A stretch of 64,000 nt of DNA, taken from NCBI GenBank assembly GCA_964511175.1, contig CAZEEI010000004.1, positions 27,401-91,400 on the forward strand, given 5' to 3'. Below, piece after piece: positions 1 through 64,000 of this stretch. The DNA is from an uncultured Pseudomonadales bacterium. GTDB lineage: Bacteria; Patescibacteriota; Microgenomatia; UBA1400; UBA1396. The notes beneath the pieces were generated by a model. That model had not been told where the DNA came from. It saw nothing but the letters and a program-made list of their open reading frames with translations, and made no database searches. How positions within the stretch are numbered: position 1 is the stretch's first letter; each line of letters opens with the position of its first letter. The translations under genes and the position numbers were made by a program.

Positions 1-1121
1 AACTCCTCCAGGAAATCAGGCAGAAAAAATTTAATGGCATCTTAACTTGGGCGCCAGATCGCTTGAGTCGCAATGCTGGCGACTTGGGATCTGTGGTGGA
101 TCTCATGGATCAAGGAAAGTTGATAAAAATTCAAACTTACTCTCAAAGTTTCACAAATAGTCCAAACGAAAAATTTCTGCTAATGATTCTCTGCTCACAA
201 GCAAAGCTTGAGAATGATAATAAGGGGCTAAATGTTCAAAGAGGACTAAGGACGAAGTGTTCGATGGGATGGAGACCGAGTATTGCTCCAGTAGGATATC
301 TCAATCAGGCTGGTGATGGTCATAAGGATGAACTAATCATTCTCGACCCCGACCGAGCCTCATTTGTCACTCAAATGTTCGAAAGAGTGGCGAACCAAGG
401 TCATAGCGGTAGAGCGATAAAGCATTGGCTAGACAGAATTGGATTTAAAACCAGAAATGACAAACCGATACCTTTGAGCAAAGTATATTCAACACTAAAT
501 AACTCCTTCTATTATGGAGAATTTGAGTTCCCAGTCGGAAGTGGAACTTGGTATCAAGGCAAACATACGCCACTCGTCACCAAAGAACTTTTCGATAAAG
601 TGCAATCAGTCCTACAAACAGTTCCTAAAGGCTACAAGAATAAAATATTTCCATTTAAAAGTATTTTTCGATGTGGTGGCTGTGGAGGAGGCGTTACGGC
701 GGAAGAAAAGATTCGGAAATTAAAACATGGTGGATACACGAAACACACTTATTACCATTGTGGCAGATCACTAAATTACGAATGTGACGAGCCGTACATT
801 ACCGAAAACGATCTCATTAAGCAATTAATAGCCAATATCGACAAAATCAAATTTAATAACGCTGGAGTGTCACGAAAGATCCAAGAAGATATCGAGCGAT
901 ACCACCGACTCAAATCACAAGTACTTCATCAGGAATACATAGATGGACATCTGGGTGAATTTGAAAGAATTCCCAAAACCTCTGCCGACAAAAACGAAAT
1001 GACCAAGAATTACCTACTTCATATACTCCAAGTTGGAACAGCCGAGGAACGACAAGAAGCACTCACTTTCATCAAAACCAAGTTTATTCTGACTAATAAG
1101 ACGATCGTCATTCAGAAATAG
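1..1121 (+). CDS. Large serine recombinase, 5'-truncated at the window edge (C-terminal recombinase and zinc-ribbon region present)
   Basis: The frame of ORF 63..1121 stays open back to nt 3 and reads ...GILTWAPDRLSRNAGDL.... This is the serine-recombinase 'DRL(S/G)R' motif at the end of the catalytic domain. A downstream Cys cluster (CGGCGGG...YYHCG...C) is typical of the large-serine-recombinase zinc ribbon. Confidence 0.6.
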   Translation, partial: LLQEIRQKKFNGILTWAPDRLSRNAGDLGSVVDLMDQGKLIKIQTYSQSFTNSPNEKFLLMILCSQAKLENDNKGLNVQRGLRTKCSMGWRPSIAPVGYLNQAGDGHKDELIILDPDRASFVTQMFERVANQGHSGRAIKHWLDRIGFKTRNDKPIPLSKVYSTLNNSFYYGEFEFPVGSGTWYQGKHTPLVTKELFDKVQSVLQTVPKGYKNKIFPFKSIFRCGGCGGGVTAEEKIRKLKHGGYTKHTYYHCGRSLNYECDEPYITENDLIKQLIANIDKIKFNNAGVSRKIQEDIERYHRLKSQVLHQEYIDGHLGEFERIPKTSADKNEMTKNYLLHILQVGTAEERQEALTFIKTKFILTNKTIVIQK

Positions 1122-1298
1122 CGACATCTACAGAGTTAGGTGTTCTTCTCGTGGTTTAAAAAGTGGGTGTCCCGTTGGGGTGAATACTACTATTACAGGA
1201 TCTAAAATGCGATTTCGAACAAAATGAAGAAAAATTAGTCGGTGTTATCGAGCTTTTTAGCGCAGGCCTACAGGTCGCGCTGAACCTTACGATATTTG

Positions 1299-1372
1299 TG
1301 ACCCCGGCGAGATTCGAACTCGCGATCTTTTGGATGAAAACCAAATATCCTAGGCCGCTAGACGACGGGGCC
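1299..1372 (-). tRNA. tRNA-Glu (anticodon TTC)
   Basis: The reverse complement reads GGCCCCGTCGTCTAGCGG...TTTGG-TTTTCAT-CCAAA...GCGAGTTCGAATCTCGC-CGGGGTC-A. It has a 7-bp acceptor stem, a TTCGAAT T-loop and anticodon UUC. Confidence 0.85.
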
Positions 1373-1455
1373 GTACATCGGCAGTAACCCTGAATTATAA
1401 CATGGGATTTACTATGAAACTACCTCTTGAAATCCAGGCGTACCAATAAGATAAT

Positions 1456-2636
<1,181 letters not shown>

Positions 2637-2650
2637 CGGAAGGGACTAGT

Positions 2651-3136
2651 ATGCAAATTCAAGTCACCGCTATTTTGTTACAAATGCTTAATTTTGGGTT
2701 AGTGCTGGGCGGTTTGACCTACCTGTTACTCAAACCAGTACGCAAAATTTTGGCGCAGCGAGCTGAACGCATTGCGACAGCTCAAAAGGCCGCGGAAGAG
2801 ACTATTCGCGAAAAAGCAGCGATTGCGGAGTTAAAGGACAAGGCCGCCAAAGAAGCACGTCTCCAAACTAAGGAGTTATTAACCCAGGCTCGTGCCGATG
2901 CCGATCAAAAACATCAAGAATGGTTGGCAGAGGCCAAGGCTGATGTGACTAAGTTGCGGGAAAAAGCCGCCAAATCCCTCGTTGCTGAAAAAGCAGCGCT
3001 AGTGGAGTCAATGCAGGCCGACTTTGCGGAAGCTGTCTTTGCAGTAGCCGGCAGAGTGTTGGGCGCGGAAATCAATACTAAACAACATGACCAGTTAATT
3101 AAGACTGGCCTTAAGGAAATTGCTGCTGCCAACTAA
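2651..3136 (+). CDS. atpF: F-type ATP synthase Fo subunit b
   Basis: N-terminal transmembrane helix followed by a long charged, Ala/Lys/Glu-rich helix. It sits between atpE and atpA. Confidence 0.8.
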   Translation: MQIQVTAILLQMLNFGLVLGGLTYLLLKPVRKILAQRAERIATAQKAAEETIREKAAIAELKDKAAKEARLQTKELLTQARADADQKHQEWLAEAKADVTKLREKAAKSLVAEKAALVESMQADFAEAVFAVAGRVLGAEINTKQHDQLIKTGLKEIAAAN

Positions 3137-3141
3137 ATGAT

Positions 3142-3357
3142 ATGAACCGCGTTATTGTCACCACCGCTGTTAAACTTAGCACCACCCTCAAAAAAGAGGT
3201 TGAGACAACTGTTCGAACCAAGCTTGGACAGACTCCTTATCGGTTAGAAGAAGTCGTTGATCCTAACGTGATTGGCGGGGTTTGCCTACAGTTCAACGCT
3301 AAGATCTATGATGCCACGCTTAAAGCTAAACTGTCTGCTCTACAGGCGGAACGATAA
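3142..3357 (+). CDS. atpH: F-type ATP synthase delta (OSCP) subunit, unusually short (C-terminal domain only)
   Basis: At the atpH position between atpF and atpA. The 71-aa product ends ...[29 protein letters not shown], resembling the delta C-terminal motif (hhGGh.h..gd..hDgSh+.+L..L+..L). The N-terminal alpha-binding domain is absent. Confidence 0.5.
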
Positions 3358-3374
3358 TTCAAAGGAATACTAAC

Positions 3375-4898
3375 ATGGCAAAAAACTCCTTCGTCTCCGA
3401 TCTTAAGAAACAGTTAGCTTCTTTTGAACCAGTTCTAAAACCGCGGGTGGTGGGTGAGGTGATAGCTTTTGGTGATGGAGTGGTGACGGTGTCCGGATTA
3501 GATGACGTCAAGTCCGGCGAGTTAGTTGATTTAGGTCAGGGCGAGCTGGGATTAGTACTCAACCTCAATAAAGAAAGTGTGGGTATTGTTGCTTTAGGCA
3601 CAGCCAGTAATGTTACGGTGGGTCAACTGGTTTACGGTACCGGCCGGATTTTGTCTTTGGGACTGAGTGATCAGGTGTTGGGTAGAGTAATTGACCCCCT
3701 GGGTCGACCTTTGGACGGTAAAGGCGAAATTAAGATCACCCAATATGAAGAGTTGGAAAAAATTGCTCCCGGCGTTATGGCCCGACAGTCGGTTACCGTA
3801 CCACTACAAACCGGTATTAAAGCCATTGATTCCATGATTCCAATTGGCCGAGGTCAACGTGAACTAATTATTGGCGACCGGGCGACCGGTAAATCGGCGA
3901 TTGCTTTGGGTACCATTCTCAACCAGCACGACCAGGATGTTATTTGTGTTTACGTGGCAATCGGCCAGAAACGCAGTTTCTTGGCTCAAACTAGCGCCCT
4001 GCTGGAGCAACGCGGCGCTATGGAATATACTGTTCTAGTTTCCGCTTCGGCCTCAGAAAGTGCCGCCCTGCAATTTTTGGCTCCCTTCGCTGGGGTAGCG
4101 GTGGCCGAGTATTTCCTTAAGCAGGGTAAGGACGTCTTGGTTATTTATGACGACTTATCCAAACATGCGCAGGCTTACCGCGAAGTTTCCCTACTTTTGC
4201 GCCGCCCCTCTGGCCGTGAAGCTTATCCGGGAGACGTTTTCTACTTACACTCGCGCTTACTAGAGCGGGCTTGCCGCCTTAATCCGGCACACGGCGGTGG
4301 TTCCATTACCGCTTTGCCCATTGTTGAGACCCAAGCTAATGACGTGTCAGCCTTCATTCCCACCAACGTCATTTCTATTACCGATGGTCAAATTTATCTG
4401 GAAGCTGATTTATTTAACGCTGGTGTACGCCCGGCCATTAACGTCGGCCTCTCCGTGTCACGGGTAGGTTCGGCGGCTCAGATTAAGGCCATGAAGCAAG
4501 TGGCCGGCCCCATGAAATTGGACTTGGCACAATACCGCGAATTGGAGGCTTTTGCCCAATTCAGTTCCGACCTAGATGCTGCTACTAAAAAACAGCTAGA
4601 CCGTGGCGTGAGAGTGTCGCGTATCCTCAATCAGGGCTGGGATACGCCTCTGCCGGTGGCGGAACAAGTTGCCGTTATTTGGGCGGCCACTCGCGGCCAT
4701 CTGGATAATGTTCAGGCGGAGGTTATTGGTGCCTGGGAACAGGATTTTTTGACCTATTTGCGTGATATCGCTCAGGATTTATTAACAACCATTGCCCAAG
4801 AAAAAAAGCTAGAGCCCGCGATGGAGAAAAAGTTGGAGCAGGTGGTTGCCGCTTTCAATGAACAGCATCCTGAGTGGCTTCTGGCTGCTGAGGAATAA
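3375..4898 (+). CDS. atpA: F-type ATP synthase F1 alpha subunit
   Basis: Walker A GDRATGKS. High overall identity to AtpA over 507 aa. Confidence 0.95.
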
Positions 4899-4903
4899 AC
4901 GCT

Positions 4904-5779
4904 GTGCCAAATACTCGATTAATCAGGCGTCGTATTCGATCGGCGCAGAATATCGCCAAAATAACCAAGGCCATGGAGATGGTTTCGGCTTCCAAGATGC
5001 GCCGTGCTCAGGAACAGGTTAAGGCCTCCCAACCTTATGCCAACCGCCTGGCCACTATCCTCCACGCCATCGGTCAGCAAAGCGATCCCAGCCTCCACCC
5101 TTTGCTGCGAACCGGTATTGGCGGTAATCCAGCTTTACTGCTTATCTCGACTGATCGAGGATTATGCGGTAGCTTAAACGTAAATTTATTCAAAATGGTC
5201 CTTGAGTTTCAGGAGAAAAACCCGCAAGTTACGGTTATTGCGGTGGGCAAGAAAGCCCAGGAATTCGCTAACCGCATTGGCTTAAACCTGGATGCTTCTT
5301 TTGCCAATTTGGCAGAAAAACCCGGCTTAGGTGACGTTTTGCCGATTGCTCAATTAGTAACGACCGGTTTTATGGAAGGCAAATTTGCCTCAGTCGATGT
5401 CTTACACATGGAGTTTATTAACACTCTCACCCAGAAACCTCAGCTGACCAATTTGTTACCACTCAAACCTTCCTTTAACGGTGCTGTTCAGGCGGTTCAA
5501 TCTGCCGCCAGCGAATACCTGTTTGAACCCAGCGCCACCGAGGTTTTGGCCGATCTATTGCCTTATTATTTAGAAACCACCATCTACCAGCTATTGCTTG
5601 ACGCCAAAGCCTCCGAACACAGTGCGCGTATGGTTTCGATGCAAAGTGCTAGTAACAACGCCAATGATGTAGTTAATTCCTTACGTCTGGAGTACAACAA
5701 AGGACGGCAAGCTAGTATTACTAAAGAGTTATTAGAAATTACCACGGCCAGCTTAACCCTGTCCGTCGATCAGAAATAA
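4904..5779 (+). CDS. atpG: F-type ATP synthase F1 gamma subunit
   Basis: N-terminal IRRRIRSAQNIAKITKAMEMVSASKMRRAQ and a C-terminal coiled coil. It sits between atpA and atpD. Confidence 0.9.
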   Translation: MPNTRLIRRRIRSAQNIAKITKAMEMVSASKMRRAQEQVKASQPYANRLATILHAIGQQSDPSLHPLLRTGIGGNPALLLISTDRGLCGSLNVNLFKMVLEFQEKNPQVTVIAVGKKAQEFANRIGLNLDASFANLAEKPGLGDVLPIAQLVTTGFMEGKFASVDVLHMEFINTLTQKPQLTNLLPLKPSFNGAVQAVQSAASEYLFEPSATEVLADLLPYYLETTIYQLLLDAKASEHSARMVSMQSASNNANDVVNSLRLEYNKGRQASITKELLEITTASLTLSVDQK

Positions 5780-5790
5780 AAGGAGATTAG

Positions 5791-7179
<1,389 letters not shown>

Positions 7180-7181
7180 TT

Positions 7182-7631
7182 ATGGCCAACCAGACGCTAC
7201 AGCTAACTATTGTAACCCAAGAGCGCTTGCTGCTAGAGCGTGAGGTGGAATCTTTGACCTTAATGACCACTTCTGGCGAGATTACGGTTTTGCCAGGGCA
7301 TATCCCTCTGTTTACGCGTTTGGCCGATGGTGAACTAATCTACCGCTGGACCCAAGATGGCAAACCGGCTTCCGAGTCTTACGCGGTAGTAGGTGGTTTT
7401 GCGGACATTAGCGCCAGCGGTAAAGTAACCGTGCTGGCCGACCACGCCATTCGTGCTGAAGACATTAGTGAGGCCAAGGCAGAGGAAGCGCGCCGGTTGG
7501 CTGAAGAAGCCATGAAAAATCGCCAATCGGAAGTTGAATTTCGTCTAGCGGAAGCAGCAATGCGCCGCGCTATGGCCGAAATCCGCACTGCTGCGCGTAA
7601 AAAGGCGGGCAAGTCCGGACCAGGCATCTAA
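7182..7631 (+). CDS. atpC: F-type ATP synthase F1 epsilon subunit
   Basis: Beta-sandwich N-terminal region and helical C-terminus. Last gene of the atp operon. Confidence 0.8.
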   Translation: MANQTLQLTIVTQERLLLEREVESLTLMTTSGEITVLPGHIPLFTRLADGELIYRWTQDGKPASESYAVVGGFADISASGKVTVLADHAIRAEDISEAKAEEARRLAEEAMKNRQSEVEFRLAEAAMRRAMAEIRTAARKKAGKSGPGI

Positions 7632-7679
7632 AATAAATTTCAGCCAAGTCTAGTTCGGCAGTGGTAGAATGGTTAAACC

Positions 7680-8807
7680 ATGTCCCACACCATTTTGATT
7701 AGCGGTGGTCATTTGACGCCAGCCCTAGCTACTATCGAGTATCTCCAAAAACACCATCCCGAAGTTAAGCTGGTTTTTGTGGGCCGTCGCTATTCGCAGG
7801 AGAAACAGCACCAACTGGCCAAAGAAGAAGAAATGGCCCAGACGCTACAAATCCCTTTTTACGCAATCGAGGCGCCCAAGTTTCACCGCACTAACTGGTG
7901 GCGCAATTTGGAGGAAGTTGGCAAAATTATTCCCGCTTTTTGGCGTTCTTATCACATTTTGATTAAGGAAAATGTCGACTTGTTCCTTTCCTTTGGCGGA
8001 TATCTGGCTGTGCCGGTAGCTATGGTAGCCAAAGTACTGCGCAAAAAAGTGATTACCCACGAACAGACCAAAACAACCGGCCTAGCCAACGAGTTTATTG
8101 CGCTAATTGCGGACCAGGTAGCAATTGCCTTTGCCGAATCGCGGCGTTATTATCCAGCGGCGAAAACAGTTTTAACCGGCAATCCCATTCGCAGTTCCAT
8201 TCTGCGCTCCTACACCCGCCCACCCAGCTGGCTGCCCAGCAGTAAAAAACCAATCCTCTATGTTACCGGCGGCAGCCAGGGATCACAGGTCATCAATAAT
8301 ACGGTGGGGCTGATTTTACCTGAGCTAACCAAAAAGTTTTTAGTTGTCCATCAATGCGGCCAGAGTGAACACCATCGCTACCGGCATGAATTTGAAGAAC
8401 GCGCCGAAGCTTTGGCTCCAGAACAAGCTAGTCAGTACGTGGTGCGCGAATGGATTGAGGAAAAGGAGGTGAGTTGGCTGTTTCAACACGCGGCACTTAT
8501 TTTGAGCCGTTCGGGCGCTAACACCGTGTTGGAGGTCATGCTGCACGCGGTACCTGCCATTTTTGTCCCCCTACCTTTTGCCCATAACAACGAACAATAC
8601 AAAAACGCCCAAAAACTCGAAGATGCTGGGGTAGCACTAATTCTAGAACAAAAAGATCTGTCGCCAGAGACGCTTTTGGACACCATTTGGCTGGCTTCAT
8701 CCCAGCGGGCTGCCATGCGTCGGCGCGGTGAAAAACTAGCAGCCGAAATAGCTACCGATGGAGCCAAAAAACTAGGTGAACTTTGCCTGGATTTATTATC
8801 ATCTTAA
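7680..8807 (+). CDS. murG: Undecaprenyl-PP-MurNAc-pentapeptide-UDP-GlcNAc GlcNAc transferase (GT28)
   Basis: N-terminal ISGGHLTPALA glycine-rich motif and a C-terminal GT-B domain (YVTGGSQGS...). It lies immediately upstream of ftsQ/ftsA/ftsZ. Confidence 0.8.
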   Translation: MSHTILISGGHLTPALATIEYLQKHHPEVKLVFVGRRYSQEKQHQLAKEEEMAQTLQIPFYAIEAPKFHRTNWWRNLEEVGKIIPAFWRSYHILIKENVDLFLSFGGYLAVPVAMVAKVLRKKVITHEQTKTTGLANEFIALIADQVAIAFAESRRYYPAAKTVLTGNPIRSSILRSYTRPPSWLPSSKKPILYVTGGSQGSQVINNTVGLILPELTKKFLVVHQCGQSEHHRYRHEFEERAEALAPEQASQYVVREWIEEKEVSWLFQHAALILSRSGANTVLEVMLHAVPAIFVPLPFAHNNEQYKNAQKLEDAGVALILEQKDLSPETLLDTIWLASSQRAAMRRRGEKLAAEIATDGAKKLGELCLDLLSS

Positions 8808-8808
8808 A

Positions 8809-9504
8809 ATGCACTGGCGCCGTTTATTATTGGCTGGGATTTTGTTGGTTGTTTTGGTTGGCTTATGCCTGGCTCGACCGCGGTTAGTAGTGTGTCTCAC
8901 TACGGAACATACTTACTGTCCCAATCAACTACAGGAATTGACCCACACCCTGGCTAATCATTCCTTCTTCTGGGCGCCGCACTACTATGCCCAGTTATCA
9001 ACTCAGGCCGCAGTGCAAGAACCAGCTCTGGCTCAATTAAGTTTCCGACGTCGTTGGGATTGGTCGATTATGGCTACGGCTGAAATGAGTCCAATTGTTC
9101 TGCCCATCCAAGTTAACGGTCAAGACTATGCGGTGCGCGCGAACGGCTGGGTGACCACGAGTGATTACGTTGCCCAGCCACTTTTTATTCTGGTCAACCC
9201 TGATCAATGGCTTAATACCAGCCGTTCGCGCATCCAAGGATTAACTCCCCAAGAGCTGCAAAATCTCAGCAAGCTCTATCAACAGTACCAGCAGTTTACG
9301 CCGCGCGTAACCAAAATAACTCTTCATTCGCTCACCGAACTCAACCTCTCTCTTGAAGGAAAATCACCAATAATCGTCCGTGCTGATGAGGAAGCTTGGT
9401 TGGAACCACAGCTTACCGCTTTACAAGGGTTTTTTCGCTCCTCTACAATAGCCACAGACTACCAGGAAGTTGATGCCCGGTTTACAGATTTGGTGGTTCG
9501 GTGA
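8809..9504 (+). CDS. ftsQ: Cell division protein FtsQ/DivIB-like (single TM plus POTRA-like region)
   Basis: Position between murG and ftsA. An N-terminal basic stretch and a TM helix (RRLLLAGILLVVLVGLCLA). The ATG at 8809 follows the murG stop. The family call is by synteny. Confidence 0.5.
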   Translation: MHWRRLLLAGILLVVLVGLCLARPRLVVCLTTEHTYCPNQLQELTHTLANHSFFWAPHYYAQLSTQAAVQEPALAQLSFRRRWDWSIMATAEMSPIVLPIQVNGQDYAVRANGWVTTSDYVAQPLFILVNPDQWLNTSRSRIQGLTPQELQNLSKLYQQYQQFTPRVTKITLHSLTELNLSLEGKSPIIVRADEEAWLEPQLTALQGFFRSSTIATDYQEVDARFTDLVVR

Positions 9505-9507
9505 AAT

Positions 9508-10821
9508 ATGTCTAAAACTAAAGTTGTTTCCGCAATTGATATTGGTACAACCAAAATTTGTACGCTAATTGCTGTAATCGAAGAGGGTGGGCAATTGCGG
9601 GTAGTGGGGGCTTCGGCCGTTCAGAGTCAGGGTATCAACAAAAGCCAGATTGTTGATTTAGAGAAAACGACTACTGTCTTAACCGAAAGCGTGGATGCGG
9701 CAGAGCGTATGGCCGGCTTTAGTATTTCCCAAGCTTTTGTTTCGGTTAACGGCCAACATATTGAATCGCAAAACTCCAAAGGGGTAGTGGCGGTGGCTAA
9801 TCCTAATGGGGATATTACTGCAGAAGACGTAGAACGGGTGGTAGAGGCGGCGCGGGCGGTTTCTTTGCCCTCTAACCGTGAAATTCTGCACGTTATTCCT
9901 ACTAGTTATAAAGTAGATTCGCAGGAAGGGATCAAAGATCCCATTGGCATGTCTGGCGTGCGCCTGGAAACTACCGCCCACATCATCACTGGCTCCTCCA
10001 CAGTACTGAAAAACATCCGTAAATGTATGGAGCACCTCGGCATCCAAGTAGCAGCCTTTGTCTTTTCCGGATTGGCCGCTTCTTACGCGGTGCTTTCGGA
10101 TACAGAAAAAGAATTGGGTGTTGTTTTGGCCGATATCGGTGGTGGTTCGACCGCCCTCAGCGCCTACGTGGAAGGCGCCCTGGCTTATTCAGGAGTGGTA
10201 CCAGTTAGCGCTACCCACGTTACTAAAGACATTGCTTTAGGTTCGCGGGTTAGCATTCCGGCAGCGGAAAAAATTAAAATAGCCCTAACTAGTCAATCAA
10301 TACCGGATAATGTCACCCGTTTACCCAACGAGTCGCGCGAAGACGCCCGCAAACGCCGCAAACAAGCTGACCAGATCGATCTCCAATCTTTGGGGATTGC
10401 CGAAGAAACACGCTATTTGTCTCGCCAAACTTTGGTCGATGGTATTATTCTGCCGCGGCAGAAGGAAATTTTCGAGCTAATCGCTAAGGAACTGGAACAG
10501 TACAAATTGCTGGCCGAAGTACCCTCCGGCATCGTTTTGACCGGTGGCGGCGCGGAGACGGTGGGTATGACCGATGCCGCCCGCAAGGTTCTAAACTTCT
10601 CCGCCCATATCGGTAAACCACGTGGTTTACGTGGCCTAATCGATGAAATTGAGACACCAGCTTATGCGGCTGCCATGGGTCTATTATTGTTTGGACGCGA
10701 GTATGGCCAATTACAGCAGGTTGCCGCAAACGGTTTCTCTTTAACCAATTTAACTAAATATATCAATACCGGTGCAATGGCATCCTGGTTGAAGAAAATC
10801 TTCAAAGCCGTTTTACCGTAG
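9508..10821 (+). CDS. ftsA: Cell division protein FtsA (actin-like ATPase)
   Basis: AIDIGTTKICTLIA phosphate-1 motif and DIGGGST phosphate-2 motif. Directly upstream of ftsZ. Confidence 0.85.
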   Translation: MSKTKVVSAIDIGTTKICTLIAVIEEGGQLRVVGASAVQSQGINKSQIVDLEKTTTVLTESVDAAERMAGFSISQAFVSVNGQHIESQNSKGVVAVANPNGDITAEDVERVVEAARAVSLPSNREILHVIPTSYKVDSQEGIKDPIGMSGVRLETTAHIITGSSTVLKNIRKCMEHLGIQVAAFVFSGLAASYAVLSDTEKELGVVLADIGGGSTALSAYVEGALAYSGVVPVSATHVTKDIALGSRVSIPAAEKIKIALTSQSIPDNVTRLPNESREDARKRRKQADQIDLQSLGIAEETRYLSRQTLVDGIILPRQKEIFELIAKELEQYKLLAEVPSGIVLTGGGAETVGMTDAARKVLNFSAHIGKPRGLRGLIDEIETPAYAAAMGLLLFGREYGQLQQVAANGFSLTNLTKYINTGAMASWLKKIFKAVLP

Positions 10822-10892
10822 ATTTACCATAACTTGATCTTGCATTCTCTCTGGTGTTCGTTATGATGAAGCCAGCACTTTAAGGACACCTT

Positions 10893-12185
10893 ATGGGATT
10901 AGTAAAACCAAAAACTAACTCTTTCGCTAAAATCAAAGTGGTTGGGGTCGGCGGTGGCGGCGGCAACGCAGTCAGCTCTATGGTGGCTACCCAGACTATT
11001 GAGGGTGTTGAGTTTGTGGCCATTAACACCGATGCCCAAGCCTTACTGGTCAATAAAGCCGAAAGTAAATTACAGATCGGCAGTAACTATACCAAGGGAT
11101 TGGGATCTGGCGCTGATCCGGAGGTGGGTCGTCAAGCAGCGGAAGAATCACGCGATAAAATCAAAGAGCTCATGTATGACACCGATATGGTGTTTATCAC
11201 GGCCGGCATGGGCGGCGGTACTGGCACCGGCGCTTCGCCAATCGTGGCGGAAATGGCTAAAGAAGTGGGCGCTTTAACTGTAGCGGTGGTAACCAAACCC
11301 TTTTTGTTTGAGGGAATGCGGCGTTCTACGGTGGCGGACGAGGGGATTGAGGCTCTCCGGGAATTTGTTGATACCCTAATTGTTATTCCTAACCAGCGCC
11401 TACTGGATGTAGTTAATCCCCAAATGACCCTACTCGACGCTTTTCATTTGGCTGATTCAGTGCTGGGACAAGGTGTGCAAGGTATTTCTGACTTAATTAC
11501 CAAACCAGGGCTAGTTAACGTTGATTTTGCCGACGTGCGCACCATTATGCTTGATTCTGGCAATGCTCTAATGGGTATCGGTGAAGCGGCGGGTGAAAAC
11601 CGTGCGGTAATCGCCGCCCGTGCCGCTATTGCTTCGCCACTGTTGGACGTTGCCATCAATGGCGCCAAGGGTATCCTTTTTAACATTACTGGTGGTCCCA
11701 ACATGACCCTGCCGGAAGTCTCTGAGGCTTCCATGATTATCAACCAGGCCGCTGATCCAGACGCTAATATTATTTTTGGGGCCACGATTGACGAAAATCT
11801 TGGCGACAAATTGAAGATTTCGGTTATCGCTACCGGCTTTGATAACACTGGTTACGCCCAAAACGCCTACCGCCGACCTCATTTTGGTGCTTACGACCGT
11901 AGTGCTAAAACTCAAACGTCAACCGTCCCTCTACCACTGAGTGCTTACGGCATTACTCCTCCTCCGCCGGCAGAAGAGGAAATCCAGCCGCTCCAACACA
12001 ATACCGTTAAAATTCGGCCGGCCAAAGATCAAAGTCTTTTTACCGCTCCGGTAAACACCGCACCGGAACCAACTACAACTGTCTCAACTGCGACCAATGC
12101 GGATGAAGTAGGAAGTGAAACCACGATCACCCCCGTAGAAGACGAATTTGATATTCCGGCTTTTCTGCGGCGCAATCAGAATTAG
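10893..12185 (+). CDS. ftsZ: Cell division GTPase FtsZ
   Basis: Tubulin signature GGGTGTG, a T7 loop, an N-terminal GVGGGGGNA motif and a C-terminal DIPAFLRR peptide. Confidence 0.95.
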
Positions 12186-12192
12186 GAGATTA

Positions 12193-12546
12193 GTGACCGA
12201 ACAAACAACTTACGCGAAACTATACGCGGCTTTGCACAATAAACCGTTGCTTTTGGCAGCTATTCTTGACAAAAAAGATGGTACGGTGGGTCTTATTCCA
12301 CCTGAGCAATACAGTCATCGTCTAGATGAAAAAGTGCGCGTTCCTTCTGAAGTAGGGCGACACCTCGCAACATCATATCGTGACTCATTACACTTATTAC
12401 CCATCGGTATGTTTATTGAACATATGATTCTTGGAGTTAATCGCGTCGAAGAGAAAGATGGAAAGATGATCTTACCTTCGGCGATCCTCGTCCTTTATTT
12501 GGTAAGAAGACTTGCCGCAATTGAGGCTATTAACTACAACCGCTAA
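12193..12546 (+). CDS. Hypothetical protein downstream of ftsZ
   Basis: GTG start with an AGGAG RBS 5-9 nt upstream. 117 codons with no recognisable motif. Position after ftsZ. Confidence 0.3.
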   Translation: MTEQTTYAKLYAALHNKPLLLAAILDKKDGTVGLIPPEQYSHRLDEKVRVPSEVGRHLATSYRDSLHLLPIGMFIEHMILGVNRVEEKDGKMILPSAILVLYLVRRLAAIEAINYNR

Positions 12547-12573
12547 CTATATCGCCAAGTCGCAAATGTTATA

Positions 12574-15402
12574 ATGACGACCATGTCGGCCGAGCTCACC
12601 ATCGATTTTAGTCAGCGCCAGAATTTGCCTGATTTAGAAGAGAAAGTTCTTGATTTTTGGGATGATATTAAGGCTTTTGACCGTTCGGTTAAGGAGCGCC
12701 CGGCTGATAAACCCTATATTTTTTACGATGGTCCGCCTTTTGTTACCGGCTCACCCCACTACGGCTCACTGTTGGGTTCAATCACCAAAGATATCATTCC
12801 GCGTTTCTGGACCATGCAGGGTTACCGCGTTGAACGACGGTGGGGTTGGGATTGCCATGGCTTACCAATCGAAAACATGATTGAGCAGGAACTGGGCATT
12901 AAAGACGGCAAACGCGGTATTGAACGCCTAGGCGTGGCTAATTTCAATAACGCTTGCCGAGCGGCGATTGCCGAGTTTGACGCCACTTGGGAAATAATTA
13001 TTCGCCGCATCGGCCGCTGGGTTGATTTCAAAAACAGTTACAAAACTATGGATTTTGACTTTATGGAGTCGGTCTGGTGGGGCTTTCAAAAACTGCACCA
13101 AAAAGGACACATTTACGAAGGGCGTAAAGTTATTTTGTACTGCCCCCGCTGCGCCACTCCGCTGTCTAACTTCGAAATTGCCATGGATAACAGTTACGTT
13201 GATGTCACCGAAGTAGCCAATACTTACAAATATGCGGTAAAGGGGCAAGATCGCACCTTTTTACTCGCTTGGTCGACTACGCCTTGGAATAAGTTGGCCA
13301 CACCGGCTTTAGCGGTTAACCCTGATCTAACCTACGTCAAAGTTGAGCAGGGCGACGCGTTTTATATCTTAGCTCAAACGCGTCTGGATCACCTGAAAGA
13401 CCAGCCTTACACGGTAATTGATTCTTTCCCCGGCAAACAATTAACCAGTTTAGAGTTCGAACTGCATTACGACTTTTACCCCGAGCGTGAGGGAAGACGA
13501 GCTGGTGTGATTGTGGCGGATGAGTTCGTCACTGCCGATACCGGTACCGGCGTGGTCACTTTGGCTATTTACGGTGAAGACGACTACCGCGTCATGCAGG
13601 AAAACAATCTTCAGCTGGTGGAGCACGTCGATGAAGAAGGAAAGTTAAAGCCGGAGGTTAAACCCTGGTCTGGCCTGGGTATCCTAGAGTCTAATCCGCT
13701 GGTCAATGCTGATCTGGCACAGCGGGGATTGGTTTATCGTGAGGAGCCGCACGTCCATAGTGTGGCCACTTGTTACCGCTGTCACACGCGGTTGTATTAT
13801 GCACCGCTACCTGCCTGGTTTATCAACGTCCAACAGCTAAAGCCGCAATTGCTGGCTGATAATGAAAAAATTAACTGGTATCCAGCCTATCTCAAGCACG
13901 GCCGCTTTGCTAAAGGAATTGAGTCAGCACCAGACTGGAATATTTCCCGCTCACGTTACTGGGGAACACCCATGCCCGTTTGGCGAGCGGCAAACGGCCA
14001 GCAACGCATCATTGGTTCGGTGACGGAATTGCAGGAATGGGCGGTCGAACCAGAACAAGCGGCTAATCTAACCGATATCCACCGTGAGTTTGTTGACGAC
14101 ATCGAGGTATGGGTGGATGACCAACGTACCCGAAAGGGACGCCGTATTAAAGAAGTCTTTGACTGTTGGGTGGAATCTTCCAGTATGCCTTTTGCGGCCG
14201 ACCATTATCCCTTCGCCAATCAAGCCAAATTTGAACAAAGCTATCCGGCTCAATTCATTTCCGAATACATCAACCAAACCCGTGCCTGGTTTTACACAAT
14301 GCACGTTATTTCCGTAGCTTTATTTGGAGCACCGGCTTATCTTAACGCCCACAACACCGGCATTATTTTGGCCGAAGACGGTTCCAAAATGAGCAAATCG
14401 AAGAAAAACTACCCCGATCCAGTGGAGTTGTTGAATCGGGATGGCGCCGATGCCTTGCGCCTCTACCTTGCAGCCAGCCCGGTCATGAAAGCGGAAAATC
14501 TTGCTTTTGTAGCTGATGACGTCAGTAATATGCGCAAACGCGTCTTAGGCATTTGGTGGAACGTTTTCCTGTTTTACCACAACTACCGGCCAGCCAATTG
14601 GCAACCCCAGACACCCCAGCCTCAACACGTCATGGATCGCTGGGTTTTAGCCCTACTAGAGCAAGCCAAAGCCGAAATTACGGCCGCCTTCACTAGTTAT
14701 GACGTGTCAACTGCCGCCCGAGCGATTATGACTCTCATCAACGAAATATCAACTTGGTACCTGCGCCAGTCGCGGGATCGTCTGCGCCAAGAGGGGGATC
14801 ACGCTTGCTGGGATACTTTCCACTACGTTTTGACCCAATTAGCCTTGCTTGCCGCACCGATTGTGCCCTTCCTGAGTGAGACCACTTACCAACACTTAAC
14901 ACCCGAGTCCGATTCGGTACATTTGGCAAATTGGCCCCAGACCATATCTACTTACTTAGATGCAGACCTCTTAACCGCCATGGCTACTATCCGACCAATA
15001 GTAGAACAAGGACATGCCCAACGCAAAACCGCGGGCTTAAAAGTACGCCAGCCCCTCGCCAGCCTAAGCGTAAAGAGTATGATGCCGGCACCCAATCCGG
15101 ATGTATTAGCAATTGCCGCCCAAGAACTCAATGTTAAGGTCATCGATTGGCGAGTAATAGATGAAGCTAATCTGGCCGAAATAAACCTGGACACTAGACT
15201 AACACCAGAACTAGAAGCCGAAGGTAAAGCGCGAGAAATTGTGCGTACCGTACAGCAACTTCGTGCCGACCAAAACGTGCCGCTAACCGCCAATATTGAG
15301 CTCACTCTGCCGGAGTGGCCACAAGAATATGAAGGATATATCAAGCAAAAAACAAGGGCGGTGCGTATTAGCAAGGGTGAGACATCTTTGCTAGTACCTT
15401 AA
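12574..15402 (+). CDS. ileS: Isoleucyl-tRNA synthetase, type 2 (eukaryote/archaea-like)
   Basis: Class I motifs PPFVTGSPHYGS (HIGH-variant 'HYGS') and KMSKSKKN. The CP1 editing region and tRNA-binding C-terminus are present. 942 aa. Confidence 0.85.
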   Translation: MTTMSAELTIDFSQRQNLPDLEEKVLDFWDDIKAFDRSVKERPADKPYIFYDGPPFVTGSPHYGSLLGSITKDIIPRFWTMQGYRVERRWGWDCHGLPIENMIEQELGIKDGKRGIERLGVANFNNACRAAIAEFDATWEIIIRRIGRWVDFKNSYKTMDFDFMESVWWGFQKLHQKGHIYEGRKVILYCPRCATPLSNFEIAMDNSYVDVTEVANTYKYAVKGQDRTFLLAWSTTPWNKLATPALAVNPDLTYVKVEQGDAFYILAQTRLDHLKDQPYTVIDSFPGKQLTSLEFELHYDFYPEREGRRAGVIVADEFVTADTGTGVVTLAIYGEDDYRVMQENNLQLVEHVDEEGKLKPEVKPWSGLGILESNPLVNADLAQRGLVYREEPHVHSVATCYRCHTRLYYAPLPAWFINVQQLKPQLLADNEKINWYPAYLKHGRFAKGIESAPDWNISRSRYWGTPMPVWRAANGQQRIIGSVTELQEWAVEPEQAANLTDIHREFVDDIEVWVDDQRTRKGRRIKEVFDCWVESSSMPFAADHYPFANQAKFEQSYPAQFISEYINQTRAWFYTMHVISVALFGAPAYLNAHNTGIILAEDGSKMSKSKKNYPDPVELLNRDGADALRLYLAASPVMKAENLAFVADDVSNMRKRVLGIWWNVFLFYHNYRPANWQPQTPQPQHVMDRWVLALLEQAKAEITAAFTSYDVSTAARAIMTLINEISTWYLRQSRDRLRQEGDHACWDTFHYVLTQLALLAAPIVPFLSETTYQHLTPESDSVHLANWPQTISTYLDADLLTAMATIRPIVEQGHAQRKTAGLKVRQPLASLSVKSMMPAPNPDVLAIAAQELNVKVIDWRVIDEANLAEINLDTRLTPELEAEGKAREIVRTVQQLRADQNVPLTANIELTLPEWPQEYEGYIKQKTRAVRISKGETSLLVP

Positions 15403-15403
15403 T

Positions 15404-16471
15404 ATGCGGCCAATCTCAAGTATCTTACCAATTTTCCTGGTTATTTTAGGGATTATTTCGGTTTTAACCTTAAGAAGTATTGATTTAAACTACGGCCTCA
15501 ACCAGCTTCTTTTTCTAGTGGTTAGCCTGATTGCTTTTTGGGTGGTAGCGCAGTTGCCGTACTTCTGGCTCAGGCGAGGACGCTGGTGGTGGTATGGGGC
15601 GGTACTGGGTCTACTGCTTTTGACCTTAGTAATTGGCCGAGCAACTCACGGTAGCGTCAGCTGGCTGCGCTTGGGTTCCTACCGTCTCCAAGCCTCGGAA
15701 TTTCTTAAACCGGTCCTGGTGCTACTTTTGGCGGTCGAGGCTGGGCGGCGGCCGGTTAACCGCTGGTCACGGTTGGGTCGTTACGCTGTCTTGGCCGCCG
15801 CCCCACTCGGACTAGTTTTACTGCAACCGGATTTGGGCACTGCCTTAATCGTTTTCACCGGTGTCACTACTGTTTATTTGCTATCTGGCGCCCACCGGCG
15901 TCATATATTTTTATTATCCCTGCTGGGCCTGGCGGCGGGCGCCTTAGCTTGGCAGGCTCTGCTCAAACCCTACCAACGCAACCGCATCCTTACTTTCCTC
16001 AACCCGGCCAGCGATCCGCTTGGTTCCGGTTACAATGCCCAGCAAGCCATTATCGCGGTTGGCGCCGGCAGTTGGTTAGGTACCGGTTTTGGCAACGGTG
16101 CCCAATCACACCTCCGCTTCCTGCCTGAACGACAAACTGACTTTTTACTCGCTACCTATGCCGAAGAAACCGGCTTTGTCGGTTTAAGCCTGCTACTCAT
16201 TCTCTACGCTGGTTTATATGGTTGGATTGCCTACTTACTGAGTCGCCTGGGACGTTCGACCGAAGTAAATCTGGGAGCTGGCCTACTCGCCATGCTGGTA
16301 GTCCAATCTTTTATTAATATCGGCATGAATCTGGGCATTACTCCGATCACCGGTGTTACTTTGCCGTTTTTTTCGCTGGGAGGTAGCTCACTGCTTAGTT
16401 CCAGCCTATCGCTGGGTATTATCGAAGCAGCCCGGCGACACAATACTGCCGCTCAAGCGATTATTAGTTAA
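15404..16471 (+). CDS. ftsW: SEDS-family peptidoglycan glycosyltransferase (FtsW/RodA)
   Basis: Ten predicted TM segments and the family motif LQPDLGTALI. GLGNGAQ and TGVTLPFFSLGGSS are also present. Confidence 0.8.
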   Translation: MRPISSILPIFLVILGIISVLTLRSIDLNYGLNQLLFLVVSLIAFWVVAQLPYFWLRRGRWWWYGAVLGLLLLTLVIGRATHGSVSWLRLGSYRLQASEFLKPVLVLLLAVEAGRRPVNRWSRLGRYAVLAAAPLGLVLLQPDLGTALIVFTGVTTVYLLSGAHRRHIFLLSLLGLAAGALAWQALLKPYQRNRILTFLNPASDPLGSGYNAQQAIIAVGAGSWLGTGFGNGAQSHLRFLPERQTDFLLATYAEETGFVGLSLLLILYAGLYGWIAYLLSRLGRSTEVNLGAGLLAMLVVQSFINIGMNLGITPITGVTLPFFSLGGSSLLSSSLSLGIIEAARRHNTAAQAIIS

Positions 16472-16640
16472 AACTCACGGGTTAAGTTTGGCTGACTCAT
16501 CTTTTTTCGATTTTTTAATCTGATAGTAACGTCAACAAACAATTGTTACTATCAAAATAGAAGTGAAGATACATCAATACTTCACTAAACGGAGTTACTA
16601 TCATTAGAAAAATTACGAAGAAGATGAATCTCCCATGACC

Positions 16641-17078
16641 TTATGGTTGGAGTAATGGGCTAGTATTACTATCTCTATGAAAAACTAAAAACTCTTGCAG
16701 TACCGTTTTCTGATTAAAAGCAAATCTGAGTTTAAATATTGCGGAGTCTTCTAAACCAAACCAACGGTATTCGGATAATTCTTTATTTAACGCTATACTT
16801 CCTTCAATTTCTCCATATAAATAAGTTGCGACCGCTACAAAATCATTGTTTAGTTTAACGCGATATGTTTTGAAAATCTTACACCAACCAACCCGACAGC
16901 CTAATTCTTCCTTTATTTCCCGCCTTAGTGCATCCTCAGCTTTTTCATCGTCTATCATATCGCCACCAGGAAACGACCAGGTGTTTTCATAGCCAAAATC
17001 GTCCTCCGATCTTCTACACAAAAGAATTTGATTCTGTTTATTAATGGCAATTAAATCTACTGGTTGGGCTATTTGCAT
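16641..17078 (-). CDS. Nudix hydrolase
   Basis: Nudix box GGDMIDDEKAEDALRREIKEELG (Gx5Ex7REUxEExGU). Confidence 0.7.
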   Translation of the reverse strand: MQIAQPVDLIAINKQNQILLCRRSEDDFGYENTWSFPGGDMIDDEKAEDALRREIKEELGCRVGWCKIFKTYRVKLNNDFVAVATYLYGEIEGSIALNKELSEYRWFGLEDSAIFKLRFAFNQKTVLQEFLVFHRDSNTSPLLQP

Positions 17079-17104
17079 GATTTATATGATACAATACCTC
17101 TCTT

Positions 17105-17413
17105 ATGAACTACGCTATTATTCAACTCGCCGGCAAACAGTATCGTCTGTCTGAAGGGGACACGCTAACGGTTGACCGCCAGTTTGAAGACACCATTAAA
17201 ACTGACGCTGTGCTTTTACTGCACAATGATCAGGACATTAAAGTAGGCACTCCCAAAGTGGCCGGCGCTACCGTTACTTTGCAAAAAGTCGAAGATATCC
17301 GCGGTGATAAACTGCGTGTTTTTAAGTTTAAGGCTAAATCCCGCTACCGCCGCACCCAGGGCCATCGCCAGGAGCAGTCGGTACTAAAGGTAACTAAAAT
17401 CGCACGCTCATAA
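17105..17413 (+). CDS. rplU: 50S ribosomal protein L21
   Basis: MNYAIIQLAGKQYRLSEGDTLTVDR... with a C-terminal K/R-rich tail. 102 aa. Confidence 0.9.
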   Translation: MNYAIIQLAGKQYRLSEGDTLTVDRQFEDTIKTDAVLLLHNDQDIKVGTPKVAGATVTLQKVEDIRGDKLRVFKFKAKSRYRRTQGHRQEQSVLKVTKIARS

Positions 17414-17432
17414 GTGCTAGACTAAGATCGTC

Positions 17433-18575
17433 ATGTCAACCTACCTCTTTTTTCTGGGGCAAACCACCGAGCTATGTTTGGCGGAATTGCAGGCCGTACT
17501 CCATCAGTGCCAGCAACCGTCGGCCGAACTGCTGACGCCGCTGATTGCCCAAGTTACTACTGACACCGAGCTGGACGCAGTTGCTCTCCAGAATCGGTTG
17601 GGTGGAACGGTTAAAATAACCCAAGTACTTGAGTCTCTGCCGATAGTCGAGCCAGAGATAGTAAGCGAACATATTCTCACCATTTTGCGCCAACGCCGGC
17701 CGCACCGTTTTGTGGTAGCCGAACAAGGACGGGACCACCGCGAACCGCTGCGGGTTGAAGAATTAAAAGCCACACTCGTGCGCGAAGGACAAAAGATTTC
17801 CTACAAACAAACACCGCGTTCGGGGGCTAACGCCGCCTTACTCAAGTCCAGCAAAGCTTTAGAAATACAAGTAATCCAGACTGCCACTGCCATTATTTTA
17901 GCGGTCACTTTGGCCTGGCAAGATGTAGATGTTTGGAGTTTGCGGGACGTCGGCAAACCTTACCGTGACCGCAAGCGGGGTATTTTACAACCTAAAATTG
18001 CCCACATGATGTTGAACTTAGCTCTGGGTGACCGCAACCCACGGGAACAAGTTATGTTGGACCCTTTCTGCGGGAGCGGCACGATCTTAATCGAAGCTAC
18101 CATGTTAGATATTCCGGTGGTGTTGGGTGCCGATTTAGCTTTAGAGGCAGTGACTCAGTCCCGCGCCAACCTGGAATGGTGGCAAGAACAACTGGTTGAG
18201 TCGTTTACCAGTGAATTTGTGGTCAGCCCCGTTGAGCGTTTAGAAAAAACATCCTTCCATCACCAACCCACTTTAGTGGTGACCGAACCCTTCCTCGGCA
18301 AATTAACACCACATCAAGAAGACTTGGCGGGAATTATCCGTGGCCTGGAAAAAATGTACCGTGGTATGTTCCGCTCCTTGGCTCGCCTGCTTCCAGCTGA
18401 TGGTATGGTCGCCATTATTTTACCGTCTTACCAAATCGGTCAACGCGTAGTCACCGTGGAAAACACTTTGCGTCACGCCACTGAGCTGGGCTTCACGCTG
18501 GTTGATGGTCCCTACCGTGCCGGCCGGCCTAATGCCGTCACCCAACGTAACGTCTACTTATTCACTAAGGCTTGA
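17433..18575 (+). CDS. Putative RNA (N2-G/N6-A) methyltransferase, UPF0020/Trm11/RlmL-like Rossmann fold
   Basis: Motif I DPFCGSGTILIEA and a downstream acidic motif (VTEPFLGK) typical of THUMP-associated RNA methyltransferases. It sits between rplU and rpmA. Confidence 0.5.
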   Translation: MSTYLFFLGQTTELCLAELQAVLHQCQQPSAELLTPLIAQVTTDTELDAVALQNRLGGTVKITQVLESLPIVEPEIVSEHILTILRQRRPHRFVVAEQGRDHREPLRVEELKATLVREGQKISYKQTPRSGANAALLKSSKALEIQVIQTATAIILAVTLAWQDVDVWSLRDVGKPYRDRKRGILQPKIAHMMLNLALGDRNPREQVMLDPFCGSGTILIEATMLDIPVVLGADLALEAVTQSRANLEWWQEQLVESFTSEFVVSPVERLEKTSFHHQPTLVVTEPFLGKLTPHQEDLAGIIRGLEKMYRGMFRSLARLLPADGMVAIILPSYQIGQRVVTVENTLRHATELGFTLVDGPYRAGRPNAVTQRNVYLFTKA

Positions 18576-18597
18576 TTCATGTTATAATTCCTCCTCT

Positions 18598-18855
18598 ATG
18601 GCACACGTTAAAGCCGGTGGCGCTAGCGCCCACCAACATGCACAACGAGCAGGCAAACGCCTTGGCGTAAAACTGTATGGCGGTCAAACGATTAAGACCG
18701 GCCAAATTGTTGTACGGCAAAAAGGCACTAAATATAAGGCCGGTAAAAATGTCGGCTTGGGTCGTGACTTTACCATCTTTTCCATGATTGAAGGTATTGT
18801 CGCTTTCACCAAACGCCACGGTCGCACCGTGGTCAACGTTACTCCAGGGAAATAA
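18598..18855 (+). CDS. rpmA: 50S ribosomal protein L27
   Basis: MAHVKAGGASAHQHAQRAGKRLGVK...GRDFTIF. It starts at the internal ATG of ORF 18502..18855 and has no Prp-type N-terminal extension. Confidence 0.9.
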   Translation: MAHVKAGGASAHQHAQRAGKRLGVKLYGGQTIKTGQIVVRQKGTKYKAGKNVGLGRDFTIFSMIEGIVAFTKRHGRTVVNVTPGK

Positions 18856-19552
18856 ACTTTTCCGATCGCACTTTGCCTAGTGGTAAATCATTTAATTGAA
18901 ATGGTCCAACACTGAGGCGGCGTAGTCGGATCACAGCGTGGTTTAACGCCTTCATCATCCGGCGTACTTCATGATAGCGTCCCTCACGCAGAGTAATGAG
19001 TATCGTTTGTTGGCCTTCAGTTTCATCACCGATTTCTACCTGAGCTGGTCCAGTGCGACCGTCCTTGAGGGGCACACCGCGCTTAAGACGGGCAATTTCC
19101 GCCGCCGTTAAGCGACCCGCGATAATCACTTGGTAAGTTTTAGCCACACCGTAACGGGGGTGGGTGAGCCGCTGGGCATATTGGCCATCGTTAGTTAAGA
19201 GAATTAACCCTTCCGAATCTTCGTCCAAGCGGCCGATTGGGAACAAACGCCATTGACGATATTCCGTTGGTAGGAGATCGATCACCGTTTTTTTACCATC
19301 AGGATCAGATACGGTCGAAACCACACCACGTGGTTTATTCAAAGCAAGTAAAATTTTGGCCGCTACTAAAGAAAGCACACGCCCGTTGTATTCGATTTCA
19401 TCTTGATCAGGAATTACTCGGGTAGCAACATTGGTTTCTGTCTTACCATTAACCTTAACTTTACCCTGCAGAATTAACTCCTCACTCCGCCGCCGGGCCG
19501 CAACTCCCGCCTGTGCTAAATATGCTGCTAATTTAATCGATGGTATCGCCAT
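18839..19552 (-). CDS. Pseudouridine synthase, RsuA/RluB family (S4 domain plus catalytic domain)
   Basis: N-terminal S4 RNA-binding domain (IKLAAYLAQAGVAARRRSEELI) and the catalytic-Asp motif GRLDEDSEGLILLTNDG. Confidence 0.8.
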   Translation of the reverse strand: MAIPSIKLAAYLAQAGVAARRRSEELILQGKVKVNGKTETNVATRVIPDQDEIEYNGRVLSLVAAKILLALNKPRGVVSTVSDPDGKKTVIDLLPTEYRQWRLFPIGRLDEDSEGLILLTNDGQYAQRLTHPRYGVAKTYQVIIAGRLTAAEIARLKRGVPLKDGRTGPAQVEIGDETEGQQTILITLREGRYHEVRRMMKALNHAVIRLRRLSVGPFQLNDLPLGKVRSEKFISLE

Positions 19553-19622
19553 TCTGCCATTATACTCGTGAAAGCGTAATTGGGCTTGTGAAAAAAGGAA
19601 AGTTTTGCTATAACTTCGGTAT

Positions 19623-20447
19623 ATGAATGAACCCCAACAATTTGTTCAAGAACTAGACACTAACCTGATTCAGCCCAATCCGCACCAGCCGCGCAAACAT
19701 TTGCAGCCAGAAGAACTGCAGGATCTGGTCGATTCGGTCAAGATTCACGGCATACTAGAACCGATCGTGGTGGCTCATACGCCAGCTGGTTACCAAATCA
19801 TTGCGGGTGAGCGGCGCTGGCGCGCCGCCCAACGTGCTGGCCTAGCCACTGTGCCGGCTATCGTGAAAAAAACTTCACCACGCGGCATGCTGGAAATGTC
19901 GATCGTGGAAAACGTGCAGCGCTCTGACCTAAACTGTTTGGAACGGGCGCACGCGCTCAATCGCTTGGCTAGCGAATTTGGCCTTACCGCCAGCCAAATT
20001 GCGGAGCGAATCGGTAAATCGGTTTCTTACGTTTCTAATTCGATTAAGTTACTACAGTTACCCGATGCCCTCAAGGACGGACTACTCAGCGCCCAAATTT
20101 CCGAAGGCCACGCGCGGGCTCTCCAAGCCATTACCAGTTCAAAAAGCATGATTGAAGCTTACAAGCAGGTCCTGCGTGAAAACGGCTCCGTACGCCGAGC
20201 GGAAGAACTGGCTCGCCGCTTCCGCGACCAAGACGGGGAAAAGCGAGTCGAACACCGACCCCAAATCATGGTTTCTAAGGACATTGACCGCTGGCAAGAA
20301 CAACTCCACCACGCTCTTGGTGATCATTCACAGGTCAAACTGCGGCGCTCTTATCGGCAAACCCAAGTCATTATCAACCTCAAGGGGTCGCTCCAAGATA
20401 CTCAGCCCCAACTGGAGAAAATACTGGCCATTGCCAGCGCTAAATGA
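19623..20447 (+). CDS. parB: ParB/Spo0J-like partition protein
   Basis: ParB box IAGERRWRAAQRAGL and a downstream HTH (LTASQIAERIGKSVSYVSNSIKLL). Confidence 0.8.
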   Translation: MNEPQQFVQELDTNLIQPNPHQPRKHLQPEELQDLVDSVKIHGILEPIVVAHTPAGYQIIAGERRWRAAQRAGLATVPAIVKKTSPRGMLEMSIVENVQRSDLNCLERAHALNRLASEFGLTASQIAERIGKSVSYVSNSIKLLQLPDALKDGLLSAQISEGHARALQAITSSKSMIEAYKQVLRENGSVRRAEELARRFRDQDGEKRVEHRPQIMVSKDIDRWQEQLHHALGDHSQVKLRRSYRQTQVIINLKGSLQDTQPQLEKILAIASAK

Positions 20448-21844
20448 CCGGCAATCAGATCAACCACAACCCGTCTGCCTTTAGCACCACTTTAATTGGT
20501 CTTTCCATAGTTGCGAGTGTCGCCACTTTTTTCCGTTTCAATCATTTGTCCCAGTGGCTGGTTTTTTCCGCCGATCAAGGGCGAGCCATGCTGGCCGGAC
20601 GCAATATTTTACTAGGCCATTGGCTCTGGTGGGGACCGCCCACTAGCGTCTCAGGTTTTAGTCTGGGACCTTTTTATTATTACCTTACCGCCATCGCGCT
20701 CTGGTTCTCCCGTTTTGACCCGATTGGGCCGGCCGTAATGGTATCGACCTGCGGCGTTGTGGCTACGCTCATCCTTTTCCGCTGGACGCAAAGATATTGG
20801 GATAATCTCACCGCGATTACGGCTGGCCTGCTGTTGGCGCTTTCGCCCCTCGCTGTGGCCCAAAGCCGGATACCAGTCGAGCCCAGCCCGTTGCCGTTAT
20901 TTTGGTTACTGTGGTTGGCTGCCGCCACATTCTGGTTGGAAACTAAACAACGGCGCTGGTTGGCAATCACCTTGGTAATTAATCTGCTCAGTATTCAACT
21001 TAACTTTGCCGCCATTATCGGCTTACCCGTCCTCGCCACCGTTTGGCTGATCCAGACTAAACGATTAGTGATCGACCGTAAAAGACTAATGTTTTGGTTG
21101 GGCAGTTGGGCACTACTACTACTTGTCTGGTACAAAAGTTGGCGTGGCCCGCAAACCGATCCGCGTTATTTGGCGGCCATTTGGCAGCAATTAACTACTC
21201 CTGATCACTGGTTAGCCGCCACTGCGCTCTGGACTATCTTGGTAATTGGTTTGTGGCGTTTATACCAAGGGGCACGCCGTCGGCAAACCCCTGTTTTGTT
21301 GCTTTTCGTCTGGCTGATCTGGGGTAGCTGGGCACTGCTAGTAAAACATGTTTCCGGCGATCACTCACTTGTTTTTCTTTTTCCGGCAGTAGCGCTGGTT
21401 TTAGCTCTGGGCATAAGATCACTGCTTTCCCAATCAATCTATTGGTCCCTAGCGGGGCTAGTCTTGGGTTTATTGCTACTAAGTGGCCAAACCCAGCCCT
21501 ATTTGTCCCGGCAAAAACCCACTCTGCCAGATCACTACTTCACCGTTAGCCAGATTATCGCTCTAGCGCAAAACCAACCCTACGCCTTGGTGTACCGTGG
21601 TTATTTGGATATTTATCCAGCCGCCGACGATCATTACCAATACCTGCTATGGTTAGCGGGCCAGCCGCCTGTCGATAGCGCCCGGATTGAACTCAGCGAT
21701 CAATACCGGGAACAGTGGTTGCTACAAGGGGGAGTACCGGTTCGGACAATCTATTTGTATTATCCCTGGTACGAAGCCGACCGTTATCCCAACGTCGGTC
21801 GCCGGCAGAGAGTGGGGAATTTTATTTTGGAATTAGAATATTAA
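20444..21844 (+). CDS. Polytopic membrane protein, GT-C-fold glycosyltransferase-like (PMT/ArnT family)
   Basis: About 12 TM helices, Trp/Leu-rich, with an N-terminal periplasmic loop that has conserved acidic and aromatic residues. It resembles the second GT-C ORF at 40125..41915. Family assignment is tentative. Confidence 0.4.
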   Translation: MTGNQINHNPSAFSTTLIGLSIVASVATFFRFNHLSQWLVFSADQGRAMLAGRNILLGHWLWWGPPTSVSGFSLGPFYYYLTAIALWFSRFDPIGPAVMVSTCGVVATLILFRWTQRYWDNLTAITAGLLLALSPLAVAQSRIPVEPSPLPLFWLLWLAAATFWLETKQRRWLAITLVINLLSIQLNFAAIIGLPVLATVWLIQTKRLVIDRKRLMFWLGSWALLLLVWYKSWRGPQTDPRYLAAIWQQLTTPDHWLAATALWTILVIGLWRLYQGARRRQTPVLLLFVWLIWGSWALLVKHVSGDHSLVFLFPAVALVLALGIRSLLSQSIYWSLAGLVLGLLLLSGQTQPYLSRQKPTLPDHYFTVSQIIALAQNQPYALVYRGYLDIYPAADDHYQYLLWLAGQPPVDSARIELSDQYREQWLLQGGVPVRTIYLYYPWYEADRYPNVGRRQRVGNFILELEY

Positions 21845-21902
21845 GCTAAGTATCGGGATGCGCCCGGTCTAAGGTATAATAGCGGGGTACTTTTACGTAC
21901 AT

Positions 21903-21977
<75 letters not shown>

Positions 21978-22016
21978 CATTTCGATACTTGTAGACAAAT
22001 AATTTTTAAATTGTCT

Positions 22017-22622
22017 TTAATTATCCACACTTTTTAGAGATTCAAACTTCTCCGCAGCTGCATTCATCAAAGGTGCAATTTCAACCACCCTTTCTAGCGG
22101 GTCTTTTAAAACTATATCGAGTGTGTGATTCAACAGTACGAAGTTCGATCCAAGTCGCGTGATGATCTCACGGCGCTTCACATCGCCCCCGTTTTCAAAC
22201 TCCTGACGGGCTTCTCTCACTCACTTCTTCTTAAAAAAATCAGCAAGTGGTGACGGAAGTTGAGGCTGAGGACTTGGCTGGCCAGCAATTCTTAGTATTT
22301 GATCAAGGGTCATGGAAGGTGGCGCAACCACTGGTGCCAATCTAAACACGGATTTAATCTTGTTATTGATCCAATCCCAAGCACTTTTGTTTAAAACACC
22401 ATTAGCTCTCGAGAGATCTACTTTAACAATAAGAAATAGTAATCCAGGATTTCTAACAATAATTCCATCAGCGAGTACTTTTTCTGAAAGATGAGAACTA
22501 ACAATGTAAACGTTGGGCAAGTAATGCCACCAATCTGATATCGGCAGATTAATCATGGTGTCATGTATCTGTTCATCAGTGTAATGTGGCTGCTGGTGGT
22601 TAAAAACAACTAAGTAGTCCAT
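22017..22622 (-). pseudogene. About 201-codon ORF interrupted by a single in-frame TGA (ORFs 22221..22622 and 22017..22220 are contiguous in one frame)
   Basis: The 133-aa ORF ends ...FFKKK-TGA. The very next codon is GTG, which opens the 67-aa ORF in the same frame. It has a Pro-rich linker (PSPQPQLPSP). TGA is a genuine stop elsewhere in the window, so this is a nonsense-interrupted gene or a readthrough candidate. Confidence 0.35.
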
Positions 22623-22624
22623 AA

Positions 22625-22969
22625 CTATTTTTTCTTCTGCACTTCGAGGGGTTGGTAAAGTTCCACATACTCTTGACTAGCAACTTGAGGGTTCTGCTTA
22701 TCACCTAAGAGTTTTATGTCTAGTTTCCTCATTTCTAACGTCTGTCTCTCTGACCAAAGCCTATCTGGCTTGAACACCCATAGTAGAACAAGAACAGTAC
22801 CCAAAACTAATGATGAATACATCCAAATCATTCCAAATCCCATCCAAACAGAGGCAGTGCTGAAAATAACATAAAACCAAATGACTATATATGCAGGACT
22901 GGATCGGGTGACAACTTGCACTAACGCACCAAAGGCTTGTAGGGATAGCTCGTTGTCTGCTTTCTCCAT
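22625..22969 (-). CDS. Small two-TM membrane protein (island gene)
   Basis: 114 aa with two hydrophobic helices (AYIVIWFYVIFSTASVWMGFGMIW / LVLGTVLVLLWVF). AT-rich. Its stop is 2 nt from the next ORF's start. Confidence 0.4.
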   Translation of the reverse strand: MEKADNELSLQAFGALVQVVTRSSPAYIVIWFYVIFSTASVWMGFGMIWMYSSLVLGTVLVLLWVFKPDRLWSERQTLEMRKLDIKLLGDKQNPQVASQEYVELYQPLEVQKKK

Positions 22970-23044
22970 ATGAATGGTATTATTATAGTATCAAACTAAT
23001 CAAAAATATACTTGATACTACACAAGTAAGTTAAATATTACTAG

Positions 23045-23968
23045 GTGAAAGTTTGTATGGCAAACAAAAGGAACTGGTTTATTGGAATTCAAAAAAGAAA
23101 TCCAGATGATGGAAAAGTCTCCTCTATATCACAGCAAAGATCAATCTCTGAAGGTGAAAAGAATAAACTTTCAAGTAACCTTGCTTTGCTAAACGAAGTT
23201 ACACAAGGATCACCCTATCATCGTTTGAATGAAAAGTATGAGGGTTTTAGTCGCCATATAGTGAAAATTATAGAGGACTCAAGAACAAAAAGATTTAATC
23301 CAAAAGATCTAGAGAGCATCTTTGAAAAATTAGACGACTTACTTTCTGCATTTAGAGCTTTTGATGATAAAACTAGCCACAAAATTTCATTAAGATATGG
23401 TAAGCAATCAAAGGAACTCTCCATTTTTAAAGAAGCTTTATCGTTTGAATTTGATAATGTATTTGCATACAGATTGTGTTCCCAGCTTAGAAACTATAGT
23501 CAGCATGCGGGCTCTCCAATAACAAATATAAAATCGCATAGTTACCTTAAAAATGATCAACCAAAATCTACTTTGAGTATCATTATGGATAGTGAGAAAT
23601 TACTAGAAGGCTATTCAAAATGGCAATCCAGAGTAAAAGAGGAGCTTAAAAAAATCAGCGGTGCTATCGATCTGGTACTCATCCTTGATGCATTAATGGC
23701 CTCATGCTCGAGAGCTTATTCTAAGTGTCTTATCAGCCAAGAGAAAGAAATTAATCAAGCTAACCAGGAAGTAATCTCTACTATAGGAGAGCTAAAAAGT
23801 GATGAATTTCCAGCAATAATGGAGTTTATCATATCTGAAAGCAATCCTAAGGAAGAGATACGGCTAAATCTTCAACAAATTAATATGTATGAACTATTGC
23901 AGATTCCAAGCTTGCTTCAGAAAGCACATTTCATCGTAGACTCCACTAGTATGAATAGGCAAAAATAA
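23045..23968 (+). CDS. Hypothetical protein with an R-x4-H (HEPN-like) motif (island cassette gene 1)
   Basis: 307 aa and AT-rich. Motif ...SQLRNYSQHAGSP. Likely start at ATG 23057, which is preceded by AGGTGA. No other recognisable domain. Confidence 0.4.
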   Translation: MKVCMANKRNWFIGIQKRNPDDGKVSSISQQRSISEGEKNKLSSNLALLNEVTQGSPYHRLNEKYEGFSRHIVKIIEDSRTKRFNPKDLESIFEKLDDLLSAFRAFDDKTSHKISLRYGKQSKELSIFKEALSFEFDNVFAYRLCSQLRNYSQHAGSPITNIKSHSYLKNDQPKSTLSIIMDSEKLLEGYSKWQSRVKEELKKISGAIDLVLILDALMASCSRAYSKCLISQEKEINQANQEVISTIGELKSDEFPAIMEFIISESNPKEEIRLNLQQINMYELLQIPSLLQKAHFIVDSTSMNRQK

Positions 23969-23973
23969 ATAAT

Positions 23974-24397
23974 ATGAAAGATCAAATCTTACTTTACCTG
24001 CAAATGTGTGATGCAGAAAAAGTTCAAACTCTGCAGCGGGGCATGAATTACCGGCTAAACCCTGACTACTCGGTTATTCTCATGTCTCAAAGAACAAACG
24101 CCCCATACAAAGTTTTTCGTTTTATTCTTGAGGAGACGGAGATTGGCTTCAAGAATAATCACCTCCATGAGAACGTTCTTAAACCTAGATCAAGAGTCAT
24201 TCCTACTGATGTGAAAAAACAGTTTGGGAAAGAGACGAAGCAGGTGCGTGATTTGTGGAGCCACAGACGAGCTACATTTTGACCATGACTTACCTTATTC
24301 AGGAGGCGACGCGAGCATAAGTGCAAGCAATGTTAAAATCCTCTGTGCAAGACATAATTTAAGCAAGTCAGATAAAATAAGCTATGAATCAAACTAA
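23974..24397 (+). pseudogene. HNH endonuclease, disrupted by a +1 frameshift at an A6 run
   Basis: Frame-1 ORF 23974..24282 (102 aa) continues after a shift at gtgAAAAAAcag (~24214-24219) into frame 2. That frame reads ...RCVICGATDELHFDHDLPYSGGDASISASNVKILCARHNLSKSDKI*, the canonical HNH CxxC...H-x-D-H...N...H-N motif. Frame 2 has no start codon of its own. Confidence 0.55.
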
Positions 24398-25292
24398 TAA
24401 TGATGAACTCTCCTCAATTAAGCCAAGTGAAGAAGGCTTGGCTCTAATGGGTTATGCTTCTGCTCTGAGACATAGATATTGGCCTCACTATACCTGGAAT
24501 ATTCAAACGAAGCAGCTTAAAGATTTCGATAACAACGATAGTTACTTTGCCCAAAATAATATTGATATAAAGCATATAAAAACCACTTTTCCAGATCTAT
24601 TTGACAAAATAAATTCTAGTTTCTATCACTTGCAAGTGCTCAAGGAAAACGAGGAGTTGATAACAGAAGTGGGAAGAAAAATAGCCCAAGCAGGTCAGGC
24701 AGACCTTCCAGCCGGAATGTTAGGGATAGCTGGCATGCTTTACGAACCAATTAATTATGAATATGAAGCTATGTTGGTTACATTAAAAAGTGCAATAGAC
24801 ATAATGGTTACTCTAGTTGCACCAATTTGTAGCTTATCTACTAACGTGGATACTCTTTCTCGACTGCTTAAAGAATCAAGGAAAACTGACAAGCCAAATG
24901 AGTTTCATAAAAAAATGAAAGCACTTTTGAAAGAAGAAAAATTCTTACCACTTTTTGAAGAGTTTCAATGGAACGGAAATACTCGATCTAAAAGAGATCA
25001 TGCGGTACACAGAGGTTCGCTTTCAACAGGAACAATAAATATCCAATACACTTCGAACGCAGATCATATTGGCGTACTAAAATCTAAAGCTGTGCCAGTA
25101 GGCGAAAAAATGACAGATATTCACACAACACCTGATCTTGATCAGTACTGCACATCACTTTTCTATTTAACTTGTGATTTCTTAGTGGATGTATTACAGC
25201 TTGTGGTAAACCGAAATCTAATACGGGGACAAAAAATGAGCATCTACGAACATCAGGTTTCATTGGCTAAAACGAAACAACCGTTGTCGTAA
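24384..25292 (+). CDS. Hypothetical protein with an R-x4-H (HEPN-like) motif (island cassette gene 3)
   Basis: 302 aa and AT-rich. Motif ...NTRSKRDHAVHRGS. Its start overlaps the HNH 3' end. Confidence 0.4.
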   Translation: MNQTNNDELSSIKPSEEGLALMGYASALRHRYWPHYTWNIQTKQLKDFDNNDSYFAQNNIDIKHIKTTFPDLFDKINSSFYHLQVLKENEELITEVGRKIAQAGQADLPAGMLGIAGMLYEPINYEYEAMLVTLKSAIDIMVTLVAPICSLSTNVDTLSRLLKESRKTDKPNEFHKKMKALLKEEKFLPLFEEFQWNGNTRSKRDHAVHRGSLSTGTINIQYTSNADHIGVLKSKAVPVGEKMTDIHTTPDLDQYCTSLFYLTCDFLVDVLQLVVNRNLIRGQKMSIYEHQVSLAKTKQPLS

Positions 25293-25564
25293 ATGGAAGC
25301 AGTAGAAGCATTTTCTTAATTTACAGCTAATGAAACCACTGCATCTCTAGTACAATAGTAGTTAAACAGGGTTTGAATAGAATCTCGAACTCTACCCCAA
25401 GTTTTTTCTTAAGTAATTTTTTGAACTTTAAATACAAGTTGGAATCATTTCGTTAAAATAGTCATATGTTCATTTTAATTAAGTTCTGACTACAACTGTA
25501 TTCCGAAATGTAAGCAGTTTATACATACATTGACTCATTGTAGGTTGTAGGCTACAATTTACAC

Positions 25565-25870
25565 ATGGAAGTTCTGAAAACGGATGCTTTCGACAAATGG
25601 TTAAGAAAATTAAAAGATCGAAAAGCAAAAGCTCGCATCCAAGTTCATTTGAACCGCTTAATTGAGGGCAAATTAGGAAAATTAAAGCCAGTCGGAGAAA
25701 GTGTATTCGAAAAGAAAATCGATTATGGCCCTGGATACAGACTCTACTTTATTAATCACCAAGAAAATGTTGTTGTACTGCTTTGCGGTGGAGATAAATC
25801 AACACAACCAAGAGATATTCAACAGGCAAAAATCATCGCTAAAGAACTAAGAGAACAAATGAAAGGATAA
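25565..25870 (+). CDS. higB: Type II toxin, RelE/ParE superfamily (HigB-like 'addiction module killer protein')
   Basis: 101 aa. ...KAKARIQVHLNRLIEGKLGKLKPVGESVFEKKIDYGPGYRLYF...VVLLCGGDKSTQPRDIQQAKIIA matches the conserved pattern of the HigB-2 / TIGR02683-like toxin. The toxin lies upstream of the antitoxin, as in hig loci. Confidence 0.7.
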   Translation: MEVLKTDAFDKWLRKLKDRKAKARIQVHLNRLIEGKLGKLKPVGESVFEKKIDYGPGYRLYFINHQENVVVLLCGGDKSTQPRDIQQAKIIAKELREQMKG

Positions 25871-25872
25871 AC

Positions 25873-26145
25873 ATGAAACTATCAAAATATAACACCACCG
25901 ATTATTTAAAAACTGATCAAGATATTAAAGAATATCTCAATGCTTCTTTTGAAACAGGAGACAGCAAACTTATCGCCAGGGCATTAGGTGATGTTGCTAA
26001 AATTAAGGGTATGAGTAAGATTTCTAAAGCTACTAAGCTGGATAGAAGTAGTTTATATTACTCTTTAACCGAACAGGGTGATCCCAGACTTAGTACAGTA
26101 ACAAAACTAATCGAAACCTTCGGCTATTCGGTTTCGGTGAATTAA
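25873..26145 (+). CDS. higA: HTH antitoxin (HigA-like 'addiction module antidote protein')
   Basis: 90 aa, starting 3 nt after the toxin stop. HTH region ...GMSKISKATKLDRSSLYYSL... typical of the HigA family. Confidence 0.65.
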   Translation: MKLSKYNTTDYLKTDQDIKEYLNASFETGDSKLIARALGDVAKIKGMSKISKATKLDRSSLYYSLTEQGDPRLSTVTKLIETFGYSVSVN

Positions 26146-26157
26146 AAGAACCAAATT

Positions 26158-26469
26158 ATGGGCGCAATGACCGAAATTAACTCCCTAGTTCGCTTTCCAG
26201 GAGATTTTAATTTTCAGACTCTACAAAAGGGTCTCCTGGTTGATCTAACACTTGAGCGGGAAAGGATTCTGCCGCTGCGCATCGCCTTATTGTATTTTCA
26301 CACCGATTGGAATTTTTTAGGTTACTGCCGCGTTTTATCACTCCGCCAAAGTGAGGGTAAAACTTACCTCAAGGTCGAAGTGTTAACTGTCTTTTCCCAA
26401 GAAGAACAAAAAGTTTACAAAAACAAATTTGTCGAAGCGGGTAGATTCACTGGAGAAGCTAAGTATTAG
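26158..26469 (+). CDS. Hypothetical protein
   Basis: 103-aa ORF following higA. No motif recognised. Confidence 0.3.
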   Translation: MGAMTEINSLVRFPGDFNFQTLQKGLLVDLTLERERILPLRIALLYFHTDWNFLGYCRVLSLRQSEGKTYLKVEVLTVFSQEEQKVYKNKFVEAGRFTGEAKY

Positions 26470-26936
26470 GTTCGGTAAATCTCAACCACTCCCGTGTCGC
26501 AGTGTAAGAAAACCAGTCTAGCTGGACCCTGGTCTAAATCCTCACCCACTATTTTAATGCCAGATTCTTGTAGCTTTTTCCTAACAATTGGTGATTTTCT
26601 CCGACTACCTACTAAAATATACCCCTCCCCAGAGAGGGTCGCTTCAAGATCTTGTAAACCCGAGTCGCCAGAAATATACAGGGCGTGTAATAGGGTATCA
26701 ATCACTTTCTCTGGTCTCATCTCCTCAGGAGCGGTGGAGAATCCGGAAATATGAGCCAACATACCCATCTTTCTACGACGATCGTAAAGAGTAATTACTA
26801 AGCAAGTGCCAACACCATCTGTCCCAATTAAATCGCTTTTTCTGCCAATTTTATAATCATCTTGATCAACAAACTTATATCTTACATGATCGTGAAAACC
26901 ATCAACTGTTCGGAATCTCTCTAAATTTGTACCCAT
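26466..26936 (-). CDS. CheD-fold (glutamine deamidase-like) protein, orphan
   Basis: ...GTDGVGTCLVITLYDRRRKMGMLAHISG... resembles the CheD Cys/His signature (G.C[VI]A[VI].L.D......G.[AM]H.M). No chemotaxis genes are present in the window. Confidence 0.35.
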   Translation of the reverse strand: MGTNLERFRTVDGFHDHVRYKFVDQDDYKIGRKSDLIGTDGVGTCLVITLYDRRRKMGMLAHISGFSTAPEEMRPEKVIDTLLHALYISGDSGLQDLEATLSGEGYILVGSRRKSPIVRKKLQESGIKIVGEDLDQGPARLVFLHCDTGVVEIYRT

Positions 26937-27024
26937 TGTGACCGTAAGCGTATGCTTAATACTAGTTTGATATTATACATCTATATAAATAATTAGAGGA
27001 TTTGCCTACTATAATTAAGCAGGT

Positions 27025-27345
27025 ATGAAACTAAATCCCAAAATCTCCCTAAACCACAAAAATCATGATCAGTTTTACCAAGAACTTAATGATGCTAAGC
27101 AAAAGGTTATCATTGGCGGTATCTATTCCCATTATAAATATCCCGAAAATACTTATCGGGTCACTGCCTTAGGTTTTACCGAAGCTACCGATGAGGTTTG
27201 TGTTATCTACCAAGCGACTTATGACCCGGATTTAGTTTTTATTAGACCAGTGTGCAGTTGGTTAGAAACTCCGCAGTGGAACGGCCAAAAAGTACCCAGA
27301 TTTAAGCTGGTAAGTAGAAAAATGGCCTATACGCCGAACTGTTAG
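27025..27345 (+). CDS. DUF1653-family protein
   Basis: GGIYSHYKYPENTYRVTALGFTEATDEVCVIYQATYDPDLVFIRPV...VPRFKLV matches the DUF1653 consensus (GxYRHYKGGxYxVLxxAxHSETxExxVVYQALY...WVRP...VPRFExV). Confidence 0.55.
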   Translation: MKLNPKISLNHKNHDQFYQELNDAKQKVIIGGIYSHYKYPENTYRVTALGFTEATDEVCVIYQATYDPDLVFIRPVCSWLETPQWNGQKVPRFKLVSRKMAYTPNC

Positions 27346-27978
27346 TTAAACACTCACTTCTTTTTGGGAAAGTGAGCCAGTAAATGAATCAATTTGCGCG
27401 GTGGTAATGTTGGCTAAATCAGTACTCACATTCTTGGCCATTAAATCTTCTAAGTGCTGTGCCGACCGCAACCTTGCCGCTAAGTTTTCCACTGGTACCC
27501 GGGCGTTTAGTTCCACAATTCTATCGCGAATCGATAAAATCCCCCGCGGCCCAATCCTCATATCACAATAGATGGGGATCAAAGACGCCAAATCATTTTC
27601 GGCAATTAACTGGTCGACATAGTGCCATTCTAAATTATCAACCAATTGTTGGGAGACATCGCTTAAGCCAATTTCCCGAAATATTTGTAGGGTAGCTTGA
27701 TGTTCGTTAGTACCAAAGTGATCGATCAAAAAACGAATATTTTGTTCTACTTGCTTAAGCTCCGATTGGGATTTAATAAACTGAGCTTGTTTAGTGATGT
27801 CAAAAGTAACTGGCTTGGCAATGTCGTGAAAGAGGAGGGTTTGAATAATCGCGGTTTGGTCGAGCGCTTGACCAGTCCACGCTGCCAGAATCAGCGAACC
27901 ACATGCCGCGGTCCGCAACATATGAATCTGGAGATTTCGGGGAGTGTAATATCGGGCGTATATTTCCTGCACTATCAT
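27346..27978 (-). CDS. HD-domain phosphohydrolase
   Basis: LLFHDIAK motif (H...HD) with downstream His/Asp residues. 210 aa. Confidence 0.55.
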   Translation of the reverse strand: MIVQEIYARYYTPRNLQIHMLRTAACGSLILAAWTGQALDQTAIIQTLLFHDIAKPVTFDITKQAQFIKSQSELKQVEQNIRFLIDHFGTNEHQATLQIFREIGLSDVSQQLVDNLEWHYVDQLIAENDLASLIPIYCDMRIGPRGILSIRDRIVELNARVPVENLAARLRSAQHLEDLMAKNVSTDLANITTAQIDSFTGSLSQKEVSV

Positions 27979-27987
27979 TTTTGTGCC

Positions 27988-28677
27988 TTACTCGTTGGGT
28001 GCCTCACCATAAATAATGATTTCTGTTCCCGGATTATCCGAACCAGTTTTGGTGGCATTGCCTTCGCCGACCACTGGACTACTCCAATAATAAATCAGTT
28101 CCGCTTGTTCGGTTTTCATATTGACGCAGCCATGGCTCATTGGGTGACCAAAGTTGGTATGCCAATAAGTGCCGTGCAAACTGAAACCTCTGGCGGCTGG
28201 AACATCGGCATTACCAAAAAACATAACAAATGGCACGTTGGGCAAGTAGTAATAAGTGTGTAGAGCTTGGCTGCCGCCGGACATTTTAGTGTAACGGAAC
28301 TTGCCCCAAATTCGGAATGTGCCGGTAGGCGTACGACCCCACTTACCGGAGGAAATTAGGAAGTCATATACTTTTTCATCGCCTTCGAAGGCGTAAAGCC
28401 TTTGATTGGTTAAATCTACTTCAATCCGCTTATTGCTTGTTTTGGCGACTTCGACCGGCTCTGGTTGAGCCAACGCCACAGCTTGCGAAACGGCTTTTTG
28501 GCCGTGGAAAGTACCAGCCGCCTGAGCTTGATCAAATTCGCCGGTGAGAACCTTAAAATCAATTGGCTGTTGGCGGTTCAGTGGCAAATCCGCGTGACGA
28601 AAGTAAAGAACACTGCCGACCGCCAACCAAAGACAAAGCAGTGTAAGACGATTCAACCAATACTGAAACTTGAGCAT
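27988..28677 (-). CDS. L,D-transpeptidase (YkuD domain) with an N-terminal TM anchor
   Basis: Catalytic motif HGT...SHGCVNM near the C-terminus and an N-terminal hydrophobic helix. Confidence 0.75.
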   Translation of the reverse strand: MLKFQYWLNRLTLLCLWLAVGSVLYFRHADLPLNRQQPIDFKVLTGEFDQAQAAGTFHGQKAVSQAVALAQPEPVEVAKTSNKRIEVDLTNQRLYAFEGDEKVYDFLISSGKWGRTPTGTFRIWGKFRYTKMSGGSQALHTYYYLPNVPFVMFFGNADVPAARGFSLHGTYWHTNFGHPMSHGCVNMKTEQAELIYYWSSPVVGEGNATKTGSDNPGTEIIIYGEAPNE

Positions 28678-28761
28678 GGTTAGGATTATGGCTGATCTTG
28701 ATCCCCTTGGTCAACTTGCATATAGTCCTATAATAATCTATAATCCACGGCTCGGAGCCAG

Positions 28762-29430
28762 ATGACTAACCTTATTGTTTATCTCATCATCCTTTTTTTC
28801 ACAATCAAGGTACCTGCAACCTTAGTGTCGCCGCTAACGGCGCCTACTCAAAGTGTGCTGGCTCAGCGGGAAATGTCTTTGGATGACCGCGCCCAGTCGC
28901 CCTATATCAATGAAGTTTTCCGCAAAAATATCCTTCTCAACTTGGCTTATTTGGACGGATCGATTCACAGTAAGAACGAAATCGACTGGGAAGCGATTGA
29001 ACAACCTAAAAGTACGGCAGTTACGCTACAGCCCCAGCAAGTGTTTGCTTATCACGACGATCTACTTGCCGAGTACCAAAGCAAAGAAGTGGTAACCACC
29101 CAAGCCCATTTTAACGCCCAAGAAGGTTTTGTCTCTTCTGGTTGGCTATACGGCGATGGTGTCTGCCATCTAGCTTCACTCATTAACTGGGCGGCTCAAG
29201 ATGCCGGTTTGGAGGTTGAGGTAACTAAGCCACACAATATTGCCTCTATTCCCAATATTCCTAAGCAGTACGGTGTGTCGATCTATATCGTCGCTGGTCA
29301 AAAAGGGTCCGGCGCTCGTAACAACCTTTACATTACCAATAACCAAAACTATCCTGTGACCTTTCAATTTGCTTACGACGAAAACCATCACCTGACTGTA
29401 TCGGTATTGTCAGCCAAACTTAGCTCCTGA
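28762..29430 (+). CDS. VanW-like protein
   Basis: N-terminal TM helix. The GDGVCHLASLINWAA motif resembles the VanW core (GGGVCQ.S.TL...A). It is divergent from the L,D-transpeptidase gene. Confidence 0.5.
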   Translation: MTNLIVYLIILFFTIKVPATLVSPLTAPTQSVLAQREMSLDDRAQSPYINEVFRKNILLNLAYLDGSIHSKNEIDWEAIEQPKSTAVTLQPQQVFAYHDDLLAEYQSKEVVTTQAHFNAQEGFVSSGWLYGDGVCHLASLINWAAQDAGLEVEVTKPHNIASIPNIPKQYGVSIYIVAGQKGSGARNNLYITNNQNYPVTFQFAYDENHHLTVSVLSAKLSS

Positions 29431-29433
29431 AGT

Positions 29434-30072
29434 TTAATTCAAAAATTGTGACCATAGGGCAAATGCCGATTGGGCTTCGCTCTTATTTACTACCACCGTT
29501 AACTCGGTGTAGGTTGAAATAATTTCCACAATGTTAATACGTTGGGTTGCCAAAACGGCCAATAAGACGTACATCGTGTTGGGAATGTCCAGATAAGAAG
29601 GAGAAAAACGCACAATAATGCCAACCGCATCCGTCAGAACCGTTTTGGGCTGAGCTTGCATGTGCTGGATAATCGCTGCCTGATAACGCTGAGCCGCTAC
29701 CACCGTAATTTCATCAACGCCTTGAGTAATCGTAAAAAAATCATTAGGTACCAGAGCAATCGCCTCCGCCATGGTATTTAGCAAGCGGAGAGTGGTTTGG
29801 GTTTTATCAAAACTCAGATCACATAGCGAAGTTTTGAGATTAAGATCACTAACTACTACTTTTGGCCGCAGAGAGGTAGTTGATTGTCTGGCCAAGCGTG
29901 ATAAAGCAACTACAATACTTGCTGATTTAACCTCTTTTTGCGTTTGCGCTTCCACGGCCGGTCGTAATTGCCTGGCCAGGGCACTATAGTTCACTATGCC
30001 AAGGTGCAAGGCTTCATTTAGTAGGTCGGAGGAGAAAATTAGTTTTTTAACCGCGTCATTTATTTTCAACAT
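29434..30072 (-). CDS. Hypothetical protein, possibly a tandem ACT-like regulatory fold
   Basis: 212 aa with two beta-alpha-beta-like repeats (IVVALSRL..., IVEIISTYTELTVVV). No catalytic motif. Confidence 0.3.
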   Translation of the reverse strand: MLKINDAVKKLIFSSDLLNEALHLGIVNYSALARQLRPAVEAQTQKEVKSASIVVALSRLARQSTTSLRPKVVVSDLNLKTSLCDLSFDKTQTTLRLLNTMAEAIALVPNDFFTITQGVDEITVVAAQRYQAAIIQHMQAQPKTVLTDAVGIIVRFSPSYLDIPNTMYVLLAVLATQRINIVEIISTYTELTVVVNKSEAQSAFALWSQFLN

Positions 30073-30193
30073 ATTAACTTTTTGTTATATTTCTAACATT
30101 TTTTCTTAAACAGTACTATATCACTAATTATTTGCTAGCTTGAGCCGCATGCGTAAAATAACCACTGGTTACGATTAGGATTAGGAGGTAACC

Positions 30194-30373
30194 ATGAGTT
30201 TTATTGGTAGTACTTGTCAAATCTGCGACGCTACCGTGCCTCTGCCCAGCGATGTACAGGTTTCAGAAATGTTAACCTGTCCCGATTGCGGCTGTAGTCT
30301 GGTAGTGGCGGAAATTTCTCGCGGTGGTGTGCGTTTAGAGGAAACGCCAGAGGTAGAAGAAAATCAAGAATAG
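30194..30373 (+). CDS. lysW: LysW/ArgW-like amino-group carrier protein (59 aa; below the ORF-track length cutoff)
   Basis: MSFIGSTCQICDATVPLPSDVQVSEMLTCPDCGCSLVVAEISRGGVRLEETPEVEENQE has two CxxC pairs forming a zinc ribbon and an acidic C-terminal tail ending in Glu. A strong RBS (AGGAGGT) lies 4 nt upstream. Confidence 0.5.
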   Translation: MSFIGSTCQICDATVPLPSDVQVSEMLTCPDCGCSLVVAEISRGGVRLEETPEVEENQE

Positions 30374-30378
30374 GCCAA

Positions 30379-31656
30379 CTAACGATGGATTAAACCATTT
30401 CCCGGCTTAAGGACGCGTTCTAGTTTACGGAAGTCACGTAGTAAATATTCTTTAGATACTACCAGGTAGGAACCTTGATTCACTTCCGAATCGATAAATT
30501 CCATTTTTACCTCTCTCAGTCTGGGAAATAAAGCAAATAAACACCAAATTGCCAAGGTATTGCGTTCTAGGTAAAGATTCCAAAATAGACTCTTCCAAAC
30601 ATCAAAGTAAGTGAGTGAAAGTTGGGAATTTTCAAAATGATCTTTCGTTAATTTTGAAACTACTACTTTGCGACCGGGATTATGACGTCGTTTTTCACCT
30701 AAATGCCAAAGACCTTGATCGAGTTCGCCTAGACGCATATCAAAAATTAATTGCCAGGTTAATTGTGTCGCATCAGGTGCTAAAACTAAATCTTGGGTAT
30801 AACCAAGTAGGTTAACTTCTAAATGATGATCTTCGATTACTCTTGCCTCCTGGATTTTACGGCTAATGCGATGACGACCCACATCTGTTTTATCAGCAAT
30901 AATCAGTGCTAACGCTTCTGGACCAAAAAAGGTACGTAGGGTGATCAGCACGCGCTCGATAGTCACTTGATCCTGAGAATTATCCTCTAAACTAATGCTT
31001 GGCCAACACTGACGCAGCAAAGCTAAAGCCACTGTCTCATGATGTAGTTCAATAGCACGCCTAATTCGTCGCCATTGAACGGGATCGTGCTTTAATCGCG
31101 GAAACAAGTCTAACAAAATTGAAGGTGAAATAAACGGATGGCGTGGCCGGCTAAAAATATTGCCTAAATCATGACCCCAGGCGGCAATCGTCGTACGGCG
31201 CTGAGTATTAACATCAATCGCTGGCAAACTGTTTGGTGGGGCAGATAGATCCTGATTCCACGAAGGGGTGGCTTGTGCTAATAAAGACTGTGACACTCGA
31301 TCTACATAGCTAATGTGCTGGCGGTCGTGGCGATTGAAACCTAAATCACCCATGCCATCAAGAGAATGGCTAGCTGCTTCATATAAGGGACTTAACCACT
31401 GATCACAAAACTGAGTTATATCTGCCGGTGCTAGATTTAATAAATCTAATTCCGGGAAAGATGGGTAGTGCCATTTACCTTCGGCGGTAAATAAAGAACT
31501 AATTAACGCTGGACCGGCGAGAGTTTCTTCTTGCAGCCAAGTTAGAATATCGGTAAAGTGATCCACACCTTTACTGGGATGATGAACCATTAAAGTCTGT
31601 TCCCGTGCTTGCGCCGGAAAGAGTGTTTTGGCCTGTCGCAATTCCTGATTAAACAT
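30379..31656 (-). CDS. Hypothetical protein, possible HD-type metal-dependent hydrolase
   Basis: 425 aa. His/Asp clusters (WGHDLGN, AIELHHETV). No other motif. Confidence 0.3.
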   Translation of the reverse strand: MFNQELRQAKTLFPAQAREQTLMVHHPSKGVDHFTDILTWLQEETLAGPALISSLFTAEGKWHYPSFPELDLLNLAPADITQFCDQWLSPLYEAASHSLDGMGDLGFNRHDRQHISYVDRVSQSLLAQATPSWNQDLSAPPNSLPAIDVNTQRRTTIAAWGHDLGNIFSRPRHPFISPSILLDLFPRLKHDPVQWRRIRRAIELHHETVALALLRQCWPSISLEDNSQDQVTIERVLITLRTFFGPEALALIIADKTDVGRHRISRKIQEARVIEDHHLEVNLLGYTQDLVLAPDATQLTWQLIFDMRLGELDQGLWHLGEKRRHNPGRKVVVSKLTKDHFENSQLSLTYFDVWKSLFWNLYLERNTLAIWCLFALFPRLREVKMEFIDSEVNQGSYLVVSKEYLLRDFRKLERVLKPGNGLIHR

Positions 31657-31682
31657 TAGTCGGGGTATTATATACCGCCAAA

Positions 31683-33506
31683 CTAGTGGGACGCCGCTTT
31701 TTTGAGATCACGCTTGCGCAAACGCAGGTGTAGAGGAGTTACTTCTAATAACTCATCTTGTGCCAAAAAGTTGAGACACTGTTCCAGGGAAAAAACCACA
31801 GGTGGAGTCATTCTTACTTCGATATCAGCATTGGAACGAACGTTGGTCATTTTTTTGCCGCGGGTAACATTCATAATAATGTCTTCACGTTTAGCGTTTT
31901 GACCGACAATCATACCGGCATATACTTCTGTCCCAGGACCAATAAAGGTGGTACCTCGTTCTTGAGCCTTCTGAAGACCGTAAGAAAGCGCTGTACCAGA
32001 CTCAGCGGCCACCAACACACCGCTGCGTTGCCAGGGAACATCACCACTTTTAGGACGATAACCCAAAAGTAGGGAGTGGATTACGCCTAATCCAGAAGTT
32101 AGCGTCAAAAATTGACTACGATAACCAATTAAGTGGCGGGTGGCAATGATAAATTCAAAACGCACGCCGATTTTCAGCGGGATCATATTTTTAAGTTCCG
32201 AACGACGCTGACCCATGGAAGTGGTCACCGCCCCCACATAAGACTCGGGAACCTCAATGGTCACTAATTCAAAAGGCTCTTCGGTGCCATGCTCCGTCTG
32301 ACGAAAAATCACTTCTGGTCGCGAAACCGAAAACTCATAACCCTCGCGGCGCATGGTTTCAATTAAAATTGACAAGTGCAGTTCGCCTCGTCCTGCCACA
32401 ATAAAAGAATCAGCCATTGGACCAGGACTAACCCGCAAACCAACGTTCGTGGCTAATTCTTTTTGCAGACGTTCGTTAATCTGACGCGAAGTAGTAAATC
32501 GGCCATCCTTGCCAACCAATGGTGAATTAGAAACTGATAACTGTATTTGAACCGTTGGTTCAGTGATATGCAGCGGCGGCAATAACTCAGATTGACCAAG
32601 GGAAGTAATGGTGTCGCCGATGTGCGCTTCACCTAAACCGGTAAGGGCGATGATATCGCCAACACTGGCGGTTTCAATTTCTTGTTTAGTTAAACCGTGA
32701 TAAGTAAATAAGTACTCCACACGACTTTGTTTGGGTTTTTCTCCCGAACGCAAAATTAGCAAAGGTTCGCCGCGCTTAACTTGACCGCGGCGAATCCGGC
32801 CAATAATATATTTACCCTTGTAGTCATCGTGATCCAGACTAGTCACTTGTAACTGAAAACCACCCTCTACAGAACCGGTGGGGGGCGGCACTTCGCGAAC
32901 AATCGTTTCAAAAAGGGGAGTTAAATCGGTGCTATCAGTGATATGAAAAGAATGATCTTCATTTTCCACTAATTTAGTACCAGCTATGCCCTGGCGGCCA
33001 ATCGCGTAGATAACTGGAAAATCGAGCTGATCGGCGTGGGTGGCCAATTCGAGAAAAAGGTCATTAATTTCTTCCAACACTTCCGCTATCCGCTGATCTT
33101 TCCGATCAATTTTATTGATAACGACAATGGGGCGCAGTTTCTGTTGGAGGGCCAGTTGCAAAACATAACGAGTTTGGGATAGCACTCCCTCGGAAGCATC
33201 GACCAACAATAAACAGCCATCGGCCATGTTGAGTACCCGCTCTACCTCACCGGAAAAATCGGCGTGACCGGGAGTATCTAAAATATTAATTTTGTAACCA
33301 TTCCAGTCCACGGCCGTGTTTTTGGCCAAAATGGTCACGCCGCGCTCCCGTTCCAAATCATTAGAGTCCAGAATCGTAGTTTGCTGCATTTCTGCTTGAT
33401 AAGACGCAAAAGTTTGAGCCTGCTTGAGTAGACCATCCACTAGCGTCGTCTTGCCGTGGTCGACGTGCGCAATAATAGCAATGTTTCTTAATTGACTCGT
33501 TAACAT
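31683..33506 (-). CDS. typA: Translational GTPase TypA/BipA
   Basis: NIAIIAHVDHGKTTLVD G1 motif, DTPGH, NKID, and EF-G-like domains III-V. 607 aa. Confidence 0.9.
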   Translation of the reverse strand: MLTSQLRNIAIIAHVDHGKTTLVDGLLKQAQTFASYQAEMQQTTILDSNDLERERGVTILAKNTAVDWNGYKINILDTPGHADFSGEVERVLNMADGCLLLVDASEGVLSQTRYVLQLALQQKLRPIVVINKIDRKDQRIAEVLEEINDLFLELATHADQLDFPVIYAIGRQGIAGTKLVENEDHSFHITDSTDLTPLFETIVREVPPPTGSVEGGFQLQVTSLDHDDYKGKYIIGRIRRGQVKRGEPLLILRSGEKPKQSRVEYLFTYHGLTKQEIETASVGDIIALTGLGEAHIGDTITSLGQSELLPPLHITEPTVQIQLSVSNSPLVGKDGRFTTSRQINERLQKELATNVGLRVSPGPMADSFIVAGRGELHLSILIETMRREGYEFSVSRPEVIFRQTEHGTEEPFELVTIEVPESYVGAVTTSMGQRRSELKNMIPLKIGVRFEFIIATRHLIGYRSQFLTLTSGLGVIHSLLLGYRPKSGDVPWQRSGVLVAAESGTALSYGLQKAQERGTTFIGPGTEVYAGMIVGQNAKREDIIMNVTRGKKMTNVRSNADIEVRMTPPVVFSLEQCLNFLAQDELLEVTPLHLRLRKRDLKKAASH

Positions 33507-33544
33507 ACGAACTTGTTATTATATCCTATGGAACGGCGAAATAC

Positions 33545-36256
33545 TTAGGCAATCGGAGTCCACTGGAAACTCCGACCCAACCACTTGTATAGTTCGATCG
33601 CCCAAAAAACACTTGAAGAAATAACTAGAATCAACAACATTTCTCCCGTTGATAGTTGTACAAAAGAAAAAATATTACGCAGGACAGGCACCATTAATAC
33701 CGCCACCAAAAGTAGCGCCGAAAACAAAAAGGCGCCCACTGCAGCTAGATTACTGAATAAGCCCACTTGGAATAATGATTTTTTCAACGATCGCACGTTA
33801 AAGACATTGAATAATTGTGTCCAGGACAAGATGGCAAAAGCCACTGTTCGGGCCTTGACTAAATCGGTAGACCAGAATAACCAGAAAGCACCCACAGTTA
33901 AACTAACCATAATCACAGCGTTGATTATCAGGAAAGGTAGCATGGACAGAGTCAAAATCTGCTCGTGCGGATCGCGAGGTTGAGCTTGCAAGACATCTTC
34001 GTGCGTAGGTTCTACTGCCAAAGAAATGTCGGTAACACCATCAGTGACCAGGTTTAACCAGAGGATTTGGGTTGGCAGTAAGGGTAGAGGCCAACCTAAA
34101 AAGATAGTCGCTAACATTGCTAAACTTTCGGCGATATTTGTGGTGACTAAAAATAAGGTAGTGCGGCGGACGTTGCGAAACTGAGTACGGCCTTCGGCAA
34201 TAGCACTCACAATGGAGGCAAAGTTGTCATCAGCTAGAACAATCTCGCTGGCCTCGCGAGCCACCTCCGTACCGGTAATGGCCATTGAAACCCCTACATC
34301 GGCTTGTTTTAAAGCCGGAGCATCATTAACGCCATCACCGGTCATCGCCACAATGTGTCCGGCACGTTGCAAAGAGGCGGCAAGGCGTAATTTGACGCGC
34401 GGAGTAAAACGCGCACAGATCACGACTTTTTGAACGGCTTGATCAAAGGCGGCATCATCCAGTGCTTCTAGATCAGCACCATTCACCACCATACCTTCAC
34501 TTTCTTGGGTCAACAAGCCAATTTGGCGGCCAATGGCTATGGCCGTATTGGGATGGTCACCGGTGGCCATAATCACCCGGATACCCGCTTGGCGAGCCTG
34601 TTGGATTGCCGTCAAAACTTCCGGGCGGGGCGGATCAATAATGCCGACCGTACCTAAATAAACTAGATCCCGTACTTCCTTTTGGCTAAGTTGGGTGGTT
34701 TGAGTAGCAGCCGTACGGTAAGCTAGTGCCACTACCCGCATCGCTTGATCGGTCAAACTCTGAACTTGAGTAAGTAGGCTAGCCCTAACCGCAGGAGTGA
34801 GTGCTTTTATTTGACCGTTGACTTCATACTGCTGGCAGATACCTATTACTGCCTCTGGCGCGCCGGAAACCATAATCTCTTTTTGTTCCCGTTCATCACG
34901 ATCCGTTACCAAACAGGCTCGCCAACGTTGTTCCTGCATAAACCCTAGATCATCCAACTGAAGATAGCGCTGGTTAGCTGACGTTAAACCTAAACCTAGA
35001 TGCTGTGCCAACTCCGCTAAAGCTACTTCGGTAGGGTCACCTAAAAGAGTAACCACTCCTTTATCATCTTCCGAAACAAGCAAAGAACTACCAACCGCAG
35101 CGATATTTAGCCAATGGCGATAGGAAGAGTTTTCATGAGAGCTCTGTTCCAACCAATCGAACCAACGAGGGTTGTTTTCGGCAAATATTGGCTCTGCTTC
35201 TGGTGTAGCTACCGCGCGTACCGCCATCTTATTTTGGGTCAAAGTGCCGGTTTTGTCGGTCACGATACTGGTCACCGCTCCTAAAGTTTCAATAGCGGAA
35301 AGCTGACGTACAATCGCGTTATGCTTGGACATTCGCCGCGAACCAATGGCTAGTACTAAAACCAGCACCATCGGCAAACCCTCGGGAATACCGGCCACTA
35401 ACGCTGCCGTAGCAAAAATAAGCATCTCTTCAACCGCAAAGCCGCGCCAAAAAACACCTACCCAAAAAGTGAGTGCGGCCACACTGATGGCAATCGCTGC
35501 CATTTGTTGGGTCAGGCGGTGCATGCGTTTTTCAAAATGTCCGGGTGGCGTCTGGATCCGCGCCAGTTCCCGGGCAATATCGCCCACCGCCGTCTGTAGA
35601 CCGGTACCGCTAATTACCGCTTCGCCGCTGCCGCTAGTAATGAGCGTACCCATCCAGACCATGTTACGTCGGTCGGCCAATCCGGTTGCCTCCGGCAATG
35701 CTGGAGTTTGTTTTTCGGTTGGAAAAGATTCACCCGTTAAGGACGCTTCGGAAGCTTTGAGGTTGTGGGCAAACAAAAGACGAGCGTCGGCGGGTACTTT
35801 GTCACCATTTTCCAATACAATTACGTCGCCAGGTACCAGCTCTTTGGCGGTTACAACGTGGATTTTGTGGTCGCGATAAACTTTGGCTTTGAGAACCAGT
35901 AATTTACTAAGTGCCGCCAGAGCTCGTTCGGCCCGGTACTCTTGGAAAAAACCAATTACAATGTCACTGAGAAAAATAAGCACGATCACCCAAGCATCCA
36001 GCCATTCGCCGAAAAGAATGGACAGGATCGCTGCCACTACCAAGACCAAAGTCATTAAGCTATGAATTTGCCGCCACAAAATAACGAGTGGTCCGGTGTG
36101 TCCATTAGCTGGTAGTTCGTTGGTACCGTAAGTTTCCAGACGGCGACGGGCCTCTTCACTGCTTAAGCCCCGCGGCGTAGTATCCAGTTGAGCCAGTGCC
36201 GCTTCTTCCGAAAGCTGGTGAAAATTAGCCGCCAGGGAAGGGTGATTATTGGGCAT
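33545..36256 (-). CDS. P-type cation-transporting ATPase (P2-type, Ca2+/Mg2+-like)
   Basis: Phosphorylation motif DKTGTLT, hinge TGDGVNDAPALK, and 10 TM helices. 903 aa. Confidence 0.9.
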   Translation of the reverse strand: MPNNHPSLAANFHQLSEEAALAQLDTTPRGLSSEEARRRLETYGTNELPANGHTGPLVILWRQIHSLMTLVLVVAAILSILFGEWLDAWVIVLIFLSDIVIGFFQEYRAERALAALSKLLVLKAKVYRDHKIHVVTAKELVPGDVIVLENGDKVPADARLLFAHNLKASEASLTGESFPTEKQTPALPEATGLADRRNMVWMGTLITSGSGEAVISGTGLQTAVGDIARELARIQTPPGHFEKRMHRLTQQMAAIAISVAALTFWVGVFWRGFAVEEMLIFATAALVAGIPEGLPMVLVLVLAIGSRRMSKHNAIVRQLSAIETLGAVTSIVTDKTGTLTQNKMAVRAVATPEAEPIFAENNPRWFDWLEQSSHENSSYRHWLNIAAVGSSLLVSEDDKGVVTLLGDPTEVALAELAQHLGLGLTSANQRYLQLDDLGFMQEQRWRACLVTDRDEREQKEIMVSGAPEAVIGICQQYEVNGQIKALTPAVRASLLTQVQSLTDQAMRVVALAYRTAATQTTQLSQKEVRDLVYLGTVGIIDPPRPEVLTAIQQARQAGIRVIMATGDHPNTAIAIGRQIGLLTQESEGMVVNGADLEALDDAAFDQAVQKVVICARFTPRVKLRLAASLQRAGHIVAMTGDGVNDAPALKQADVGVSMAITGTEVAREASEIVLADDNFASIVSAIAEGRTQFRNVRRTTLFLVTTNIAESLAMLATIFLGWPLPLLPTQILWLNLVTDGVTDISLAVEPTHEDVLQAQPRDPHEQILTLSMLPFLIINAVIMVSLTVGAFWLFWSTDLVKARTVAFAILSWTQLFNVFNVRSLKKSLFQVGLFSNLAAVGAFLFSALLLVAVLMVPVLRNIFSFVQLSTGEMLLILVISSSVFWAIELYKWLGRSFQWTPIA

Positions 36257-36295
36257 GCCTATCCATTGTACACGTCGAGTGGGTAGAGTGTTAAC

Positions 36296-37102
36296 CTAGC
36301 GAGTTGACGTCTGTTTCGACAAATTATTGGCGATAGTTTGGGCTTCAGCCGAGTGAGCCAGCTCCCATAAAGCCGCCGCCAATTGTCCAAGAAACACAGT
36401 TCGCGCTTTTTTATTCTCGATGGTATTACCAAGTTCAGCGGGTGGGTCAAGCGGTTCGCCGGCTCGAATCATGATATCGACTCGTCGACCACCGCCGGAT
36501 AAACGATGTAAAAAATTGTGCCAAGCGTCAGGCACCTGGTTCAGCCGGCTGGGTTGGTAATCTGCTGGATAAATGAAACCTAGAGGTATAACGGGTACTT
36601 GCAGTTGTTGGGCGTGTTTAGCAATTCCTGGTTTTATCGCCTTGAGACCCGGTGTTGTAAATTCCTCCCATGACTGGGCGGCACCCACCCGGGAACCGGT
36701 TACATACCAGTTAACTTTATCGCCACGTCGCAAAGCGGCCTCAACCATTGCCAGCTCGCGATTGCGGTCGGTGCGCCCCACACCACCTTCTTCCTTGTCG
36801 CTGCGCAAAAGAGGGATGGTGCTAACAATAGCGGAAACACCCAACTGTCTTACTTTATCGGTATGAAACCAATGGTCGGCGCCACCCATCACCGATAGAC
36901 GCCGAACTACTTCATGTAACACCAGTGAATCAGCGTGCTGGCGATGGGGATAAGAACCAAGTAGCGCCGGGTAATCCGGCAGGTTACCTTCTAATTCGAC
37001 GTGGTAATTAGCCAGGCAGGTCAACAACCGACATAGTACGGGCTGACTCACCCAACGAATCGGAGCCGGCAAAGCAAGAACCTCATGGCGATTTCTGGGC
37101 AT
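36296..37102 (-). CDS. Hypothetical protein, possibly a PlsC-like acyltransferase
   Basis: 268 aa. HRQHAD resembles the H(x4)D acyltransferase motif. This is weak. Confidence 0.3.
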   Translation of the reverse strand: MPRNRHEVLALPAPIRWVSQPVLCRLLTCLANYHVELEGNLPDYPALLGSYPHRQHADSLVLHEVVRRLSVMGGADHWFHTDKVRQLGVSAIVSTIPLLRSDKEEGGVGRTDRNRELAMVEAALRRGDKVNWYVTGSRVGAAQSWEEFTTPGLKAIKPGIAKHAQQLQVPVIPLGFIYPADYQPSRLNQVPDAWHNFLHRLSGGGRRVDIMIRAGEPLDPPAELGNTIENKKARTVFLGQLAAALWELAHSAEAQTIANNLSKQTSTR

Positions 37103-37143
37103 GCGGATTTAGTTGTAGCACGCTGCCTCGGCTAAAGTAAATA

Positions 37144-37638
37144 TCAAATAACTTCTATCTTAAGCTGTCTGGCTTCTTCGATCAGATATTCCTGAATTAT
37201 TCGCGCCGAATGAAACTCATCACTGTTGAAATCAAATAGTTTTTCCCGATGATGCAAAAATTGTTGGCGGTGTTTCTGTTCATCTTTGGCAGTTAATAAA
37301 ATAGTCCTGCCGAATTTAGTCACCAACCGCGGATCTAAAAAAGCACCTTCGATAATCGCATTATCATGCTCTTTAATTTCTGCCTCCACCGCCTCGCTTA
37401 ACGCTTGACGAACCGCCAATAAACCTTTGATAGCATTTTCTTTATTCAATTCACCAAACTGCCGATAGGCTAAACAAGTGCCCAAATAAAGAAAAGGATA
37501 ATCTTTCTTTGGTTTATTTTTCCGAGCTATTATTTTAACTTTATCCGCTTCCCGAACCGTCAAGCTCAGCTCTTTCCCCAGAATTTTCGCGTAATGGGTC
37601 TTACCCACTCCGGGTACGCCGTAAATAAATATTCTCAT
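37144..37638 (-). CDS. P-loop NTPase / small nucleoside(-monophosphate) kinase-like
   Basis: Walker A at the N-terminus: MRIFIYGVPGVGKTHYAK. Confidence 0.5.
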   Translation of the reverse strand: MRIFIYGVPGVGKTHYAKILGKELSLTVREADKVKIIARKNKPKKDYPFLYLGTCLAYRQFGELNKENAIKGLLAVRQALSEAVEAEIKEHDNAIIEGAFLDPRLVTKFGRTILLTAKDEQKHRQQFLHHREKLFDFNSDEFHSARIIQEYLIEEARQLKIEVI

Positions 37639-37686
37639 TCAATCCAAGGATTGTACCAAATTTTTTTAGTGTGGTCCTACAAAATG

Positions 37687-37759
37687 AGCGGAAAACGGGA
37701 CTCGGACCCGCGACCTTCTCCTTGGCAAGGAGACGCTCTACCAACTGAGCTATTTCCGC
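37687..37759 (-). tRNA. tRNA-Gly (anticodon GCC)
   Basis: The reverse complement reads GCGGAAA-TA-GCTC-AGTTGGTA-GAGC-G-TCTCC-TTGCCAA-GGAGA-AGGTC-GCGGG-TCCGAGT-CCCGT-TTTCCGC-T. Confidence 0.85.
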
Positions 37760-37785
37760 AAGTTAGACATATTTTACTACGACTG

Positions 37786-37858
37786 TGGCAAGCTCAGGAA
37801 TCGAACCTGAATTTCATGTTCTTCAGACATGCGCCGTGACCAACTTGGCTAGCTTGCC
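37786..37858 (-). tRNA. tRNA-Phe (anticodon GAA)
   Basis: The reverse complement reads GGCAAGC-TA-GCC-AAGTTGGTCAC-GGC-G-CATGT-CTGAAGA-ACATG-AAATT-TCAGG-TTCGATT-CCTGA-GCTTGCC-A. Confidence 0.85.
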
Positions 37859-37915
37859 CCGTTTGAACCACTATTGTACCGCACGAGGTCAAATCGAACC
37901 AGAGATACATAATAA

Positions 37916-38773
37916 CTACGGATTCCCAGTCGACAATAGCAACTGATGAAGAGATTCGGCCATAATATCTCGGGATTGAACTGTTAAATGAAAAATTAGG
38001 GTATGACTACGTTGATCATTGTAATAACCTTTAAAATGTTTAGTTTTGAGCTCATGATCTCCGCGCCAATAACTAAGCAAGAATTGAATTGTTTGATCCC
38101 ACTGCGTTCGATCAGATTGTGCCAATTGCCGCAAACCAGCTAGCATAATCCGGCGATTACGTTCATTCACTGCAACTGGGAATGATGGTAAAAAGTACCA
38201 AAGCAGACGCCTCGCATTAAGCGATTTTTTAGCCAAATTAACAACCTCGTCAGAGTCACGTAAATTGAGAGCATTAACTTGATATGGATCATAAAAGTTA
38301 CAACTTCTAAGATTATCTAAACCATACTTTCTGCCAATTTGCGGAATAAGCATATAACCACGTTGTACTAAACTATCCAAAATTGGCTTATTTACCATCA
38401 AGCTAGGGTTATAATCGCCCAATATTCCCCAATCCAAATCGGTATCCTCATCATAATCCTGGAGACGGCGCAGTTCGGCACCACCGTGGACAGCGCTTCC
38501 AATTAAAATAACTGCCAGATTGCTAACTTGTGGAAACTCATGCTGTAGCTGTTGACCTAATTCGGTTGCCACCTGGGCATGTCTTGGTTCCACTACTACT
38601 TCCGAAAGCAAGAGATTTTCGACAAACTTAACTAATTCACCCTTCTTCTGCACGGCGCGAATAGCCTCTTTCACCTCCTTAAGACCAGCGCCAGCCCTAA
38701 GCTTTTCGGCTGCTTCTGTGCGGGCAAGTACACGAATAATCTGTTGTTGCCATTCTTCTGCTGGGGTCATCAA
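37916..38773 (-). CDS. Pol-beta-superfamily nucleotidyltransferase-like protein
   Basis: ...ILIGSAVHGGAELRRLQDYDEDTDLDWGI... fits the hG[GS]...[DE]h[DE]h NTase pattern. 285 aa. Confidence 0.4.
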   Translation of the reverse strand: MMTPAEEWQQQIIRVLARTEAAEKLRAGAGLKEVKEAIRAVQKKGELVKFVENLLLSEVVVEPRHAQVATELGQQLQHEFPQVSNLAVILIGSAVHGGAELRRLQDYDEDTDLDWGILGDYNPSLMVNKPILDSLVQRGYMLIPQIGRKYGLDNLRSCNFYDPYQVNALNLRDSDEVVNLAKKSLNARRLLWYFLPSFPVAVNERNRRIMLAGLRQLAQSDRTQWDQTIQFLLSYWRGDHELKTKHFKGYYNDQRSHTLIFHLTVQSRDIMAESLHQLLLSTGNP

Positions 38774-38828
38774 AATACTTTATAACATATTTTCATCACA
38801 AATTGGAGAAACACCGCTTACCAGTTGC

Positions 38829-39353
38829 CTAACGTATGGCACTAATCATTACCCGCTGGACATCGGCTCGGTAGGGAAGTAGTGAGCGCTGGGCAATAAC
38901 CAACCGCGCGCCGTGTTCTACGTGATGTTGATCGGCAGCAAGTAATGCGTGTAAAAAAAGGCCAGTTGGTTCGCCGCGTTCTTGAGAAGTAGTTAATCTT
39001 GGCAGGTGTTTTTCATGCAATATGAAGTGAGCTGATGAGTCGGCAGCAATCATTGCTTGTAAATCAGTGATGTTTTTAGCAAGTCTATTCAAAGTAAAGG
39101 CAACTACCACAATGTTTCCCGGTCTTAATATTTCCTCTTCCTCTAAGGCTCGCAACTGACAATTAAGTGCTGCAATAAAAGCATTAATATTTATTTTGGG
39201 GCTATGGTGACCCCATTGTTCCCAACCGATAATAGGCTGTGGTTGAGTGGATAGCCAATGACGCATTTGCCGCTGTTGGGTAAAGCCAAACAAGGTCTCT
39301 GATTCTTTGAATTTTGCGGTGCAATTTGGCATAACCAGCCAAAAGCATAACAC
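38829..39353 (-). CDS. Hypothetical protein
   Basis: 174-aa ORF ending 5 nt from tRNA-Val. No motif. The start is uncertain. Confidence 0.25.
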   Translation of the reverse strand: MLCFWLVMPNCTAKFKESETLFGFTQQRQMRHWLSTQPQPIIGWEQWGHHSPKININAFIAALNCQLRALEEEEILRPGNIVVVAFTLNRLAKNITDLQAMIAADSSAHFILHEKHLPRLTTSQERGEPTGLFLHALLAADQHHVEHGARLVIAQRSLLPYRADVQRVMISAIR

Positions 39354-39357
39354 AAAG

Positions 39358-39430
39358 TGGCCGCTGAGGGACTCGAACCCCCGACCTGCCGGATGTAAAC
39401 CGGACGCTCTACCAACTGAGCTAAGCGGCC
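39358..39430 (-). tRNA. tRNA-Val (anticodon TAC)
   Basis: The reverse complement reads GGCCGCT-TA-GCTC-AGTTGGTA-GAGC-G-TCCGG-TTTACAT-CCGGC-AGGTC-GGGGG-TTCGAGT-CCCTC-AGCGGCC-A. Confidence 0.85.
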
Positions 39431-39521
39431 CTGCTTAGGAGCCCCCGAATTATAACATTTTAACCCGAAAATCGAGCTGCTAATTCTGGACAAAACACCT
39501 ATTTTCTGGTAAAAAGTAGGC

Positions 39522-39983
39522 ATGCCCCTCACCAGTGATGACCTGCAACAGATCGGCTTGATTGTCACTCAGGCGATTAAACCCCTGCAGACAGATGTCG
39601 TTGGTATTAAAGCCGATTTATCCGAAATAAGATCCGATGTTACCGCCCTTAAAGCTGATGTTTCCGGCTTAAAAAAGGACGTTTTTGGCTTAAAGAAGGA
39701 TGTTTTAACTTTAACAACCAACGTATCCATACTAAAAGCCGATGTGGCTGGGCTAAAAACTGATGTATCCGTGCTTAAAGCCGATGTGGCTGGGTTGAAA
39801 TCCGATGTATCTGTGCTTAAAGCCGATGTGGCCGGATTGAAGCAGGGGCAGAAAAAATTAACTTTGGAGGTTCGGTATCTCCGCAAATCAGTTAATCTGG
39901 TTATCGACGAATTCGACCGCCGCAATATCGCCCTAGATAAACGTGTTGTCCGCATTGAGCATCATTTAGGTCTTACCAGTTAG
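39522..39983 (+). CDS. Heptad-repeat coiled-coil protein with 11 x 'DVxxLKx' repeats (Lpp-like repeat, no signal peptide)
   Basis: 153 aa. The central region is DVTALKA DVSGLKK DVFGLKK DVLTLTT NVSILKA DVAGLKT DVSVLKA DVAGLKS DVSVLKA DVAGLKQ. Confidence 0.5.
   Translation: MPLTSDDLQQIGLIVTQAIKPLQTDVVGIKADLSEIRSDVTALKADVSGLKKDVFGLKKDVLTLTTNVSILKADVAGLKTDVSVLKADVAGLKSDVSVLKADVAGLKQGQKKLTLEVRYLRKSVNLVIDEFDRRNIALDKRVVRIEHHLGLTS
39591..39845 (+). repeat. Tandem 21-bp (42-bp super-unit) DNA repeats encoding the heptad array
   Basis: Near-identical units gtgcttaaagccgatgtggctgggttgaaatccgatgtatct repeat inside the ORF. Confidence 0.6.
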
Positions 39984-39990
39984 AATCGAG

Positions 39991-40075
39991 TGCCGAGAAG
40001 AGGAGTTGAACCTCCACGGGAGAAAATTCCCACACGCCCCTCAAGCGTGCGCGTCTACCATTCCGCCATCCCGGC
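39991..40075 (-). tRNA. tRNA-Leu (anticodon GAG), long variable arm
   Basis: The reverse complement reads GCCGGGA-TG-GCGGAATGGTAGACGC-G-CACGC-TTGAGGG-GCGTG-(long variable arm)-GGAGG-TTCAACT-CCTCT-TCTCGGC-A. Confidence 0.8.
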
Positions 40076-40124
40076 CCATCCTAGTTTATGCTAGGCTGTA
40101 AGTATATCATTACCAGAGATAATT

Positions 40125-41915
40125 ATGAAGCTGCGACTGTCGCTTTTTTGGCCATTTCTCCTTGTTTTTCTCCTCGCCGCGGTAGTACGAGTGGCGTGGC
40201 TAGGCCAGTATCCCAGCGGGCTGCATTTTGATGAAGCTTGGTTTGGTTACAATGCTTTTCTACTCAAAGAGCGCGGCACCAACATCTACAATGAAAGGTG
40301 GCCTATTGATGTTGACGTTTTTGGCGAGCACGTTTCCGCCGCTCAAGCTTACTGGACGATACCGTTTATTAGCGTTTTTGGCCTGAATGCTTTTGCCATT
40401 CGTTTAACGGTAGTTACTTTTTCATTATTAACCCTGCTGCTAGCCATCTGGTTCCTATACCGCTTAACCCAAAACCGCACCATTGCTTTGGTTTTTGCTA
40501 TTCTCTATGCTGTTTCACCGCTAAACATCGTGATGGCGCGCGCTTCTTCTACTGTAATTATCGACACCTTCTTCTTACTTTCCTTCCTAGTAGCGCTGAC
40601 CGAATGGCTACGGCGCACTTCGGCCCGACAACTGTCGAGCCCTCAGTCTTGGCTTGGTTTGGCTCTGATTTACGGTCTAAGCGTGATCGCCTATTTCACG
40701 TATTTCACCTCCAGGTTATTAATTCCCGCTTTCGGCATTATCACTTTAGGCTACTTTGCTATGCAAAAAACCAACCGACCAAAACTTTTACTGGGGGCAC
40801 TACCAATCGTTCTTTACTTATTGGTACCCTTCCTCCTATTGCTCTCAACACCGTTTGGCCGCGGCCGTTTTGACCAAACTACCATCATCAACAACCAAAA
40901 TGTTCAGTTCGATCTAACCAATAGTATCCTGCGTTTTGGTCAAGCTGGCGCGCCGCCACTACTAACCCGCGCTCTACATAATAAACTAAGTGACAATGCC
41001 CGCGCGTTTCTCCAGCAATATGTTACTTTTTGGTCGCCAAACCCAGCCTTGTTTTCCTTAAAACTGCCAGCTCGATACCGTATGCCGTCCTTAGGACCAA
41101 TTGCGCCGTTGGAATATTTTGGTTTAATTTTAGCTGCCGCCGCGGCTGTCTTGGTAGTGAAAAAGAGTGAAAAGTGGCGATGGGTAGCCGGGTGGCTAGT
41201 TCTACTAGTTGGTACCGCCATTATTCCTTCGGCTTTAACGGTGGATGACTTTCCCAACTGGCAACGCGCCGCAGCAATCACTCCATTTCTACAGATGGCA
41301 GCGGCAGTTGGTTTGGCAGTGTTGACTCAGTCTTGGTATAAAAACTGGGCTAAATGGCTACCTGTTTTGGTACTACTGTTTAGCTTGCCGGTGGTAATCA
41401 GCCTTACCGAAAACTACACCACTCACGCCCGTTTCTTTGAACCTTTTTACCGTGACGTGGCTGGCTGGCGGCTAGGGGAATGGATTAATGCTAACGCTCA
41501 TGACGAGCGGTTGCTCCTACCCAGTGTGGGGGTTTTTCTTTTTCCTTACTTCCAAGATCAAAGCCTTATTCCTGACCTAATCACTTCGACTAGTGAAAAA
41601 AACTTGATTCAAGCTGACACGTTTCAGATTGGACCCCGGCACTTCGTTCGGGAATTATGCGGTTCGCCTTTAGTACTTACCGAAAATTACGATTATCTGA
41701 TTCTGAAAGCCGAAAGTTATTGCCAACAATTTCCTTGGTGGGTGGAACCAGTGACCACAATTACCTGGGAAAATGGTACGGCAGCATTTTTCATTGGTCG
41801 GGCAGGGCCAGAAAAAGAAACTCTGCGGCAAACTTGGGAAAAAATAACTGGTGACACCGAGCGTAATGCGCTAATACAACAAATTTTTGGTGAAGAACCG
41901 CCGCGTTCTAACTAA
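40125..41915 (+). CDS. Polytopic membrane protein, GT-C-fold glycosyltransferase-like (PMT/ArnT family)
   Basis: 596 aa and more than 11 TM helices. The N-terminal loop motif (HFDEAWFGYNA...) is like family-39/83 GT-C enzymes. It parallels ORF 20444..21844. Confidence 0.45.
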   Translation: MKLRLSLFWPFLLVFLLAAVVRVAWLGQYPSGLHFDEAWFGYNAFLLKERGTNIYNERWPIDVDVFGEHVSAAQAYWTIPFISVFGLNAFAIRLTVVTFSLLTLLLAIWFLYRLTQNRTIALVFAILYAVSPLNIVMARASSTVIIDTFFLLSFLVALTEWLRRTSARQLSSPQSWLGLALIYGLSVIAYFTYFTSRLLIPAFGIITLGYFAMQKTNRPKLLLGALPIVLYLLVPFLLLLSTPFGRGRFDQTTIINNQNVQFDLTNSILRFGQAGAPPLLTRALHNKLSDNARAFLQQYVTFWSPNPALFSLKLPARYRMPSLGPIAPLEYFGLILAAAAAVLVVKKSEKWRWVAGWLVLLVGTAIIPSALTVDDFPNWQRAAAITPFLQMAAAVGLAVLTQSWYKNWAKWLPVLVLLFSLPVVISLTENYTTHARFFEPFYRDVAGWRLGEWINANAHDERLLLPSVGVFLFPYFQDQSLIPDLITSTSEKNLIQADTFQIGPRHFVRELCGSPLVLTENYDYLILKAESYCQQFPWWVEPVTTITWENGTAAFFIGRAGPEKETLRQTWEKITGDTERNALIQQIFGEEPPRSN

Positions 41916-41922
41916 ACAGAAA

Positions 41923-42660
41923 TCAGGAATTTTTCTTCCAGGGTACGGCTAACAATATCTTGGAAAAAAAATCCTCTTCCATGGGGATATATAACTTCTT
42001 TAACTCTTCCGGCGAAGGCGGCTCTTCTTGAAATTGAATACGAGGAGCTTCCGTTATATGAGTCAGTGGAACCTGCTCATTACTTTCACCCATCACTAAG
42101 CAGGCGGCGGACGCCAGCGCATCAACAACGTTGATGAGTACCCACGTTGACTCGCCAAAAATATCCGGTTGAGCAGGCTGATCAATAACGCCCAAGAAAC
42201 CACAATGAGCAATACCAATACCGGTCGCTCCCTGCCGGAGGGGAGTGGAACGGCTGTCGCAAATTATTACCCCGATTTCTCGGCGATGAAATTTATGACG
42301 CAAATGATCCCATATTTGATTTACTGTTTGCTGGGGATTTTTGGGCCAAAGGGTAAAATATCCTGCTGAATTGCCAGTATCCACTCCCGCCGATCCAACC
42401 AAGATATTGTTTTTGATGGTAAGTACCACCCCATACTTATTTTGTTCAGCTGGCAGGTAATAGTCTGCTTCTTGGTAAGCTAACTGCTGTTTGGTGGTAG
42501 TAGATTTAGAGACTACTTGGCCTTCGCATAGAGAAACAACCTTGGCAGTTACTACCAGAATGGACCGCTCTGGGAGATCCTTAACATAGCGGTCGATAAA
42601 CTCAATGACTGTACAGCTGCCGGCATTGACGCGATCGGTTTGGATAGGGCTAATCACCAT
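41923..42660 (-). CDS. CofE-like gamma-glutamyl ligase family protein (F420-0:gamma-glutamyl ligase fold)
   Basis: VVTAKVVSLCEGQVV...GVDTGN...ICDSRSTPLRQGATGIGIAHCG is a pattern characteristic of CofE/FbiB N-domain homologs. The start is set at the ATG at 42658-42660, downstream of tRNA-Leu. The longer ORF 41923..42792 would read through the tRNA. Confidence 0.45.
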   Translation of the reverse strand: MVISPIQTDRVNAGSCTVIEFIDRYVKDLPERSILVVTAKVVSLCEGQVVSKSTTTKQQLAYQEADYYLPAEQNKYGVVLTIKNNILVGSAGVDTGNSAGYFTLWPKNPQQTVNQIWDHLRHKFHRREIGVIICDSRSTPLRQGATGIGIAHCGFLGVIDQPAQPDIFGESTWVLINVVDALASAACLVMGESNEQVPLTHITEAPRIQFQEEPPSPEELKKLYIPMEEDFFSKILLAVPWKKNS

Positions 42661-42683
42661 AGCGAAAAAAACTTCCTTATTTG

Positions 42684-42767
42684 TGCCGAGAAGAGGACTT
42701 GAACCTCCACGGGGTTGCCCCCACACGCCCCTGAAACGTGCGCGTCTACCAATTCCGCCATCCCGGC
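42684..42767 (-). tRNA. tRNA-Leu (anticodon CAG), long variable arm
   Basis: The reverse complement reads GCCGGGA-TG-GCGGAATTGGTAGACGC-G-CACGT-TTCAGGG-GCGTG-(variable arm)-GGAGG-TTCAAGT-CCTCT-TCTCGGC-A. Confidence 0.8.
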
Positions 42768-42847
42768 TCATCAACAGGGGCAAGTATATCATTTTTGGAT
42801 CTTTCCGTCATGGACAAGAGACGGCTGAACCAGTATAAACAAAGAAC

Positions 42848-43375
42848 ATGGAACCAATCGCTACCGTTGCTTATCGGTTTTGTCCGGTGTGTGGTGCGGC
42901 TTATGCTGCCACTCAGCATAATGAAGTAAATAAGACTTGTACAGTTTGTGGTTTTGTTTTATACGAAAACCAAAATGCTACTGTGGGAGCCATTATTGTC
43001 TACCAAAATAAAATCCTGCTCATCCGGCGCGCAGTTGAGCCACACCAAGGTACCTGGGACATACCTGGCGGCTTTGTGGAACCCAACGAATCGTGCCGCC
43101 AAGCCATTGAGCGGGAAGTAAAAGAAGAAACCGCTCTAAGTCCAAAAATCGTGCAAGAGCTGGGTTCTTACGGCCCCACATGGTATGTTTACCAGGGCAA
43201 AGGCAGTTACAACACCGATTTTTACTACCTAATGGAATCGGCTACCGACCAGTTTACTGTGGGTGATGATGCCGCCACCGGACAGTGGTTCGCCTTGGAT
43301 CAACTACCTCAGGAAGATGAAATTGGTTTTCCCTCTGTGCGGCGCGTACTGCAAGATTTAACGGCAATTTTATGA
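42848..43375 (+). CDS. Nudix hydrolase with an N-terminal zinc ribbon (NudC-like architecture)
   Basis: CPVCGAAY...CTVCGF zinc ribbon followed by the Nudix box GGFVEPNESCRQAIEREVKEETAL. Confidence 0.65.
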   Translation: MEPIATVAYRFCPVCGAAYAATQHNEVNKTCTVCGFVLYENQNATVGAIIVYQNKILLIRRAVEPHQGTWDIPGGFVEPNESCRQAIEREVKEETALSPKIVQELGSYGPTWYVYQGKGSYNTDFYYLMESATDQFTVGDDAATGQWFALDQLPQEDEIGFPSVRRVLQDLTAIL

Positions 43376-44292
43376 TCAAACAATTATTTGACATTAACGT
43401 AGCAACTTACCGCTGGCGTGAATCGCTAGTGAAAGAGGAAGTTGAGGCCGCTAATTTGGTCGTCCTACCCGGAAAACAGGTTGGGGGAATTTATCATTCA
43501 GAGTCGATGATTTGGCGAGGGGATTTACTAGGCCAAACATCACCAGAATTGTTTATTCGTTCCAAAAGGGAAAGAAAAAATATTAATTTTGCCCGCAACT
43601 TTTTTCTTACTCAGGGATATTCTCTACAAACTCATTTCGTTACTACCAAACTGGAAGTCGAACAATTTTATGAGTTGTACCAAAAAACCACCTTACTGCG
43701 CAAAAGCTCCGACCAGCATAAAAAACGCGTTAGAGATTATTTTGATCCGGATATTTTGGCAAAAAAGCAGGCGGTAGGGGAACAAGTGATACTGATCGGT
43801 TTATATCAGGGTGATCAACTTGTTTCCGGACTGCTGTGTTTCACCGAAAAAGATCTGCTTAAAGTCGGATATGGCGCCAAGGAACTTTTTCCTGAGGTGC
43901 GAGGCGGCATTGGGGGATTACTGGAATTAGAACTATTACAATTTGGCATCACTAATAATTATCGTTCGATTAGTCACGGCCGGTCCACTAACCCGGCCGG
44001 TTTAATTGACCGTGCCGGTATTTTTGAATTCAAAACTCGTTATGGTTTTTCGCCTTATCCCAGTGGACCCTGGCAGACCACCTATTTGCGATCGGCCGAT
44101 TTTGTTCTTGGCGACGTTATCTTTCTAGGCCTTAATAATGGTCAACTGGGCCTTACCGTGCTTACCACCTCGACTGAAACCGAAATTATTGCCAACAAAT
44201 ACCAAAGTTTGGCCACCAACCTTGTTTCGGTAATTAATATTAATGATCATGTTAAAAATGCCAGACAGCATCTTGATCGTTTGTTACAATAA
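43372..44292 (+). CDS. FemABX-like / Acetyltransf_6 GNAT-fold protein (paralog 1)
   Basis: 306 aa. The C-terminal GIFEFKTRYGFSPYP resembles the FemABX 'G.Y.FK..FG' motif. It is clearly paralogous to the next ORF (shared LIGLYQGDQL, NPAG[LV]I, F[EQ]FK[TA]R.GF..YP). Confidence 0.4.
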   Translation: MIKQLFDINVATYRWRESLVKEEVEAANLVVLPGKQVGGIYHSESMIWRGDLLGQTSPELFIRSKRERKNINFARNFFLTQGYSLQTHFVTTKLEVEQFYELYQKTTLLRKSSDQHKKRVRDYFDPDILAKKQAVGEQVILIGLYQGDQLVSGLLCFTEKDLLKVGYGAKELFPEVRGGIGGLLELELLQFGITNNYRSISHGRSTNPAGLIDRAGIFEFKTRYGFSPYPSGPWQTTYLRSADFVLGDVIFLGLNNGQLGLTVLTTSTETEIIANKYQSLATNLVSVININDHVKNARQHLDRLLQ

Positions 44293-44301
44293 GGAAACCC
44301 T

Positions 44302-45180
44302 ATGATCACCAATCTGTTCGATGTCACTATTGCTCATTACCATAATTTAAACGAGGTTAATTTGGACGAGATAACCAAAGCGGACATTGTTCTCTGTCAG
44401 AAATATCAAGCTGACGGTATCTACCACCCTGAGTCAATCCGCTGGCTGGGCGAAGTGGGTAGTGTCGATCCGGGTGATTTTATTTTTTCTTCCTCTCTGC
44501 AGAAGGAGCTTCCTCAAATCGAAGCGTATTTCCCCGATCACGGCTATGAGATCAAGATTAAAGAAATCAACGAGGCAGAGTTTGAACAATTCGAAAAATT
44601 GTATGAGCAACTGGCGGAAAGCAGAGATCGGTTCGTGATGTACGCCGACCGCTTGCGGGTCAAACAGAATTTGGCCGTCGGTTTGCCGGTGTTTTTGATC
44701 GGTTTATACCAAGGCGATCAACTCAATTCCGGCTATATTGCGTTTAAACAAAAGGACCGCCTCATGGTGGCTTGGAGTGCCGTGGCTAGTTTCCCTGACA
44801 CTAGATACAGCCCAAGCGTAGCTCTCATTGCAGCTATGGTACGTTTTGCCCACCAGCAAGAATTAACCACCATTAGTTTTGGTTCCGGCTTTAATCCGGC
44901 TGGGGTAATTTCCAAGACGGGGCTTTACCAATTTAAAGCACGGTGTGGCTTCACGGCCTATCCGGAAGGAGCGTGGCGATCCTTTTTTCTGCTAAATCCT
45001 GCTATTTTGTCTGCCGATTTAATTTTTCTGGGCATCACTGGCGACCAGCTGGCTCAAAGATTCTTAACCAATACTAGCCAGGACGGATCAGCTTACCGTA
45101 CTAAAGGAATTGGTATGGTGGTGGCCGAATCGCTGTCTGAACACGTTACCAAAGCCCGTAAACTGTTTGGGCTTACCTAG
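44302..45180 (+). CDS. FemABX-like / Acetyltransf_6 GNAT-fold protein (paralog 2)
   Basis: 292 aa and a tandem duplicate of the previous ORF. GLYQFKARCGFTAYP. Confidence 0.4.
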   Translation: MITNLFDVTIAHYHNLNEVNLDEITKADIVLCQKYQADGIYHPESIRWLGEVGSVDPGDFIFSSSLQKELPQIEAYFPDHGYEIKIKEINEAEFEQFEKLYEQLAESRDRFVMYADRLRVKQNLAVGLPVFLIGLYQGDQLNSGYIAFKQKDRLMVAWSAVASFPDTRYSPSVALIAAMVRFAHQQELTTISFGSGFNPAGVISKTGLYQFKARCGFTAYPEGAWRSFFLLNPAILSADLIFLGITGDQLAQRFLTNTSQDGSAYRTKGIGMVVAESLSEHVTKARKLFGLT

Positions 45181-45218
45181 GGTTCAGGAAATAAACCGAA
45201 AAACACCACTCGTTAAAG

Positions 45219-45293
45219 TGGGTCAGGCGGGACTCGAACCCGCGACACCCTGCTTAAGAGGCAGGTGCTCTAACCGACTGAGCTACTGACCCA
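45219..45293 (-). tRNA. tRNA-Lys (anticodon CTT)
   Basis: The reverse complement reads GGGTCAG-TA-GCTC-AGTCGGTTA-GAGC-A-CCTGC-CTCTTAA-GCAGG-GTGTC-GCGGG-TTCGAGT-CCCGC-CTGACCC-A. Confidence 0.85.
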
Positions 45294-45316
45294 ACCACGG
45301 TATTATAACAAAAGGA

Positions 45317-46276
45317 TTGCCTCCCGCTGCTTTGCGGCACTATAATAGCGGTATGCGACATTGGCTACTACTATCTTTGGTCTTCATGATTGGTTGCTGG
45401 TTTTCGCCAGCGCCTGCTTTGGCTCAAACTTTACCCACTGATACCCTAATGGAGCTGGTCGCCAGCAACGCCGCTAAGGCAGCCACGCCGGCGGCTCAAG
45501 TAGTTGAAAAAATCGAACAAAAAGAAGCCCAAGACATTACCCAAACCACACCGCAGGTGAAAAGCCGTTTGGCACGTTTTTTGGACGAAAATCCCGCCGA
45601 TCCGCCGGCTTGGCATAATTTTATCCAGCACGCCCTTCGCCGAGCCGTCAACCAGGGCGTACCAGCCAACATTTTAGTCTTACTCCTGCTCTTTCCGGTT
45701 ATTGCCTCGTTTATTGCTATTTCCCGCCATTTTATCGGCCTGGAGGGCTTTGGCATTTATGTTCCCGCGGTACTGTCGGTGGCCCTGCTCTCTACCGGTA
45801 TTATTTCCGGCATCCTGCTTTTCCTCCTCATTATCGTCACTGCCAACCTTAGCCGGGAGGTAATTAAACGTTTCCGCCTACAGTATCTGCCACGCACCGC
45901 CTTGCTGCTTTGGGCTGTTTCCCTAATGGTGTTTGCGTTGCTACTATTTTCCCCCCTGCTTCTTAACCTAGGCATTGATTTGGTTGCCTTAAGTATTTTC
46001 CCGATTCTGGTTTTGATTTTGCTTTCGGAAAACTTTATTGACGCCCAGTTGTCTACTACCCAATCGCGCGCTCTGGAATTAACTTTAGAGACCATCGTGT
46101 TGGCGGTATTTTCTACTTTGTTCGTCCGCACCGAGTTTGTGCAGGAATTCGTGATTCTGCATCCAGAAATTACCATCATGAGCGTACTGGCCGCCGATCT
46201 CATGGTGGGACGCTACACCGGCTTGCGTGTCAGTGAATATTTGCGTTTTAAGAATATCCTTGACCCGGAGGAATAA
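45317..46276 (+). CDS. Signal peptide plus a 7-TM-like integral membrane protein; first gene of the membrane/ATP-grasp/QEGLA trio
   Basis: N-terminal signal-like segment, an Ala-rich periplasmic region, then about 6-7 TM helices (GIYVPAVLSVALLSTGIISGILLFLLIIV...). It is translationally coupled to the ATP-grasp gene. Confidence 0.5.
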   Translation: MPPAALRHYNSGMRHWLLLSLVFMIGCWFSPAPALAQTLPTDTLMELVASNAAKAATPAAQVVEKIEQKEAQDITQTTPQVKSRLARFLDENPADPPAWHNFIQHALRRAVNQGVPANILVLLLLFPVIASFIAISRHFIGLEGFGIYVPAVLSVALLSTGIISGILLFLLIIVTANLSREVIKRFRLQYLPRTALLLWAVSLMVFALLLFSPLLLNLGIDLVALSIFPILVLILLSENFIDAQLSTTQSRALELTLETIVLAVFSTLFVRTEFVQEFVILHPEITIMSVLAADLMVGRYTGLRVSEYLRFKNILDPEE

Positions 46277-46277
46277 T

Positions 46278-47555
46278 ATGACCCATCCCCGCGACCTCCT
46301 GGGAATGAATGCGCGCGTCCAACTTTACACTTCGCTTAATTCGGCTCAAGCTAAACGTTACGGTTTTTCTAAACTGCGAGCTAAAGCCTTTCTGCAAAAA
46401 CACAGCATCTTGGTACCCAAACTCTACGCCCAAATTGCTGGACAGGAGGAACTGCGCCAGTTGGATTGGAAGACCATACCTGGTTCCTTTGCCGTTAAGC
46501 CCGCCAGCGGTAGTGCCGGCAAAGGCATTGTGGTTATTAAACGGAAAAACCACCGCCAACACACTTGGATTGATGTTACCGGCCGCGAGTGGAGTGAACG
46601 AGATTTAGACTTACATATCAGTGATATTTTGGCTGGACAATACAGTACTTGGGGTTCTAAGCACATGGCTCTAATCGAAGAAAGAATACCCATTCATCCC
46701 GATCTGGAAACTTACGCACAACTAGGAACACCAGATGTGCGGGTGATTGTTTTCCGTAATATCCCGGTAATGGCGATGGCGCGTATCCCTACAGAGGCTT
46801 CTGGCGGACGAGCCAACTTAGACCAAGGCGCCATCGGCTTAGGCATAGATATGGGTACTGGCAAAACCATTTATGGCGTTTCCGGCAAGAAAAAAATCAT
46901 CAGTACCTTTCCTCACAACCAACTGTCGGTGCGGGGTATTCAAATACCATTCTGGGTAGACGTTTTAAGAACCGCTGTCCGTACCGCCAACGCTACTGGC
47001 TTGGCTTTCATGGGAACAGACATTTTCTTGCACCCGGAAAAGGGGCCGATGGTAGCCGAAGTTAACGCCTATCCTGGTTTATCAATTCAGTTGGCCAACC
47101 GGGCTGGCCTACGACGGCGTCTGGAACGCCTGGAAGGGGTAGAGGCCCGCAACGTCACTCACGCCATTAAAATTGCTCAGTCGCTATTCGCCGAAAGCTA
47201 TCCCGGCACCGTGGGTGATTTGGATCGGCCGATTATTGCCCCTAAAGAACAGGTTTTGGTCTATGATTTGGACGAACAACCACACGAGGTTCTGGCGCTA
47301 ATGAATACCGGCCGCAGCCGCAGCGTCATTGCTGATTCTTTGGCCAGTCAATTAGAACTCAATCGTCAGCCGGAAATTATTAACGAAGAAATCGAGGGAG
47401 AGGGGAAATCGCCGGTAGTACCAGTACACATTAAGCTCAAAGATCGAGTTTTAAGCACTTCCATGGTAGTTTCCAAAAGACTAAATAACAAACGCCATCA
47501 ATTGGAGTTGGGACGGCACGACTTAAGCGGTTTTTTGGTAGGAGACGAATTATGA
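46278..47555 (+). CDS. ATP-grasp ligase, RimK-related 'alpha-L-glutamate ligase-like' family
   Basis: KPASGSAGKGIVVIK (phosphate-binding loop) and DVRVIVFRNIPVMAMARIPTEASGGRANLDQGAIGLGIDMGTGKTI (RimK-type catalytic core). GGAGG RBS before the ATG at 46278. Its stop overlaps the next gene (ATGA). Confidence 0.7.
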   Translation: MTHPRDLLGMNARVQLYTSLNSAQAKRYGFSKLRAKAFLQKHSILVPKLYAQIAGQEELRQLDWKTIPGSFAVKPASGSAGKGIVVIKRKNHRQHTWIDVTGREWSERDLDLHISDILAGQYSTWGSKHMALIEERIPIHPDLETYAQLGTPDVRVIVFRNIPVMAMARIPTEASGGRANLDQGAIGLGIDMGTGKTIYGVSGKKKIISTFPHNQLSVRGIQIPFWVDVLRTAVRTANATGLAFMGTDIFLHPEKGPMVAEVNAYPGLSIQLANRAGLRRRLERLEGVEARNVTHAIKIAQSLFAESYPGTVGDLDRPIIAPKEQVLVYDLDEQPHEVLALMNTGRSRSVIADSLASQLELNRQPEIINEEIEGEGKSPVVPVHIKLKDRVLSTSMVVSKRLNNKRHQLELGRHDLSGFLVGDEL

Positions 47556-48577
47556 AGTCTAAAGCGAATTTAACTCTACTACAAAAAATTCTCCCGTCTA
47601 ACCTCGCTGCCGAAAAACGCAAATTCCTGTTTGATCCTAAATATAATCCTCAGTTTGAGTACCCAGGCGAAATTGATTTGGCAGAATGGAATCAATATGG
47701 ACCGGTAGCGGATCAATATTTGGTCGCGGCTAAACAAATTATTGATGCCGTTATCCATCGCTGGGGTCAGGAAGAAAAATACTTGGACGAAACGGGTGGT
47801 CGTTTTTTGTCACAGGAAGAAGTGCGGACAAGGGTATTGGCTTATCTCAAAGATAATGGTTTAGCTGATGAAGTTATTGTTCAGTTCTCCAGTAAACAAA
47901 TCGCGCGGACGATGATGGACCGCAACGTCTTTAGTGTCCAACTGCCGGTACGCTACCGCGAATTTGATCTACCCAGCGTATTGGATCACGAAGTAGGTAC
48001 ACACTACCTGCGGCGTATCAACGAACAACAGCAGCCCTGGCGCGGTAAACACCGGGCTTTTGGTTTTGGCAGCAATGCCGGACAGGATGATCCCAACCCC
48101 AACCATTATCTCGAAACCGAAGAAGGTTTAGCTGTATTAAATTACTATCTCACTGCACCAGACAAGCATCTCTGGATGTCCGCCTTGTATTACTACACCG
48201 TTTGGCTGGCTAGCCAACTCTCCTTTGCCGCTTTGTTTCACGAGCTACGTTCTTATGTCGAAGACCGGGAAAGACGCTGGACGCTTTGTTTAAAGACGAA
48301 ACGGGGTTTACGTGACACCTCGTTGCCAGGCGCTTTCACCAAAAATCAACTTTACTTCTCCGGTGTGATTAAAGTAGCGCACTGGTTCAACCAAAACGAC
48401 TTCGCTGTAGAAGATCTTTATCTGGGCAAGTTGGCTTTAAATGATATTCCGCGCGCCAAACAACTGTCGGCCATAACCAAATTGCGGCTACCTCAATTCG
48501 TGGCCGACCGGGCCGCTTACCGGCAAAGCATCCAAGCAGTGATTAGCGTTAATAAGTTAAACGGACTGGTCAGCTAA
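47552..48577 (+). CDS. DUF1704 / 'QEGLA-motif' protein (predicted metallopeptidase-like)
   Basis: Contains HEVGTHYLR (HExxH-like) and ETEEGLAVLNYYL (the family-naming [QE]EGLA motif). It is found beside RimK-like ATP-grasp genes. Confidence 0.55.
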   Translation: MKSKANLTLLQKILPSNLAAEKRKFLFDPKYNPQFEYPGEIDLAEWNQYGPVADQYLVAAKQIIDAVIHRWGQEEKYLDETGGRFLSQEEVRTRVLAYLKDNGLADEVIVQFSSKQIARTMMDRNVFSVQLPVRYREFDLPSVLDHEVGTHYLRRINEQQQPWRGKHRAFGFGSNAGQDDPNPNHYLETEEGLAVLNYYLTAPDKHLWMSALYYYTVWLASQLSFAALFHELRSYVEDRERRWTLCLKTKRGLRDTSLPGAFTKNQLYFSGVIKVAHWFNQNDFAVEDLYLGKLALNDIPRAKQLSAITKLRLPQFVADRAAYRQSIQAVISVNKLNGLVS

Positions 48578-48583
48578 TTATCT

Positions 48584-49741
48584 ATGCTAGACTGGCGCCC
48601 CCATTCTCCTTGGCTTTACTGGATAGCTGGCGGCTTGGGTATAAGCGGGGGTATTCTTCTGATGGTGATACTTTGGTCCTGGTTGACCCTGCGGCGTATT
48701 TCCGTTCAGCCGACGGCTCCAGAAGTGGTAGCGGGACAAATCACACCCACACCTACGCCTAAGCCGCCTTACGATACTTATCTTATCTTGGGTTACGGCG
48801 GCGGCGCTCACTCCGGCGGCCGCTTGACCGATACGCTGATTGTGGTCTTCATTGATCATCAACGTAGTCGCGTCACGCTTGTGTCTTTACCACGCGACCT
48901 ATGGGTACAGTTGCCCACTCAAGCCGAAGGAACCAGTGGCTGGAAACTTAACGCCGCCTACGCCATCGGTGCCGACGATCGGCGCTATCCCCATAAGCCG
49001 GCCGAGTTTACCGGACCAGCTGGCGGCGGCCAACTAGCCAAGTTGGCTGTATCGCAGGTGTTGGGTACACCGATGGAACATTTTATTGCCCTGGATTTTA
49101 CTGGTTTCACGCGCTCGATTGACGTTCTGGGTGGAGTGGATGTCCAGATTGAAGTGGCCTTCGCCGACCCTTGGTATCCCATTGAGGGTGAAGAAAGTAA
49201 CACTTGCGGCAAATCGCCAGAGGAAATTGCCGCTATTACCGCCACTGCCTCAGCGGAACAAGCCCAACAGCAATTTCCCTGCCGTTACGAAACTTTGCAG
49301 TTCGAGCGCGGCTTACAACATTTGGACGGCACTACTGCCCTAAAGTACGTTCGCTCGCGCCACTCGACGGTGGCCGGCAATGATTTTGGCCGTTCGCAAC
49401 GGCAGCGTAGTTTAATTTTGGCGGTAAAAAACCGGGTACTTTCGATTGACTTCCTGCCCAAGGCCATTCCTTTTGTCAACACCCTAGCCGGACATCTGGA
49501 AACCGACTTAACTTTGGAAGATATGCAAAAGCTGGTTGGTGCAGCCAGTCAGATTAGTAATTACGAAGTACGCAGTTTGGCTTTAACCGATAAAAACTTC
49601 CTAAAACAGGGACGTAGTAGTGACCGGCAATACGTTTTGTTGCCGCGCGCCGGCGATGGTGAGTTTGGCGAAGTTCACGCTTGGCTACAGGCGGAGTTGG
49701 CTACTCCTTCGGCACAAGTCGACAATAATCAAATCCCGTAG
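48584..49741 (+). CDS. LytR-CpsA-Psr (LCP) family cell-envelope phosphotransferase
   Basis: N-terminal TM helix. LCP core ILGYGGGAHSGGRLTDTLIVVFIDHQRSRVTLVSLPRDLWV...LKYVRSRH. Confidence 0.75.
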   Translation: MLDWRPHSPWLYWIAGGLGISGGILLMVILWSWLTLRRISVQPTAPEVVAGQITPTPTPKPPYDTYLILGYGGGAHSGGRLTDTLIVVFIDHQRSRVTLVSLPRDLWVQLPTQAEGTSGWKLNAAYAIGADDRRYPHKPAEFTGPAGGGQLAKLAVSQVLGTPMEHFIALDFTGFTRSIDVLGGVDVQIEVAFADPWYPIEGEESNTCGKSPEEIAAITATASAEQAQQQFPCRYETLQFERGLQHLDGTTALKYVRSRHSTVAGNDFGRSQRQRSLILAVKNRVLSIDFLPKAIPFVNTLAGHLETDLTLEDMQKLVGAASQISNYEVRSLALTDKNFLKQGRSSDRQYVLLPRAGDGEFGEVHAWLQAELATPSAQVDNNQIP

Positions 49742-49755
49742 TAATATAACTTACT

Positions 49756-50103
49756 ATGTCATCATCATCCTCTAAACATATTGAGTCCGGTACTGCCGCT
49801 GAACCAGTCGAAAACCTAGTAGGTCAGTCGCCAGGGTGGTCGATGGCAGGGGTTCGACCAGGGGGTTTACCAACCGAATTGCTATCACCGAGACAATCAA
49901 CTATTGATCGTTTAGCTAGCCTGTGCCGTCAAATGGGCAAGGGTTTCGAAATTGTTTTCGAACCAGATACAAATGATTTTAAATTATATCTCGATGATCC
50001 TAATAATCTTGATGCCGAAAATGGCGAAAAAGAGTTTACTGCTCCTACTGCGGAAAAAGTGATTTTGGCGGCGATGGGCTTTTTGGCTAAAGAAGCGAAT
50101 TAA
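49756..50103 (+). CDS. Hypothetical protein
   Basis: 115-aa ORF. No motif recognised. Confidence 0.3.
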   Translation: MSSSSSKHIESGTAAEPVENLVGQSPGWSMAGVRPGGLPTELLSPRQSTIDRLASLCRQMGKGFEIVFEPDTNDFKLYLDDPNNLDAENGEKEFTAPTAEKVILAAMGFLAKEAN

Positions 50104-52064
50104 TCCCCCGGATGATATCCTGGTTCTGTTCGGCGCTGGATTGTTTCCCTAACCGTTTTTCGACCAAAAGCCGTTCTCGCTAGATTGAGCTCCGGTAAAC
50201 CCAGCGTCGTTAGGCCATGTACACTGTTACTGGACCACAACGTATCGAGTCCCTTTTCACCTCTTTGCCGATACAAACGAGTAAGTTGATCGACGTGGGA
50301 CAGTATACGCCGGGATACCAATTGATAAGCTTCGCGCATTGAGGCAGCAGCTTGGACTTCGGTTAACCAGTCATGAAATTCACTCTCGTCAAAAGCGTGC
50401 GGCGAATTAATTAGTTCTTCAAAAAGGAGCACGGTGGCAAACCAATCCTGACGGTAGGCACCCTGTTGTTCTTCATAGGAAAGGTTACGTAAAATGGCAA
50501 AAATATTCTGATCCAACCAGGACAGGGCTTTGAGCCAATTGGGTTCAATACCAACTTCGTGACGATTCATCATAGCCAACAAAGTGGTGTTGACGTAATG
50601 AAGCGTCCGAGACAAATCCTGTCGCATTACAGATTCTTCTTCATCCATAGTTAAGGCTCGTATATGTTGATTAAGCACGTTGTCTGATGTCACTGGTGGC
50701 TTATCACCAACCGCTTTGGTATTTTCCACCAACCGTCGTAAAACATCAGCCACCTTTACTAATCGCTTCACACCTTGTACTGTTTCGGTTATTAATGACT
50801 CATAAAAGTCTCTGTTTAGAAAATTTGTTTCAAGATTGTTAAGTTGATCGTGATAAGAACCGTCTTTTTCATACCGCCTAGCCTGATTGAAAACTAGCTC
50901 AAGGCGTTCAGTATTCCCAGTTTCGTAAAAATGTAGTGCGGCCAGTAATAAATTATGAACATATGGCCTCTGATCATGTACCAACTCCCGTAACGAACCG
51001 CTTATTACTGGAGCGTCTAATCTATTTTGATCTAACCGAGCGGCGTCAGTAGTGGGAACAGCTTGTAAGTGTAGTAGTAGTTCGTTTAAACCGTTGGGGG
51101 TGATCGGTGTAATGTAGCTCTGGCAAACAAAGTCAGCAGCGCCCCAATCCTCGCTGTTCATGCCCCAAACATTACCCCCTTTGTTTAAAATGTTTACTTG
51201 TTCATCTTGAGCCAACATGGCCGGCAACAATTTATGATTCATTCCCCAAATATTAGCCCTTGTTAAGCCATGTCTCCAAGCATAGTGATTAACAATATCT
51301 AAAATTTGCTTTTGCTTATCGAGGTCGCTGGTCGCTGATTCGATTTGAGTGAAAATTTGCAATATCTTGTCGATCTGGGTTGGGTCATGCTGATCCAATG
51401 CGGCTCGCTCAGCCCACAATAAGCGGCTTGCCACAGGGTTATTGTGCCCCCCTGACAAGCTATAAAAACGAGTAAAGAGTGTGATAAAACTATCGAATAT
51501 TGCTCTCTTTTCCTCAGCTTCGCGTTTAGGTGGACGCGGCGTAATATGAACTCCAGATAAGTCCCTCATTAAATCCGCAAACTCTAACCATCGCGTTTTA
51601 ATATCTTTGGGATCTAGATTGCCAGTAACAAAGTTGTCTCGCCACTTGGCTAATGACTCTTGATATAACTGTGCCTCTGCTAGTGATTCAGTGGTATAAA
51701 TCAAATTTTCGCTGAGGTGAAAATTAATTGTTGTCCCAGTTACCGCTGCTTGTCTGCCCACATCAGCAACTAAACGGATAAATTCAGGTAACTCCGATTC
51801 AACAATTGCTGAATCAGTTAACTGAGCTAGCAGTTTTTCTTTTTCACTATTCCTGGTACGGAAAAGGTAGCGAACATAGGCTTGGTCATCGTCATTAAAA
51901 GTGTCTATCGGCTTATGTGTTTGTTGAGCTACTAACTCTTGAAAATAGCTAAGTGGTTGATGGGCTTGTGGGGCGTCAGGAATGCACTCGTCCAGGAGGG
52001 GCTTAATCAGACTGCGACGTTGTTCCTGGCGAGTTTGTTCTAACGATTCAGCTTCGCCTGGCAT
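50100..52064 (-). CDS. Large hypothetical protein (~655 aa), alpha-helical
   Basis: Long ORF. The start is set at the internal Met (MPGEAESLEQ...) because the upstream 70 codons of ORF 50100..52274 are simply the translation of tRNA-Arg. Confidence 0.4.
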   Translation of the reverse strand: MPGEAESLEQTRQEQRRSLIKPLLDECIPDAPQAHQPLSYFQELVAQQTHKPIDTFNDDDQAYVRYLFRTRNSEKEKLLAQLTDSAIVESELPEFIRLVADVGRQAAVTGTTINFHLSENLIYTTESLAEAQLYQESLAKWRDNFVTGNLDPKDIKTRWLEFADLMRDLSGVHITPRPPKREAEEKRAIFDSFITLFTRFYSLSGGHNNPVASRLLWAERAALDQHDPTQIDKILQIFTQIESATSDLDKQKQILDIVNHYAWRHGLTRANIWGMNHKLLPAMLAQDEQVNILNKGGNVWGMNSEDWGAADFVCQSYITPITPNGLNELLLHLQAVPTTDAARLDQNRLDAPVISGSLRELVHDQRPYVHNLLLAALHFYETGNTERLELVFNQARRYEKDGSYHDQLNNLETNFLNRDFYESLITETVQGVKRLVKVADVLRRLVENTKAVGDKPPVTSDNVLNQHIRALTMDEEESVMRQDLSRTLHYVNTTLLAMMNRHEVGIEPNWLKALSWLDQNIFAILRNLSYEEQQGAYRQDWFATVLLFEELINSPHAFDESEFHDWLTEVQAAASMREAYQLVSRRILSHVDQLTRLYRQRGEKGLDTLWSSNSVHGLTTLGLPELNLARTAFGRKTVRETIQRRTEPGYHPGD

Positions 52065-52122
52065 ATGGTCTGATCTTACCGTAGTTCCGCATTGAGTACG
52101 AGAGGTGTCTACTTTTTTAAGG

Positions 52123-52196
52123 TGCACCAGGAGGGATTTGAACCCCCGACCCTCTGTTCCGAAGACAGATGCTCTATCCAACTGAGCTACTGGTGC
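52123..52196 (-). tRNA. tRNA-Arg (anticodon TCG)
   Basis: The reverse complement reads GCACCAG-TA-GCTC-AGTTGGATA-GAGC-A-TCTGT-CTTCGGA-ACAGA-GGGTC-GGGGG-TTCAAAT-CCCTC-CTGGTGC-A-CC. Confidence 0.85.
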
Positions 52197-53212
52197 GTTG
52201 GGGGTATTGTAGCACTGCGGTCGGTCAGTAAGGTCTGGTTTAAGGCCGTTAACATCGCCGTAAGCGCTTCCCACTGCTGAGTGGGCTGACCATCGGCGGC
52301 AAAGAAACTGAAACCAGCAAACGGCCCGGGACTGCCCGCAAAAACAAAGGGCGTAACCGCTTTGACGCTAGGACTATTCCAGATTTGCTTGGCCGCCGTT
52401 AAATAATATTGTTTGAGGCGCGTTTGCAGGCGAGGGGTGGAATCCCAACCAGTTTCGGTAACATAAACCTCCCACTGGCGGTCGCTGTAATTCTTGAGAA
52501 AAGCCAACTCATATTCAAAACCCCGCAGGGAGTTTTGGCCACGCCGCTCCGGCGAAGAAACAAAACCTGGATTGGGATAGCTGTGTGAGTTCCAAGCGCT
52601 GAGCTGATCCAAGATTTCCGGTTTTGAACCCAGCACTTCCCGCCAATAAGCCAGAGCTTCTTTAGTGGTGGGTGTATCGGTGGCGGCTAAGTCAAGGGCG
52701 GCCGGCAGGAGGATGTAGCGGCTGTTTTCAGTGACAAACCAGTTGAGTGCAAAATTGGTGACCCGAGCAAACTCGTGCGGATCCAGCCGGCCGCCCCATT
52801 CGGCAGCATGGTTGGGTTCGTTAAAAACGATCACGTGTTTTTCGTTCTGCGGCCAAGATAGTTGGCCCAAAGCGTTGGCTAAATCAACAATATCGCGGCG
52901 AGTGGGCACTTGCCAAGCTTGATCGGTAGAATTAAAACGGGTAGCCAACCTCACCAGCGGCACGACGTTATTTTGGCCAGCCAAAAGAAAAGCCTGCTGC
53001 CAGGACTCCGTTCGCTGGCAATCGTCCAGGGTAAACGGAATAGTCACGTACAGTGGTTGGTCGGCCTCGCGGTAGGGGGCAAATTCACGTACTACGTCGG
53101 CGATTTCTTCCGGGCGCAGAACATGAACGCCAGGAGCAAAGGCGCGCGCCCGACCAGGCAGACCTAAACAGAGCGTCAACCCTAAAACAAAACCGATAAA
53201 ATATTTATACAT
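52187..53212 (-). CDS. Secreted glycoside-hydrolase-like protein (TIM-barrel, GH5/GH113-like motifs)
   Basis: N-terminal signal peptide (MYKYFIGFVLGLTLCLGLPGRARA). HVIVFNEPNH (acid/base NEP) and YVTETGW (nucleophile E) are spaced as in clan GH-A. Confidence 0.45.
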   Translation of the reverse strand: MYKYFIGFVLGLTLCLGLPGRARAFAPGVHVLRPEEIADVVREFAPYREADQPLYVTIPFTLDDCQRTESWQQAFLLAGQNNVVPLVRLATRFNSTDQAWQVPTRRDIVDLANALGQLSWPQNEKHVIVFNEPNHAAEWGGRLDPHEFARVTNFALNWFVTENSRYILLPAALDLAATDTPTTKEALAYWREVLGSKPEILDQLSAWNSHSYPNPGFVSSPERRGQNSLRGFEYELAFLKNYSDRQWEVYVTETGWDSTPRLQTRLKQYYLTAAKQIWNSPSVKAVTPFVFAGSPGPFAGFSFFAADGQPTQQWEALTAMLTALNQTLLTDRSATIPPTHQ

Positions 53213-53238
53213 CGACGCTATTATACGATAGAAAGAGG

Positions 53239-53742
53239 CTAAACCACCTTCTTTTTGCCCTTGAGCCGAGCATTGAGGCTAAATTCACGCTCCTCGCCAC
53301 CAGCAGTCTCAATGACTTGTGAGCCAGTCATCTGGTAGTAGCGGATCAAATGATTACTAAGGGTTTGCTTAATTTCGTTAGCCTCTTCCTGTAATTCCTT
53401 CATTTTGATTTGCAGTTGAACCGCCTCTGGCGACTCCTTGATGCGCTGGCGCTTGGCTTTGACGTCGGACTTGAGGGTTTTCTCCTGTTCTTCCGCCTGC
53501 GCCAATTCTTCATTATTGGCAAAAAGATTAGCCAGCGATTCGCGCAGTTCGTGTACTTTTTGGTTCAGTTCGTCCAGTTGGTCGCCATAACGTTCCACAA
53601 TGTTTTGGATCGAAGTCAACATCTCCCCAAACTGTTCAGCCTGGGCAGTTTGTTGTGCCATTTCGTCAGCCGAAAGCACTACTACTTCATCGGTTGGCGG
53701 AGCCAAATCTGGAGGGGTAGTTACGGTTGGTTCATCTGGCAT
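53239..53742 (-). CDS. Coiled-coil protein
   Basis: Acidic and Glu/Lys/Gln-rich heptad sequence. Start set at MPDEPTV.... The ORF 53239..53793 could extend further 5'. Confidence 0.35.
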   Translation of the reverse strand: MPDEPTVTTPPDLAPPTDEVVVLSADEMAQQTAQAEQFGEMLTSIQNIVERYGDQLDELNQKVHELRESLANLFANNEELAQAEEQEKTLKSDVKAKRQRIKESPEAVQLQIKMKELQEEANEIKQTLSNHLIRYYQMTGSQVIETAGGEEREFSLNARLKGKKKVV

Positions 53743-53875
53743 GGTTTCCTTTCTGCGAGTAGTCACTGTACCAAGAAGTAGCCGAGTCTGCAAGAGACGC
53801 GAGATACATCTCTAAAACCCAAAAACCAGCAGTTGTACAACTATTGGTTTGACGTTTTTAAGGTTGAAAGTGGAG

Positions 53876-53949
53876 CGCGCCCGGCAGGATTCGAACCTGC
53901 GACCTACTCCTTAGAAGGGAGTTGCTCTATCCAGCTGAGCTACGGGCGC
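53876..53949 (-). tRNA. tRNA-Arg (anticodon TCT)
   Basis: The reverse complement reads GCGCCCG-TA-GCTC-AGCTGGATA-GAGC-A-ACTCC-CTTCTAA-GGAGT-AGGTC-GCAGG-TTCGAAT-CCTGC-CGGGCGC-G. The flanking GGAGC/GCTCC could extend the stem in a precursor. Confidence 0.85.
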
Positions 53950-54095
53950 TCCAGCCGTATTTTATCAGATGTGGGGGTAAAAAAAATCGGAAAGAATCCC
54001 GGTGAGGGGGTATCTGTCCGACCTGTTTAGTATTAGACCATAGGTTATAGGCCTTGTCAACTGGTAGTTTCGCCTTGTTTACGGTTATAACTAGA

Positions 54096-54734
54096 TCACC
54101 TGAGGAGACGGCGGTAAACTATCCCTAAGACAGGATCGTTATAGTCAAACTCGAGCGGGACATACGGGGCGCGACCAAATCGTTCCAAGAACCAGCGATT
54201 GTCCTGAGGTTTGTCTCTAAATCCCGCCAAAACTATTAGGCGGCCACCAGGACTGACGTGGGGAGCTAAATTGGCCAATAATCCTTCGCGTAGTTGGTTT
54301 TCTAAATGCTGTAAACGTATGGCCAGCACTGTGTCGAATTTGATATTACTGGGTAATCGTGATAAAAAATCATCTGTGTTCAGACGGCAATGTTCCAATT
54401 CTCCCGGACGTAACTGCAATTCTTCCGGCGATCGATCAATTTCAAGGTTTACTGCCCCCTGGGTAAACATCCACAAACCTGGCTCTGCTTCAGGATCACT
54501 GTCGATCGTAACCACACTATGCACCTCAGAGCGCAAAGAGCCATAAATAATAGAATCGGTTGGTTTGCAAATCAAACTTCGTTCCGGAAAAGCACCGCCA
54601 ATACCAATAATCAGCACATGGCCGCTAATTTCCTGCTTAGTTAACTGGAGGGGCTCTAACTCTTGCAACAAATCGCGCACCACCATCGAAACTTCTGGCC
54701 GATTAATTAAGTGTTCAAATTCAGATTTTGGCAT
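54096..54734 (-). CDS. Hypothetical protein, possibly a class I SAM-dependent methyltransferase / spermidine-synthase-like fold
   Basis: HVLIIGIGGAF (Gly-rich motif I-like) and PGGRLIVL. This is weak. Confidence 0.3.
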   Translation of the reverse strand: MPKSEFEHLINRPEVSMVVRDLLQELEPLQLTKQEISGHVLIIGIGGAFPERSLICKPTDSIIYGSLRSEVHSVVTIDSDPEAEPGLWMFTQGAVNLEIDRSPEELQLRPGELEHCRLNTDDFLSRLPSNIKFDTVLAIRLQHLENQLREGLLANLAPHVSPGGRLIVLAGFRDKPQDNRWFLERFGRAPYVPLEFDYNDPVLGIVYRRLLR

Positions 54735-54770
54735 CCGCGTATTATATCAGGTATAATAGCGCTTCTACCG

Positions 54771-54844
54771 CTCCCGGGTAGTGAAATGGCATCACAACTG
54801 GCTCTGAACCAGTTATTCGAGGTCCGAATCCTTGCCCGGGAACC
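54771..54844 (+). tRNA. tRNA-Gln (anticodon CTG), CCA encoded
   Basis: TCCCGGG-TA-GTGA-AATGGCA-TCAC-A-ACTGG-CTCTGAA-CCAGT-TATT-CGAGG-TCCGAAT-CCTTG-CCCGGGA-A-CCA. It has the U1:A72 pair typical of bacterial tRNA-Gln. Confidence 0.8.
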
Positions 54845-55191
54845 AAACTTAGAGGATGTTCGTTAATTGGCGTGATACAATTCCCAGCATATGGCGACCA
54901 ATGAACCAGAAAGAGTGAAAAGTACTTGGCAAATACGTTGTGGGCGAGGTGGTTATGTAGGATCGGGACGAGCTTGTATCGGTACCGGCCCGAACTGTCC
55001 TATTGATAGACCGTATACACAGTGTGGATATCGAGTATGGGAACTAAAAACCGAAAAAGTTAAAGCTGAGGATGCCTCAGGCTGTCGTTAAAGTTGGTTT
55101 TGCTTAATTTAATCAATTTCCCTCTTCTCACTTTTGGGGTAGTTGCTATACTTGTCTCCACGATTAAAGTAGAAACCAGGAGTCTGTTTTT

Positions 55192-55947
55192 ATGGATAAC
55201 TTATCGGACAAACTTAACCAATATCTCACCACCGGCTTACTGGTGGCTGCCGCCTTTGTCATCGGCATGCTGTTTACCGAAGTACGTTACTTGAAAAAAG
55301 GCACCACAACCACCGCTGCTGCGGCAGCTCCCGTTGCGGCTGCGCCAGCTGCTCAACCCTCGCCGGTATCAAACTTAACCGCCGACCAGCTGACAAAACT
55401 TATCCCCGTTAACGATACTGATCACGTTCGCGGTGGTAAAAACGCCAAAATCACCTTGATCGAATATTCTGATTTTGAGTGTCCTTTCTGCCAGTCATTC
55501 ACCAAAACGCTTGACCAGATTTTGGCCGAATACGGTGACAAAGTGCGCGTGGTCTTCCGCCACTATCCGTTGTCTTTCCACCAATACGCCCAAAAAGCAG
55601 CCGAGGCTTCCGAGTGTGTGGCTAAGTTAGCCGGCAACGACGCTTTTTGGAAGTTCCACGATCTTTACTTTGCCAAAACTTTAGCTAACGGTACCGGTTA
55701 CCCACAGGATAAGCTGGCGGAGTTGGCCCAAGAAGCTGGCGTGATTAACACCGGTGATTTCCAAGTTTGCCTGGACAGTGACGAAATGGCCAAAACTGTA
55801 ACGGATCAGCAGGCTGGTGGTGCAGCAGTTGGCATTCAAGGCACTCCTGGTACCGTGTTAATTACCAGTGACGGTAAAAAGGGCGTCCTCATTGGTGGCG
55901 CCATTTCGCTGGAATCGGTTAAGGCCGAAGTCGAAAAACAGCTCTAG
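55192..55947 (+). CDS. DsbA-family thiol:disulfide oxidoreductase (membrane-anchored)
   Basis: N-terminal TM helix, an Ala/Pro-rich linker, and a thioredoxin fold with the active site CPFC (IEYSDFECPFCQSF). Confidence 0.75.
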   Translation: MDNLSDKLNQYLTTGLLVAAAFVIGMLFTEVRYLKKGTTTTAAAAAPVAAAPAAQPSPVSNLTADQLTKLIPVNDTDHVRGGKNAKITLIEYSDFECPFCQSFTKTLDQILAEYGDKVRVVFRHYPLSFHQYAQKAAEASECVAKLAGNDAFWKFHDLYFAKTLANGTGYPQDKLAELAQEAGVINTGDFQVCLDSDEMAKTVTDQQAGGAAVGIQGTPGTVLITSDGKKGVLIGGAISLESVKAEVEKQL

Positions 55948-55967
55948 CCTGGTAGTATAATCGGCGC

Positions 55968-56744
55968 ATGTTGCGACACCGGAGAACAAAAACCGAAATT
56001 GAACCTGCACCCCCAACGGTGTATTGGGTAAGGGACAGCGATGGTAATCAGCGCTGGTCGGTTCGACCGCTTTCCGCTGAAATACAGGCTTTAGCCAACC
56101 ATAATTCCCATCTCTATGATGTTGCGCTGGGTTGTCTTTGTAACGAAGCACCGGTAAATTTTATTGGCACCTTATTTTTGCTCCAACAAAAAGCTAAGTT
56201 GCTGCCGGTGATTCAGGCTCAAGAAAATCTAGGTGCTGTTCTCCCTACCTTCCACGAACGCTTCAATCCGCCGTTTCGCCTTTTAACTAATGTACCGCTT
56301 TATAAATTTGGTAAAGACACTACCCCACAGCTAACCAATCTAACCGCCCCCTTGGTGTTTTATAAAATTGCCTCAGGAGAACTGGCAGGAGTGGTTCTCC
56401 AAGGCCCTTTGGCTGGGCTAATGTTGCAACCACTGCCAACGGCTAAACAGCCGGAGGAGGGGATGATTATTAACCGAATCTGGAATGACCAATTAGTAAT
56501 GGGAACCGATCATCCTTACTGGACGCCAGTCAAAGATCTAAAAAGCCGACCATACCTCGATACTGTATACCGGTTAGACCGGGAATTTGCTGCCATGGTT
56601 AACCGAAACTGGCCGACTCATCCCTGGAGTAGTCAAATCTTCCGCCAGCTTTGCCATGACTTTAATATCCCAATCAACCTTGAACATTTCCAGACCCTGC
56701 GCGCGGCAAAAGACCTACCTAAGGACGCGGTGTCCGCGCGGTAA
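55968..56744 (+). CDS. Hypothetical protein
   Basis: 258-aa ORF. No motif recognised. Confidence 0.3.
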   Translation: MLRHRRTKTEIEPAPPTVYWVRDSDGNQRWSVRPLSAEIQALANHNSHLYDVALGCLCNEAPVNFIGTLFLLQQKAKLLPVIQAQENLGAVLPTFHERFNPPFRLLTNVPLYKFGKDTTPQLTNLTAPLVFYKIASGELAGVVLQGPLAGLMLQPLPTAKQPEEGMIINRIWNDQLVMGTDHPYWTPVKDLKSRPYLDTVYRLDREFAAMVNRNWPTHPWSSQIFRQLCHDFNIPINLEHFQTLRAAKDLPKDAVSAR

Positions 56745-57186
56745 CCACATTCATAATCTTGGCGGCCTCAGCGTAGTTTTCCCGGTGCAGCCAAAGTTCA
56801 GCCTGAGCTAGTTGCTGGGAGGCAAAGGCGTCAGTGGCAAATTCCTGCTTTAAGTCGGCTAGACGCTCCGTGATGACGTCCAGCTTCATTTGGGCCGTCT
56901 TAGTCAGAAGCAACTGATCCAAATCGGTCAGCTTCTCGTGCAAGAAACTAAGCAAGTTGGTCTGGCGCTGTTCGACCGGTTGACTTTGGTCACCTAGCAG
57001 CTGCTTGGTGCGAGCTAAATCTTCCGGCGAAAGGCGGGTGGCAAGATCGGTTTCCAATAAATCCTGGAGCAGAAGGGCCTGTGCTTCCTCGAGAATTTGG
57101 TTTTTCTCCGCTTCGTCCGAGCCGGTATAACCAAGTAGTTGGAAGATGTCGAGAGATTGAAGGGCTGATTGGGCAGTGGGGGTCAT
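56719..57186 (-). CDS. Hypothetical acidic helical protein
   Basis: 155 aa, Leu/Glu/Gln-rich. Immediately downstream of the 1029-aa gene on the same strand. Confidence 0.3.
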   Translation of the reverse strand: MTPTAQSALQSLDIFQLLGYTGSDEAEKNQILEEAQALLLQDLLETDLATRLSPEDLARTKQLLGDQSQPVEQRQTNLLSFLHEKLTDLDQLLLTKTAQMKLDVITERLADLKQEFATDAFASQQLAQAELWLHRENYAEAAKIMNVVTARTPRP

Positions 57187-57195
57187 GATTCCTTC

Positions 57196-60100
57196 CTATT
57201 CAACATTACCAAATAATCTATCGGCCTCAGCTAAATTATTCACATTAACACTCGAATTTAAGAACGGATCAGCGGTTAGTTTGTTTCGGTCAAGGCCAGA
57301 CATAGTCGTCCGATACCAGTTAGATAGACTGCGAAACATAGTCGCATAATCGTCCGCATCACTAATATAACCTCTTTGCAACCGACCATCCGCACCGAAG
57401 AAAGGAACATTAATACCAGTAGTTAAGGATCCGCGACCTGCTCTCTTAACCCATTCCTGCCAGTGATCCGGTATCTTTACGTAGATCTCAACCATTCCGA
57501 GTATCCCACTGCAAACCTCAGATTCATCCAAATTACGCCAATTGCTGATCTCATTAAATTCACCTTCAAAAAACTGTTCTGCTTGGCGTTTAATTCCATC
57601 GTGACTCCAATCCAACGCCTGTTCCTCTCTAGGAGAGAGGACACTCTCTTGTAAATTGGGCGGTGAGTCGGGATTAGGTGGTTCGGGGCGTGGTGGTGCT
57701 TCTGGCGCGGCTGAATTTAATTTTGCTCTGAGTCCGGTCATCATAGAACTATTAAGATTGATCTTCTTGTCTTGCTCTAGAAGATTAAGTGCCACAACCA
57801 TTTCACGCCACATTTCAGGTTGTTCCCGACCAGCTTCAGCGATCATGTTTAAGTTAACAGCCAGACTGTCAGACAACTCTGTTGTTGTTAAGACATGATC
57901 ATTCGCAAGATTGAACATATCTAATGCCCCAGTAACAGACGGCACCGGCAAATAATTAAGGTTGTGTTCCGATGCTTCAAATAGGAGGGTATAAATCCCA
58001 AACAGAGTAGCCATAGCGTTACGAATCTCGACTCGTAGTGCCTCAGGATGATCCTTTTCATTAGCTTTGGCCGACTTGACGGCCGCTAATTCACTTTTCA
58101 GCATTGCTACCTGACGGGATAGCTCATCACGCACTCCTTCAACACTACTTCTTCCCAGAGATTCCTCTTCTGTTGAGGGAGTTGACTCCGGTGGTGTCGA
58201 TGACTCAACCGCCGGCGTAGGTGTTTCGGCAACTTGTTCGCTACGACCGCGACCCAGAACACCTCCTACTCTTCTACCAGCGCGTCCAACTATTTCTCCA
58301 AAATTTTTCCACAAACTTCCACCAGGAGTCTTAGCGGCTGATTTAGGTGTAGCATCTGAGTCAAATGGCAACACACTTTCCGGTAAAGCTTCGTCAGCTG
58401 CTGGTGTGGTGGGAGATCCGGCCTCAGGAGCACTAGGGGCACTAAGATCTGGCACCTCCACCGTCTTGCGTGCCTTTTGCTTTTCGACTAGCAAATAATC
58501 GCTAGCATCCAACAACAATTCTCGAACAACATTGCCCATGCTATCAACACCCCAAGAGTAGGGACCATTTTTACTAGTGGCCATATCCCTATGGGTTTGA
58601 GTAAGGCGAAGATTGCGATCTCTTATTACTGTCCATAATGCACCTAAAGTAGGTATCTTTTCTCCTTCCTGGAAGGTGGCTCGGAAATTATCATATCCAA
58701 CCCGAACTTGCTCGGGAGTCATGCCTAAGTGAGCAGCCAATTCGGCGGCATCATAGTTGGTGCCAAAATCCGCTTCTTCCAGGTTGTAGTCTTTAAATTT
58801 CCTTTCTCCGACCACCGGTGCTGATGTTGGCTCACTGGGAGGCTCACCCGATCCCGGCGCTGGCATATTCAGGGCCTCATCTAGCCCAGTCGGTCGGTGG
58901 GTTTCGGTGGGATCTTGGTGAGAAGTATCAACCCCACTGGGCAATAACCGCCCAAAACCACGTTCACGGAGGTACTGTTCTGCATCTTCTATAGTTATTG
59001 CACCCGCTTCAACGCCAGCCTGAATTAAGGCTTGGACATTACCACTAGCCTCGTCGTCTGGATTTTGCCATTTTCTGGCTGCCCGCAAAATTGCATCAAG
59101 CCAACCCTGACTAGGTGGGTAAGTAAACTCAACAACTTCGCCTCCAATCGGTGAATTTTCCGGCGTAGGTTGCTCGCCCTCTAGTCCGGAAACAATGGGA
59201 GCAGATGATGTTTCCACCTGCTGGTCTGGGGTTAAATCAAGACCACCGCCCGCGCCCAAACTTGCATCCACAACCGGCTGGAGTGGCAATATTTCCGCGG
59301 CTTGAAGAGGAGACGACGCTGGCGCGCCCTGATCCATGGGTTCCTCACGTTTAAACCTGCGCGCCACTGCACCAATCGCATCCCCAGCTTCGTTCACGAT
59401 ACTATTAATCAGTTCGTCGTATTCTCTGGTCTCGTCATCGATCGCTTGCTCAATAGCGTCCATATCCGCCCTGAGATCTTTTAATCTAGTTGCCAGCTCC
59501 GCTAAGGCATCCACACGTTTCTGTCGCTCTCTGTTTAACTGCTCGGCCTTCTTCATCCAGGCTGCAACGGCACCTTCTATTGAACTATCCCCAAAATCCG
59601 GCAGCCTATCAGCCGTTACACGCACCATTTGTAAAGCTTCTTGATAATTATCTGCCGCTTTGGTCGCACTCTCACCAGCTTTGTCCACTTGAGTCTGCAA
59701 CTTTAACGCGCTTTTCTCTTTTTCCTTAAAAGCGGCCATCATCTCCTGTAGATGAACGTCGATTGCGCTAATTCTCTCTGTTCTTGATCGGTCTGCCGCT
59801 ATTGAATTTCGCACCAACTTTTGTGCCTCGGCGATATTTTGACCAATATCGGATAATTGTTCAATGTTTAACTCAGTTATTTCTATTGCCGCTTCTAAGA
59901 AAACTATCCTCGTGTTCAACTCTTCTCTTTGCTTGTCACCAAGTTCCTGTTTTTCGATCTGAGCCTTAGCTCTATTGAGATTATTCTTATATTCCTCAAG
60001 TAATGCTCTATGTCTAGCCAATTCTTTTTGCCTTTCGGCATCAGAGCGAAGAGCAACGCCAGCTAATTCATTCTTACGAATGGCCGCGTTGGCATCGTAT

Positions 60101-60285
60101 TGTTTTTTCTTCATTTCTTGTTGCCAAGCTGATTGATACTTATCGCCTTTTTCTAAAGGAACAGCTTGTCCTTGTACAACTGAAACGTCCATTTGTTCAT
60201 AACCCGCTGCGCGCAACTGTTTTTCAGTGGTTATTTCTTCTGGTGACATAGTCTGATCCTCTTTTCCTTTTTCTATAGCCAACAA
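57196..60285 (-). CDS. Very large hypothetical protein (1029 aa): N-terminal coiled coils, central Pro/Ser/Glu-rich low-complexity segments, C-terminal globular domain
   Basis: Long uninterrupted ORF. No signal peptide and no catalytic motif recognised. Confidence 0.4.
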   Translation of the reverse strand: MLAIEKGKEDQTMSPEEITTEKQLRAAGYEQMDVSVVQGQAVPLEKGDKYQSAWQQEMKKKQYDANAAIRKNELAGVALRSDAERQKELARHRALLEEYKNNLNRAKAQIEKQELGDKQREELNTRIVFLEAAIEITELNIEQLSDIGQNIAEAQKLVRNSIAADRSRTERISAIDVHLQEMMAAFKEKEKSALKLQTQVDKAGESATKAADNYQEALQMVRVTADRLPDFGDSSIEGAVAAWMKKAEQLNRERQKRVDALAELATRLKDLRADMDAIEQAIDDETREYDELINSIVNEAGDAIGAVARRFKREEPMDQGAPASSPLQAAEILPLQPVVDASLGAGGGLDLTPDQQVETSSAPIVSGLEGEQPTPENSPIGGEVVEFTYPPSQGWLDAILRAARKWQNPDDEASGNVQALIQAGVEAGAITIEDAEQYLRERGFGRLLPSGVDTSHQDPTETHRPTGLDEALNMPAPGSGEPPSEPTSAPVVGERKFKDYNLEEADFGTNYDAAELAAHLGMTPEQVRVGYDNFRATFQEGEKIPTLGALWTVIRDRNLRLTQTHRDMATSKNGPYSWGVDSMGNVVRELLLDASDYLLVEKQKARKTVEVPDLSAPSAPEAGSPTTPAADEALPESVLPFDSDATPKSAAKTPGGSLWKNFGEIVGRAGRRVGGVLGRGRSEQVAETPTPAVESSTPPESTPSTEEESLGRSSVEGVRDELSRQVAMLKSELAAVKSAKANEKDHPEALRVEIRNAMATLFGIYTLLFEASEHNLNYLPVPSVTGALDMFNLANDHVLTTTELSDSLAVNLNMIAEAGREQPEMWREMVVALNLLEQDKKINLNSSMMTGLRAKLNSAAPEAPPRPEPPNPDSPPNLQESVLSPREEQALDWSHDGIKRQAEQFFEGEFNEISNWRNLDESEVCSGILGMVEIYVKIPDHWQEWVKRAGRGSLTTGINVPFFGADGRLQRGYISDADDYATMFRSLSNWYRTTMSGLDRNKLTADPFLNSSVNVNNLAEADRLFGNVE

Positions 60286-60344
60286 TTTATCGTAGCCTAC
60301 ATTTTAACATCAATGCAAGCCCCGTTCATGTTACAATTCTTCCC

Positions 60345-62183
60345 ATGATCACCGCCCAACAACTGCGCACTAAATTTCTTGATTTCTTCCGCGAAAAAGA
60401 CCACGCGATTATTCCTTCGGCCTCACTGATTCCCGACAACGATCCCACCACTTTATTCATCACTGCCGGCATGCATCCGCTGGTACCTTATTTGCTAGGC
60501 CAGCCTCATCCGGCAGGACGTCGCTTAGCAGATATCCAAAAATGTATGCGTACGGTTGATATTGAAGAAGTAGGGGATCGCACTCACTTCACTTTCTTTG
60601 AAATGTTAGGTAACTGGTCGCTGGGCGACTACTTTAAGCGCGAAACCATCAATTGGAGTTGGGAGTTCCTGACTGATCCCAAGTGGCTGGGATTAAATCC
60701 GGAGAAATTGTTTGTTTCCGTTTTCACCGGTGATACCGACGCCCCTCGCGATGAAGAGGCAGCGCAAATTTGGCAGGAAGTTTTGACTCGAGCCGGTGTG
60801 AGCCACGCTGATCAGCGTCTTTATTTTTACCCTAAATCCGAAAATTGGTGGGGACCGGCCGGCCAAACCGGACCCTGTGGCCCGGATACGGAAATTTTCT
60901 ACTATACCGGCGACGGTGATCCGTTTGCACCAGGGTTTGCCGACGAACCGGCCAAAAGCGGCGGCGAATTTGTCGAAATCTGGAACAACGTCTTCATGCA
61001 GTACAACAAAATGGCCAACGGCACCTTTGAACAGTTGGCACAGAAAAACGTGGATACTGGCCTCGGGTTGGAACGGATGGTGGCGATCCTTAACTGGCTA
61101 CAGGGCGATTTAGCTGAACCGGATCCTTACCTGACCGATCTTTTTAGGCCAATGATTAATCAGCTGGAAAGATCAACCGCTCGCCAATATTCGGACCCGG
61201 ATGCCAAACGGTCAATGAGAATTATTACCGATCACCTGCGGTCGGCTCTCTTTATCATCAGTGATGGTGTTGTTCCCGCCAATAAAGAACGCGGCTATGT
61301 TCTGCGTCGTTTAATTCGCCGAGCTGTACGAGAAATCTATAAACTCAATCCTCAGTTTGACGAAATCGACACTGTCATTGAGCATTGGATTCAGGAATTT
61401 GGCCACAATACTGCGTACGCGACCGAATACCCCGAACTTTCGGCGGGCAATCCTAATCTGGAGAAAGTTACTGCGATTCTGCTGAAGGAAGTGAATAAGT
61501 TTATTGTGGCGCTGCGCAAAGGATTGTTGGAAATTAATAAATTGCCTGTACTCGACGGCAAAGCGGCTTTTGATCTCTACCAGTCTTATGGTTTTCCCCT
61601 GGAAATGAGTATCGAAATTGCCAAGGAAAAAGGGCAGGCGATTGATGCTACCGCTTTTGCCGCGGAGTTTGCCAAACACCAGGATTTGTCCCGCACTCAA
61701 TCGAGTCAAACTTTTAAGGGCGGCTTAGCTGATCACTCCGAGCAGGCGACCCGCTATCACACTGCCACCCATTTACTGCACGCGGCTTTGCGCCGAACTT
61801 TGGGGGATGCGGTTCATCAGGAGGGTTCTAATATCACCGCCGAGCGTCTGCGGTTTGATTTTACTTTTGACCGAGCCTTAACCGACGACGAAATTGAGCA
61901 AGTCGAAACTTGGATTAATGAACAAATTCGTGCTGATCGACCGGTGACCAAACAGGTTTTGCCTAAGGAGGAGGCGCTGGCTTCTGGTGCCCTAGCTTTC
62001 TTTAAGGAAAAATATCCGGATATGGTGACGGTCTACACGATCGGCGATACGCCGGGCTGGGTGAGTCGCGAGCTGTGCGGCGGACCCCACGTGAGTCATA
62101 CCGGCGAAATTGGTCCTATTAAGATTTTTAAGCAAAAACCGGTTAGTGCCGAGGTCCGCCGTATCTATCTGCGCTTCTGCTGA
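60345..62183 (+). CDS. alaS: Alanyl-tRNA synthetase, short form (catalytic, tRNA-recognition and editing domains; no C-Ala domain)
   Basis: The N-terminus ...FLDFFREKDHAIIPSASLIPDNDPTTLFITAGM...WGPAGQTGPCGPDTEIFYY is a class II AlaRS core. The editing-domain motifs HTATHLLH and CGGPHV are present. At 612 aa it is about 250 aa shorter than canonical AlaRS. Confidence 0.85.
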   Translation: MITAQQLRTKFLDFFREKDHAIIPSASLIPDNDPTTLFITAGMHPLVPYLLGQPHPAGRRLADIQKCMRTVDIEEVGDRTHFTFFEMLGNWSLGDYFKRETINWSWEFLTDPKWLGLNPEKLFVSVFTGDTDAPRDEEAAQIWQEVLTRAGVSHADQRLYFYPKSENWWGPAGQTGPCGPDTEIFYYTGDGDPFAPGFADEPAKSGGEFVEIWNNVFMQYNKMANGTFEQLAQKNVDTGLGLERMVAILNWLQGDLAEPDPYLTDLFRPMINQLERSTARQYSDPDAKRSMRIITDHLRSALFIISDGVVPANKERGYVLRRLIRRAVREIYKLNPQFDEIDTVIEHWIQEFGHNTAYATEYPELSAGNPNLEKVTAILLKEVNKFIVALRKGLLEINKLPVLDGKAAFDLYQSYGFPLEMSIEIAKEKGQAIDATAFAAEFAKHQDLSRTQSSQTFKGGLADHSEQATRYHTATHLLHAALRRTLGDAVHQEGSNITAERLRFDFTFDRALTDDEIEQVETWINEQIRADRPVTKQVLPKEEALASGALAFFKEKYPDMVTVYTIGDTPGWVSRELCGGPHVSHTGEIGPIKIFKQKPVSAEVRRIYLRFC

Positions 62184-62263
62184 GGGTGTAACCCTCCAGA
62201 GGCAAAACAGTTGAGGGTGTCACCCTGAAATTTTCTACCTCTGGAGGGTTACACCCTCAGCAG
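62177..62263. repeat. Perfect 26-bp inverted repeat (ctgctgagggtgtaaccctccagagg / cctctggagggttacaccctcagcag) with a 35-nt spacer carrying a further GAGGGTG-T-CACCCTC hairpin. The alaS stop codon lies inside the left arm.
   Basis: Read directly from the sequence. Each arm also contains an internal GAGGGT...ACCCTC palindrome. Confidence 0.7.
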
Positions 62264-62327
62264 ACCCGGCTGGACTCTTGCTACTCAGGGTAAAACTTGC
62301 TTCAATAGAGACAGTAATATGACTGCC

Positions 62328-64000
62328 TTAAACCAGCACCTCGCTTTGGTTTTTCTTCCGGACGCGCTTTGCGTGGCGCTCTGGCAGTCGCTGGATGGCC
62401 GCACTAGCATTCTGGCTCAATCTGACTTCACCCCTCTGGAATCAACTACCTTACCAGCAATCAGTACAGCTCTGGACTCGGTCTTGGACCAGTTAGGCGA
62501 GGCAGGTTTAAGAGTTAAAGACTGTCTATTTTGCGTCCCCAACTCTTGGACGGAAGGCGGCGGCCTGCGCGGCGAGAAAAAAGCTATCCTGAAACAAATT
62601 TCCGACGACTTAATGTTAAAACCACTGGGCTTTGTCGTGAACAGCGACGCGCTGGCCGCCGCCAACACCCTGCGCACTGGTCATCCCTTTACCGGCCTAG
62701 TACTCTTTGTCTCCGATCTGGCGTTCAATGCCGAACTCTATACTAATGGCGAATTGGTCAAAAGCGAAGAAGTCGGCCGCAGTCAGATCGAAACCGACAT
62801 ATCTGAGCTACTGACCCGCCTACCAGCGACTCTGACCCATATTCTGATTGTCGAAAGTAGTAGTGCAGCGGAAACCAAATCCCTGGAAACTTTGCTTCAG
62901 CAGGATGGCCGCGCCATCGAAATCATTTCCCGTGCCTCGTTCGCTAGCACCACCATTACTACCGGCGGCGGCGAAACGCTCGTCAACCAATCCGGATCAA
63001 CACCCGCCGCTGCTTCCCAATCGGAAAAAAAGACTCAACCGGCAGAGGACGAGGACGGATCATTTAAGCCGCCCGCTTTCCTCATTAACCAAACTGCTCC
63101 TCCGGCCACGGCGGTAGTTGATGCCGAACCCGTGACCGCTGAACCGGAACAAAAACCGGCCGGCCGTCGCTTTGCCTGGCCTCATTGGTCTTGGCCGCAT
63201 TGGCAACTAGCTTGGCCCCGCTTAGCTGTCCGCCGATCTTGGTGGCTAGGTATTATTCCGGTGGCGGCGGCACTGCTGGGCGCCTTCTGGTGGTTAAAAC
63301 AATCCTACCGCGCCGTTGTCGCCGTAGAAATTAACAGCCAATTAATCGAAACGGAACAAACCTTTCTCTTAGCGGCCGCCGACGCTGACCTTAGTAGCGC
63401 CACTACTAGTGCTTTGCGCGCCCAGCCGGTTACCGAAAGCGTCAGCGTTGATAAGGAAGTACCCACCACCGGCTCCAAAATAATTGGTGACCCGGCCAAG
63501 GGCAAAGTTACTATTTTCAACCGCACCACCCAAGCCAAGAATTTTCCAGCTGGAACCAGGTTAGTTAATAACAAGTTGGTATTTACCCTGGATAGCGAAA
63601 CCACCGTTGCCTCCAGTTCAGCCGCTAATGATTATGCTCCCGGTTCGGTTGAGGCCAATATCACTGCCACCGCCATCGGTCCGGCCGGCAATCTGAATAA
63701 AGACACCGAGTTCGCTGTAGCCAACTTTGACGTCACTTCCTACGTAGCCAAAAATAAGGAACCGCTCGGTGGCGGCAATAGTCGGGAGATTCAGGCTGTT
63801 TCCGCCAAAGATATCGAACAAGCCAAAAATGATCTCCAACAGGCGGCAACCGAACAACTGCGCGAGCGCTTTAGTGGTAGCAGCAGCGATGCCGAACCCG
63901 TTTTCTTCACTGGCGTGACTAATATTATGACCGAAAATGCAACCGCTAAAATCGGCGAAGAAAAGAAATTTGTGGGAGTTAGCCTTACCGTTGAGGGAAC
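62328..64000 (+). CDS. Hypothetical protein, 3'-truncated by the window end (cytoplasmic N-domain, one TM helix, large extracytoplasmic Thr/Ala-rich domain)
   Basis: Open frame from ATG 62328 to the window end. It is absent from the ORF track because no stop is reached. TM helix WWLGIIPVAAALLGAFWWL at about aa 300. The N-terminal MTALNQHLALVFLPDALCVALWQ... could be an actin-like (PilM/FtsA-like) fold, but that is speculative. Confidence 0.4.

Follow-up and report, generated by a model that had tools for sequence, protein, structure and literature searches.

Three co-directional genes, called A, B and C here, are found just where the original prediction had read them in the window, by which we mean the whole stretch of 64,000 nucleotides of DNA that was analysed. 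They had been proposed to constitute a single cassette of immunity or addiction, in which two HEPN-like proteins flank an HNH nuclease. They are probably to be understood as a mosaic of single-gene modules that travel separately and meet in a variable island of the defence type, beside a tRNA-His gene. C would then represent a new family within the HEPN superfamily and would probably act as an RNase, A would probably cleave nucleic acids, and B is a decayed copy of a predicted HNH DNase. The trio is not conserved as a multi-gene system across diverged lineages. Judging by the organisms in which homologs occur, the genome is probably patescibacterial.

The island and its genes

Between 22 kb and 26 kb the GC content of the window falls to 33-40%, as against about 50% elsewhere, and this low-GC island holds the features collected in Table 1. 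We looked for traces of its integration and found neither a direct repeat of the 3′ end of tRNA-His nor an integrase or att repeat. A and B are separated by a gap of 5 nt and B and C overlap; a reading of the genes as integron cassettes was dropped upon inspection of this spacing. An attC-type R″ box was not found by eye in the 107-nt tail of C, and there was no integrase among the scanned ORFs near the island. The scan for promoters and terminators gave no excess over shuffled expectation, and repeats of the kind found in type III toxin-antitoxin systems were looked for with no success.

Table 1. Coordinates, in the window, of the island's features
Feature	Position	Strand	Remarks
tRNA-His	21904..21978	+	ARAGORN and Rfam; left boundary of the variable, low-GC island
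133-aa gene	22221..22622	-	divergent from A; found together with A and B in both L001 and L002
114-aa predicted membrane protein (2-TM)	22625..22969	-	divergent from A
Gene A, 303 aa	23057..23968	+	R-N-x3-H family, otherwise unannotated
Gene B, HNH endonuclease pseudogene	23974..24397	+	decayed copy of a widespread 231-aa enzyme
Gene C, 302 aa	24384..25292	+	HEPN-like, invariant R204-[N/D]-x3-H209
107-nt non-coding tail of the C module	25293..25400	+	conserved
HigB/HigA-like toxin-antitoxin pair	25565..26145	+	Gp49 20.5 bits; dnstrm_HI1420 83.7 bits

Scans of IMG/VR with short conserved peptide patterns, which reach close relatives, gave no relative of A, B or C, and tblastn of A against GenBank phages returned zero matches. 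Among plasmids, distant homologs of A are carried by those of Bacillus, pBS32 included, with zero homologs of C, and B was matched via its HNH domain alone.

Protein A had been taken to be 307 aa long and to carry LRNYSQH. The motif is there; the start is most likely the ATG at 23057, preceded by GGTGA, rather than the GTG at 23045, which makes a protein of 303 aa, a length shared by the database copy P0001. The 133-aa gene is 93% identical to its ortholog in L001 (dN/dS 0.04); it gave zero matches in Pfam, PADLOC and PHROGs, as did the L001 ortholog in NCBIfam. The 2-TM gene has an ortholog of 117 aa in L001 and L002 (dN/dS 0.08) and no family match in scans of Pfam, NCBIfam, PADLOC and PHROGs. 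As for the HigB/HigA-like pair, the HigB-like match of which falls under the Gp49 cut-off of 23.9 bits, it is a separate module, a neighbour of C: a HigA-like antitoxin is present in L001 too, but three other genes stand there between antitoxin and C.

Probable separate histories of A, B and C

Among the loci sampled for the A family (58) and the C family (17), pairs formed by A, B and C were found only in the window and in the contigs L001 and L002, which carry identical copies of one version, about 80% identical to that of the window. The intact trio does exist in the L001/L002 lineage, and nowhere else in this sample; outside the immediate lineage none of these loci pairs an A or C homolog with the HNH gene, and the idea of a single three-gene cassette is not supported. 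Within the lineage, a block of five genes (133-aa, 2-TM, A, B and C) is collinear in the window and in L001, with about 80% DNA identity, in two different flanking contexts, so that these genes must have been together for some time. The comparison of L001 with L019 tells how they part. L019 keeps C (76% identity) in a Gabija context common to L001, while A, B and the genes of 133 and 117 aa give way to genes of 226, 189 and 449 aa; homology at the DNA level begins again some 20 nt into C and breaks off 107 nt past its stop codon. We can therefore understand these genes as recombining as separate modules. The tail thus delimited is 82-87% identical between the window, L001 and L019, with 32-47% identity immediately beyond it; it has two predicted hairpins and no match in Rfam.

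The fate of B is of the same nature, as B was inactivated while A and C were conserved (dN/dS about 0.1). B had been described as a frameshifted HNH gene. Its motif is indeed present, and single bases are deleted near 24216 and near 24236; the damage goes well past a mere frameshift, with 282 nt (94 codons) lost at a junction at 24108/24109, by comparison with the intact 231-aa ortholog of L001, and an altered stop. The motif CxxC...HFDH...N...HN is of the beta-beta-alpha-Me type. Matches to Pfam HNH and HNH_5 are at E of about 1e-3, under the gathering score, and those to HNH families of PHROGs and to the HNH region of IscB in NCBIfam reach 3e-11 and 5.8e-6, respectively. The family is very common (6178 matches, about 70% identical across phyla), about 200 times the 31 homologs of C in the same kind of search, and B itself was encountered beside an A or C homolog in the window, L001 and L002 alone. 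B is a dead copy of a common, autonomous HNH DNase of 231 aa, the function of which is predicted. The intact ortholog, with an N-terminal domain of about 165 aa followed by the HNH domain, has the same overall plan as the SRA-HNH enzymes TagI and ScoA3IV and the EVE-HNH enzyme VcaM4I. Unlike them, it has no recognisable SRA, EVE or PUA sensor, and the copy in the window is a pseudogene: the N-terminal 165 aa have no Pfam match and fit no SRA, EVE or PUA model, and PDB sequences gave zero matches to this domain, whether searched with the profile or with the domain by itself (E<=10). A stretch of the ortholog (GMNYR...SVILMS...IEYEGHD) presumably resembles SRA/YDG motifs; dependence on DNA modification is only a lead, since no SRA/EVE/PUA model or solved structure matches.

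It might be argued that C makes a system of two genes with whichever nuclease is directly upstream, here the HNH gene B, C being the conserved sensor, regulator or immunity partner of a swappable effector. This would account for the fact that the co-directional gene upstream, which is 2-24 nt away from C or overlaps it, is very often nuclease-like: a B-type HNH gene in the window and L001, a gene for an HNH_5-type protein of 236 aa in L076, for an ApeA-like HEPN protein in L020 and for the 449-aa protein of L019, with weak matches to SduA_C/PDDEXK_9; distant C homologs in L006-L009 also adjoin a recurrent partner of about 285 aa. We nevertheless consider a two-gene system unlikely. L003 and L078 have only a small HTH-XRE gene upstream of C, and C of L021 has no neighbour on the same strand. 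The breakpoint that separates L019 from L001 falls between the upstream gene and C, and the disproportion between the B and C families, with B dead and C conserved, points the same way. Close spacing may itself be weak evidence, since the carriers of C are mostly Patescibacteria, the genomes of which are small and gene-dense. Finally, a 2026 preprint regards ApeA as an antiviral protein that acts autonomously. The candidate interchangeable partners upstream of C would comprise two HNH kinds, an ApeA-like kind and a PD-(D/E)xK-like kind.

Two families with an invariant arginine and histidine

HEPN domains are defined by a conserved R-x4-6-H motif with a polar residue (N, D or H) after the arginine (PMC3710099). 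The bare motif is at chance level, as R-x4-6-H is present in 31 of the 42 long ORFs of the window and R[NDH]x3H in 7 of them; it is therefore meaningful only through its conservation in the homologs of A and C. In C, which has the expected 302 aa and RSKRDHAVH, residues S202, R204, H209 and G211 are invariant in 31 homologs, down to 31% identity, while N is found at position 205 in at least 90% of them and D in the closest ones. In A, R145 and H150 are invariant and N146 reaches at least 90% in an alignment of 70 homologs, which are 19-47% identical to the protein of the window, save for one ortholog at 82%. Comparison of the window with L001 shows purifying selection on both proteins (dN/dS 0.11 for A, 0.08 for C).

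The original prediction saw a HEPN-like pair, and this is supported for C. Its structural model (pLDDT 88, pTM 0.87) displays, at its core, an up-down bundle of four helices made of two alpha-hairpins, as expected of a HEPN domain, and about 17 HEPN chains are found within the top 60 matches of a fold search. The motif is placed by the model in a short helix (203-209) leading into a loop, then into a beta-hairpin. The model thus supports a HEPN-like core, and with it the placing of C in the HEPN superfamily as a new family. In C, as in ApeA, the AbiD/AbiF-type Abi_2 proteins, HepT and LsoA/RnlA, the R-[N/D]-x3-H is invariant and the arginine is followed by a polar residue; like stand-alone HEPN RNases, C occurs as a single gene within defence islands. 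Unlike the known HEPN RNases, C matches no HEPN family of Pfam, NCBIfam, PADLOC or PDB sequences, and is about 300 aa long, with extra N-terminal helices and a beta-hairpin past the motif; unlike the known HEPN toxins, it has no MNT or other known antitoxin partner. One contig has C directly 3′ of an ApeA-like gene, and hhalign found no relation between the two.

For A, HEPN is at most a candidate fold. Its R-N-x3-H is as invariant as the motif of C. The model of A is confident (pLDDT 95.7), places the motif (145-150) where a helix (136-151) reaches its C-terminal end, and had no convincing match to HEPN or other PDB structures. The HEPN models of Pfam match 0 of the 70 family members, NCBIfam and PADLOC are also blank, and the only match in PHROGs is phrog_30874, of unknown function (1e-9). 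The family is large, with 2423 representative clusters (E<=1e-3). The profile of A gave no usable match in PDB sequences, where those of A, B and C altogether retrieved HNH matches only. As had been supposed, A and C match no known system or family in Pfam, NCBIfam and PADLOC, and PADLOC-DB v2 gave no credible match for the proteins of the window, their L001 orthologs and 101 family members.

The setting, by contrast with the cassette, is what had been predicted, with defence genes abundant around the homologs of A and C. Gabija adjoins the orthologous cassette in L001 and C in L019, and lies near A-family genes in L059 and L063; it is absent from the window, and neither A nor C is a homolog of GajA or GajB, the sole match (E=6e-4) being spurious. 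Around C homologs are also found an ApeA-like HEPN_Apea protein and an SNase, Hachiman with Tsp45I restriction-modification, GmrSD, PycTM, an EcoRI methylase and HepT/MNT. The A family has no conserved neighbour; its surroundings include a TIR protein, restriction-modification genes, transposases and, on a Bacillus plasmid, an ABC-three-component system. An alignment with hhalign of A with a DUF5677 neighbour showed no relation.

It is quite unlikely, in our opinion, that A, C or both are helical-bundle proteins with no nuclease activity (a regulator, a binding protein or a function of mobile elements), the conserved arginine and histidine of which would serve binding or structure. No profile ties A or C to a nuclease family, and catalytically inactive HEPN domains do exist (PMC3710099), which would fit with this idea; an invariant arginine, a polar residue and a histidine at the end of a helix are the signature of active HEPN RNases, and the defence and mobile contexts of both families argue in the same direction.

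C would most likely be a metal-independent RNase, if we go by the established behaviour of HEPN domains. The R-[N/D]-x3-H residues would make the active site, probably across a dimer, and the protein might be kept inactive until infection or stress, when it would cleave RNA as a toxic or abortive-infection effector, moving as a unit of its own with its conserved 107-nt 3′ tail. A may be seen as a stand-alone member of its large family, and is predicted to be, probably, a nucleic-acid-cleaving effector.

MAFFT and hhalign both align the motifs of A and C (LRNYSQHaGsP with KRNYAVHxGSL). Paralogy of the two was considered and homology was not accepted, as BLASTP and hhalign align the motif alone, with a probability of 4-8%. 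We find it quite unlikely that the trio, perhaps together with the 2-TM and 133-aa genes, makes up one lineage-restricted defence or addiction system in which an HNH nuclease works with two HEPN-like proteins: this would suit the tight, collinear spacing of the five genes in two flanking contexts, the purifying selection (dN/dS 0.04-0.11 for the 133-aa gene, the 2-TM gene, A and C) and the aligned motifs, but co-occurrence is restricted to one narrow lineage among the 58 A and 17 C loci, L019 carries C in the absence of A and B, B has three inactivating lesions where the other genes are intact, and the profiles of A and C do not match significantly.

Possible consequences for the immunity of Patescibacteria

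The separate modules of the mosaic may be placed in a wider, speculative picture, which we put forward tentatively and consider rather doubtful as a whole. The C family would be the HEPN-type half of a new two-gene class in Patescibacteria, with interchangeable upstream nucleases and its own 107-nt RNA tail, and the A family would gather widespread, undescribed single-gene anti-phage RNases with a fold distinct from that of classical HEPN proteins.

A first lesson of the mosaic is that a multi-gene system cannot be deduced from genes being closely packed and co-directional in a defence island. Furthermore, if A and C are active R/H RNases involved in defence, two unannotated families would join the HEPN-type effectors, that of A being a large one. 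Both are invisible to Pfam, NCBIfam and PADLOC-DB v2 (2023), and PHROGs is equally blind to them, save for one match of A to a family of unknown function. To our knowledge, the defence repertoire of Patescibacteria is poorly known, and these families would, if this is true, give a first handle on the immunity genes of these organisms.

Gene order and decay of the HNH gene

The three co-directional reading frames A, B (the HNH endonuclease) and C are all present in the window with the motifs originally quoted (LRNYSQH in A, RSKRDHAVH in C), in DNA of 33–40% GC as against roughly 50% genome-wide. Neither an att-type repeat nor an integrase was found at the tRNA-His island. Gene A probably starts at ATG 23057, because a GGTGA stands 7 nt before it and P0001, the copy of the protein in public data, is 303 aa long. 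At about 80% DNA identity, the same five genes recur in the public contig L001: first a 133-aa gene and the gene of a 117-aa membrane protein, which diverge from A, and after them A, B and C, with B encoding an intact 231-aa protein. With respect to this copy, window B is missing 282 nt (94 codons, junction 24108/24109), has lost a single base at two places, near 24216 and near 24236, and has an altered stop codon; it is therefore a pseudogene. The gene had been described as frameshifted; the damage goes beyond that. As a protein, window B would be a dead DNase. Between the window and L001, dN/dS is 0.11 for A, 0.08 for C, 0.08 for the membrane protein and 0.04 for the 133-aa gene.

The 133-aa and 114-aa (2-TM) genes, without any family match, accompany A, B and C in both L001 and L002 under strong purifying selection, and are missing from a further contig, L019. 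L001 conserves the HigA-like antitoxin together with about 250 nt on its upstream side, but three metabolic-type genes separate them from C; the HigB/HigA-like pair would be one more independent module beside A, B and C.

Coordinates of features in the window and in related public contigs
Feature	Location	Strand	Remarks
tRNA-His	window 21904-21978		exactly at left border of the 33–40% GC island (22000-26500)
133-aa gene and 114-aa 2-TM gene	window 22221-22969	-	divergent from A
Gene A ORF	window 23045-23968	+	307 aa if counted from GTG
Gene B, HNH frame split in two	window 23974-24282 plus 24224-24397	+	
Gene C ORF	window 24384-25292	+	302 aa
HigB/HigA-like toxin-antitoxin pair	window 25565-26145		HigB-like: Gp49, below cut-off; HigA-like: dnstrm_HI1420, 83.7 bits
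Gabija	L001 1419-4950		complete; GajA with OLD-type TOPRIM, GajB UvrD-type helicase, HTH upstream
Gabija	L019 803-4337		complete; GajA, GajB, upstream HTH
Small XRE-type HTH gene upstream of C homolog	L003 7769-7996; L004 6505-6762; L078 5766-5993		immediately upstream in L003 and L078
~285-aa protein beside 270-aa C homolog	L006 7145-7987; L007 8782-9642; L008 974-1837; L009 6102-7010		hydrophobic N-terminal segment in L007 and L008
A-family 279-aa hypothetical protein WP_009968507.1	L072 4821-5660		B. subtilis NCIB 3610 plasmid pBS32, between integrase region and phage-like terminase genes

Association of the three families

The families differ greatly in size. A has 7 homologs by word-indexed search and 2423 representative clusters by exhaustive profile search, B has 6178 homologs and C has 31, those located in genomes coming mostly from Patescibacteria MAGs (Saccharimonadales, Roizmanbacteria, Moraniibacteriota). 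A profile search for all three genes through 58 A-family loci and 17 C-family loci never found two of them together except in the window and in L001 and L002, the last two having identical cassette genes, and no neighbour of A was conserved among the A-family loci compared. The original prediction, a novel three-gene defence cassette with HEPN-like A and C around an HNH nuclease, is not supported: among these loci, outside one narrow lineage, the homologs do not stand beside the HNH gene, the very outcome it had named as contradicting it, and L019 keeps C without A and B.

In L001 the five-gene block directly adjoins a complete Gabija system. L019, the most telling case, shares HTH-GajA-GajB (82% identity) and C (83%) with L001; in between, three different genes, of 226, 189 and 449 aa, occupy the position of the 133-aa and 117-aa genes, A and B. 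Homology restarts about 20 nt inside C and ends 107 nt past its stop, so that C is a module recombining separately. The window, L001 and L019 share 82–87% identity over this 107-nt tail (25293-25400), and right beyond it identity drops to 32–47%; unlike the tail, synonymous sites of the three contigs are saturated (dS of C about 1.5). Two hairpins are predicted in the tail, which has no match in Rfam and might serve as a 3′ UTR, terminator or sRNA, or else mark where recombination ended. A tiny ORF, MEAVEAFS, begins at the C stop codon.

Gene C and its neighbours

Gene C has no match in Pfam, NCBIfam, PADLOC, PHROGs or PDB sequences. A bare R-x4-6-H string, found in 31 of 42 long window ORFs (R[NDH]x3H in 7), is uninformative; the motif argument, weak as first put, gains weight once conservation of the arginine and histidine is considered. 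In an alignment of 31 C sequences S202, R204, H209 and G211 are invariant, as are the YEPIxYEYE and SFYH blocks, and position 205 is N (or D). HEPN domains are defined by a four-helix up-down core and by R-x4-6-H, with a polar residue right after the arginine, placed where helix-3 ends and running into a loop (PMC3710099). The C model, for which the HEPN structures 1ufb, 2hsb, HepT toxin 5yep and sacsin HEPN are listed, places the motif within a short helix (203–209), then a loop and a beta-hairpin. C is consistent with the published definition, and its reading as HEPN-like is supported. The C homolog of the Saccharimonadales contig L012 (1815-2700) falls into two ORFs, which probably makes it one more decayed copy.

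The setting of C homologs in defence islands is borne out by their neighbours, among which are known genes of defence and conflict. L001 and L019 have Gabija, L020 has an SNase as well as an ApeA-like HEPN_Apea protein, L074 has a Tsp45I R-M system together with Hachiman (HamA and a helicase), L080 has GmrSD, PycTM and an EcoRI-type methylase, and L021 has HepT/MNT. The gene directly upstream varies, being a B-type HNH, an HNH_5-type protein unrelated to B (L076), an ApeA-like protein or a protein with weak SduA_C/PDDEXK matches. It is therefore worth keeping alive the idea that C works in pairs with swappable nucleases encoded directly upstream. Yet C also occurs without any nuclease, in L021 without any same-strand upstream gene, ApeA and the B family are each autonomous, and B is dead in the window; for these reasons we favour simple stacking in islands. 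The small XRE-type HTH gene upstream of some homologs suggests a regulator or antitoxin without counterpart at window C, and the ~285-aa family, always adjoining the distant 270-aa C homologs, upstream or downstream, may be a real partner of that subgroup.

Homologs of B from Patescibacteria, Chloroflexota, Thermodesulfobacteriota and Ignavibacteriota share about 70% identity, an unusually high conservation for distant phyla, although the N-terminal domain of some 165 aa preceding the C-terminal HNH in intact B has no detectable family in scans including Pfam, nor a PDB match. TagI and ScoA3IV are SRA-HNH enzymes, and the stretch GMNYR...SVILMS...IEYEGHD presumably resembles an SRA/YDG sensor, a lead that no test in this analysis supports.

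The A family and proposed roles

None of 70 diverse A-family members matches Pfam, and none matches NCBIfam or PADLOC; window A matches one PHROG, of unknown function (1e-9). R145 and H150 are invariant, and N146, R100, D104, D133 and Y138-R139 at least 90% conserved. As to kinship between A and C, BLASTP, hhalign and MAFFT align only LRNYSQHaGsP/KRNYAVHxGSL, at 4–8% probability, and it is not demonstrable. The neighbours of A-family genes are mixed, with genes of defence and mobility scattered among them. Gabija-type genes occur at three independent loci: L001, and L059 and L063, where they lie within 3 kb of distant A-family genes. The others include a TIR protein, DNA methylases, HaeIII, transposases, a type I R subunit and ATPases of the OLD/AriA type. 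Distant homologs are carried by Bacillus plasmids, one on pBS32 near a phage-like terminase module, another beside an ABC-three-component system. Scans of IMG/VR seeded on short conserved peptide patterns gave nothing closely related to any of the three proteins, and tblastn of A against GenBank phages no match.

Reasoning from the chemistry of the HEPN family (PMC3710099) and from island context, C would act on its own as a metal-independent RNase of the HEPN type, and upon activation of the protein the R/N(D)/H triad would cut RNA, with growth arrest or abortive infection as the outcome. A, possibly HEPN-like too, would be an autonomous effector from a larger family, distinct from that of C, in which this catalytic signature recurs, and the family member on pBS32, a well-studied element, offers a tractable host for testing that family. 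Of lasting interest are A and C as two unannotated families of candidate effectors, one of the two large.

Follow-up and report, generated by a model that had tools for sequence, protein, structure and literature searches.

The amino-group carrier proteins LysW and ArgW (Thermus thermophilus 3wwl/3wwn, Sulfolobus tokodaii 3vpb, Thermococcus kodakarensis 5k2m) are about 55–60 amino acids long and have a zinc ribbon with four cysteines and an acidic extension ending in glutamate. LysW homologues are also used outside primary lysine synthesis, as carriers in actinomycete secondary metabolism, where they are encoded together with LysX, LysZ and LysY homologues in biosynthetic clusters of the DADH/vazabitide type. 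Further relatives are found in the lysW operons of CPR bacteria (the Microgenomates group). The functional signature of LysW/ArgW is the EDWGE motif with the terminal Glu, and EDWGE is recognised by the GSWGR motif of LysX/ArgX (PMC10433800).

We consider here a LysW-like gene in a 64 kb stretch of DNA, all of which was analysed and which is referred to below as the window. The product resembles the known LysW/ArgW proteins in size, in the four-Cys zinc ribbon and in the acidic extension with its terminal Glu, and it matches them both in sequence profile and in predicted fold. Unlike them, it has EENQE in place of EDWGE and scores below the equivalog cutoffs, and its gene has no adjacent lysX or argX and no lysZ, lysY, lysJ or lysK in the 64 kb. 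The CPR operons contain its nearest sequence relatives, the same divergent ACT-domain partner and a similar intergenic layout; in contrast to them, the window retains only the head of the locus, that is, the ACT gene and lysW, while the enzyme genes and the tail motif are gone. Nothing of a cluster of the DADH/vazabitide type is present in the window. What is new is a tail-variant, operon-less LysW homologue, and this novelty is modest.

The LysW-like protein has the sequence MSFIGSTCQICDATVPLPSDVQVSEMLTCPDCGCSLVVAEISRGGVRLEETPEVEENQE. Its cysteines form two CxxC pairs, C8/C11 and C29/C32, and the C-terminal end, EETPEVEENQE, comprises the acidic linker EETPEVEE and the terminal Glu. An earlier note on this DNA had described a 59-aa ORF with two CxxC pairs, an acidic Glu-ending tail and an AGGAGGT ribosome-binding site, and both the sequence and the ORF reading bear this out. 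The same note had considered the gene to be missed by the ORF track; in fact the exact protein is present in the NCBI and Logan gene calls, with the Pfam family PF21344 precomputed for it. Upstream of the Shine-Dalgarno sequence there is a candidate promoter of the sigma-70 type, recognised by its match to the consensus (Table 1). In the intergenic alignment with loci L002, L004 and L017 its boxes coincide with the TTGACA/TATAAT-like boxes 5' of lysW. No riboswitch was found near the gene, the Rfam matches being tRNAs only, and the plasmid similarity search gave no match.

Table 1. Features of the window and of related lysW loci (positions are those of the window or of the locus named in the first column)
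Locus	Feature	Coordinates	Strand	Remarks
Window	Serine-recombinase-like ORF	63-1121
Window	tRNA	21904-21977
Window	Low-GC region	22000-26000		GC 0.36-0.37, about 0.46-0.51 in the flanks
Window	HI1420-type antitoxin-like gene	25873-26145
Window	Protein with weak CheD matches	26466-26936	-	156 aa
Window	Divergent double-ACT gene	29434-30072	-	212 aa; N-terminal four-helix domain, then tandem ACT domains
Window	TGTTA-N6-TAACA motif	30083-30098		11-26 nt 5' of the ACT gene start; position conserved in related loci
Window	Promoter-like sigma-70-like site TTGCTA-16-TAAAAT	30132-30159	+	consensus match
Window	Shine-Dalgarno AGGAGGT	30183-30189	+	4 nt before the ATG of the LysW-like ORF; direct sequence reading
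Window	LysW-like zinc-ribbon ORF	30194-30373	+	59 aa; ATG start
Window	Convergent orphan gene	30379-31656	-	425 aa; stop 5 bp after the LysW-like stop
Window	F420-0:gamma-glutamyl ligase (CofE-like) family protein	41923-42792	-
Window	Two FemAB/GNAT-like genes	43372-45180		before the trio
Window	7TM_transglut, RloB-like gene	45317-46276	+	trio
Window	RimK-like ATP-grasp gene	46227-47555	+	trio; ATPgrasp_ST; TIGR02291 240.9 bits; marginal local LysX match only
Window	MATCAP/QEGLA carboxypeptidase-like gene	47552-48577	+	trio
L002	Order after lysW			lysX-lysY-HCS-lysZ-lysJ-225aa
L002	Operon-terminal protein	10565-11242
L004-6	Order after lysW			same as L002 (lysX-lysY-HCS-lysZ-lysJ-terminal gene)
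L004	Operon-terminal protein	13477-14139
L007	Order after lysW			lysX directly after lysW; read from the ORF list; contig ends
L014/15	Order after lysW			lysX-lysY-HCS-homoaconitase L/S-HICDH-lysZ-lysJ-183aa
L014	Operon-terminal protein	17237-17788
L016	Order after lysW	126-5669		lysX-lysY-PALP-SHMT-lysZ
L020, L021	Order after lysW			lysX-lysY-lysZ-lysJ-214/221aa; EDWGQ tails
L020	Gln-tailed lysW	10001-10174
L021	Gln-tailed lysW	10001-10183
L020	Operon-terminal protein	14050-14694
L021	Operon-terminal protein	14022-14687

The family assignment is clear at the level of the domain. Pfam PF21344 (Zn_ribbon_LysW) matches the protein with 35.3 bits (E=9e-9), above the gathering score of 27, and phmmer against the PDB retrieves the LysW chains of T. 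kodakarensis and T. thermophilus. The AlphaFold2 model, for which an alignment of 30 sequences was used, has a pLDDT of 81, and its best six fold matches in the PDB are all LysW chains, with TM-scores on the query of 0.61–0.79. The globular zinc ribbon with its CxxC...CxxC arrangement is present, as is the acidic C-terminal extension ending in Glu. Judged by sequence profile and predicted fold, the product is a true LysW homologue. The curated NCBIfam models are less generous: NF041070 (LysW/ArgW) yields 52.7 bits (E=3.3e-14) with a cutoff of 75, and TIGR01206 yields 24.5 bits (E=1.8e-5) with a cutoff of 53.2. The profile match anticipated in the earlier note does exist, but its score is below both curated cutoffs.

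The main deviation is in the tail. When 1.84 billion representatives were searched exhaustively with phmmer, 52 matches resulted, the best of them at about 50% identity, and a profile search of a 5.8-billion-cluster collection produced 6305; the tails were counted in the 169 short homologues that were fetched. The ending is EDWGE in 140 of them and EDWGQ in 24, with single instances of EDCGE, EDYGE and EHWGE, one C-terminus that looks frameshifted (P0035, which lacks the tail) and one EENQE, that of the window protein. DWG is present in 164 homologues, and a further three depart from it at a single position; the sole intact member of the set without an EDWGE-type motif is the window protein. 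In it, ENQE replaces DWGE, NQ standing for DWG, and the tail is one residue shorter, which amounts to an in-frame loss of three nucleotides and several substitutions relative to the canonical form. The other eight invariant or near-invariant positions (four Cys, E25, V38, E56 and the terminal Glu) are all kept. Hence all three lost positions fall in DWG, and the chance of this, calculated post hoc for three losses placed at random among 11 positions, is 1/165. The core without the tail scores 69–73 bits against the HMMs of the canonical members, that is, at the 12th–20th percentile, the median being 81–83.

The earlier note had treated an acidic tail ending in Glu as the hallmark of LysW. The acidic arm and the terminal Glu are indeed there, but the defining EDWGE is absent (PMC10433800), and although the homologues do share a conserved tail, it is the window protein that departs from it. 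Since two defining features of LysW were tested and neither was found, the product is not a bona fide LysW. What stands of the proposed LysW-like carrier is the zinc ribbon of the LysW family, confirmed by profiles and fold; what does not is the rest of the signature, as EDWGE is lacking and the scores stay under the curated cutoffs.

No ortholog closer than 56% identity was found in the collections searched, including the metagenome scans with the LysW-like protein. Several other matches were discarded. Three long multi-domain proteins from the exhaustive search (P0005, P0021, P0043) are tandem zinc ribbons of a generic kind that lack acidic tails and are uninformative, P0011 is compositional noise, and L018 and L019 are spurious, since the unrelated contig that they match has no LysW-like ORF at that place.

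The odd tail might be suspected to result from an error of assembly or sequencing at the 3' end of a normal lysW, the more so as both records with the EENQE tail may stem from one sample, SRR8925769. However, DWGE is encoded in no other frame near the 3' end, and a frameshift was therefore rejected as the source of EENQE; the in-frame loss of three nucleotides with several substitutions is not what a homopolymer slip produces. Moreover, an artefact could not account for the missing lysX, whose place is filled by a long intact convergent gene. We regard this explanation as scarcely credible.

The closest homologues, at 42–56% identity, come, where the source is named, from CPR bacteria: Roizmanbacteria, Gottesmanbacteria, Microgenomates and Magasanikbacteria. 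Seven independent related lysW loci were inspected (L002, L004–6, L007, L014/15, L016, L020, L021), L007 being an unrelated MAG fragment found by scanning genome contigs with the ACT-protein alignment. The lysX gene directly follows lysW in all seven, starting no more than about 50 bp from the lysW stop, and GSWGR is present in six of the six LysX proteins checked. Beyond lysX, where the contig continues, lysY, lysZ and lysJ are found, whereas HCS and homoaconitase/HICDH may be present or not (Table 1).

In L016, a PALP (PLP-dependent) enzyme and SHMT are inserted in the lysW-lysX-lysY-lysZ set instead of homocitrate synthase, and this set may serve a carrier-protein route to some other amino acid.

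Another atypical group comprises the EEDWGQ endings, about 14% of the LysW homologues (P0020, P0045, P0066, P0069, P0146, P0164, P0176 and others, and the proteins of L020 and L021). They have a terminal Gln at the position where the gamma-carboxyl of Glu normally carries the substrate. The carriers of L020 and L021 look functional, because they head complete lysW-lysX-lysY-lysZ-lysJ operons whose LysX bears GSWGR. Such sequences would imply that the Gln is deamidated before loading, or else that the substrate is attached by a different chemistry.

A conserved protein of 183–225 aa, with pairwise identity of 38–57%, ends the lysW operons. It has sub-threshold matches to class-II glutamine amidotransferases (GATase_4), and the copy in L002 starts with Met-Cys. 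No LysK-type (M20) gene was seen in the inspected lysW operon loci. One may speculate that the terminal protein, as an analogue of LysK of the Ntn-hydrolase type, releases the product, and that it could also deamidate the Gln-tailed carriers. These features of the CPR lysW operons, namely the terminal Gln, the GATase-II-like end gene without LysK and the double-ACT partner, may be of more interest than the main finding.

None of the corresponding enzymes is encoded in the window. The LysX, LysY, HCS, LysZ, LysJ and operon-terminal proteins of L002 and L004, used as tblastn queries, gave no match in the 64 kb (all E>0.2), and the GSWGR peptide is absent from all its frames. The Pfam scan of 50 of the larger window ORFs, including all immediate neighbours, identified no enzyme of the lysine or arginine pathways; it revealed housekeeping genes, among them those for ATP synthase, MurG, FtsA/Z/W, IleRS, ParB, TypA, a P-type ATPase and an AlaRS-like protein. 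The absence of flanking lysX/Y/Z/J/K genes, already pointed out in the earlier note, thus extends by both tblastn and Pfam to the whole window, and the gene has no linkage there to LysX/ArgX, to LysZ, LysY or LysJ, or to LysK or an analogue.

The place of lysX is taken by the convergent orphan gene. Its product belongs to no Pfam or NCBIfam family and forms a single-member cluster at 90%, and a scan of JGI metagenome contigs yielded no relative. As this gene sits where lysX starts in every inspected related locus, it defines the edge of the missing operon. The stand-alone state of the LysW-like gene is a derived one, the upstream ACT partner being still in place and the enzyme genes gone.

The protein could nevertheless be a working amino-group carrier, if LysX/Z/Y/J/K or their analogues were encoded elsewhere in the genome and had co-evolved to read EENQE. 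The zinc ribbon, the acidic linker and the terminal Glu are intact, the core HMM score is within the functional range, and so are the expression signals preserved. Further, the genes of the AAA pathway are scattered in some organisms, for example in Deinococcus. On the other hand, lysX adjoins lysW in every related locus, no intact homologue other than the window protein is more than one motif residue off in a set where DWG is nearly universal, and the EENQE variant is an orphan without a family of its own. In addition, several enzymes would need a joint change of recognition (PMC10433800). Hence we consider a working carrier improbable.

The gene divergent from the LysW-like one encodes tandem ACT domains in an arrangement like that of the aspartokinase regulatory subunit. 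Double-ACT proteins of 212–220 aa are encoded divergently 5' of lysW in five lineages; those of L002/3, L004–7, L017 and L021 have 214–220 aa and no Pfam family. The window protein is 37% identical to the L002 copy over 204 aa (E 5e-42) and 27–29% identical to the copies in L004–7, L017 and L021, and this sequence evidence identifies it as the orthologue of the gene conserved upstream of the lysW operons. At least 1800 proteins belong to the family, most of them from CPR, and they are often mis-named 'aspartate kinase'; ACT_7 matches 27 of 39 members.

The ACT proteins most similar to that of the window (38–46% identity) are encoded in loci L008, L009/10 and L011/12, and AtpD on L009 and L011/12 is 76–83% identical to the window AtpD. 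In none of these loci is lysW found beside the ACT gene, its neighbours being GreA and the ATP synthase operon, DapF, or an M20 peptidase. Since the nearest ACT lineages lack lysW, the lysW operon is patchy in the window's part of the tree, and this fits operon loss there. The window locus is an intermediate state, with the ACT gene and lysW and without the enzymes.

A palindrome-like element, TGTTA-N6-TAACA, precedes the ACT gene, and its core GTTA-N6-TAAC has no other match in the 64 kb. We downgraded its initial interpretation as an operator of the lysW operon, because one-mismatch versions precede ACT genes that have no lysW, and the left half corresponds to an extended -10 box (TGnTAnAAT). 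Probably it serves the ACT gene as an extended -10-like promoter element; possibly it is an operator. Elements of the form TGTTA-N6-T(A/T)ACA are conserved 0–25 nt 5' of the ACT-family gene start in many lineages, with sites equivalent to that of the window in L004, L007, L008, L009, L011 and L017. These sites have no Shine-Dalgarno sequence, and the element looks like an extended -10 promoter for leaderless or near-leaderless mRNA.

We think it probable, although far from certain, that the LysW-like gene was left stranded when its lysW operon was lost, and that its product can no longer serve as a carrier loaded by LysX. Rather than encoding a carrier for some new pathway, it is most likely what is left of a lysine-synthesis operon lost in a reduced genome, probably of the CPR/Microgenomates type. 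As the motif is absent from the protein and the ligase from the window, the protein would be neither loaded by LysX/ArgX nor handled by LysZ/Y/J, and hence would not act as an amino-group carrier. The ancestral locus would have had the ACT gene divergent from a CPR-type operon, lysW-lysX-lysY-(HCS)-lysZ-lysJ followed by the Ntn-hydrolase-like gene, and the loss of the enzyme genes would have left the first gene, lysW, stranded. In the simplest scenario the changed tail would be a scar left when a deletion or rearrangement took out the operon: from a left breakpoint within the last four lysW codons the frame would run three codons into new sequence and stop 5 bp from the neighbouring gene, so that the tail and the junction are perhaps one scar. 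An alternative is that the tail was altered under relaxed selection after the loss. If expressed, the protein would fold as a small acidic zinc ribbon without a carrier role.

Simple decay, however, does not agree well with the facts that the core score, the eight invariant positions, the promoter-like site, the Shine-Dalgarno sequence and the start codon are all intact. An undecayed core with intact signals suggests either a very recent loss or continued selection for a role that does not need DWG.

Such a retained role, independent of LysX, could be that of a small acidic zinc ribbon acting as a partner of the ACT protein, or as a C-terminal substrate of the 7TM/ATP-grasp/MATCAP trio (Table 1), which by analogy with RimK acting on S6 might add residues to the acidic C-terminus or remove them. 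The changes affect only the motif recognised by LysX and leave the fold and the acidic tail as they were, the pairing with the ACT gene is retained together with the promoter-like elements, and a RimK-related ligase is encoded in the window beside a MATCAP/QEGLA carboxypeptidase-like protein. However, neither co-occurrence nor adjacency supports such a link, the ACT-family genes are widespread without lysW, the trio forms a unit of its own, related to a Pseudomonas operon (rlo) that includes no LysW, and there is no second EENQE-like tail among the 169 homologues. We consider a retained role of this kind unlikely.

The earlier note was right that the only RimK-like ATP-grasp found in the window is the one about 16 kb away, between the 7TM_transglut and MATCAP/QEGLA genes; many unrelated genes lie between the trio and the LysW-like gene. 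The suggested link between the two found no support: the enzyme matches TIGR02291/ATPgrasp_ST and not LysX, it belongs to an rlo-related three-gene set complete in itself, and the trio is absent from all related lysW loci fetched. The related rlo operon of Pseudomonas was studied genetically, with no LysW involved. In the RimK/ribosomal protein S6 and rlo-type systems the ligase acts on an acidic protein C-terminus, and this is the likeness to the present case, but neither genetic linkage to LysW-like genes nor co-occurrence with them was seen, so that the comparison is only an analogy. Loading of the LysW-like protein by the trio is thus a speculation.

The trio is followed by a LytR_cpsA_psr gene and preceded by two FemAB/GNAT-like genes, a context that suggests modification of cell-envelope peptides.

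A stronger version of the same idea would be a re-tooled LysW mini-protein that retains the zinc ribbon and the acidic arm but has exchanged the motif read by LysX for EENQE, and whose C-terminal Glu is loaded or modified by an enzyme other than LysX, for example an ATP-grasp of the TIGR02291 type with a MATCAP-like carboxypeptidase, or which acts together with the ACT-domain sensor. We hold this to be very improbable; if true, a LysW-type carrier would be seen for the first time to work apart from the LysX/Z/Y/J enzymes. More generally, if the variant tail were functional, the use of LysW-type carriers would be widened beyond the LysX enzyme family. If, on the contrary, the gene is a stranded remnant, it provides a small example of pathway loss from a reduced genome, in which the carrier gene and its sensor-like neighbour outlive the enzymes. 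For annotation it is a caution that a Pfam LysW match and a terminal Glu do not make a working carrier.

Several other features of the window may be mentioned. A CofE-like family protein, a further glutamyl ligase, has no evident pathway around it; the genome appears to be of the CPR type. A 156-aa protein shows weak matches to the glutamine deamidase CheD (NCBIfam E 2.5e-9, far below the cutoffs), and no chemotaxis genes were seen near it. The low-GC region just after the tRNA gene contains several ORFs without a family and the HI1420-type antitoxin-like gene, and may be an integrated island. Finally, a serine-recombinase-like ORF is situated at the very beginning of the window.

Follow-up and report, generated by a model that had tools for sequence, protein, structure and literature searches.

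What do three closely spaced, co-oriented genes at positions 45317-48577 of the window, the 64 000-nucleotide stretch of DNA analysed here, do together, and on what do they act? This three-gene operon, carried by a candidate-phyla-radiation bacterium, had been described in the first-pass annotation as an uncharacterised trio of a 7TM membrane protein, a RimK-related ATP-grasp ligase, and a QEGLA/DUF1704 protein. HMM searches bear out the family assignments (PF14402, PF14397/TIGR02291, and PF08014/TIGR02421), but not the word "uncharacterised": the 7TM and ATP-grasp proteins are homologues of RloB and RloC, which have been studied genetically in Pseudomonas aeruginosa (Lormand et al. 2025, PMC12239564), and DUF1704 has become the MATCAP/TMCP family, whose activity on tubulin tails as carboxypeptidase and deglutamylase has been characterised (PMC10499314). 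The three-part description also overlooked a domain of about 112 aa, a retropepsin fused to the ligase and apparently inactivated. Four modules make up the locus, a variant in Patescibacteria of the newly described RloB/RloC system: a 7TM_transglut protein, an ATPgrasp_ST/RimK-like ligase, a retropepsin-like domain, and a MATCAP-type metallocarboxypeptidase (Table 1). Taken as a whole, the trio suggests that acidic protein tails are modified reversibly, in a "write and erase" fashion.

Table 1. Features of the locus and its neighbours, numbered from the first nucleotide of the window.
Feature	Position	Strand	Basis
tRNA-Lys(ctt)	45218..45292	-	ARAGORN
Promoter-like site, TTGCCT-18 nt-TATAAT	45317..45346	+	Best match in 42700-50400, 10/12; consensus match only
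7TM membrane protein, 307 aa	45353..46276	+	PF14402 7TM_transglut, E 1.6e-21
Predicted signal peptide, MRHWLLLSLVFMIGCWFSPAPALA/Q (putative cleavage at /)	45353..45427	+	Read from sequence
GGAGG, Shine-Dalgarno sequence for ligase gene	46267..46271	+	Sequence; 6 nt 5' of ATG 46278
Glu-Glu codons ending the 7TM protein (...LDPEE-COOH), candidate acceptor tail	46268..46273	+	Translation
Ligase gene, 425 aa, RimK-like ATP-grasp fused to retropepsin-like domain	46278..47555	+	Homologues; independent gene call
ATP-grasp core, ATPgrasp_ST/rimK_rel_E_lig-like	46278..47204	+	PF14397, TIGR02291
Retropepsin-like domain (RloA/RimB/DUF785 fold), last ~112 aa of ligase	about 47217..47552	+	AF2, Foldseek
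N-T-G replacing retropepsin catalytic D-T-G	47304..47312	+	Translation
ATGA, MATCAP start overlapping ligase stop	47552..47555	+	Sequence
MATCAP-type metallocarboxypeptidase, 341 aa	47552..48577	+	PF08014, PDB profile
HEVGTH, HExxxH metal-binding and catalytic motif	47987..48004	+	Translation; motif defined in PMC10499314
TEEGLA, "EEG" motif with putative third metal ligand	48116..48133	+	Translation; motif described in PMC10499314
LCP-family (LytR_cpsA_psr) gene	48584..49741	+	PF03816, E 8.7e-32

Two of the start codons first assigned were wrong. TTG 45317, considered as the start of the 7TM gene, was rejected as part of the -35 hexamer of the promoter-like site, and translation from ATG 45353 instead yields a canonical signal peptide. 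The -10 box ends 6 nt from this ATG, a position from which the first gene may be leaderless; of 24 homologous loci, at least 13 have a TATAAT box 6-8 nt 5' of the 7TM ATG. For the ligase the start is almost certainly ATG 46278, separated by a single base from the 7TM stop TAA (46274-46276), since an independent gene call gives 425 aa and homologues align from the Met at this position. The 50-nt overlap of the two genes proposed earlier (46227-46276) is therefore a longest-ORF artefact, whereas the GGAGG noted with it is present, inside the Pro-Glu-Glu codons of the 7TM gene. The ATGA said to be shared by the ligase and QEGLA genes is also found as described, with AGGAG 5' of it (47540-47544).

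The tRNA-Lys reported upstream is likewise present, but it does not bound an accessory stretch. The window is collinear with a Woesebacteria locus (L003), both having the order tRNA Val-Leu-Leu, Nudix, tRNA-Lys, trio, LCP, tRNA Arg-Arg-Gln with the tRNA-Lys at the same position relative to the trio, and the G+C of the stretch is unremarkable. The tRNA-Lys is a conserved upstream neighbour, not an island boundary. Downstream, the LCP gene starts 6 nt past the MATCAP stop, with no terminator-like site in the interval, and is probably co-transcribed with the trio in the window. However, it is no conserved part of the unit, occurring beside it in L001 and L003 only, while three loci with independent gene calls (L132-L134) are flanked by other genes.

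The 7TM protein is built of a signal peptide, a low-complexity linker, a conserved helix, and a 7TM_transglut core, and it matches PF14402 at 77.4 bits (threshold 25). Its N-terminal ~100 aa are signal peptide and linker, and the transglutaminase-like domain is absent. Consistently, the RloB model NF052267, which has an inactive transglutaminase-like domain, matches the 7TM part alone (positions 313-506 of 508) and at 68.7 bits falls far below its cutoff of 900. A search found 402 homologues of ~300-330 aa. Homologues have in common M(R/K)x, a hydrophobic stretch, and A-x-A/Q, and the invariant polar residues of the protein are R125, H126, E226, N227, E246, E272, R292, E295, and R298. A comparison of the predicted structure (AF2, pLDDT 78.8) with known folds returned no informative match and none that was transporter-like. 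The C-terminus is predicted to be cytoplasmic from the N-terminal signal peptide, the seven TM helices, and positive-inside loops. It ends in Glu-Glu, as do 103 of 120 close 7TM homologues. That this ending is a by-product of the ligase ribosome-binding site was rejected, because the codon pairs differ among loci and EE is retained even where 20-429 nt separate it from the ligase ATG.

In the ligase, residues 30-303 align to positions 3-277 of 278 of PF14397 (ATPgrasp_ST; 181 bits against a cutoff of 31.4, E 3.7e-53), and full-length identity to homologues in Patescibacteria is 52-81%. TIGR02291 (rimK_rel_E_lig), the RloC-type equivalog, scores 240.9 bits against a curated cutoff of 314.2, and its 317-position model does not have the extra C-terminal domain of the ligase; by profile score, then, the ligase is a relative and no equivalog. 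A PDB profile search matches RimK (7qys, 7qyr, 5zct, 4iwx), with the motifs GvDi...EvN..PGl and RsNl..G aligned. The RimK-like catalytic core first read from the gene holds, since K74, the G78-S-A-G-K-G83 loop, E134-E135, G177-(R/K)-A-N180, D248, E261, and N263 are invariant in 31 sequences and the ATP/Mg2+ residues align to RimK motifs in 7qys. RimK models nevertheless score far below their cutoffs (TIGR00768, 40.8 vs 143.4; PRK10446, 16.8 vs 331), and the clade is RloC-like and not RimK. Pfam names this clade "sugar-transfer associated ATP-grasp".

The remainder of the ligase has a retropepsin fold. Its AF2 model (pLDDT 93) matches Lpg0085/DUF785 (2pma, 9e-6), RloA (9g58, 9g59; 3e-5), and then retroviral and Ddi1 proteases in Foldseek, with 2pma, 9g58, 9g59, and retroviral proteases at probability 1.00. 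A Pfam search of the domain gave no match above threshold, and sub-threshold matches to gag-asp_proteas occur in 13 of 25 family members. The window signature is L-M-N-T-G-R, lacking both the catalytic D-T/S-G-A and the poly-Glu contact Lys two residues N-terminal to the Asp; Asn occupies the catalytic position in 90% or more of the MATCAP-linked clade. The domain is thus probably a pseudo-protease and not a member enzyme, because it carries NTG, the D48N mutant of RloA is experimentally inactive (PMC12239564), and no Pfam match exceeds threshold.

The third protein, which lacks a signal peptide, belongs to PF08014, MATCAP, formerly DUF1704 (56.6 bits vs 27, E 2.9e-15). Its family profile matches human MATCAP/KIAA0895L (7z5g, 7z6s) over the whole catalytic domain (E 8e-89), with 4-321 of 322 positions covered in the comparison to 7z5g, and BLASTP against human MATCAP gives 34% identity (E 5e-67). 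The active site is intact, with HExxxH, EEG, and KRG all present. The HEVGTH noticed earlier is there, although it belongs to the HExxxH class and not to HExxH, and the EEGLA lies within TEEGLA; H146, E147, H151 and E190, E191, G192, A194 are invariant in 37 sequences. The protein shares its Pfam family with the bacterial QEGLA proteins, but at 59.2 bits it is far below the TIGR02421 equivalog cutoff (338.65), its motif is EEGLA, and its clade is much nearer eukaryotic MATCAP. Low salinity induces a QEGLA gene of Photobacterium together with its neighbour, an ATP-grasp-type gene annotated GshB. Compared with the PADLOC models of anti-phage defence systems, none of the three window proteins gave a significant match.

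How tightly these modules belong together was assessed in about 125 related loci. In a metagenome sample seeded with the ligase alone, all of 63 loci have the 7TM gene upstream of the ligase, and the ligase carries the fused retropepsin domain in all of 77, whereas MATCAP is present in just 11 of 61 loci found with the ligase as seed. The earlier statement that the neighbourhood recurs in diverse bacteria accordingly stands only in part, MATCAP being restricted to one subclade of the 7TM and ligase-retropepsin loci. Within close genome loci the order 7TM, ligase-retropepsin, MATCAP is kept in 22 of 24, and also in L132-L134, so that the expected synteny is borne out. Moreover, four loci (L026, L027, L028, L043) encode ATPgrasp_ST and MATCAP in a single ORF of ~790-806 aa, and the retropepsin signature in the fusion lineages departs from DTG(A) (DAT, DPH, DTS). 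Synteny and gene fusions strongly support functional coupling of the three genes.

The presence of MATCAP covaries with the state of the retropepsin and of the 7TM tail. DTG is kept in all 52 MATCAP-minus loci, but the canonical motif is lost in 35 of 36 MATCAP-plus loci and the Asp in 34 of them (NTG 26, NTS 4, NTA 2, HTG 2, DTK 1, DTS 1; Fisher p = 2e-22 for loci that are not phylogenetically independent). The MATCAP-plus loci are largely one clade, and these counts may stem from few evolutionary events. The RloA poly-Glu contact K46 is retained, as "AK[IV]DTGA", only in MATCAP-minus loci. EE tails are found in 26 of 36 MATCAP-plus against 2 of 47 MATCAP-minus loci, and over the last six 7TM residues the net charge averages -2.3 in the former and +2.0 in the latter; MATCAP-minus genomes appear AT-rich and Lys-rich, a compositional confound. 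The EE tail can be neither the obligatory nor the sole acceptor, because 10 of the 36 MATCAP-plus loci do without it and five MATCAP-minus loci have EEE tails (two of the five with enough downstream sequence to enter the 2/47 count).

The locus can be compared with known systems. RloABC, an operon of P. aeruginosa and gammaproteobacteria (Lormand et al. 2025, PMC12239564), likewise places a 7TM_transglut protein beside an ATPgrasp_ST/rimK_rel_E_lig-type ligase and a retropepsin of the RloA/RimB/DUF785 type, and shares the logic of a ligase product that needs trimming. In contrast to RloABC, the window system has no transglutaminase-like ectodomain on its 7TM protein, whose tail ends in -EE (absent from RloB of Aeromonas and Legionella), its retropepsin is unsecreted, fused to the ligase, and has Asn for the catalytic Asp, and a MATCAP-type carboxypeptidase is added. 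RimK-RimB also sets a cytoplasmic alpha-L-glutamate-ligase-like ATP-grasp with common Mg/ATP motifs opposite a retropepsin-like peptidase, on an acceptor ending in -EE like the candidate acceptor here. However, the window ATP-grasp is of a different clade, its 7TM partner is obligatory, its peptidase domain is fused and apparently inactivated, and the eraser would be a metallocarboxypeptidase. In eukaryotes, MATCAP/TMCP1-2 (KIAA0895L, KIAA0895) are tubulin detyrosinases/deglutamylases that act opposite TTL/TTLL ATP-grasp ligases, the same logic of ATP-grasp writer and MATCAP eraser on an acidic -EE tail that we propose for the trio, and they share HExxxH, EEG, YNPQFxY, and KRG..DTSxPG with the window protein. 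The latter lacks the N-terminal microtubule-binding extension, its partner ligase is RimK/RloC-like and not TTL-like, and its substrate cannot be tubulin.

On balance, we lean modestly towards a membrane-associated cycle of ligase and eraser acting on a C-terminal acidic tail, which may be that of the 7TM protein itself. The cytoplasmic RimK-like ligase would add amino acids, most likely alpha-linked glutamate, to such a tail, and the metallocarboxypeptidase would take the added residues off singly. The fused retropepsin would descend from an active poly-Glu endopeptidase like RimB or RloA; the best reading is that MATCAP has displaced it as eraser. Because MATCAP is proposed to have assumed this role, the Asp-less domain would most likely persist as a module that binds the acidic tail or serves oligomerisation. 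The best candidate acceptor would be the cytoplasmic 7TM C-terminus (...DPEE-COOH), which is like two other -EE ends: that of S6, the protein RimK modifies, and that of detyrosinated alpha-tubulin, which MATCAP produces. The modification state of the 7TM tail would tune what the 7TM protein does, by analogy with rloBC probably something connected with the cell envelope or osmotic stress. Known activities fit such steps: RimK extends the -EE end of S6 with Glu, RimB and RloA cleave poly-Glu (PMC12239564), and MATCAP/TMCP trim acidic tubulin tails, require a penultimate Glu, and are also deglutamylases (PMC10499314). In addition, the effect of losing the RloA proteases is suppressed when rloB or rloC is lost too (PMC12239564), therefore the product of the 7TM protein and ligase must be trimmed. 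The evidence thus favours the general idea first put forward, in which the ligase makes a peptide or glutamyl tag and the metallopeptidase trims it at the membrane.

One may argue instead that the ligase polymerises Glu into a free poly-alpha-glutamate, or another short acidic peptide, which the 7TM protein threads or exports; the retropepsin or MATCAP would then set the length of the chain or recycle it, and the EE tail and dead retropepsin would merely dock the ligase to the membrane protein. We consider this unlikely, though the best of the alternatives. RloA, a periplasmic enzyme, cuts stretches of 8 or more Glu, the rloB/rloC suppression is in keeping with an exported chain, and free poly-alpha-Glu was considered by the rlo authors (PMC12239564). 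An exported product also suits proteobacterial RloB, which has no EE tail, better than a modified 7TM tail does. Most family members have basic 7TM tails, poor acceptors but apt to hold a polyanion, the invariant polar and charged residues lie within the 7TM core helices in a transporter-like way, and cell-wall genes (FemAB-like, LCP) adjoin some loci. Yet both Patescibacteria peptidases lack a signal peptide, and fusion to the cytoplasmic ligase or overlap with it places the trimming in the cytoplasm. Moreover, a single-residue carboxypeptidase would be an unusual means of polymer clearance, the fold comparison gave nothing transporter-like, and export leaves unexplained why the 7TM tail is acidic specifically with MATCAP.

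Less probable still, and in our view improbable, is a cell-envelope amidoligase, in which the ATP-grasp would modify a sugar- or lipid-linked precursor (peptidoglycan stem, teichoic-type polymer) with an amino acid, while the 7TM protein would deal with a lipid-linked intermediate and MATCAP would trim stem peptides. The Pfam clade name, by which the curators tied these ATP-grasps to sugar transfer, speaks for this reading and against a tail as substrate. Two FemAB-like genes upstream in the window besides the adjacent LCP gene, FemAB-like genes flanking several other loci, and the cell-shape and beta-lactam phenotypes of rlo mutants (PMC12239564) are also in favour of an envelope amidoligase. 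These neighbours are, however, unconserved, being absent from L132-L134 and most other loci, and no glycosyltransferase is linked to the unit. The closest solved ligases are RimK enzymes, and RloA/RimB and MATCAP, to which the erasers are related, both act on acidic peptide tails.

Finally, RimK-type modification of S6 or another soluble protein, merely adjoining a membrane-protein gene, draws on the common RimK motifs and on RimK-RimB as the closest characterised ligase/retropepsin pair, but is very improbable given the 63/63 linkage to the 7TM gene, which speaks against chance adjacency, the low RimK model scores, and the RloC-like clade. A further ORF of the window that would suit it, at 3330-4898, likewise ends in ...AAEE.

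Three same-direction open reading frames span 45317-48577, and the locus is best described, as judged from sequence comparison, as a new variant of the RloBC/RimK-RimB-type ligase-eraser system. In this variant a MATCAP orthologue would have taken over as eraser, a protease domain would survive as a fossil, and the locus itself may encode the acceptor tail. The first-pass annotation had treated the trio as a real gene group, an observation that our analysis upholds. The three products belong to the Pfam families 7TM_transglut (E 1.6e-21), ATPgrasp_ST (E 3.7e-53) and MATCAP, formerly DUF1704 (E 2.9e-15). The first matches the RloB model over its 7TM portion only (positions 313-506 of 508; 68.7 bits, cutoff 900), the second scores 240.9 bits against rimK_rel_E_lig of NCBIfam (cutoff 314.2), and the third only 59 bits against the QEGLA model (cutoff 338.65).

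The rloABC operon of Pseudomonas aeruginosa was described by Lormand et al. 2025 (PMC12239564). It encodes the secreted retropepsin RloA, which cleaves runs of at least eight Glu, RloB, in which an inactive transglutaminase is joined to a 7TM domain, and the ATP-grasp protein RloC. When all three RloA paralogues are lost, hypo-osmotic lethality and cell-shape, biofilm and beta-lactam phenotypes follow; these are suppressed by deletion of rloB or rloC, and the substrate of the system was not found in that study (PMC12239564). MATCAP/TMCP1-2, in turn, are HExxxH/EEG metallocarboxypeptidases of patchy eukaryotic distribution that take Tyr and then Glu off alpha-tubulin tails, for which the penultimate Glu is needed, and that also strip polyglutamylation (PMC10499314). 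Our literature search found no publication tying MATCAP to prokaryotic operons. In Photobacterium damselae at low salinity, a QEGLA-motif protein is 27-fold upregulated, its neighbour annotated as GshB (ATP-grasp) 38-fold (genes A0J47_RS17020 and RS17025) and RimK 52-fold (PMC10308900), an induction that echoes the Rlo hypo-osmotic phenotype.

Gene boundaries in the window needed revision at two points. The TTG at 45317, previously taken as the 7TM start, coincides with the -35 hexamer of a promoter-like site, and the real start is a downstream ATG that opens a textbook signal peptide (MRHWLLLSLVFMIGCWFSPAPALA, cleaved before Q). Moreover, the proposed 50-nt overlap of the 7TM and ligase genes is absent: homologues (n=30) align from the Met of the ligase ATG that lies just past the 7TM stop, and an independent gene call on an identical contig gives a ligase of 425 aa. 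Both the GGAGG ribosome-binding site of the ligase and the ATGA start/stop overlap between ligase and MATCAP genes were correctly recognised. A gene for an LCP protein begins 6 nt past the MATCAP stop, and no convincing terminator was found in the MATCAP-LCP intergenic stretch. At the other end of the operon, a TATAAT box lies 6-8 nt ahead of the 7TM ATG, with no Shine-Dalgarno sequence, in at least 13 of 24 homologous loci (compared at 45341-45355 of the window and at the 7TM starts of L003-L025; L-numbers denote the loci collected in this analysis). This recurrence suggests that the operon's first gene may be translated from a conserved leaderless mRNA.

Coordinates of features in the 7TM, ligase-retropepsin and MATCAP genes (window positions)
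Feature	Position	Strand	Remark
Promoter-like site TTGCCT-18 nt-TATAAT	from 45317	+	10/12 match, best in region
7TM start ATG	45353	+	6 nt downstream of -10 box
Ligase Shine-Dalgarno GGAGG	46267-46271	+	upstream of ATG 46278
7TM stop TAA	46274-46276	+	
Ligase start ATG	46278	+	1 base past 7TM stop TAA
Retropepsin-like module of ligase	47217-47552	+	about 112 C-terminal residues
N-T-G in place of catalytic D-T-G	47304-47312	+	
AGGAG	47540-47544	+	ahead of ATGA overlap
ATGA start/stop overlap, ligase/MATCAP	47552-47555	+	

The ligase keeps all hallmark ATP-grasp residues (K74, the GSAGKG loop, E134-E135, (R/K)-A-N180, D248, E261 and N263); these are invariant across 31 sequences, and none of the catalytic residues is lost on alignment. 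Its closest solved relatives in a profile search are RimK enzymes. It had been read as an ATP-grasp protein alone, which overlooked a retropepsin-like C-terminal module that is conserved in all homologues. The relation of this module to retropepsins was seen by fold comparison only, since a sequence-profile search of the PDB gave no match and other sequence searches gave only sub-threshold retropepsin matches: its AlphaFold model (pLDDT 93) matches Lpg0085/DUF785, then RloA (9g58/9g59), and then retroviral and Ddi1 proteases. Here and in no fewer than 90% of close homologues the catalytic D-T-G has become N-T-G; for RloA, the mutant D48N serves as the inactive control (PMC12239564). The third protein, encoded at 47552-48577, shares 34% identity with human MATCAP (E 5e-67), conserves HExxxH, TEEGLA, YNPQFxY and KRG..DTSxPG, and is without a signal peptide. 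In addition, a profile of 37 Patescibacteria sequences matches human MATCAP across the entire catalytic domain (E 8e-89).

To place the trio among its relatives, two locus sets were annotated with HMMs built for this analysis: 47 loci from a genome scan seeded with MATCAP (9-sequence alignment) and 80 from a metagenome scan that used only the ligase as seed. A 7TM gene precedes the ligase in all 63 loci with sufficient sequence, and the retropepsin domain is fused to the ligase in 77 of 77. Of the ligase-seeded loci, only 11 of 61 have MATCAP behind the ligase. The gene is found in 22 of 24 close relatives of the window, and independent gene calls place it in L132-L134 too. The state of the retropepsin signature is complementary to this distribution. 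All 52 loci lacking MATCAP have DTG, typically as AK[IV]DTGA, which retains the RloA K46-type poly-Glu contact, whereas the 36 loci with MATCAP have NTG (26), NTS (4), NTA (2), HTG (2), DTK (1) or DTS (1), although the latter loci are those most query-like and the counts, which ignore kinship and base composition, may reflect few evolutionary events. Furthermore, ATPgrasp_ST and MATCAP occupy one open reading frame of about 800 aa at four distant loci (L026, L027, L028, labelled Gracilibacteria, and L043, labelled Saccharibacteria), with a retropepsin remnant between the fused domains that reads DPH, DAT, DAT and DTS in the four.

Three observations (strict linkage, gene fusions and the complementary distribution of DTG and MATCAP) make it well supported at the sequence level that the 7TM, ligase-retropepsin and MATCAP genes act together and that MATCAP has functionally taken the place of the retropepsin as the ligase's hydrolytic partner. 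The locus would then be a clean natural case of one eraser enzyme displacing another, in which the displaced protease persists as a pseudo-enzyme domain with the very Asp-to-Asn change by which it is inactivated in experiments, and MATCAP, a recently discovered tubulin-code enzyme, would be given a functional setting in prokaryotes and a plausible ancestry. The retention of the operon in many small Patescibacteria genomes suggests that it is important at the cell envelope. As for the chemistry, an acidic C-terminal tail would be extended and trimmed, as the relatives characterised for each of the three catalytic modules lead one to expect. The earlier proposal of a peptide or glutamyl tag made by the ligase and trimmed by the metallopeptidase is reasonable as a general idea.

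One candidate for that tail belongs to the 7TM protein. The AF2 model of this protein (pLDDT 78.8) has seven helices, its loop SREVIKRFRLQYLPR is strongly basic and its juxtamembrane tail basic; together with the cleaved signal peptide, these features would place the C-terminus in the cytoplasm, beside the ligase and MATCAP. Invariant R, H, E and N residues lie within the helices, fold comparison of the 7TM protein matched nothing informative, and it may be a transporter, a sensor or a scaffold. In the window its C-terminal tail is ...YLRFKNILDPEE, with an -EE end that is found in 103 of 120 close homologues. EE tails occur at 26 of 36 loci with MATCAP versus 2 of 47 without it, where the tails are basic. 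The ligase ribosome-binding site sits inside the window's Pro-Glu-Glu codons (ccGGAGGaa), and one may argue that the EE tail is a mere by-product of that site, but a codon and gap control rejects this as the sole cause, since the EE codons vary (GAA-GAG at 12 loci, GAA-GAA at 9, GAG-GAG at 8 and GAG-GAA at 5) and the tail is kept even with a gap of 20-429 nt to the ligase ATG. Gaps and frequencies of Shine-Dalgarno-like sequence are also similar in the clades with and without MATCAP.

Both this covariation and the parallel with S6 and tubulin point to the -EE tail of the 7TM protein itself as a tentative candidate for the acceptor, one that we consider possible rather than probable. As a universal acceptor it is contradicted by exceptions, namely ten loci with MATCAP that have no EE tail and five without MATCAP that have EEE tails; RloB of Aeromonas and Legionella is likewise without an EE tail. 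In the main rival reading, the product would be poly-alpha-Glu, either free or exported, for which the 7TM protein would serve as a conduit. One subclade without MATCAP (L078, L101, L103, L108 and L111) combines an ...EEE 7TM tail with an Asp-containing variant of the retropepsin signature, DTGAD[SI]SS, and so departs from the overall covariation. Elsewhere in the window, the only other open reading frame of at least 100 aa whose product has an acidic end (...AAEE) is 3330-4898 (+).

A side finding concerns where eukaryotic MATCAP came from. With each of the 37 Patescibacteria proteins tested, human MATCAP scores 124-213 bits, whereas none of the other bacterial and archaeal MATCAP-like proteins recovered gives it more than 90 bits. 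In an exhaustive representative search, long proteins were interleaved with short bacterial ones, and at least some of the long ones are eukaryotic (EukProt entries, including a dinoflagellate sequence). In outgroup-rooted neighbour-joining trees, which are distance trees without support values and with sparse taxon labels, the eukaryote-containing clade nests within the Patescibacteria radiation, beside the subclade of the window protein. These observations are no more than suggestive of a derivation of eukaryotic MATCAP/TMCP from within the Patescibacteria MATCAP clade, and with it of a possible transfer out of the candidate phyla radiation into eukaryotes. It is rather unlikely, but worth stating, that eukaryotes obtained the enzyme horizontally from Microgenomates-type Patescibacteria, out of an operon similar to the present one in which MATCAP already opposed an ATP-grasp ligase on an -EE protein tail. 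If so, the logic of the tyrosination/glutamylation cycle of the tubulin code would be older than eukaryotes, and in these bacteria the cycle would regulate a 7TM membrane protein via its own C-terminal tail.

By its nearest relatives, the source of the window is a Patescibacterium of Microgenomates/Woesebacteria type. An accessory stretch bounded by tRNA-Lys had been proposed, but G+C shows no compositional shift, and the Woesebacteria MAG L003 has identical tRNA and gene order (tRNA-Val, Leu, Leu, Nudix, tRNA-Lys, trio, LCP, tRNA-Arg, Arg, Gln). Nine of the 11 tRNA genes of the window fall in 17 kb, at 37686-54845. At 50100-52274 (-), the longest open reading frame that can be drawn, of 724 aa, overruns tRNA-Arg(tcg) (52121-52196), and the true gene is shorter; an independent call on L001 gives it 654 aa, with no Pfam match recorded there. 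Upstream of tRNA-Lys, 43372-44292 and 44302-45180 are tandem paralogous FemAB/GNAT-like genes with weak Acetyltransf_6 and pepcterm_femAB matches, and such genes also flank the operon in L002, L005, L010, L059, L062, L068 and L081. LCP and FemAB were nevertheless rejected as members of the unit, as these neighbours are not conserved and recur only sporadically. An anti-phage defence system was rejected for want of any PADLOC match.

MATCAP domains also occur in other settings among the scanned loci. Omnitrophota and Planctomycetia MAGs (L035, L037, L038, L041 and L045-L047) share a conserved six-gene cluster (e.g. L037:5327-13458) of a radical SAM enzyme (SPL-like), a nitroreductase, MATCAP, ATP-grasp_3, an unknown protein and CstA, so here too MATCAP adjoins an ATP-grasp ligase, of another clade than that of the operon. 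One 1125-aa open reading frame of a Bacteroidales MAG (L036:5367-8741) joins NB-ARC and TPR repeats to a MATCAP domain at the C-terminus, the build of a STAND NTPase whose effector appears to be a MATCAP-type peptidase. In a Balneolaceae MAG (L039:7926-11946), the two genes immediately 3' of a MATCAP-like gene encode an OLD-like AAA/TOPRIM protein and a UvrD-type helicase and together resemble Gabija.

Follow-up and report, generated by a model that had tools for sequence, protein, structure and literature searches.

A palindromic element resembling REP/REPIN repeats overlaps the stop codon of a short-form alaS gene in Patescibacteria

Background

In the BIMEs of E. coli and Salmonella, at least two palindromic units (REPs of about 35 nt) are arrayed with linkers of fixed length, which are themselves conserved motifs; these arrays occupy intercistronic and 3' regions and are transcribed. 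Those REPs of E. coli that lie 15 nt or less from a stop codon are said, after Liang, Rudd and Deutscher in 2015, to stall ribosomes and to trigger trans-translation. REPINs, known from Pseudomonas fluorescens SBW25 and other Proteobacteria (Bertels and Rainey 2011; PMC3116915, PMC3337134), comprise two inverted short imperfect palindromes with their flanks, separated by a less conserved spacer capable of forming a hairpin, and they exhibit preferred spacings (PMC3337134). In Pseudomonas they are present in hundreds of copies per genome, and the GI REPIN of SBW25 is 89 bp long (PMC3337134). REPs of class 2 are characterized by a conserved 5' GT[AG]G tetranucleotide foot (PMC6006769), and BIMEs can stabilise the upstream mRNA (refs 6 and 7 of PMC3337134). 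The transposase that goes with such repeats is a RAYT, of the Y1 HUH type, and REPs usually flank its gene.

MITEs such as Correia, ERIC and RUP are also small, non-coding and found at gene ends; they carry terminal inverted repeats and sometimes donate stop codons or terminators. As to alaS, the gene for alanyl-tRNA synthetase (AlaRS), the palindromes of its E. coli representative reportedly flank the transcription start, an observation attributed to Putney and Schimmel (1981). The biochemical literature on AlaRS emphasizes a four-domain "prototype" (PMC10036535), whose C-Ala domain is reported to bind DNA (PMC8887476). REP and MITE elements appear to be little documented in CPR/Patescibacteria, in so far as the titles and abstracts of the full-text literature matches name neither.

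The subject of this work is a window (the whole stretch of DNA that was analysed, 64 kb long) from a Patescibacterial genome, in which the end of a short alaS gene is embedded in a long palindrome. A sequence-only reading had described the latter as a perfect 26-bp inverted repeat ending at position 62263, and had suggested that it could be an attenuator or AlaRS autoregulatory site, a protein-binding site or a small MITE-like insertion.

Results and discussion

Anatomy of the palindrome

The inverted repeat is indeed perfect, but its arms are 27 nt long and the second one ends one position further than had been read, at 62264 (Table 1). The location of the TGA stop (62181-62183) inside the 5' arm and the distance of 35 nt between the two arms were, on the other hand, borne out. 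Taken as a single palindrome, the 89-nt element has 44-nt arms that are 89% complementary around a centre at 62220; its first nucleotide is position 2 of codon 611 (Phe), and 81 of its 89 nt are intergenic, the other 8 nt being the end of alaS. Additional GAGGGTG...CACCCTC hairpins had been noticed in the arms and in the spacer; a 15-nt self-complementary unit, GAGGGT-N3-ACCCTC, is present three times in the palindrome, at a start-to-start distance of exactly 31 nt. Units 1 and 3 together with their flanks (CTGA... and ...CAGAGG in the window copy) are exact inverted copies of each other, hence the perfect 27-bp stem. The bases 3' of the long stem are CCCGGCTGG; no U-tract is present there, as the sequence-only reading had also stated.

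Table 1. Coordinates of the palindromic element, its parts and its neighbours in the window
Feature	Coordinates	Strand	Remarks
alaS, short-form alanine--tRNA ligase	60345..62183	+	ATG ORF, 612 aa; Pfam and NCBIfam NF002436
Palindromic element, 89 nt, REP/REPIN-like	62176..62264		overlaps the final 8 nt of alaS
Left arm, 27 nt, TCTGCTGAGGGTGTAACCCTCCAGAGG	62176..62202	+	perfect complement of the right arm; holds codon 612 (TGC) and TGA
Right arm, 27 nt	62238..62264	+	pairs with the left arm 62176-62202
Unit 1, GAGGGTGTAACCCTC	62182..62196	+	6-bp stem, 3-nt centre GTA
Unit 2, GAGGGTGTCACCCTG	62213..62227	+	central small hairpin, then GAAATTTTCT
Unit 3, GAGGGTGTAACCCTC on the minus strand	62244..62258	-	inverted copy of unit 1
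Predicted promoter of the downstream gene	62278..62306	+	TTG and TGnTTnAnT invariant in the alignment of 5 relatives
Downstream gene, >560 aa	62319..64000	+	syntenic neighbour of alaS; runs off the window

When folded, the region gave a very stable hairpin, the strongest in the window. The RNA fold of 62160-62285 has an energy of -71.9 kcal/mol (z = -9.4), the 89 nt alone reach -65.8 kcal/mol (z = -13.1), and the element folded as ssDNA reaches -39.4 kcal/mol (z = -9.0). Among 3195 sliding windows of 100 nt, whose mean is -21.5 (sd 6.5), the palindrome folds best, at -56.6 and with a G+C content of only 51%, and it is the longest inverted repeat of the 64-kb window as well as of the ~1.05 Mb of DNA examined. 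A search of Rfam at the gathering thresholds returned only tRNAs, and an E-value scan of the region gave just sub-threshold miRNA-precursor models, which indicate a generic long hairpin. Tandem Repeats Finder reported nothing, because the spacers are too divergent.

Absence of the palindrome from the alaS loci of relatives

The alaS 3' regions were compared among relatives with an AlaRS identity of 67-74% (loci L002, L003, L100, L101, L102, L104, L105, L107, L109/L110/L111, L112 and L113). It had been considered that the same sequence might be conserved there as a simple terminator with a U-tract, which turned out not to be so: the palindrome follows alaS at 0 of the 11 relatives' loci. Their intergenic regions 3' of alaS are 1-187 nt long, and most have no hairpin whatever at the alaS 3' end. 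L003 has a different, unrelated long hairpin at the same position, and L101 and L112 exhibit canonical terminators, composed of a GC hairpin and a T-tract. Since terminators of the latter type exist in the clade, the palindrome is not the normal terminator of this lineage. A metagenome scan for AlaRS yielded only relatives about 50% identical, in which neither a conserved hairpin after alaS nor members of the repeat family are present. Judged from these comparisons, the palindrome is not an ancestral or conserved feature of alaS.

The gene downstream of alaS is followed in the relatives by sortase, ruvX and yceG. Its predicted promoter comprises a -35 element TTGCTA (62278-62283), a 17-nt spacer with a TG dinucleotide at 62298-62299 and a -10 element TTCAAT (62301-62306), and we infer its promoter function from sequence. 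The conserved promoter block starts 13 nt past the palindrome; in L104 only 17 nt separate it from the alaS stop.

Related units at unrelated gene ends

Doublets of the unit were identified in two of the relatives, in L002 at positions 4140/4171 (CCTGGAAGGTTTAACCCTC / CCTGGAGGGTTTAACCTTC) and in L104 at 15003/15034 (TAGGGTTTAACCTTC / CGAGGTCTAACCTTT), in both cases exactly 31 nt apart. The consensus across the loci, GARGGT-N3-ACCYTC, is a near-perfect 15-nt palindrome with short flanks CTGA... and ...CCAG, and the spacers between the phased units are conserved in length and not in sequence. The motif GGTNNNACC occurs 150 times in 913 kb and forms 10 pairs within 80 nt, 4 of which are spaced by exactly 31 nt: two in the window, one in L002 and one in L104. 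A scan for consensus pairs gave 0.4 hits per 263 kb of shuffled DNA.

The three loci are non-orthologous. The doublet of L002 is located between an ORF and dinB, which are convergent, and that of L104 between sortase and ruvX, with the second unit adjoining the start codon of ruvX. The sortase-ruvX gap amounts to 43 nt in L104 and ranges from an overlap to 17 nt in the six other relatives read, one of which (L105) has an AlaRS 84.6% identical to that of L104; these junctions are empty as well as short. In all three loci a stop codon lies at the edge of a unit, namely that of alaS in the window (cTGAGGGTGTAACCCTCCAGAGG), of dinB in L002 (cTGAAGGTTAAACCCTCCAGGGG, minus strand) and of sortase in L104 (gagTAGGGTTTAACCTTC). 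The copies of L002 and L104, like that of the window, thus overlap the stop codons.

The doublets of L002 and L104 are direct rather than clearly inverted and fold weakly, that of L002 at -27 kcal/mol (z about -2) and that of L104 at -14 kcal/mol (z about -1.4). L002 departs from the window consensus at position 3 (G>A, unit a) and at position 13 (C>T, unit b), and these two departures pair with each other in the inter-unit hairpin; covariation for the long hairpin is weak in the alignment of six rows from only three loci (0.238 versus 0.168 for shuffled alignments; 44 of the 500 shuffles scored at least as high). In L104 the two 31-nt periods are alike beyond the unit, at 20 of 31 positions as counted by eye, which could mean local tandem duplication instead of transposition.

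The sequence-only reading had proposed a search of the genome for further copies of the repeat. Within the window, a mismatch search, the consensus-pair scan and an unfiltered covariance model gave no second copy. In the ~1 Mb of Patescibacteria DNA no loci were detected beyond the three (window, L002 and L104), and a covariance model (R1) built on the doublet and trained on these loci recovered only its own training loci from 1.0 Mb plus 85 kb; a match in L030 (E = 0.026) was discarded as an unrelated simple hairpin. The 18-mer GAGGGTGTAACCCTCCAG has 15 single matches in a genome-contig collection from which the source genome is absent; they come from unrelated phyla, are close in number to the chance expectation and partly represent a conserved coding 21-mer. 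A scan of viral contigs gave 0 matches, and blastn of the element against phage and plasmid collections gave none.

Resemblance to REP/REPIN elements

The absence of the palindrome from the alaS loci of relatives, taken together with the phased unit at unrelated gene ends, leads us to read it as a copy of a low-copy, dispersed repeat. We lean, if only slightly, to the view that a small palindromic repeat akin to REPs, REPINs and BIMEs was inserted, or expanded locally, in this lineage. The label REP/REPIN-like is meant only as a resemblance. In common with the REPINs of SBW25, the palindrome has a short imperfect palindromic unit with conserved flanks, related units being those of L002 and L104, and an inverted pair of such units with an asymmetric centre (GTA/TAC here, AA/TT there), which forms the 27-bp stem around a partly self-complementary spacer of 35 nt. 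A spacer that is less conserved and yet hairpin-forming, preferred spacings, the location at gene ends and the length of 89 bp are shared as well. Unlike in SBW25, there is a third, central unit, the doublets of relatives are direct, 8 nt overlap a coding sequence and the host belongs to the CPR. The hundreds of copies per Pseudomonas genome contrast with one locus in 64 kb here; with three loci in ~1 Mb, the high copy number that is a hallmark of REP/REPIN is not apparent. Pfam detected no Y1/RAYT or IS transposase among 50 ORFs scanned in the window. The bases 5' of the stems, CTGCT and CCTCTG, do not include a GT[AG]G foot.

With BIMEs the element shares the organization into an array of at least two palindromic units with fixed linker lengths and the position in an intercistronic or 3' region, the transcription of which is presumed here; its spacers are unrelated to each other and its units measure 15-19 nt, unlike in BIMEs. 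A further parallel is offered by the stop-proximal REPs of E. coli, in that both are stable palindromes at the stop codon or a few bases from it, which a terminating ribosome would have to melt. In our case the stop codon lies inside the stem.

Among the three explanations proposed earlier, that of a small MITE-like insertion is the nearest to our findings. The palindrome occurs at the alaS 3' end of none of the relatives examined, its unit recurs elsewhere, and it is small, mostly intergenic and bounded by inverted repeats at a gene end, as in Correia, ERIC and RUP, with which it would also share the donation of a stop codon. However, its flanks (...GCGCT and CCCGG...) contain no direct repeat that could represent a target-site duplication, and neither many copies nor a related autonomous IS were seen in the window. 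With no target-site duplication and no second copy in the window, the comparison with REP/REPIN fits better than that with MITEs. Similarity to integron attC, dif, res and parS sites was also considered and dropped: their core motifs find no match here, and the genes for the serine recombinase (63-1118) and for ParB (19623-20444) are far off.

If the palindrome is a REP/REPIN-like repeat, it would have landed in the only free space available, bordered on one side by the variable C-terminal tail of AlaRS and on the other by the conserved promoter of the gene downstream, and would now provide the last codon of alaS (Cys612) and its TGA stop. Upon transcription, the 3' end of the alaS mRNA would fold into a very stable hairpin, whose consequences are likely to be by-products rather than dedicated control of alaS. 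They may include a barrier against 3' exonucleases, partial insulation or termination before the next promoter, and the need for the ribosome to unwind the first ~15 bp of the stem in order to get to the stop codon. That the repeat moves, and how, that transcripts run through it and that it affects RNA in any way are what we infer. Genome-wide confirmation would make this a described case of a family of REP/REPIN-like repeats in Patescibacteria (CPR), whose genomes are small and gene-dense. It would also illustrate the way in which an essential gene can have its final codon and its stop rewritten by a repeat of this type.

Alternative explanations

It is unlikely, though conceivable, that the units are a phased array recognized by dimers of a DNA-binding protein, for instance an operator, a target of a nucleoid-associated protein or a transcription roadblock. 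One dimer would occupy each 15-bp palindrome (two 6-bp half-sites and a 3-bp centre), and the 31-bp spacing would put the dimers on one face of the helix; in the window, their target would be the promoter of the downstream gene. Each unit is a near-perfect palindrome; the unit sequence and the exact 31-bp spacing are conserved in three genomes while the spacers are not, and phasing by about 3 helical turns is equally expected from a cooperative DNA-binding protein. From the transcription start deduced from the conserved promoter, the unit centres are ~62, 93 and 124 bp away on the upstream side, and the abutment of the second L104 unit on the ruvX start codon would suit a regulatory site too. 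Against this, no promoter is expected between the convergent genes of L002, the 27-nt arms are identical past the unit, which suggests duplication rather than convergent evolution of sites, and there is no further site in the 64 kb and no candidate regulator adjacent to the palindrome. Besides, in one unit pair G-C is replaced by A-T on both half-sites, so that pairing is kept and base identity is not.

Less probable is the evolution in situ, for alaS, of a factor-independent ("I-shaped", i.e. devoid of a U-tract) terminator or of a stabiliser of the RNA 3' end. The palindrome lies exactly between the alaS stop and the conserved -35 element of the next gene, its hairpin is extremely stable, and the different long hairpin of L003 occupies the same position. 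The central small hairpin followed by GAAATTTTCT, or by CAACTGTTTT on the other strand, has weak terminator-like scores in both directions. Yet an intrinsic terminator consists of a GC hairpin and an immediate U-tract, whereas the long stem is followed here by CCCGGCUGG, and a weak U-rich tail follows only the 5-bp central hairpin. Most relatives manage without a hairpin at the alaS end, L104 with the very short stop-to-promoter distance given above, and have canonical terminators elsewhere. The presence of the unit at other loci argues that the sequence was ready-made and did not evolve in place.

We regard it as rather improbable that the phased, stop-embedded units are a clade-specific functional signal and not selfish DNA, either as a gene-end recognition array for a protein or as a translation-coupled RNA switch. 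In the latter version, a ribosome at the stop codon could shift the pairing of units 1 and 3 (-65.8 kcal/mol) to that of units 2 and 3 (-31.3 kcal/mol once the 5' arm is removed), thereby setting the fate of the transcript or the expression of the downstream gene.

An alaS-specific regulatory site, i.e. the attenuator or AlaRS autoregulation suggested by the sequence-only reading after the model of the E. coli alaS palindromes, is very improbable and found no support. The palindrome overlaps the alaS stop codon, and its three mutually complementary units would permit alternative pairings, but it is conserved at alaS in no relative, and its related copies are located at dinB and at sortase/ruvX. 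It lies at the 3' end of the gene and not, like the sites reported from E. coli, around the transcription start, and the AlaRS encoded here is devoid of C-Ala, the domain with reported DNA binding. For annotators, it follows that a long palindrome at the end of an aaRS gene need not be a regulatory site. Finally, a chimeric inverted duplication generated by assembly or amplification is extremely unlikely: chimeric reads can yield perfect palindromes and the contig of the relative L100 breaks 18 nt past the alaS stop, but an independent Logan assembly of run SRR8925769 (L001) contains the identical sequence, which makes an assembler artefact unlikely, both flanks of the palindrome are collinear with relatives, and the arms are just 27 nt long with an imperfect, structured interior.

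The short AlaRS

The ORF, its translation and Pfam agree with the earlier description: the AlaRS has 612 aa, comprises the catalytic and the editing domain and lacks C-Ala. Pfam detects solely tRNA-synt_2c (residues 7-471) and tRNA_SAD (561-608), with no match to a C-terminal DHHA1/C-Ala domain, and the editing motifs HxxxH and CxxxH are present as HTATH and CGGPH. The implication that the lack of C-Ala is an oddity could not be upheld. The protein matches NCBIfam NF002436 (PRK01584), a family of short-form AlaRS, with 714.4 bits over residues 2-607 and model positions 1-588 of 595, compared with a curated cut-off of 529 bits; it has the same architecture, a catalytic and an editing domain, and nothing notable differs. 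The best 120 clusters of homologues all have lengths of 566-670 aa, and the names of these clusters, where given, refer to Woesebacteria, Uhrbacteria, Microgenomates or Patescibacteria. By these sequence criteria a short AlaRS without C-Ala is normal for the group, and its architecture differs from that of the four-domain prototype (PMC10036535). Annotators should thus treat such enzymes as the norm in Patescibacteria, although the literature stresses the prototype as universal.

The tail of AlaRS beyond the conserved YLRF motif measures 1-9 aa and is variable among relatives. Readthrough or a SECIS element at the alaS stop was considered and rejected, as homologues stop at the same place and differ merely in this tail. 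The extra residues of the long homologues (639-649 aa), examined as a possible C-terminal read-through into the element, proved to be N-terminal mis-starts.

A palindromic element overlapping the 3' end of alaS

The sequence-only reading had placed the alaS stop codon inside a perfect inverted repeat that lacks a U-tract. Both parts hold: the perfect arms are 27 nt long, the left one (TCTGCTGAGGGTGTAACCCTCCAGAGG) taking in the TGC of alaS codon 612 and the TGA that follows it, and no U-tract follows the long stem, a weak U-rich tail being found only after the 5-bp central hairpin. As one palindrome, the element spans 89 nt, is centred at ~62220 and has 44-nt arms that are 89% complementary. 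It contains a 15-nt self-complementary unit three times, spaced exactly 31 nt (GAGGGTGTAACCCTC, GAGGGTGTCACCCTG and inverted GAGGGTGTAACCCTC). RNA folding, proposed earlier as a check, gave -65.8 kcal/mol (z = -13), and the region ranks first among 3195 sliding 100-nt windows; it is also the longest inverted repeat across the ~1.05 Mb of DNA examined, and an independent Logan assembly carries the identical sequence. The palindrome is genuine, specific to the lineage and extreme by statistical measures, and since its 27-nt arms are identical beyond the unit, they have a duplicative origin.

Coordinates of the element and of neighbouring or compared features (window positions unless a relative's locus is named)
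Feature	Coordinates	Strand	Remark
alaS	60345..62183	+	ORF, 612 aa
alaS stop codon (TGA)	62181-62183	+	
Palindromic element	62176-62264		
Perfect arms	62176-62202 / 62238-62264		
Predicted promoter, -35 / -10	62278-62283 / 62301-62306		conserved block in five relatives
Conserved promoter-like block	62278-62321; L003 4555-4595; L104 11850-11888		equivalents in L102, L107
L003/L004 hairpin	L003 4412-4530; L004 1947-2065		same sequence in both; relative with AlaRS 74% identical
Contig end past alaS	L100 11828-11845		CACCTCCCAGGCTGAGAA
Small hairpin pairs	L038 4434-4470, 9018-9054; L039 9026-9062		GGGGCNTTGCCCC-type
Serine-recombinase ORF	63-1118		Recombinase + Zn_ribbon_recom
tRNA-Glu	1298-1372		
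Large ORF	57196-60285	-	1029 aa, no Pfam match
Second-ranking inverted repeat	16489-16635		GATAGTAAC once, GTTACTATC twice

Phased doublets in other genomes

A search for further copies had been proposed earlier: there is no second locus in the window, and a search for the unit across all fetched DNA found doublets at two further loci, L002 and L104, both alaS neighbourhoods of relatives. L002 has CCTGGAAGGTTTAACCCTC and CCTGGAGGGTTTAACCTTC at a 31-nt spacing, in the interval that separates a 160-aa ORF from convergent dinB, whose TGA is at the unit edge (minus strand cTGAAGGTTAAACCCTCCAGGGG vs cTGAGGGTGTAACCCTCCAGAGG at alaS). In L104, gagTAGGGTTTAACCTTC and gagCGAGGTCTAACCTTT, again 31 nt apart, lie between the sortase stop and the ruvX start codon, a junction that measures 43 nt. 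The six other relatives read at this junction have either overlapping genes or a gap of up to 17 nt; one of the six is L105, whose AlaRS is 84.6% identical to that of L104. The three host genomes differ by ~27-30% in AlaRS, and the inter-unit spacers share length, not sequence. Overall, GGTNNNACC shows no enrichment (150 occurrences in 913 kb); among its ten pairs less than 80 nt apart, four are spaced exactly 31 nt, and these are the window, L002 and L104 loci. A scan with the consensus pair is expected to give 0.4 matches per 263 kb of shuffled DNA. A covariance model of the doublet found no further member in the window with filters off, nor in 1.0 Mb of CPR loci or the remaining relatives. 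On these sequence matches, the element is one member of a small family of phased palindromic units that is dispersed and putatively mobile.

A 21-mer, TGAGGGTGTAACCCTCCAGCC, recurs in L005, L007, L008, L010 and L011 (Actinomycetota and a proteobacterial MAG) and is presumably a conserved coding segment unrelated to the element. In L038 and L039, from more distant CPR relatives, small hairpins occur in pairs at a distance of 24 nt, and one such pair lies a short way 3' of alaS; hairpins in phased doublets may be a wider feature of CPR genomes.

Similarity to REP elements and REPINs

With REP doublets and REPINs (Bertels and Rainey, PMC3337134) the element shares its anatomy. The unit is a short palindrome with flanks; two units stand inverted to each other, an asymmetric centre showing which way each one points; the spacer is variable yet constrained in length; and the location is at gene ends. 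In L002 both deviations from the consensus pair together in the inter-unit hairpin, and covariation mildly favours this hairpin (0.238 vs 0.168 in shuffled data) over the unit-level ones (0.122 vs 0.151), a contrast that is not significant and comes from three loci only. Unlike REPINs, the element occupies one locus only in 64 kb; a Pfam scan of 50 ORFs found no RAYT or IS transposase in the window, and the element has neither a GT[AG]G foot nor a target-site duplication. For these reasons we limit the claim to resemblance: the element looks, and probably behaves, like a REP/REPIN or BIME, and membership among REPINs is not claimed. Its main competitor is the reading as an operator-like array in phase, with 31 bp corresponding to approximately three helical turns. 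The conserved spacing agrees with that reading, but the site between convergent genes in L002 and the perfectly identical flanks of the arms accord poorly with it. The element is best described as REP/REPIN-like, in a CPR lineage.

alaS 3' ends in relatives

The neighbourhoods of alaS were compared in 11 distinct relatives (AlaRS 67-74% identical), and the element is absent after alaS in all of them, which does not support the earlier proposal of an alaS-associated regulatory signal. Instead, the gap is 1 nt in L002, the stop lies 17 nt from the promoter block in L104, L101 has a canonical GC hairpin with a T-tract, and L102, L105, L107, L109-L111, L112 and L113 have unstructured spacers. L003/L004 present a different hairpin of ~115 nt directly 3' of the alaS stop (-66 kcal/mol, z = -8.4), whose arms include another self-palindrome, GAAGTACGTACTTC, and which may represent a second palindromic element family at the same "safe" site. 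In L100 (AlaRS 71% identical) the contig stops 18 nt past the alaS stop, possibly because a longer palindrome broke the assembly there. AlaRS tails past the conserved YLRF differ in length, with 1 to 9 residues. Given this variable tail and the absence of the element from relatives, comparison of the sequences indicates that the palindrome is not a conserved alaS signal but was added recently, in this lineage, at a site that tolerates change.

Downstream, five relatives conserve a block (TTG, 17 nt, TGnTTnAnT) that lies 6-12 nt ahead of the ATG with which the large gene following alaS begins. We infer from its sequence that it would be a promoter of the extended -10 type, from which that gene's mRNA in this clade would start with no leader or almost none. 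Because the block begins 13 nt past the palindrome in the window, the palindrome occupies the space that alaS leaves before the promoter of the following transcription unit.

Predicted effects on RNA and translation

Enterobacterial REPs have established effects on upstream mRNA stability and read-through. By analogy, effects of the element on RNA and translation can be predicted: alaS mRNA would either terminate within a 27-bp perfect helix or run on through it, and the helix would shield the message upstream against 3' exonucleases and could lower read-through into the next unit. A 27-bp duplex falls within the substrate range of RNase III. The stop codon occupies stem positions 6-8, and therefore a terminating ribosome would have to melt some 15 bp at the start of the stem; an alternative pairing, of unit 2 with unit 3, is available while the 5' arm is kept open (-31.3 kcal/mol in the predicted fold). 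Liang et al. reportedly found in 2015 that E. coli REPs <=15 nt from the stop codon lower expression via ribosome stalling.

A short AlaRS typical of the lineage

The absence of the C-Ala domain, noticed earlier, is real: Pfam matches are limited to the catalytic core of class II and the editing module tRNA_SAD, and the translation keeps the HxxxH and CxxxH motifs. It turns out to be the lineage norm, as the protein matches NF002436, a 595-position NCBIfam equivalog model of alanine--tRNA ligase, over its full length (714 bits), and homologues measure 566-670 aa throughout the best 120 clusters, the named ones being Woesebacteria, Uhrbacteria, Microgenomates, Gottesmanbacteria or "Patescibacteria group". 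Across Patescibacteria, the standard AlaRS appears to keep the editing domain and to lack C-Ala. This is worth remarking because the AlaRS literature (PMC10036535; PMC8887476) emphasises a universal four-domain prototype, the exceptions named there being only viral, mitochondrial and split archaeal.

Genomic context

The window comes from the chromosome of a member of the Patescibacteria (CPR) and has ATP synthase genes, murG, ftsA, ftsZ, ileS, ftsW, parB, typA and 11 tRNA genes; the nearest named AlaRS homologue (69% identity) is from a Candidatus Woesebacteria genome. A serine-recombinase ORF, whose N-terminus is possibly missing at the window edge, adjoins tRNA-Glu, and an integrated element may have its border here. 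The large ORF divergent from alaS has counterparts of 809-1018 aa, likewise devoid of domain matches, at the same position in L003, L100, L109 and L112. The inverted repeat that ranks second in the window lies between convergent ftsW-like and NUDIX genes; it has 42-nt arms, 71% complementary, and its two copies of GTTACTATC are inverted and direct.
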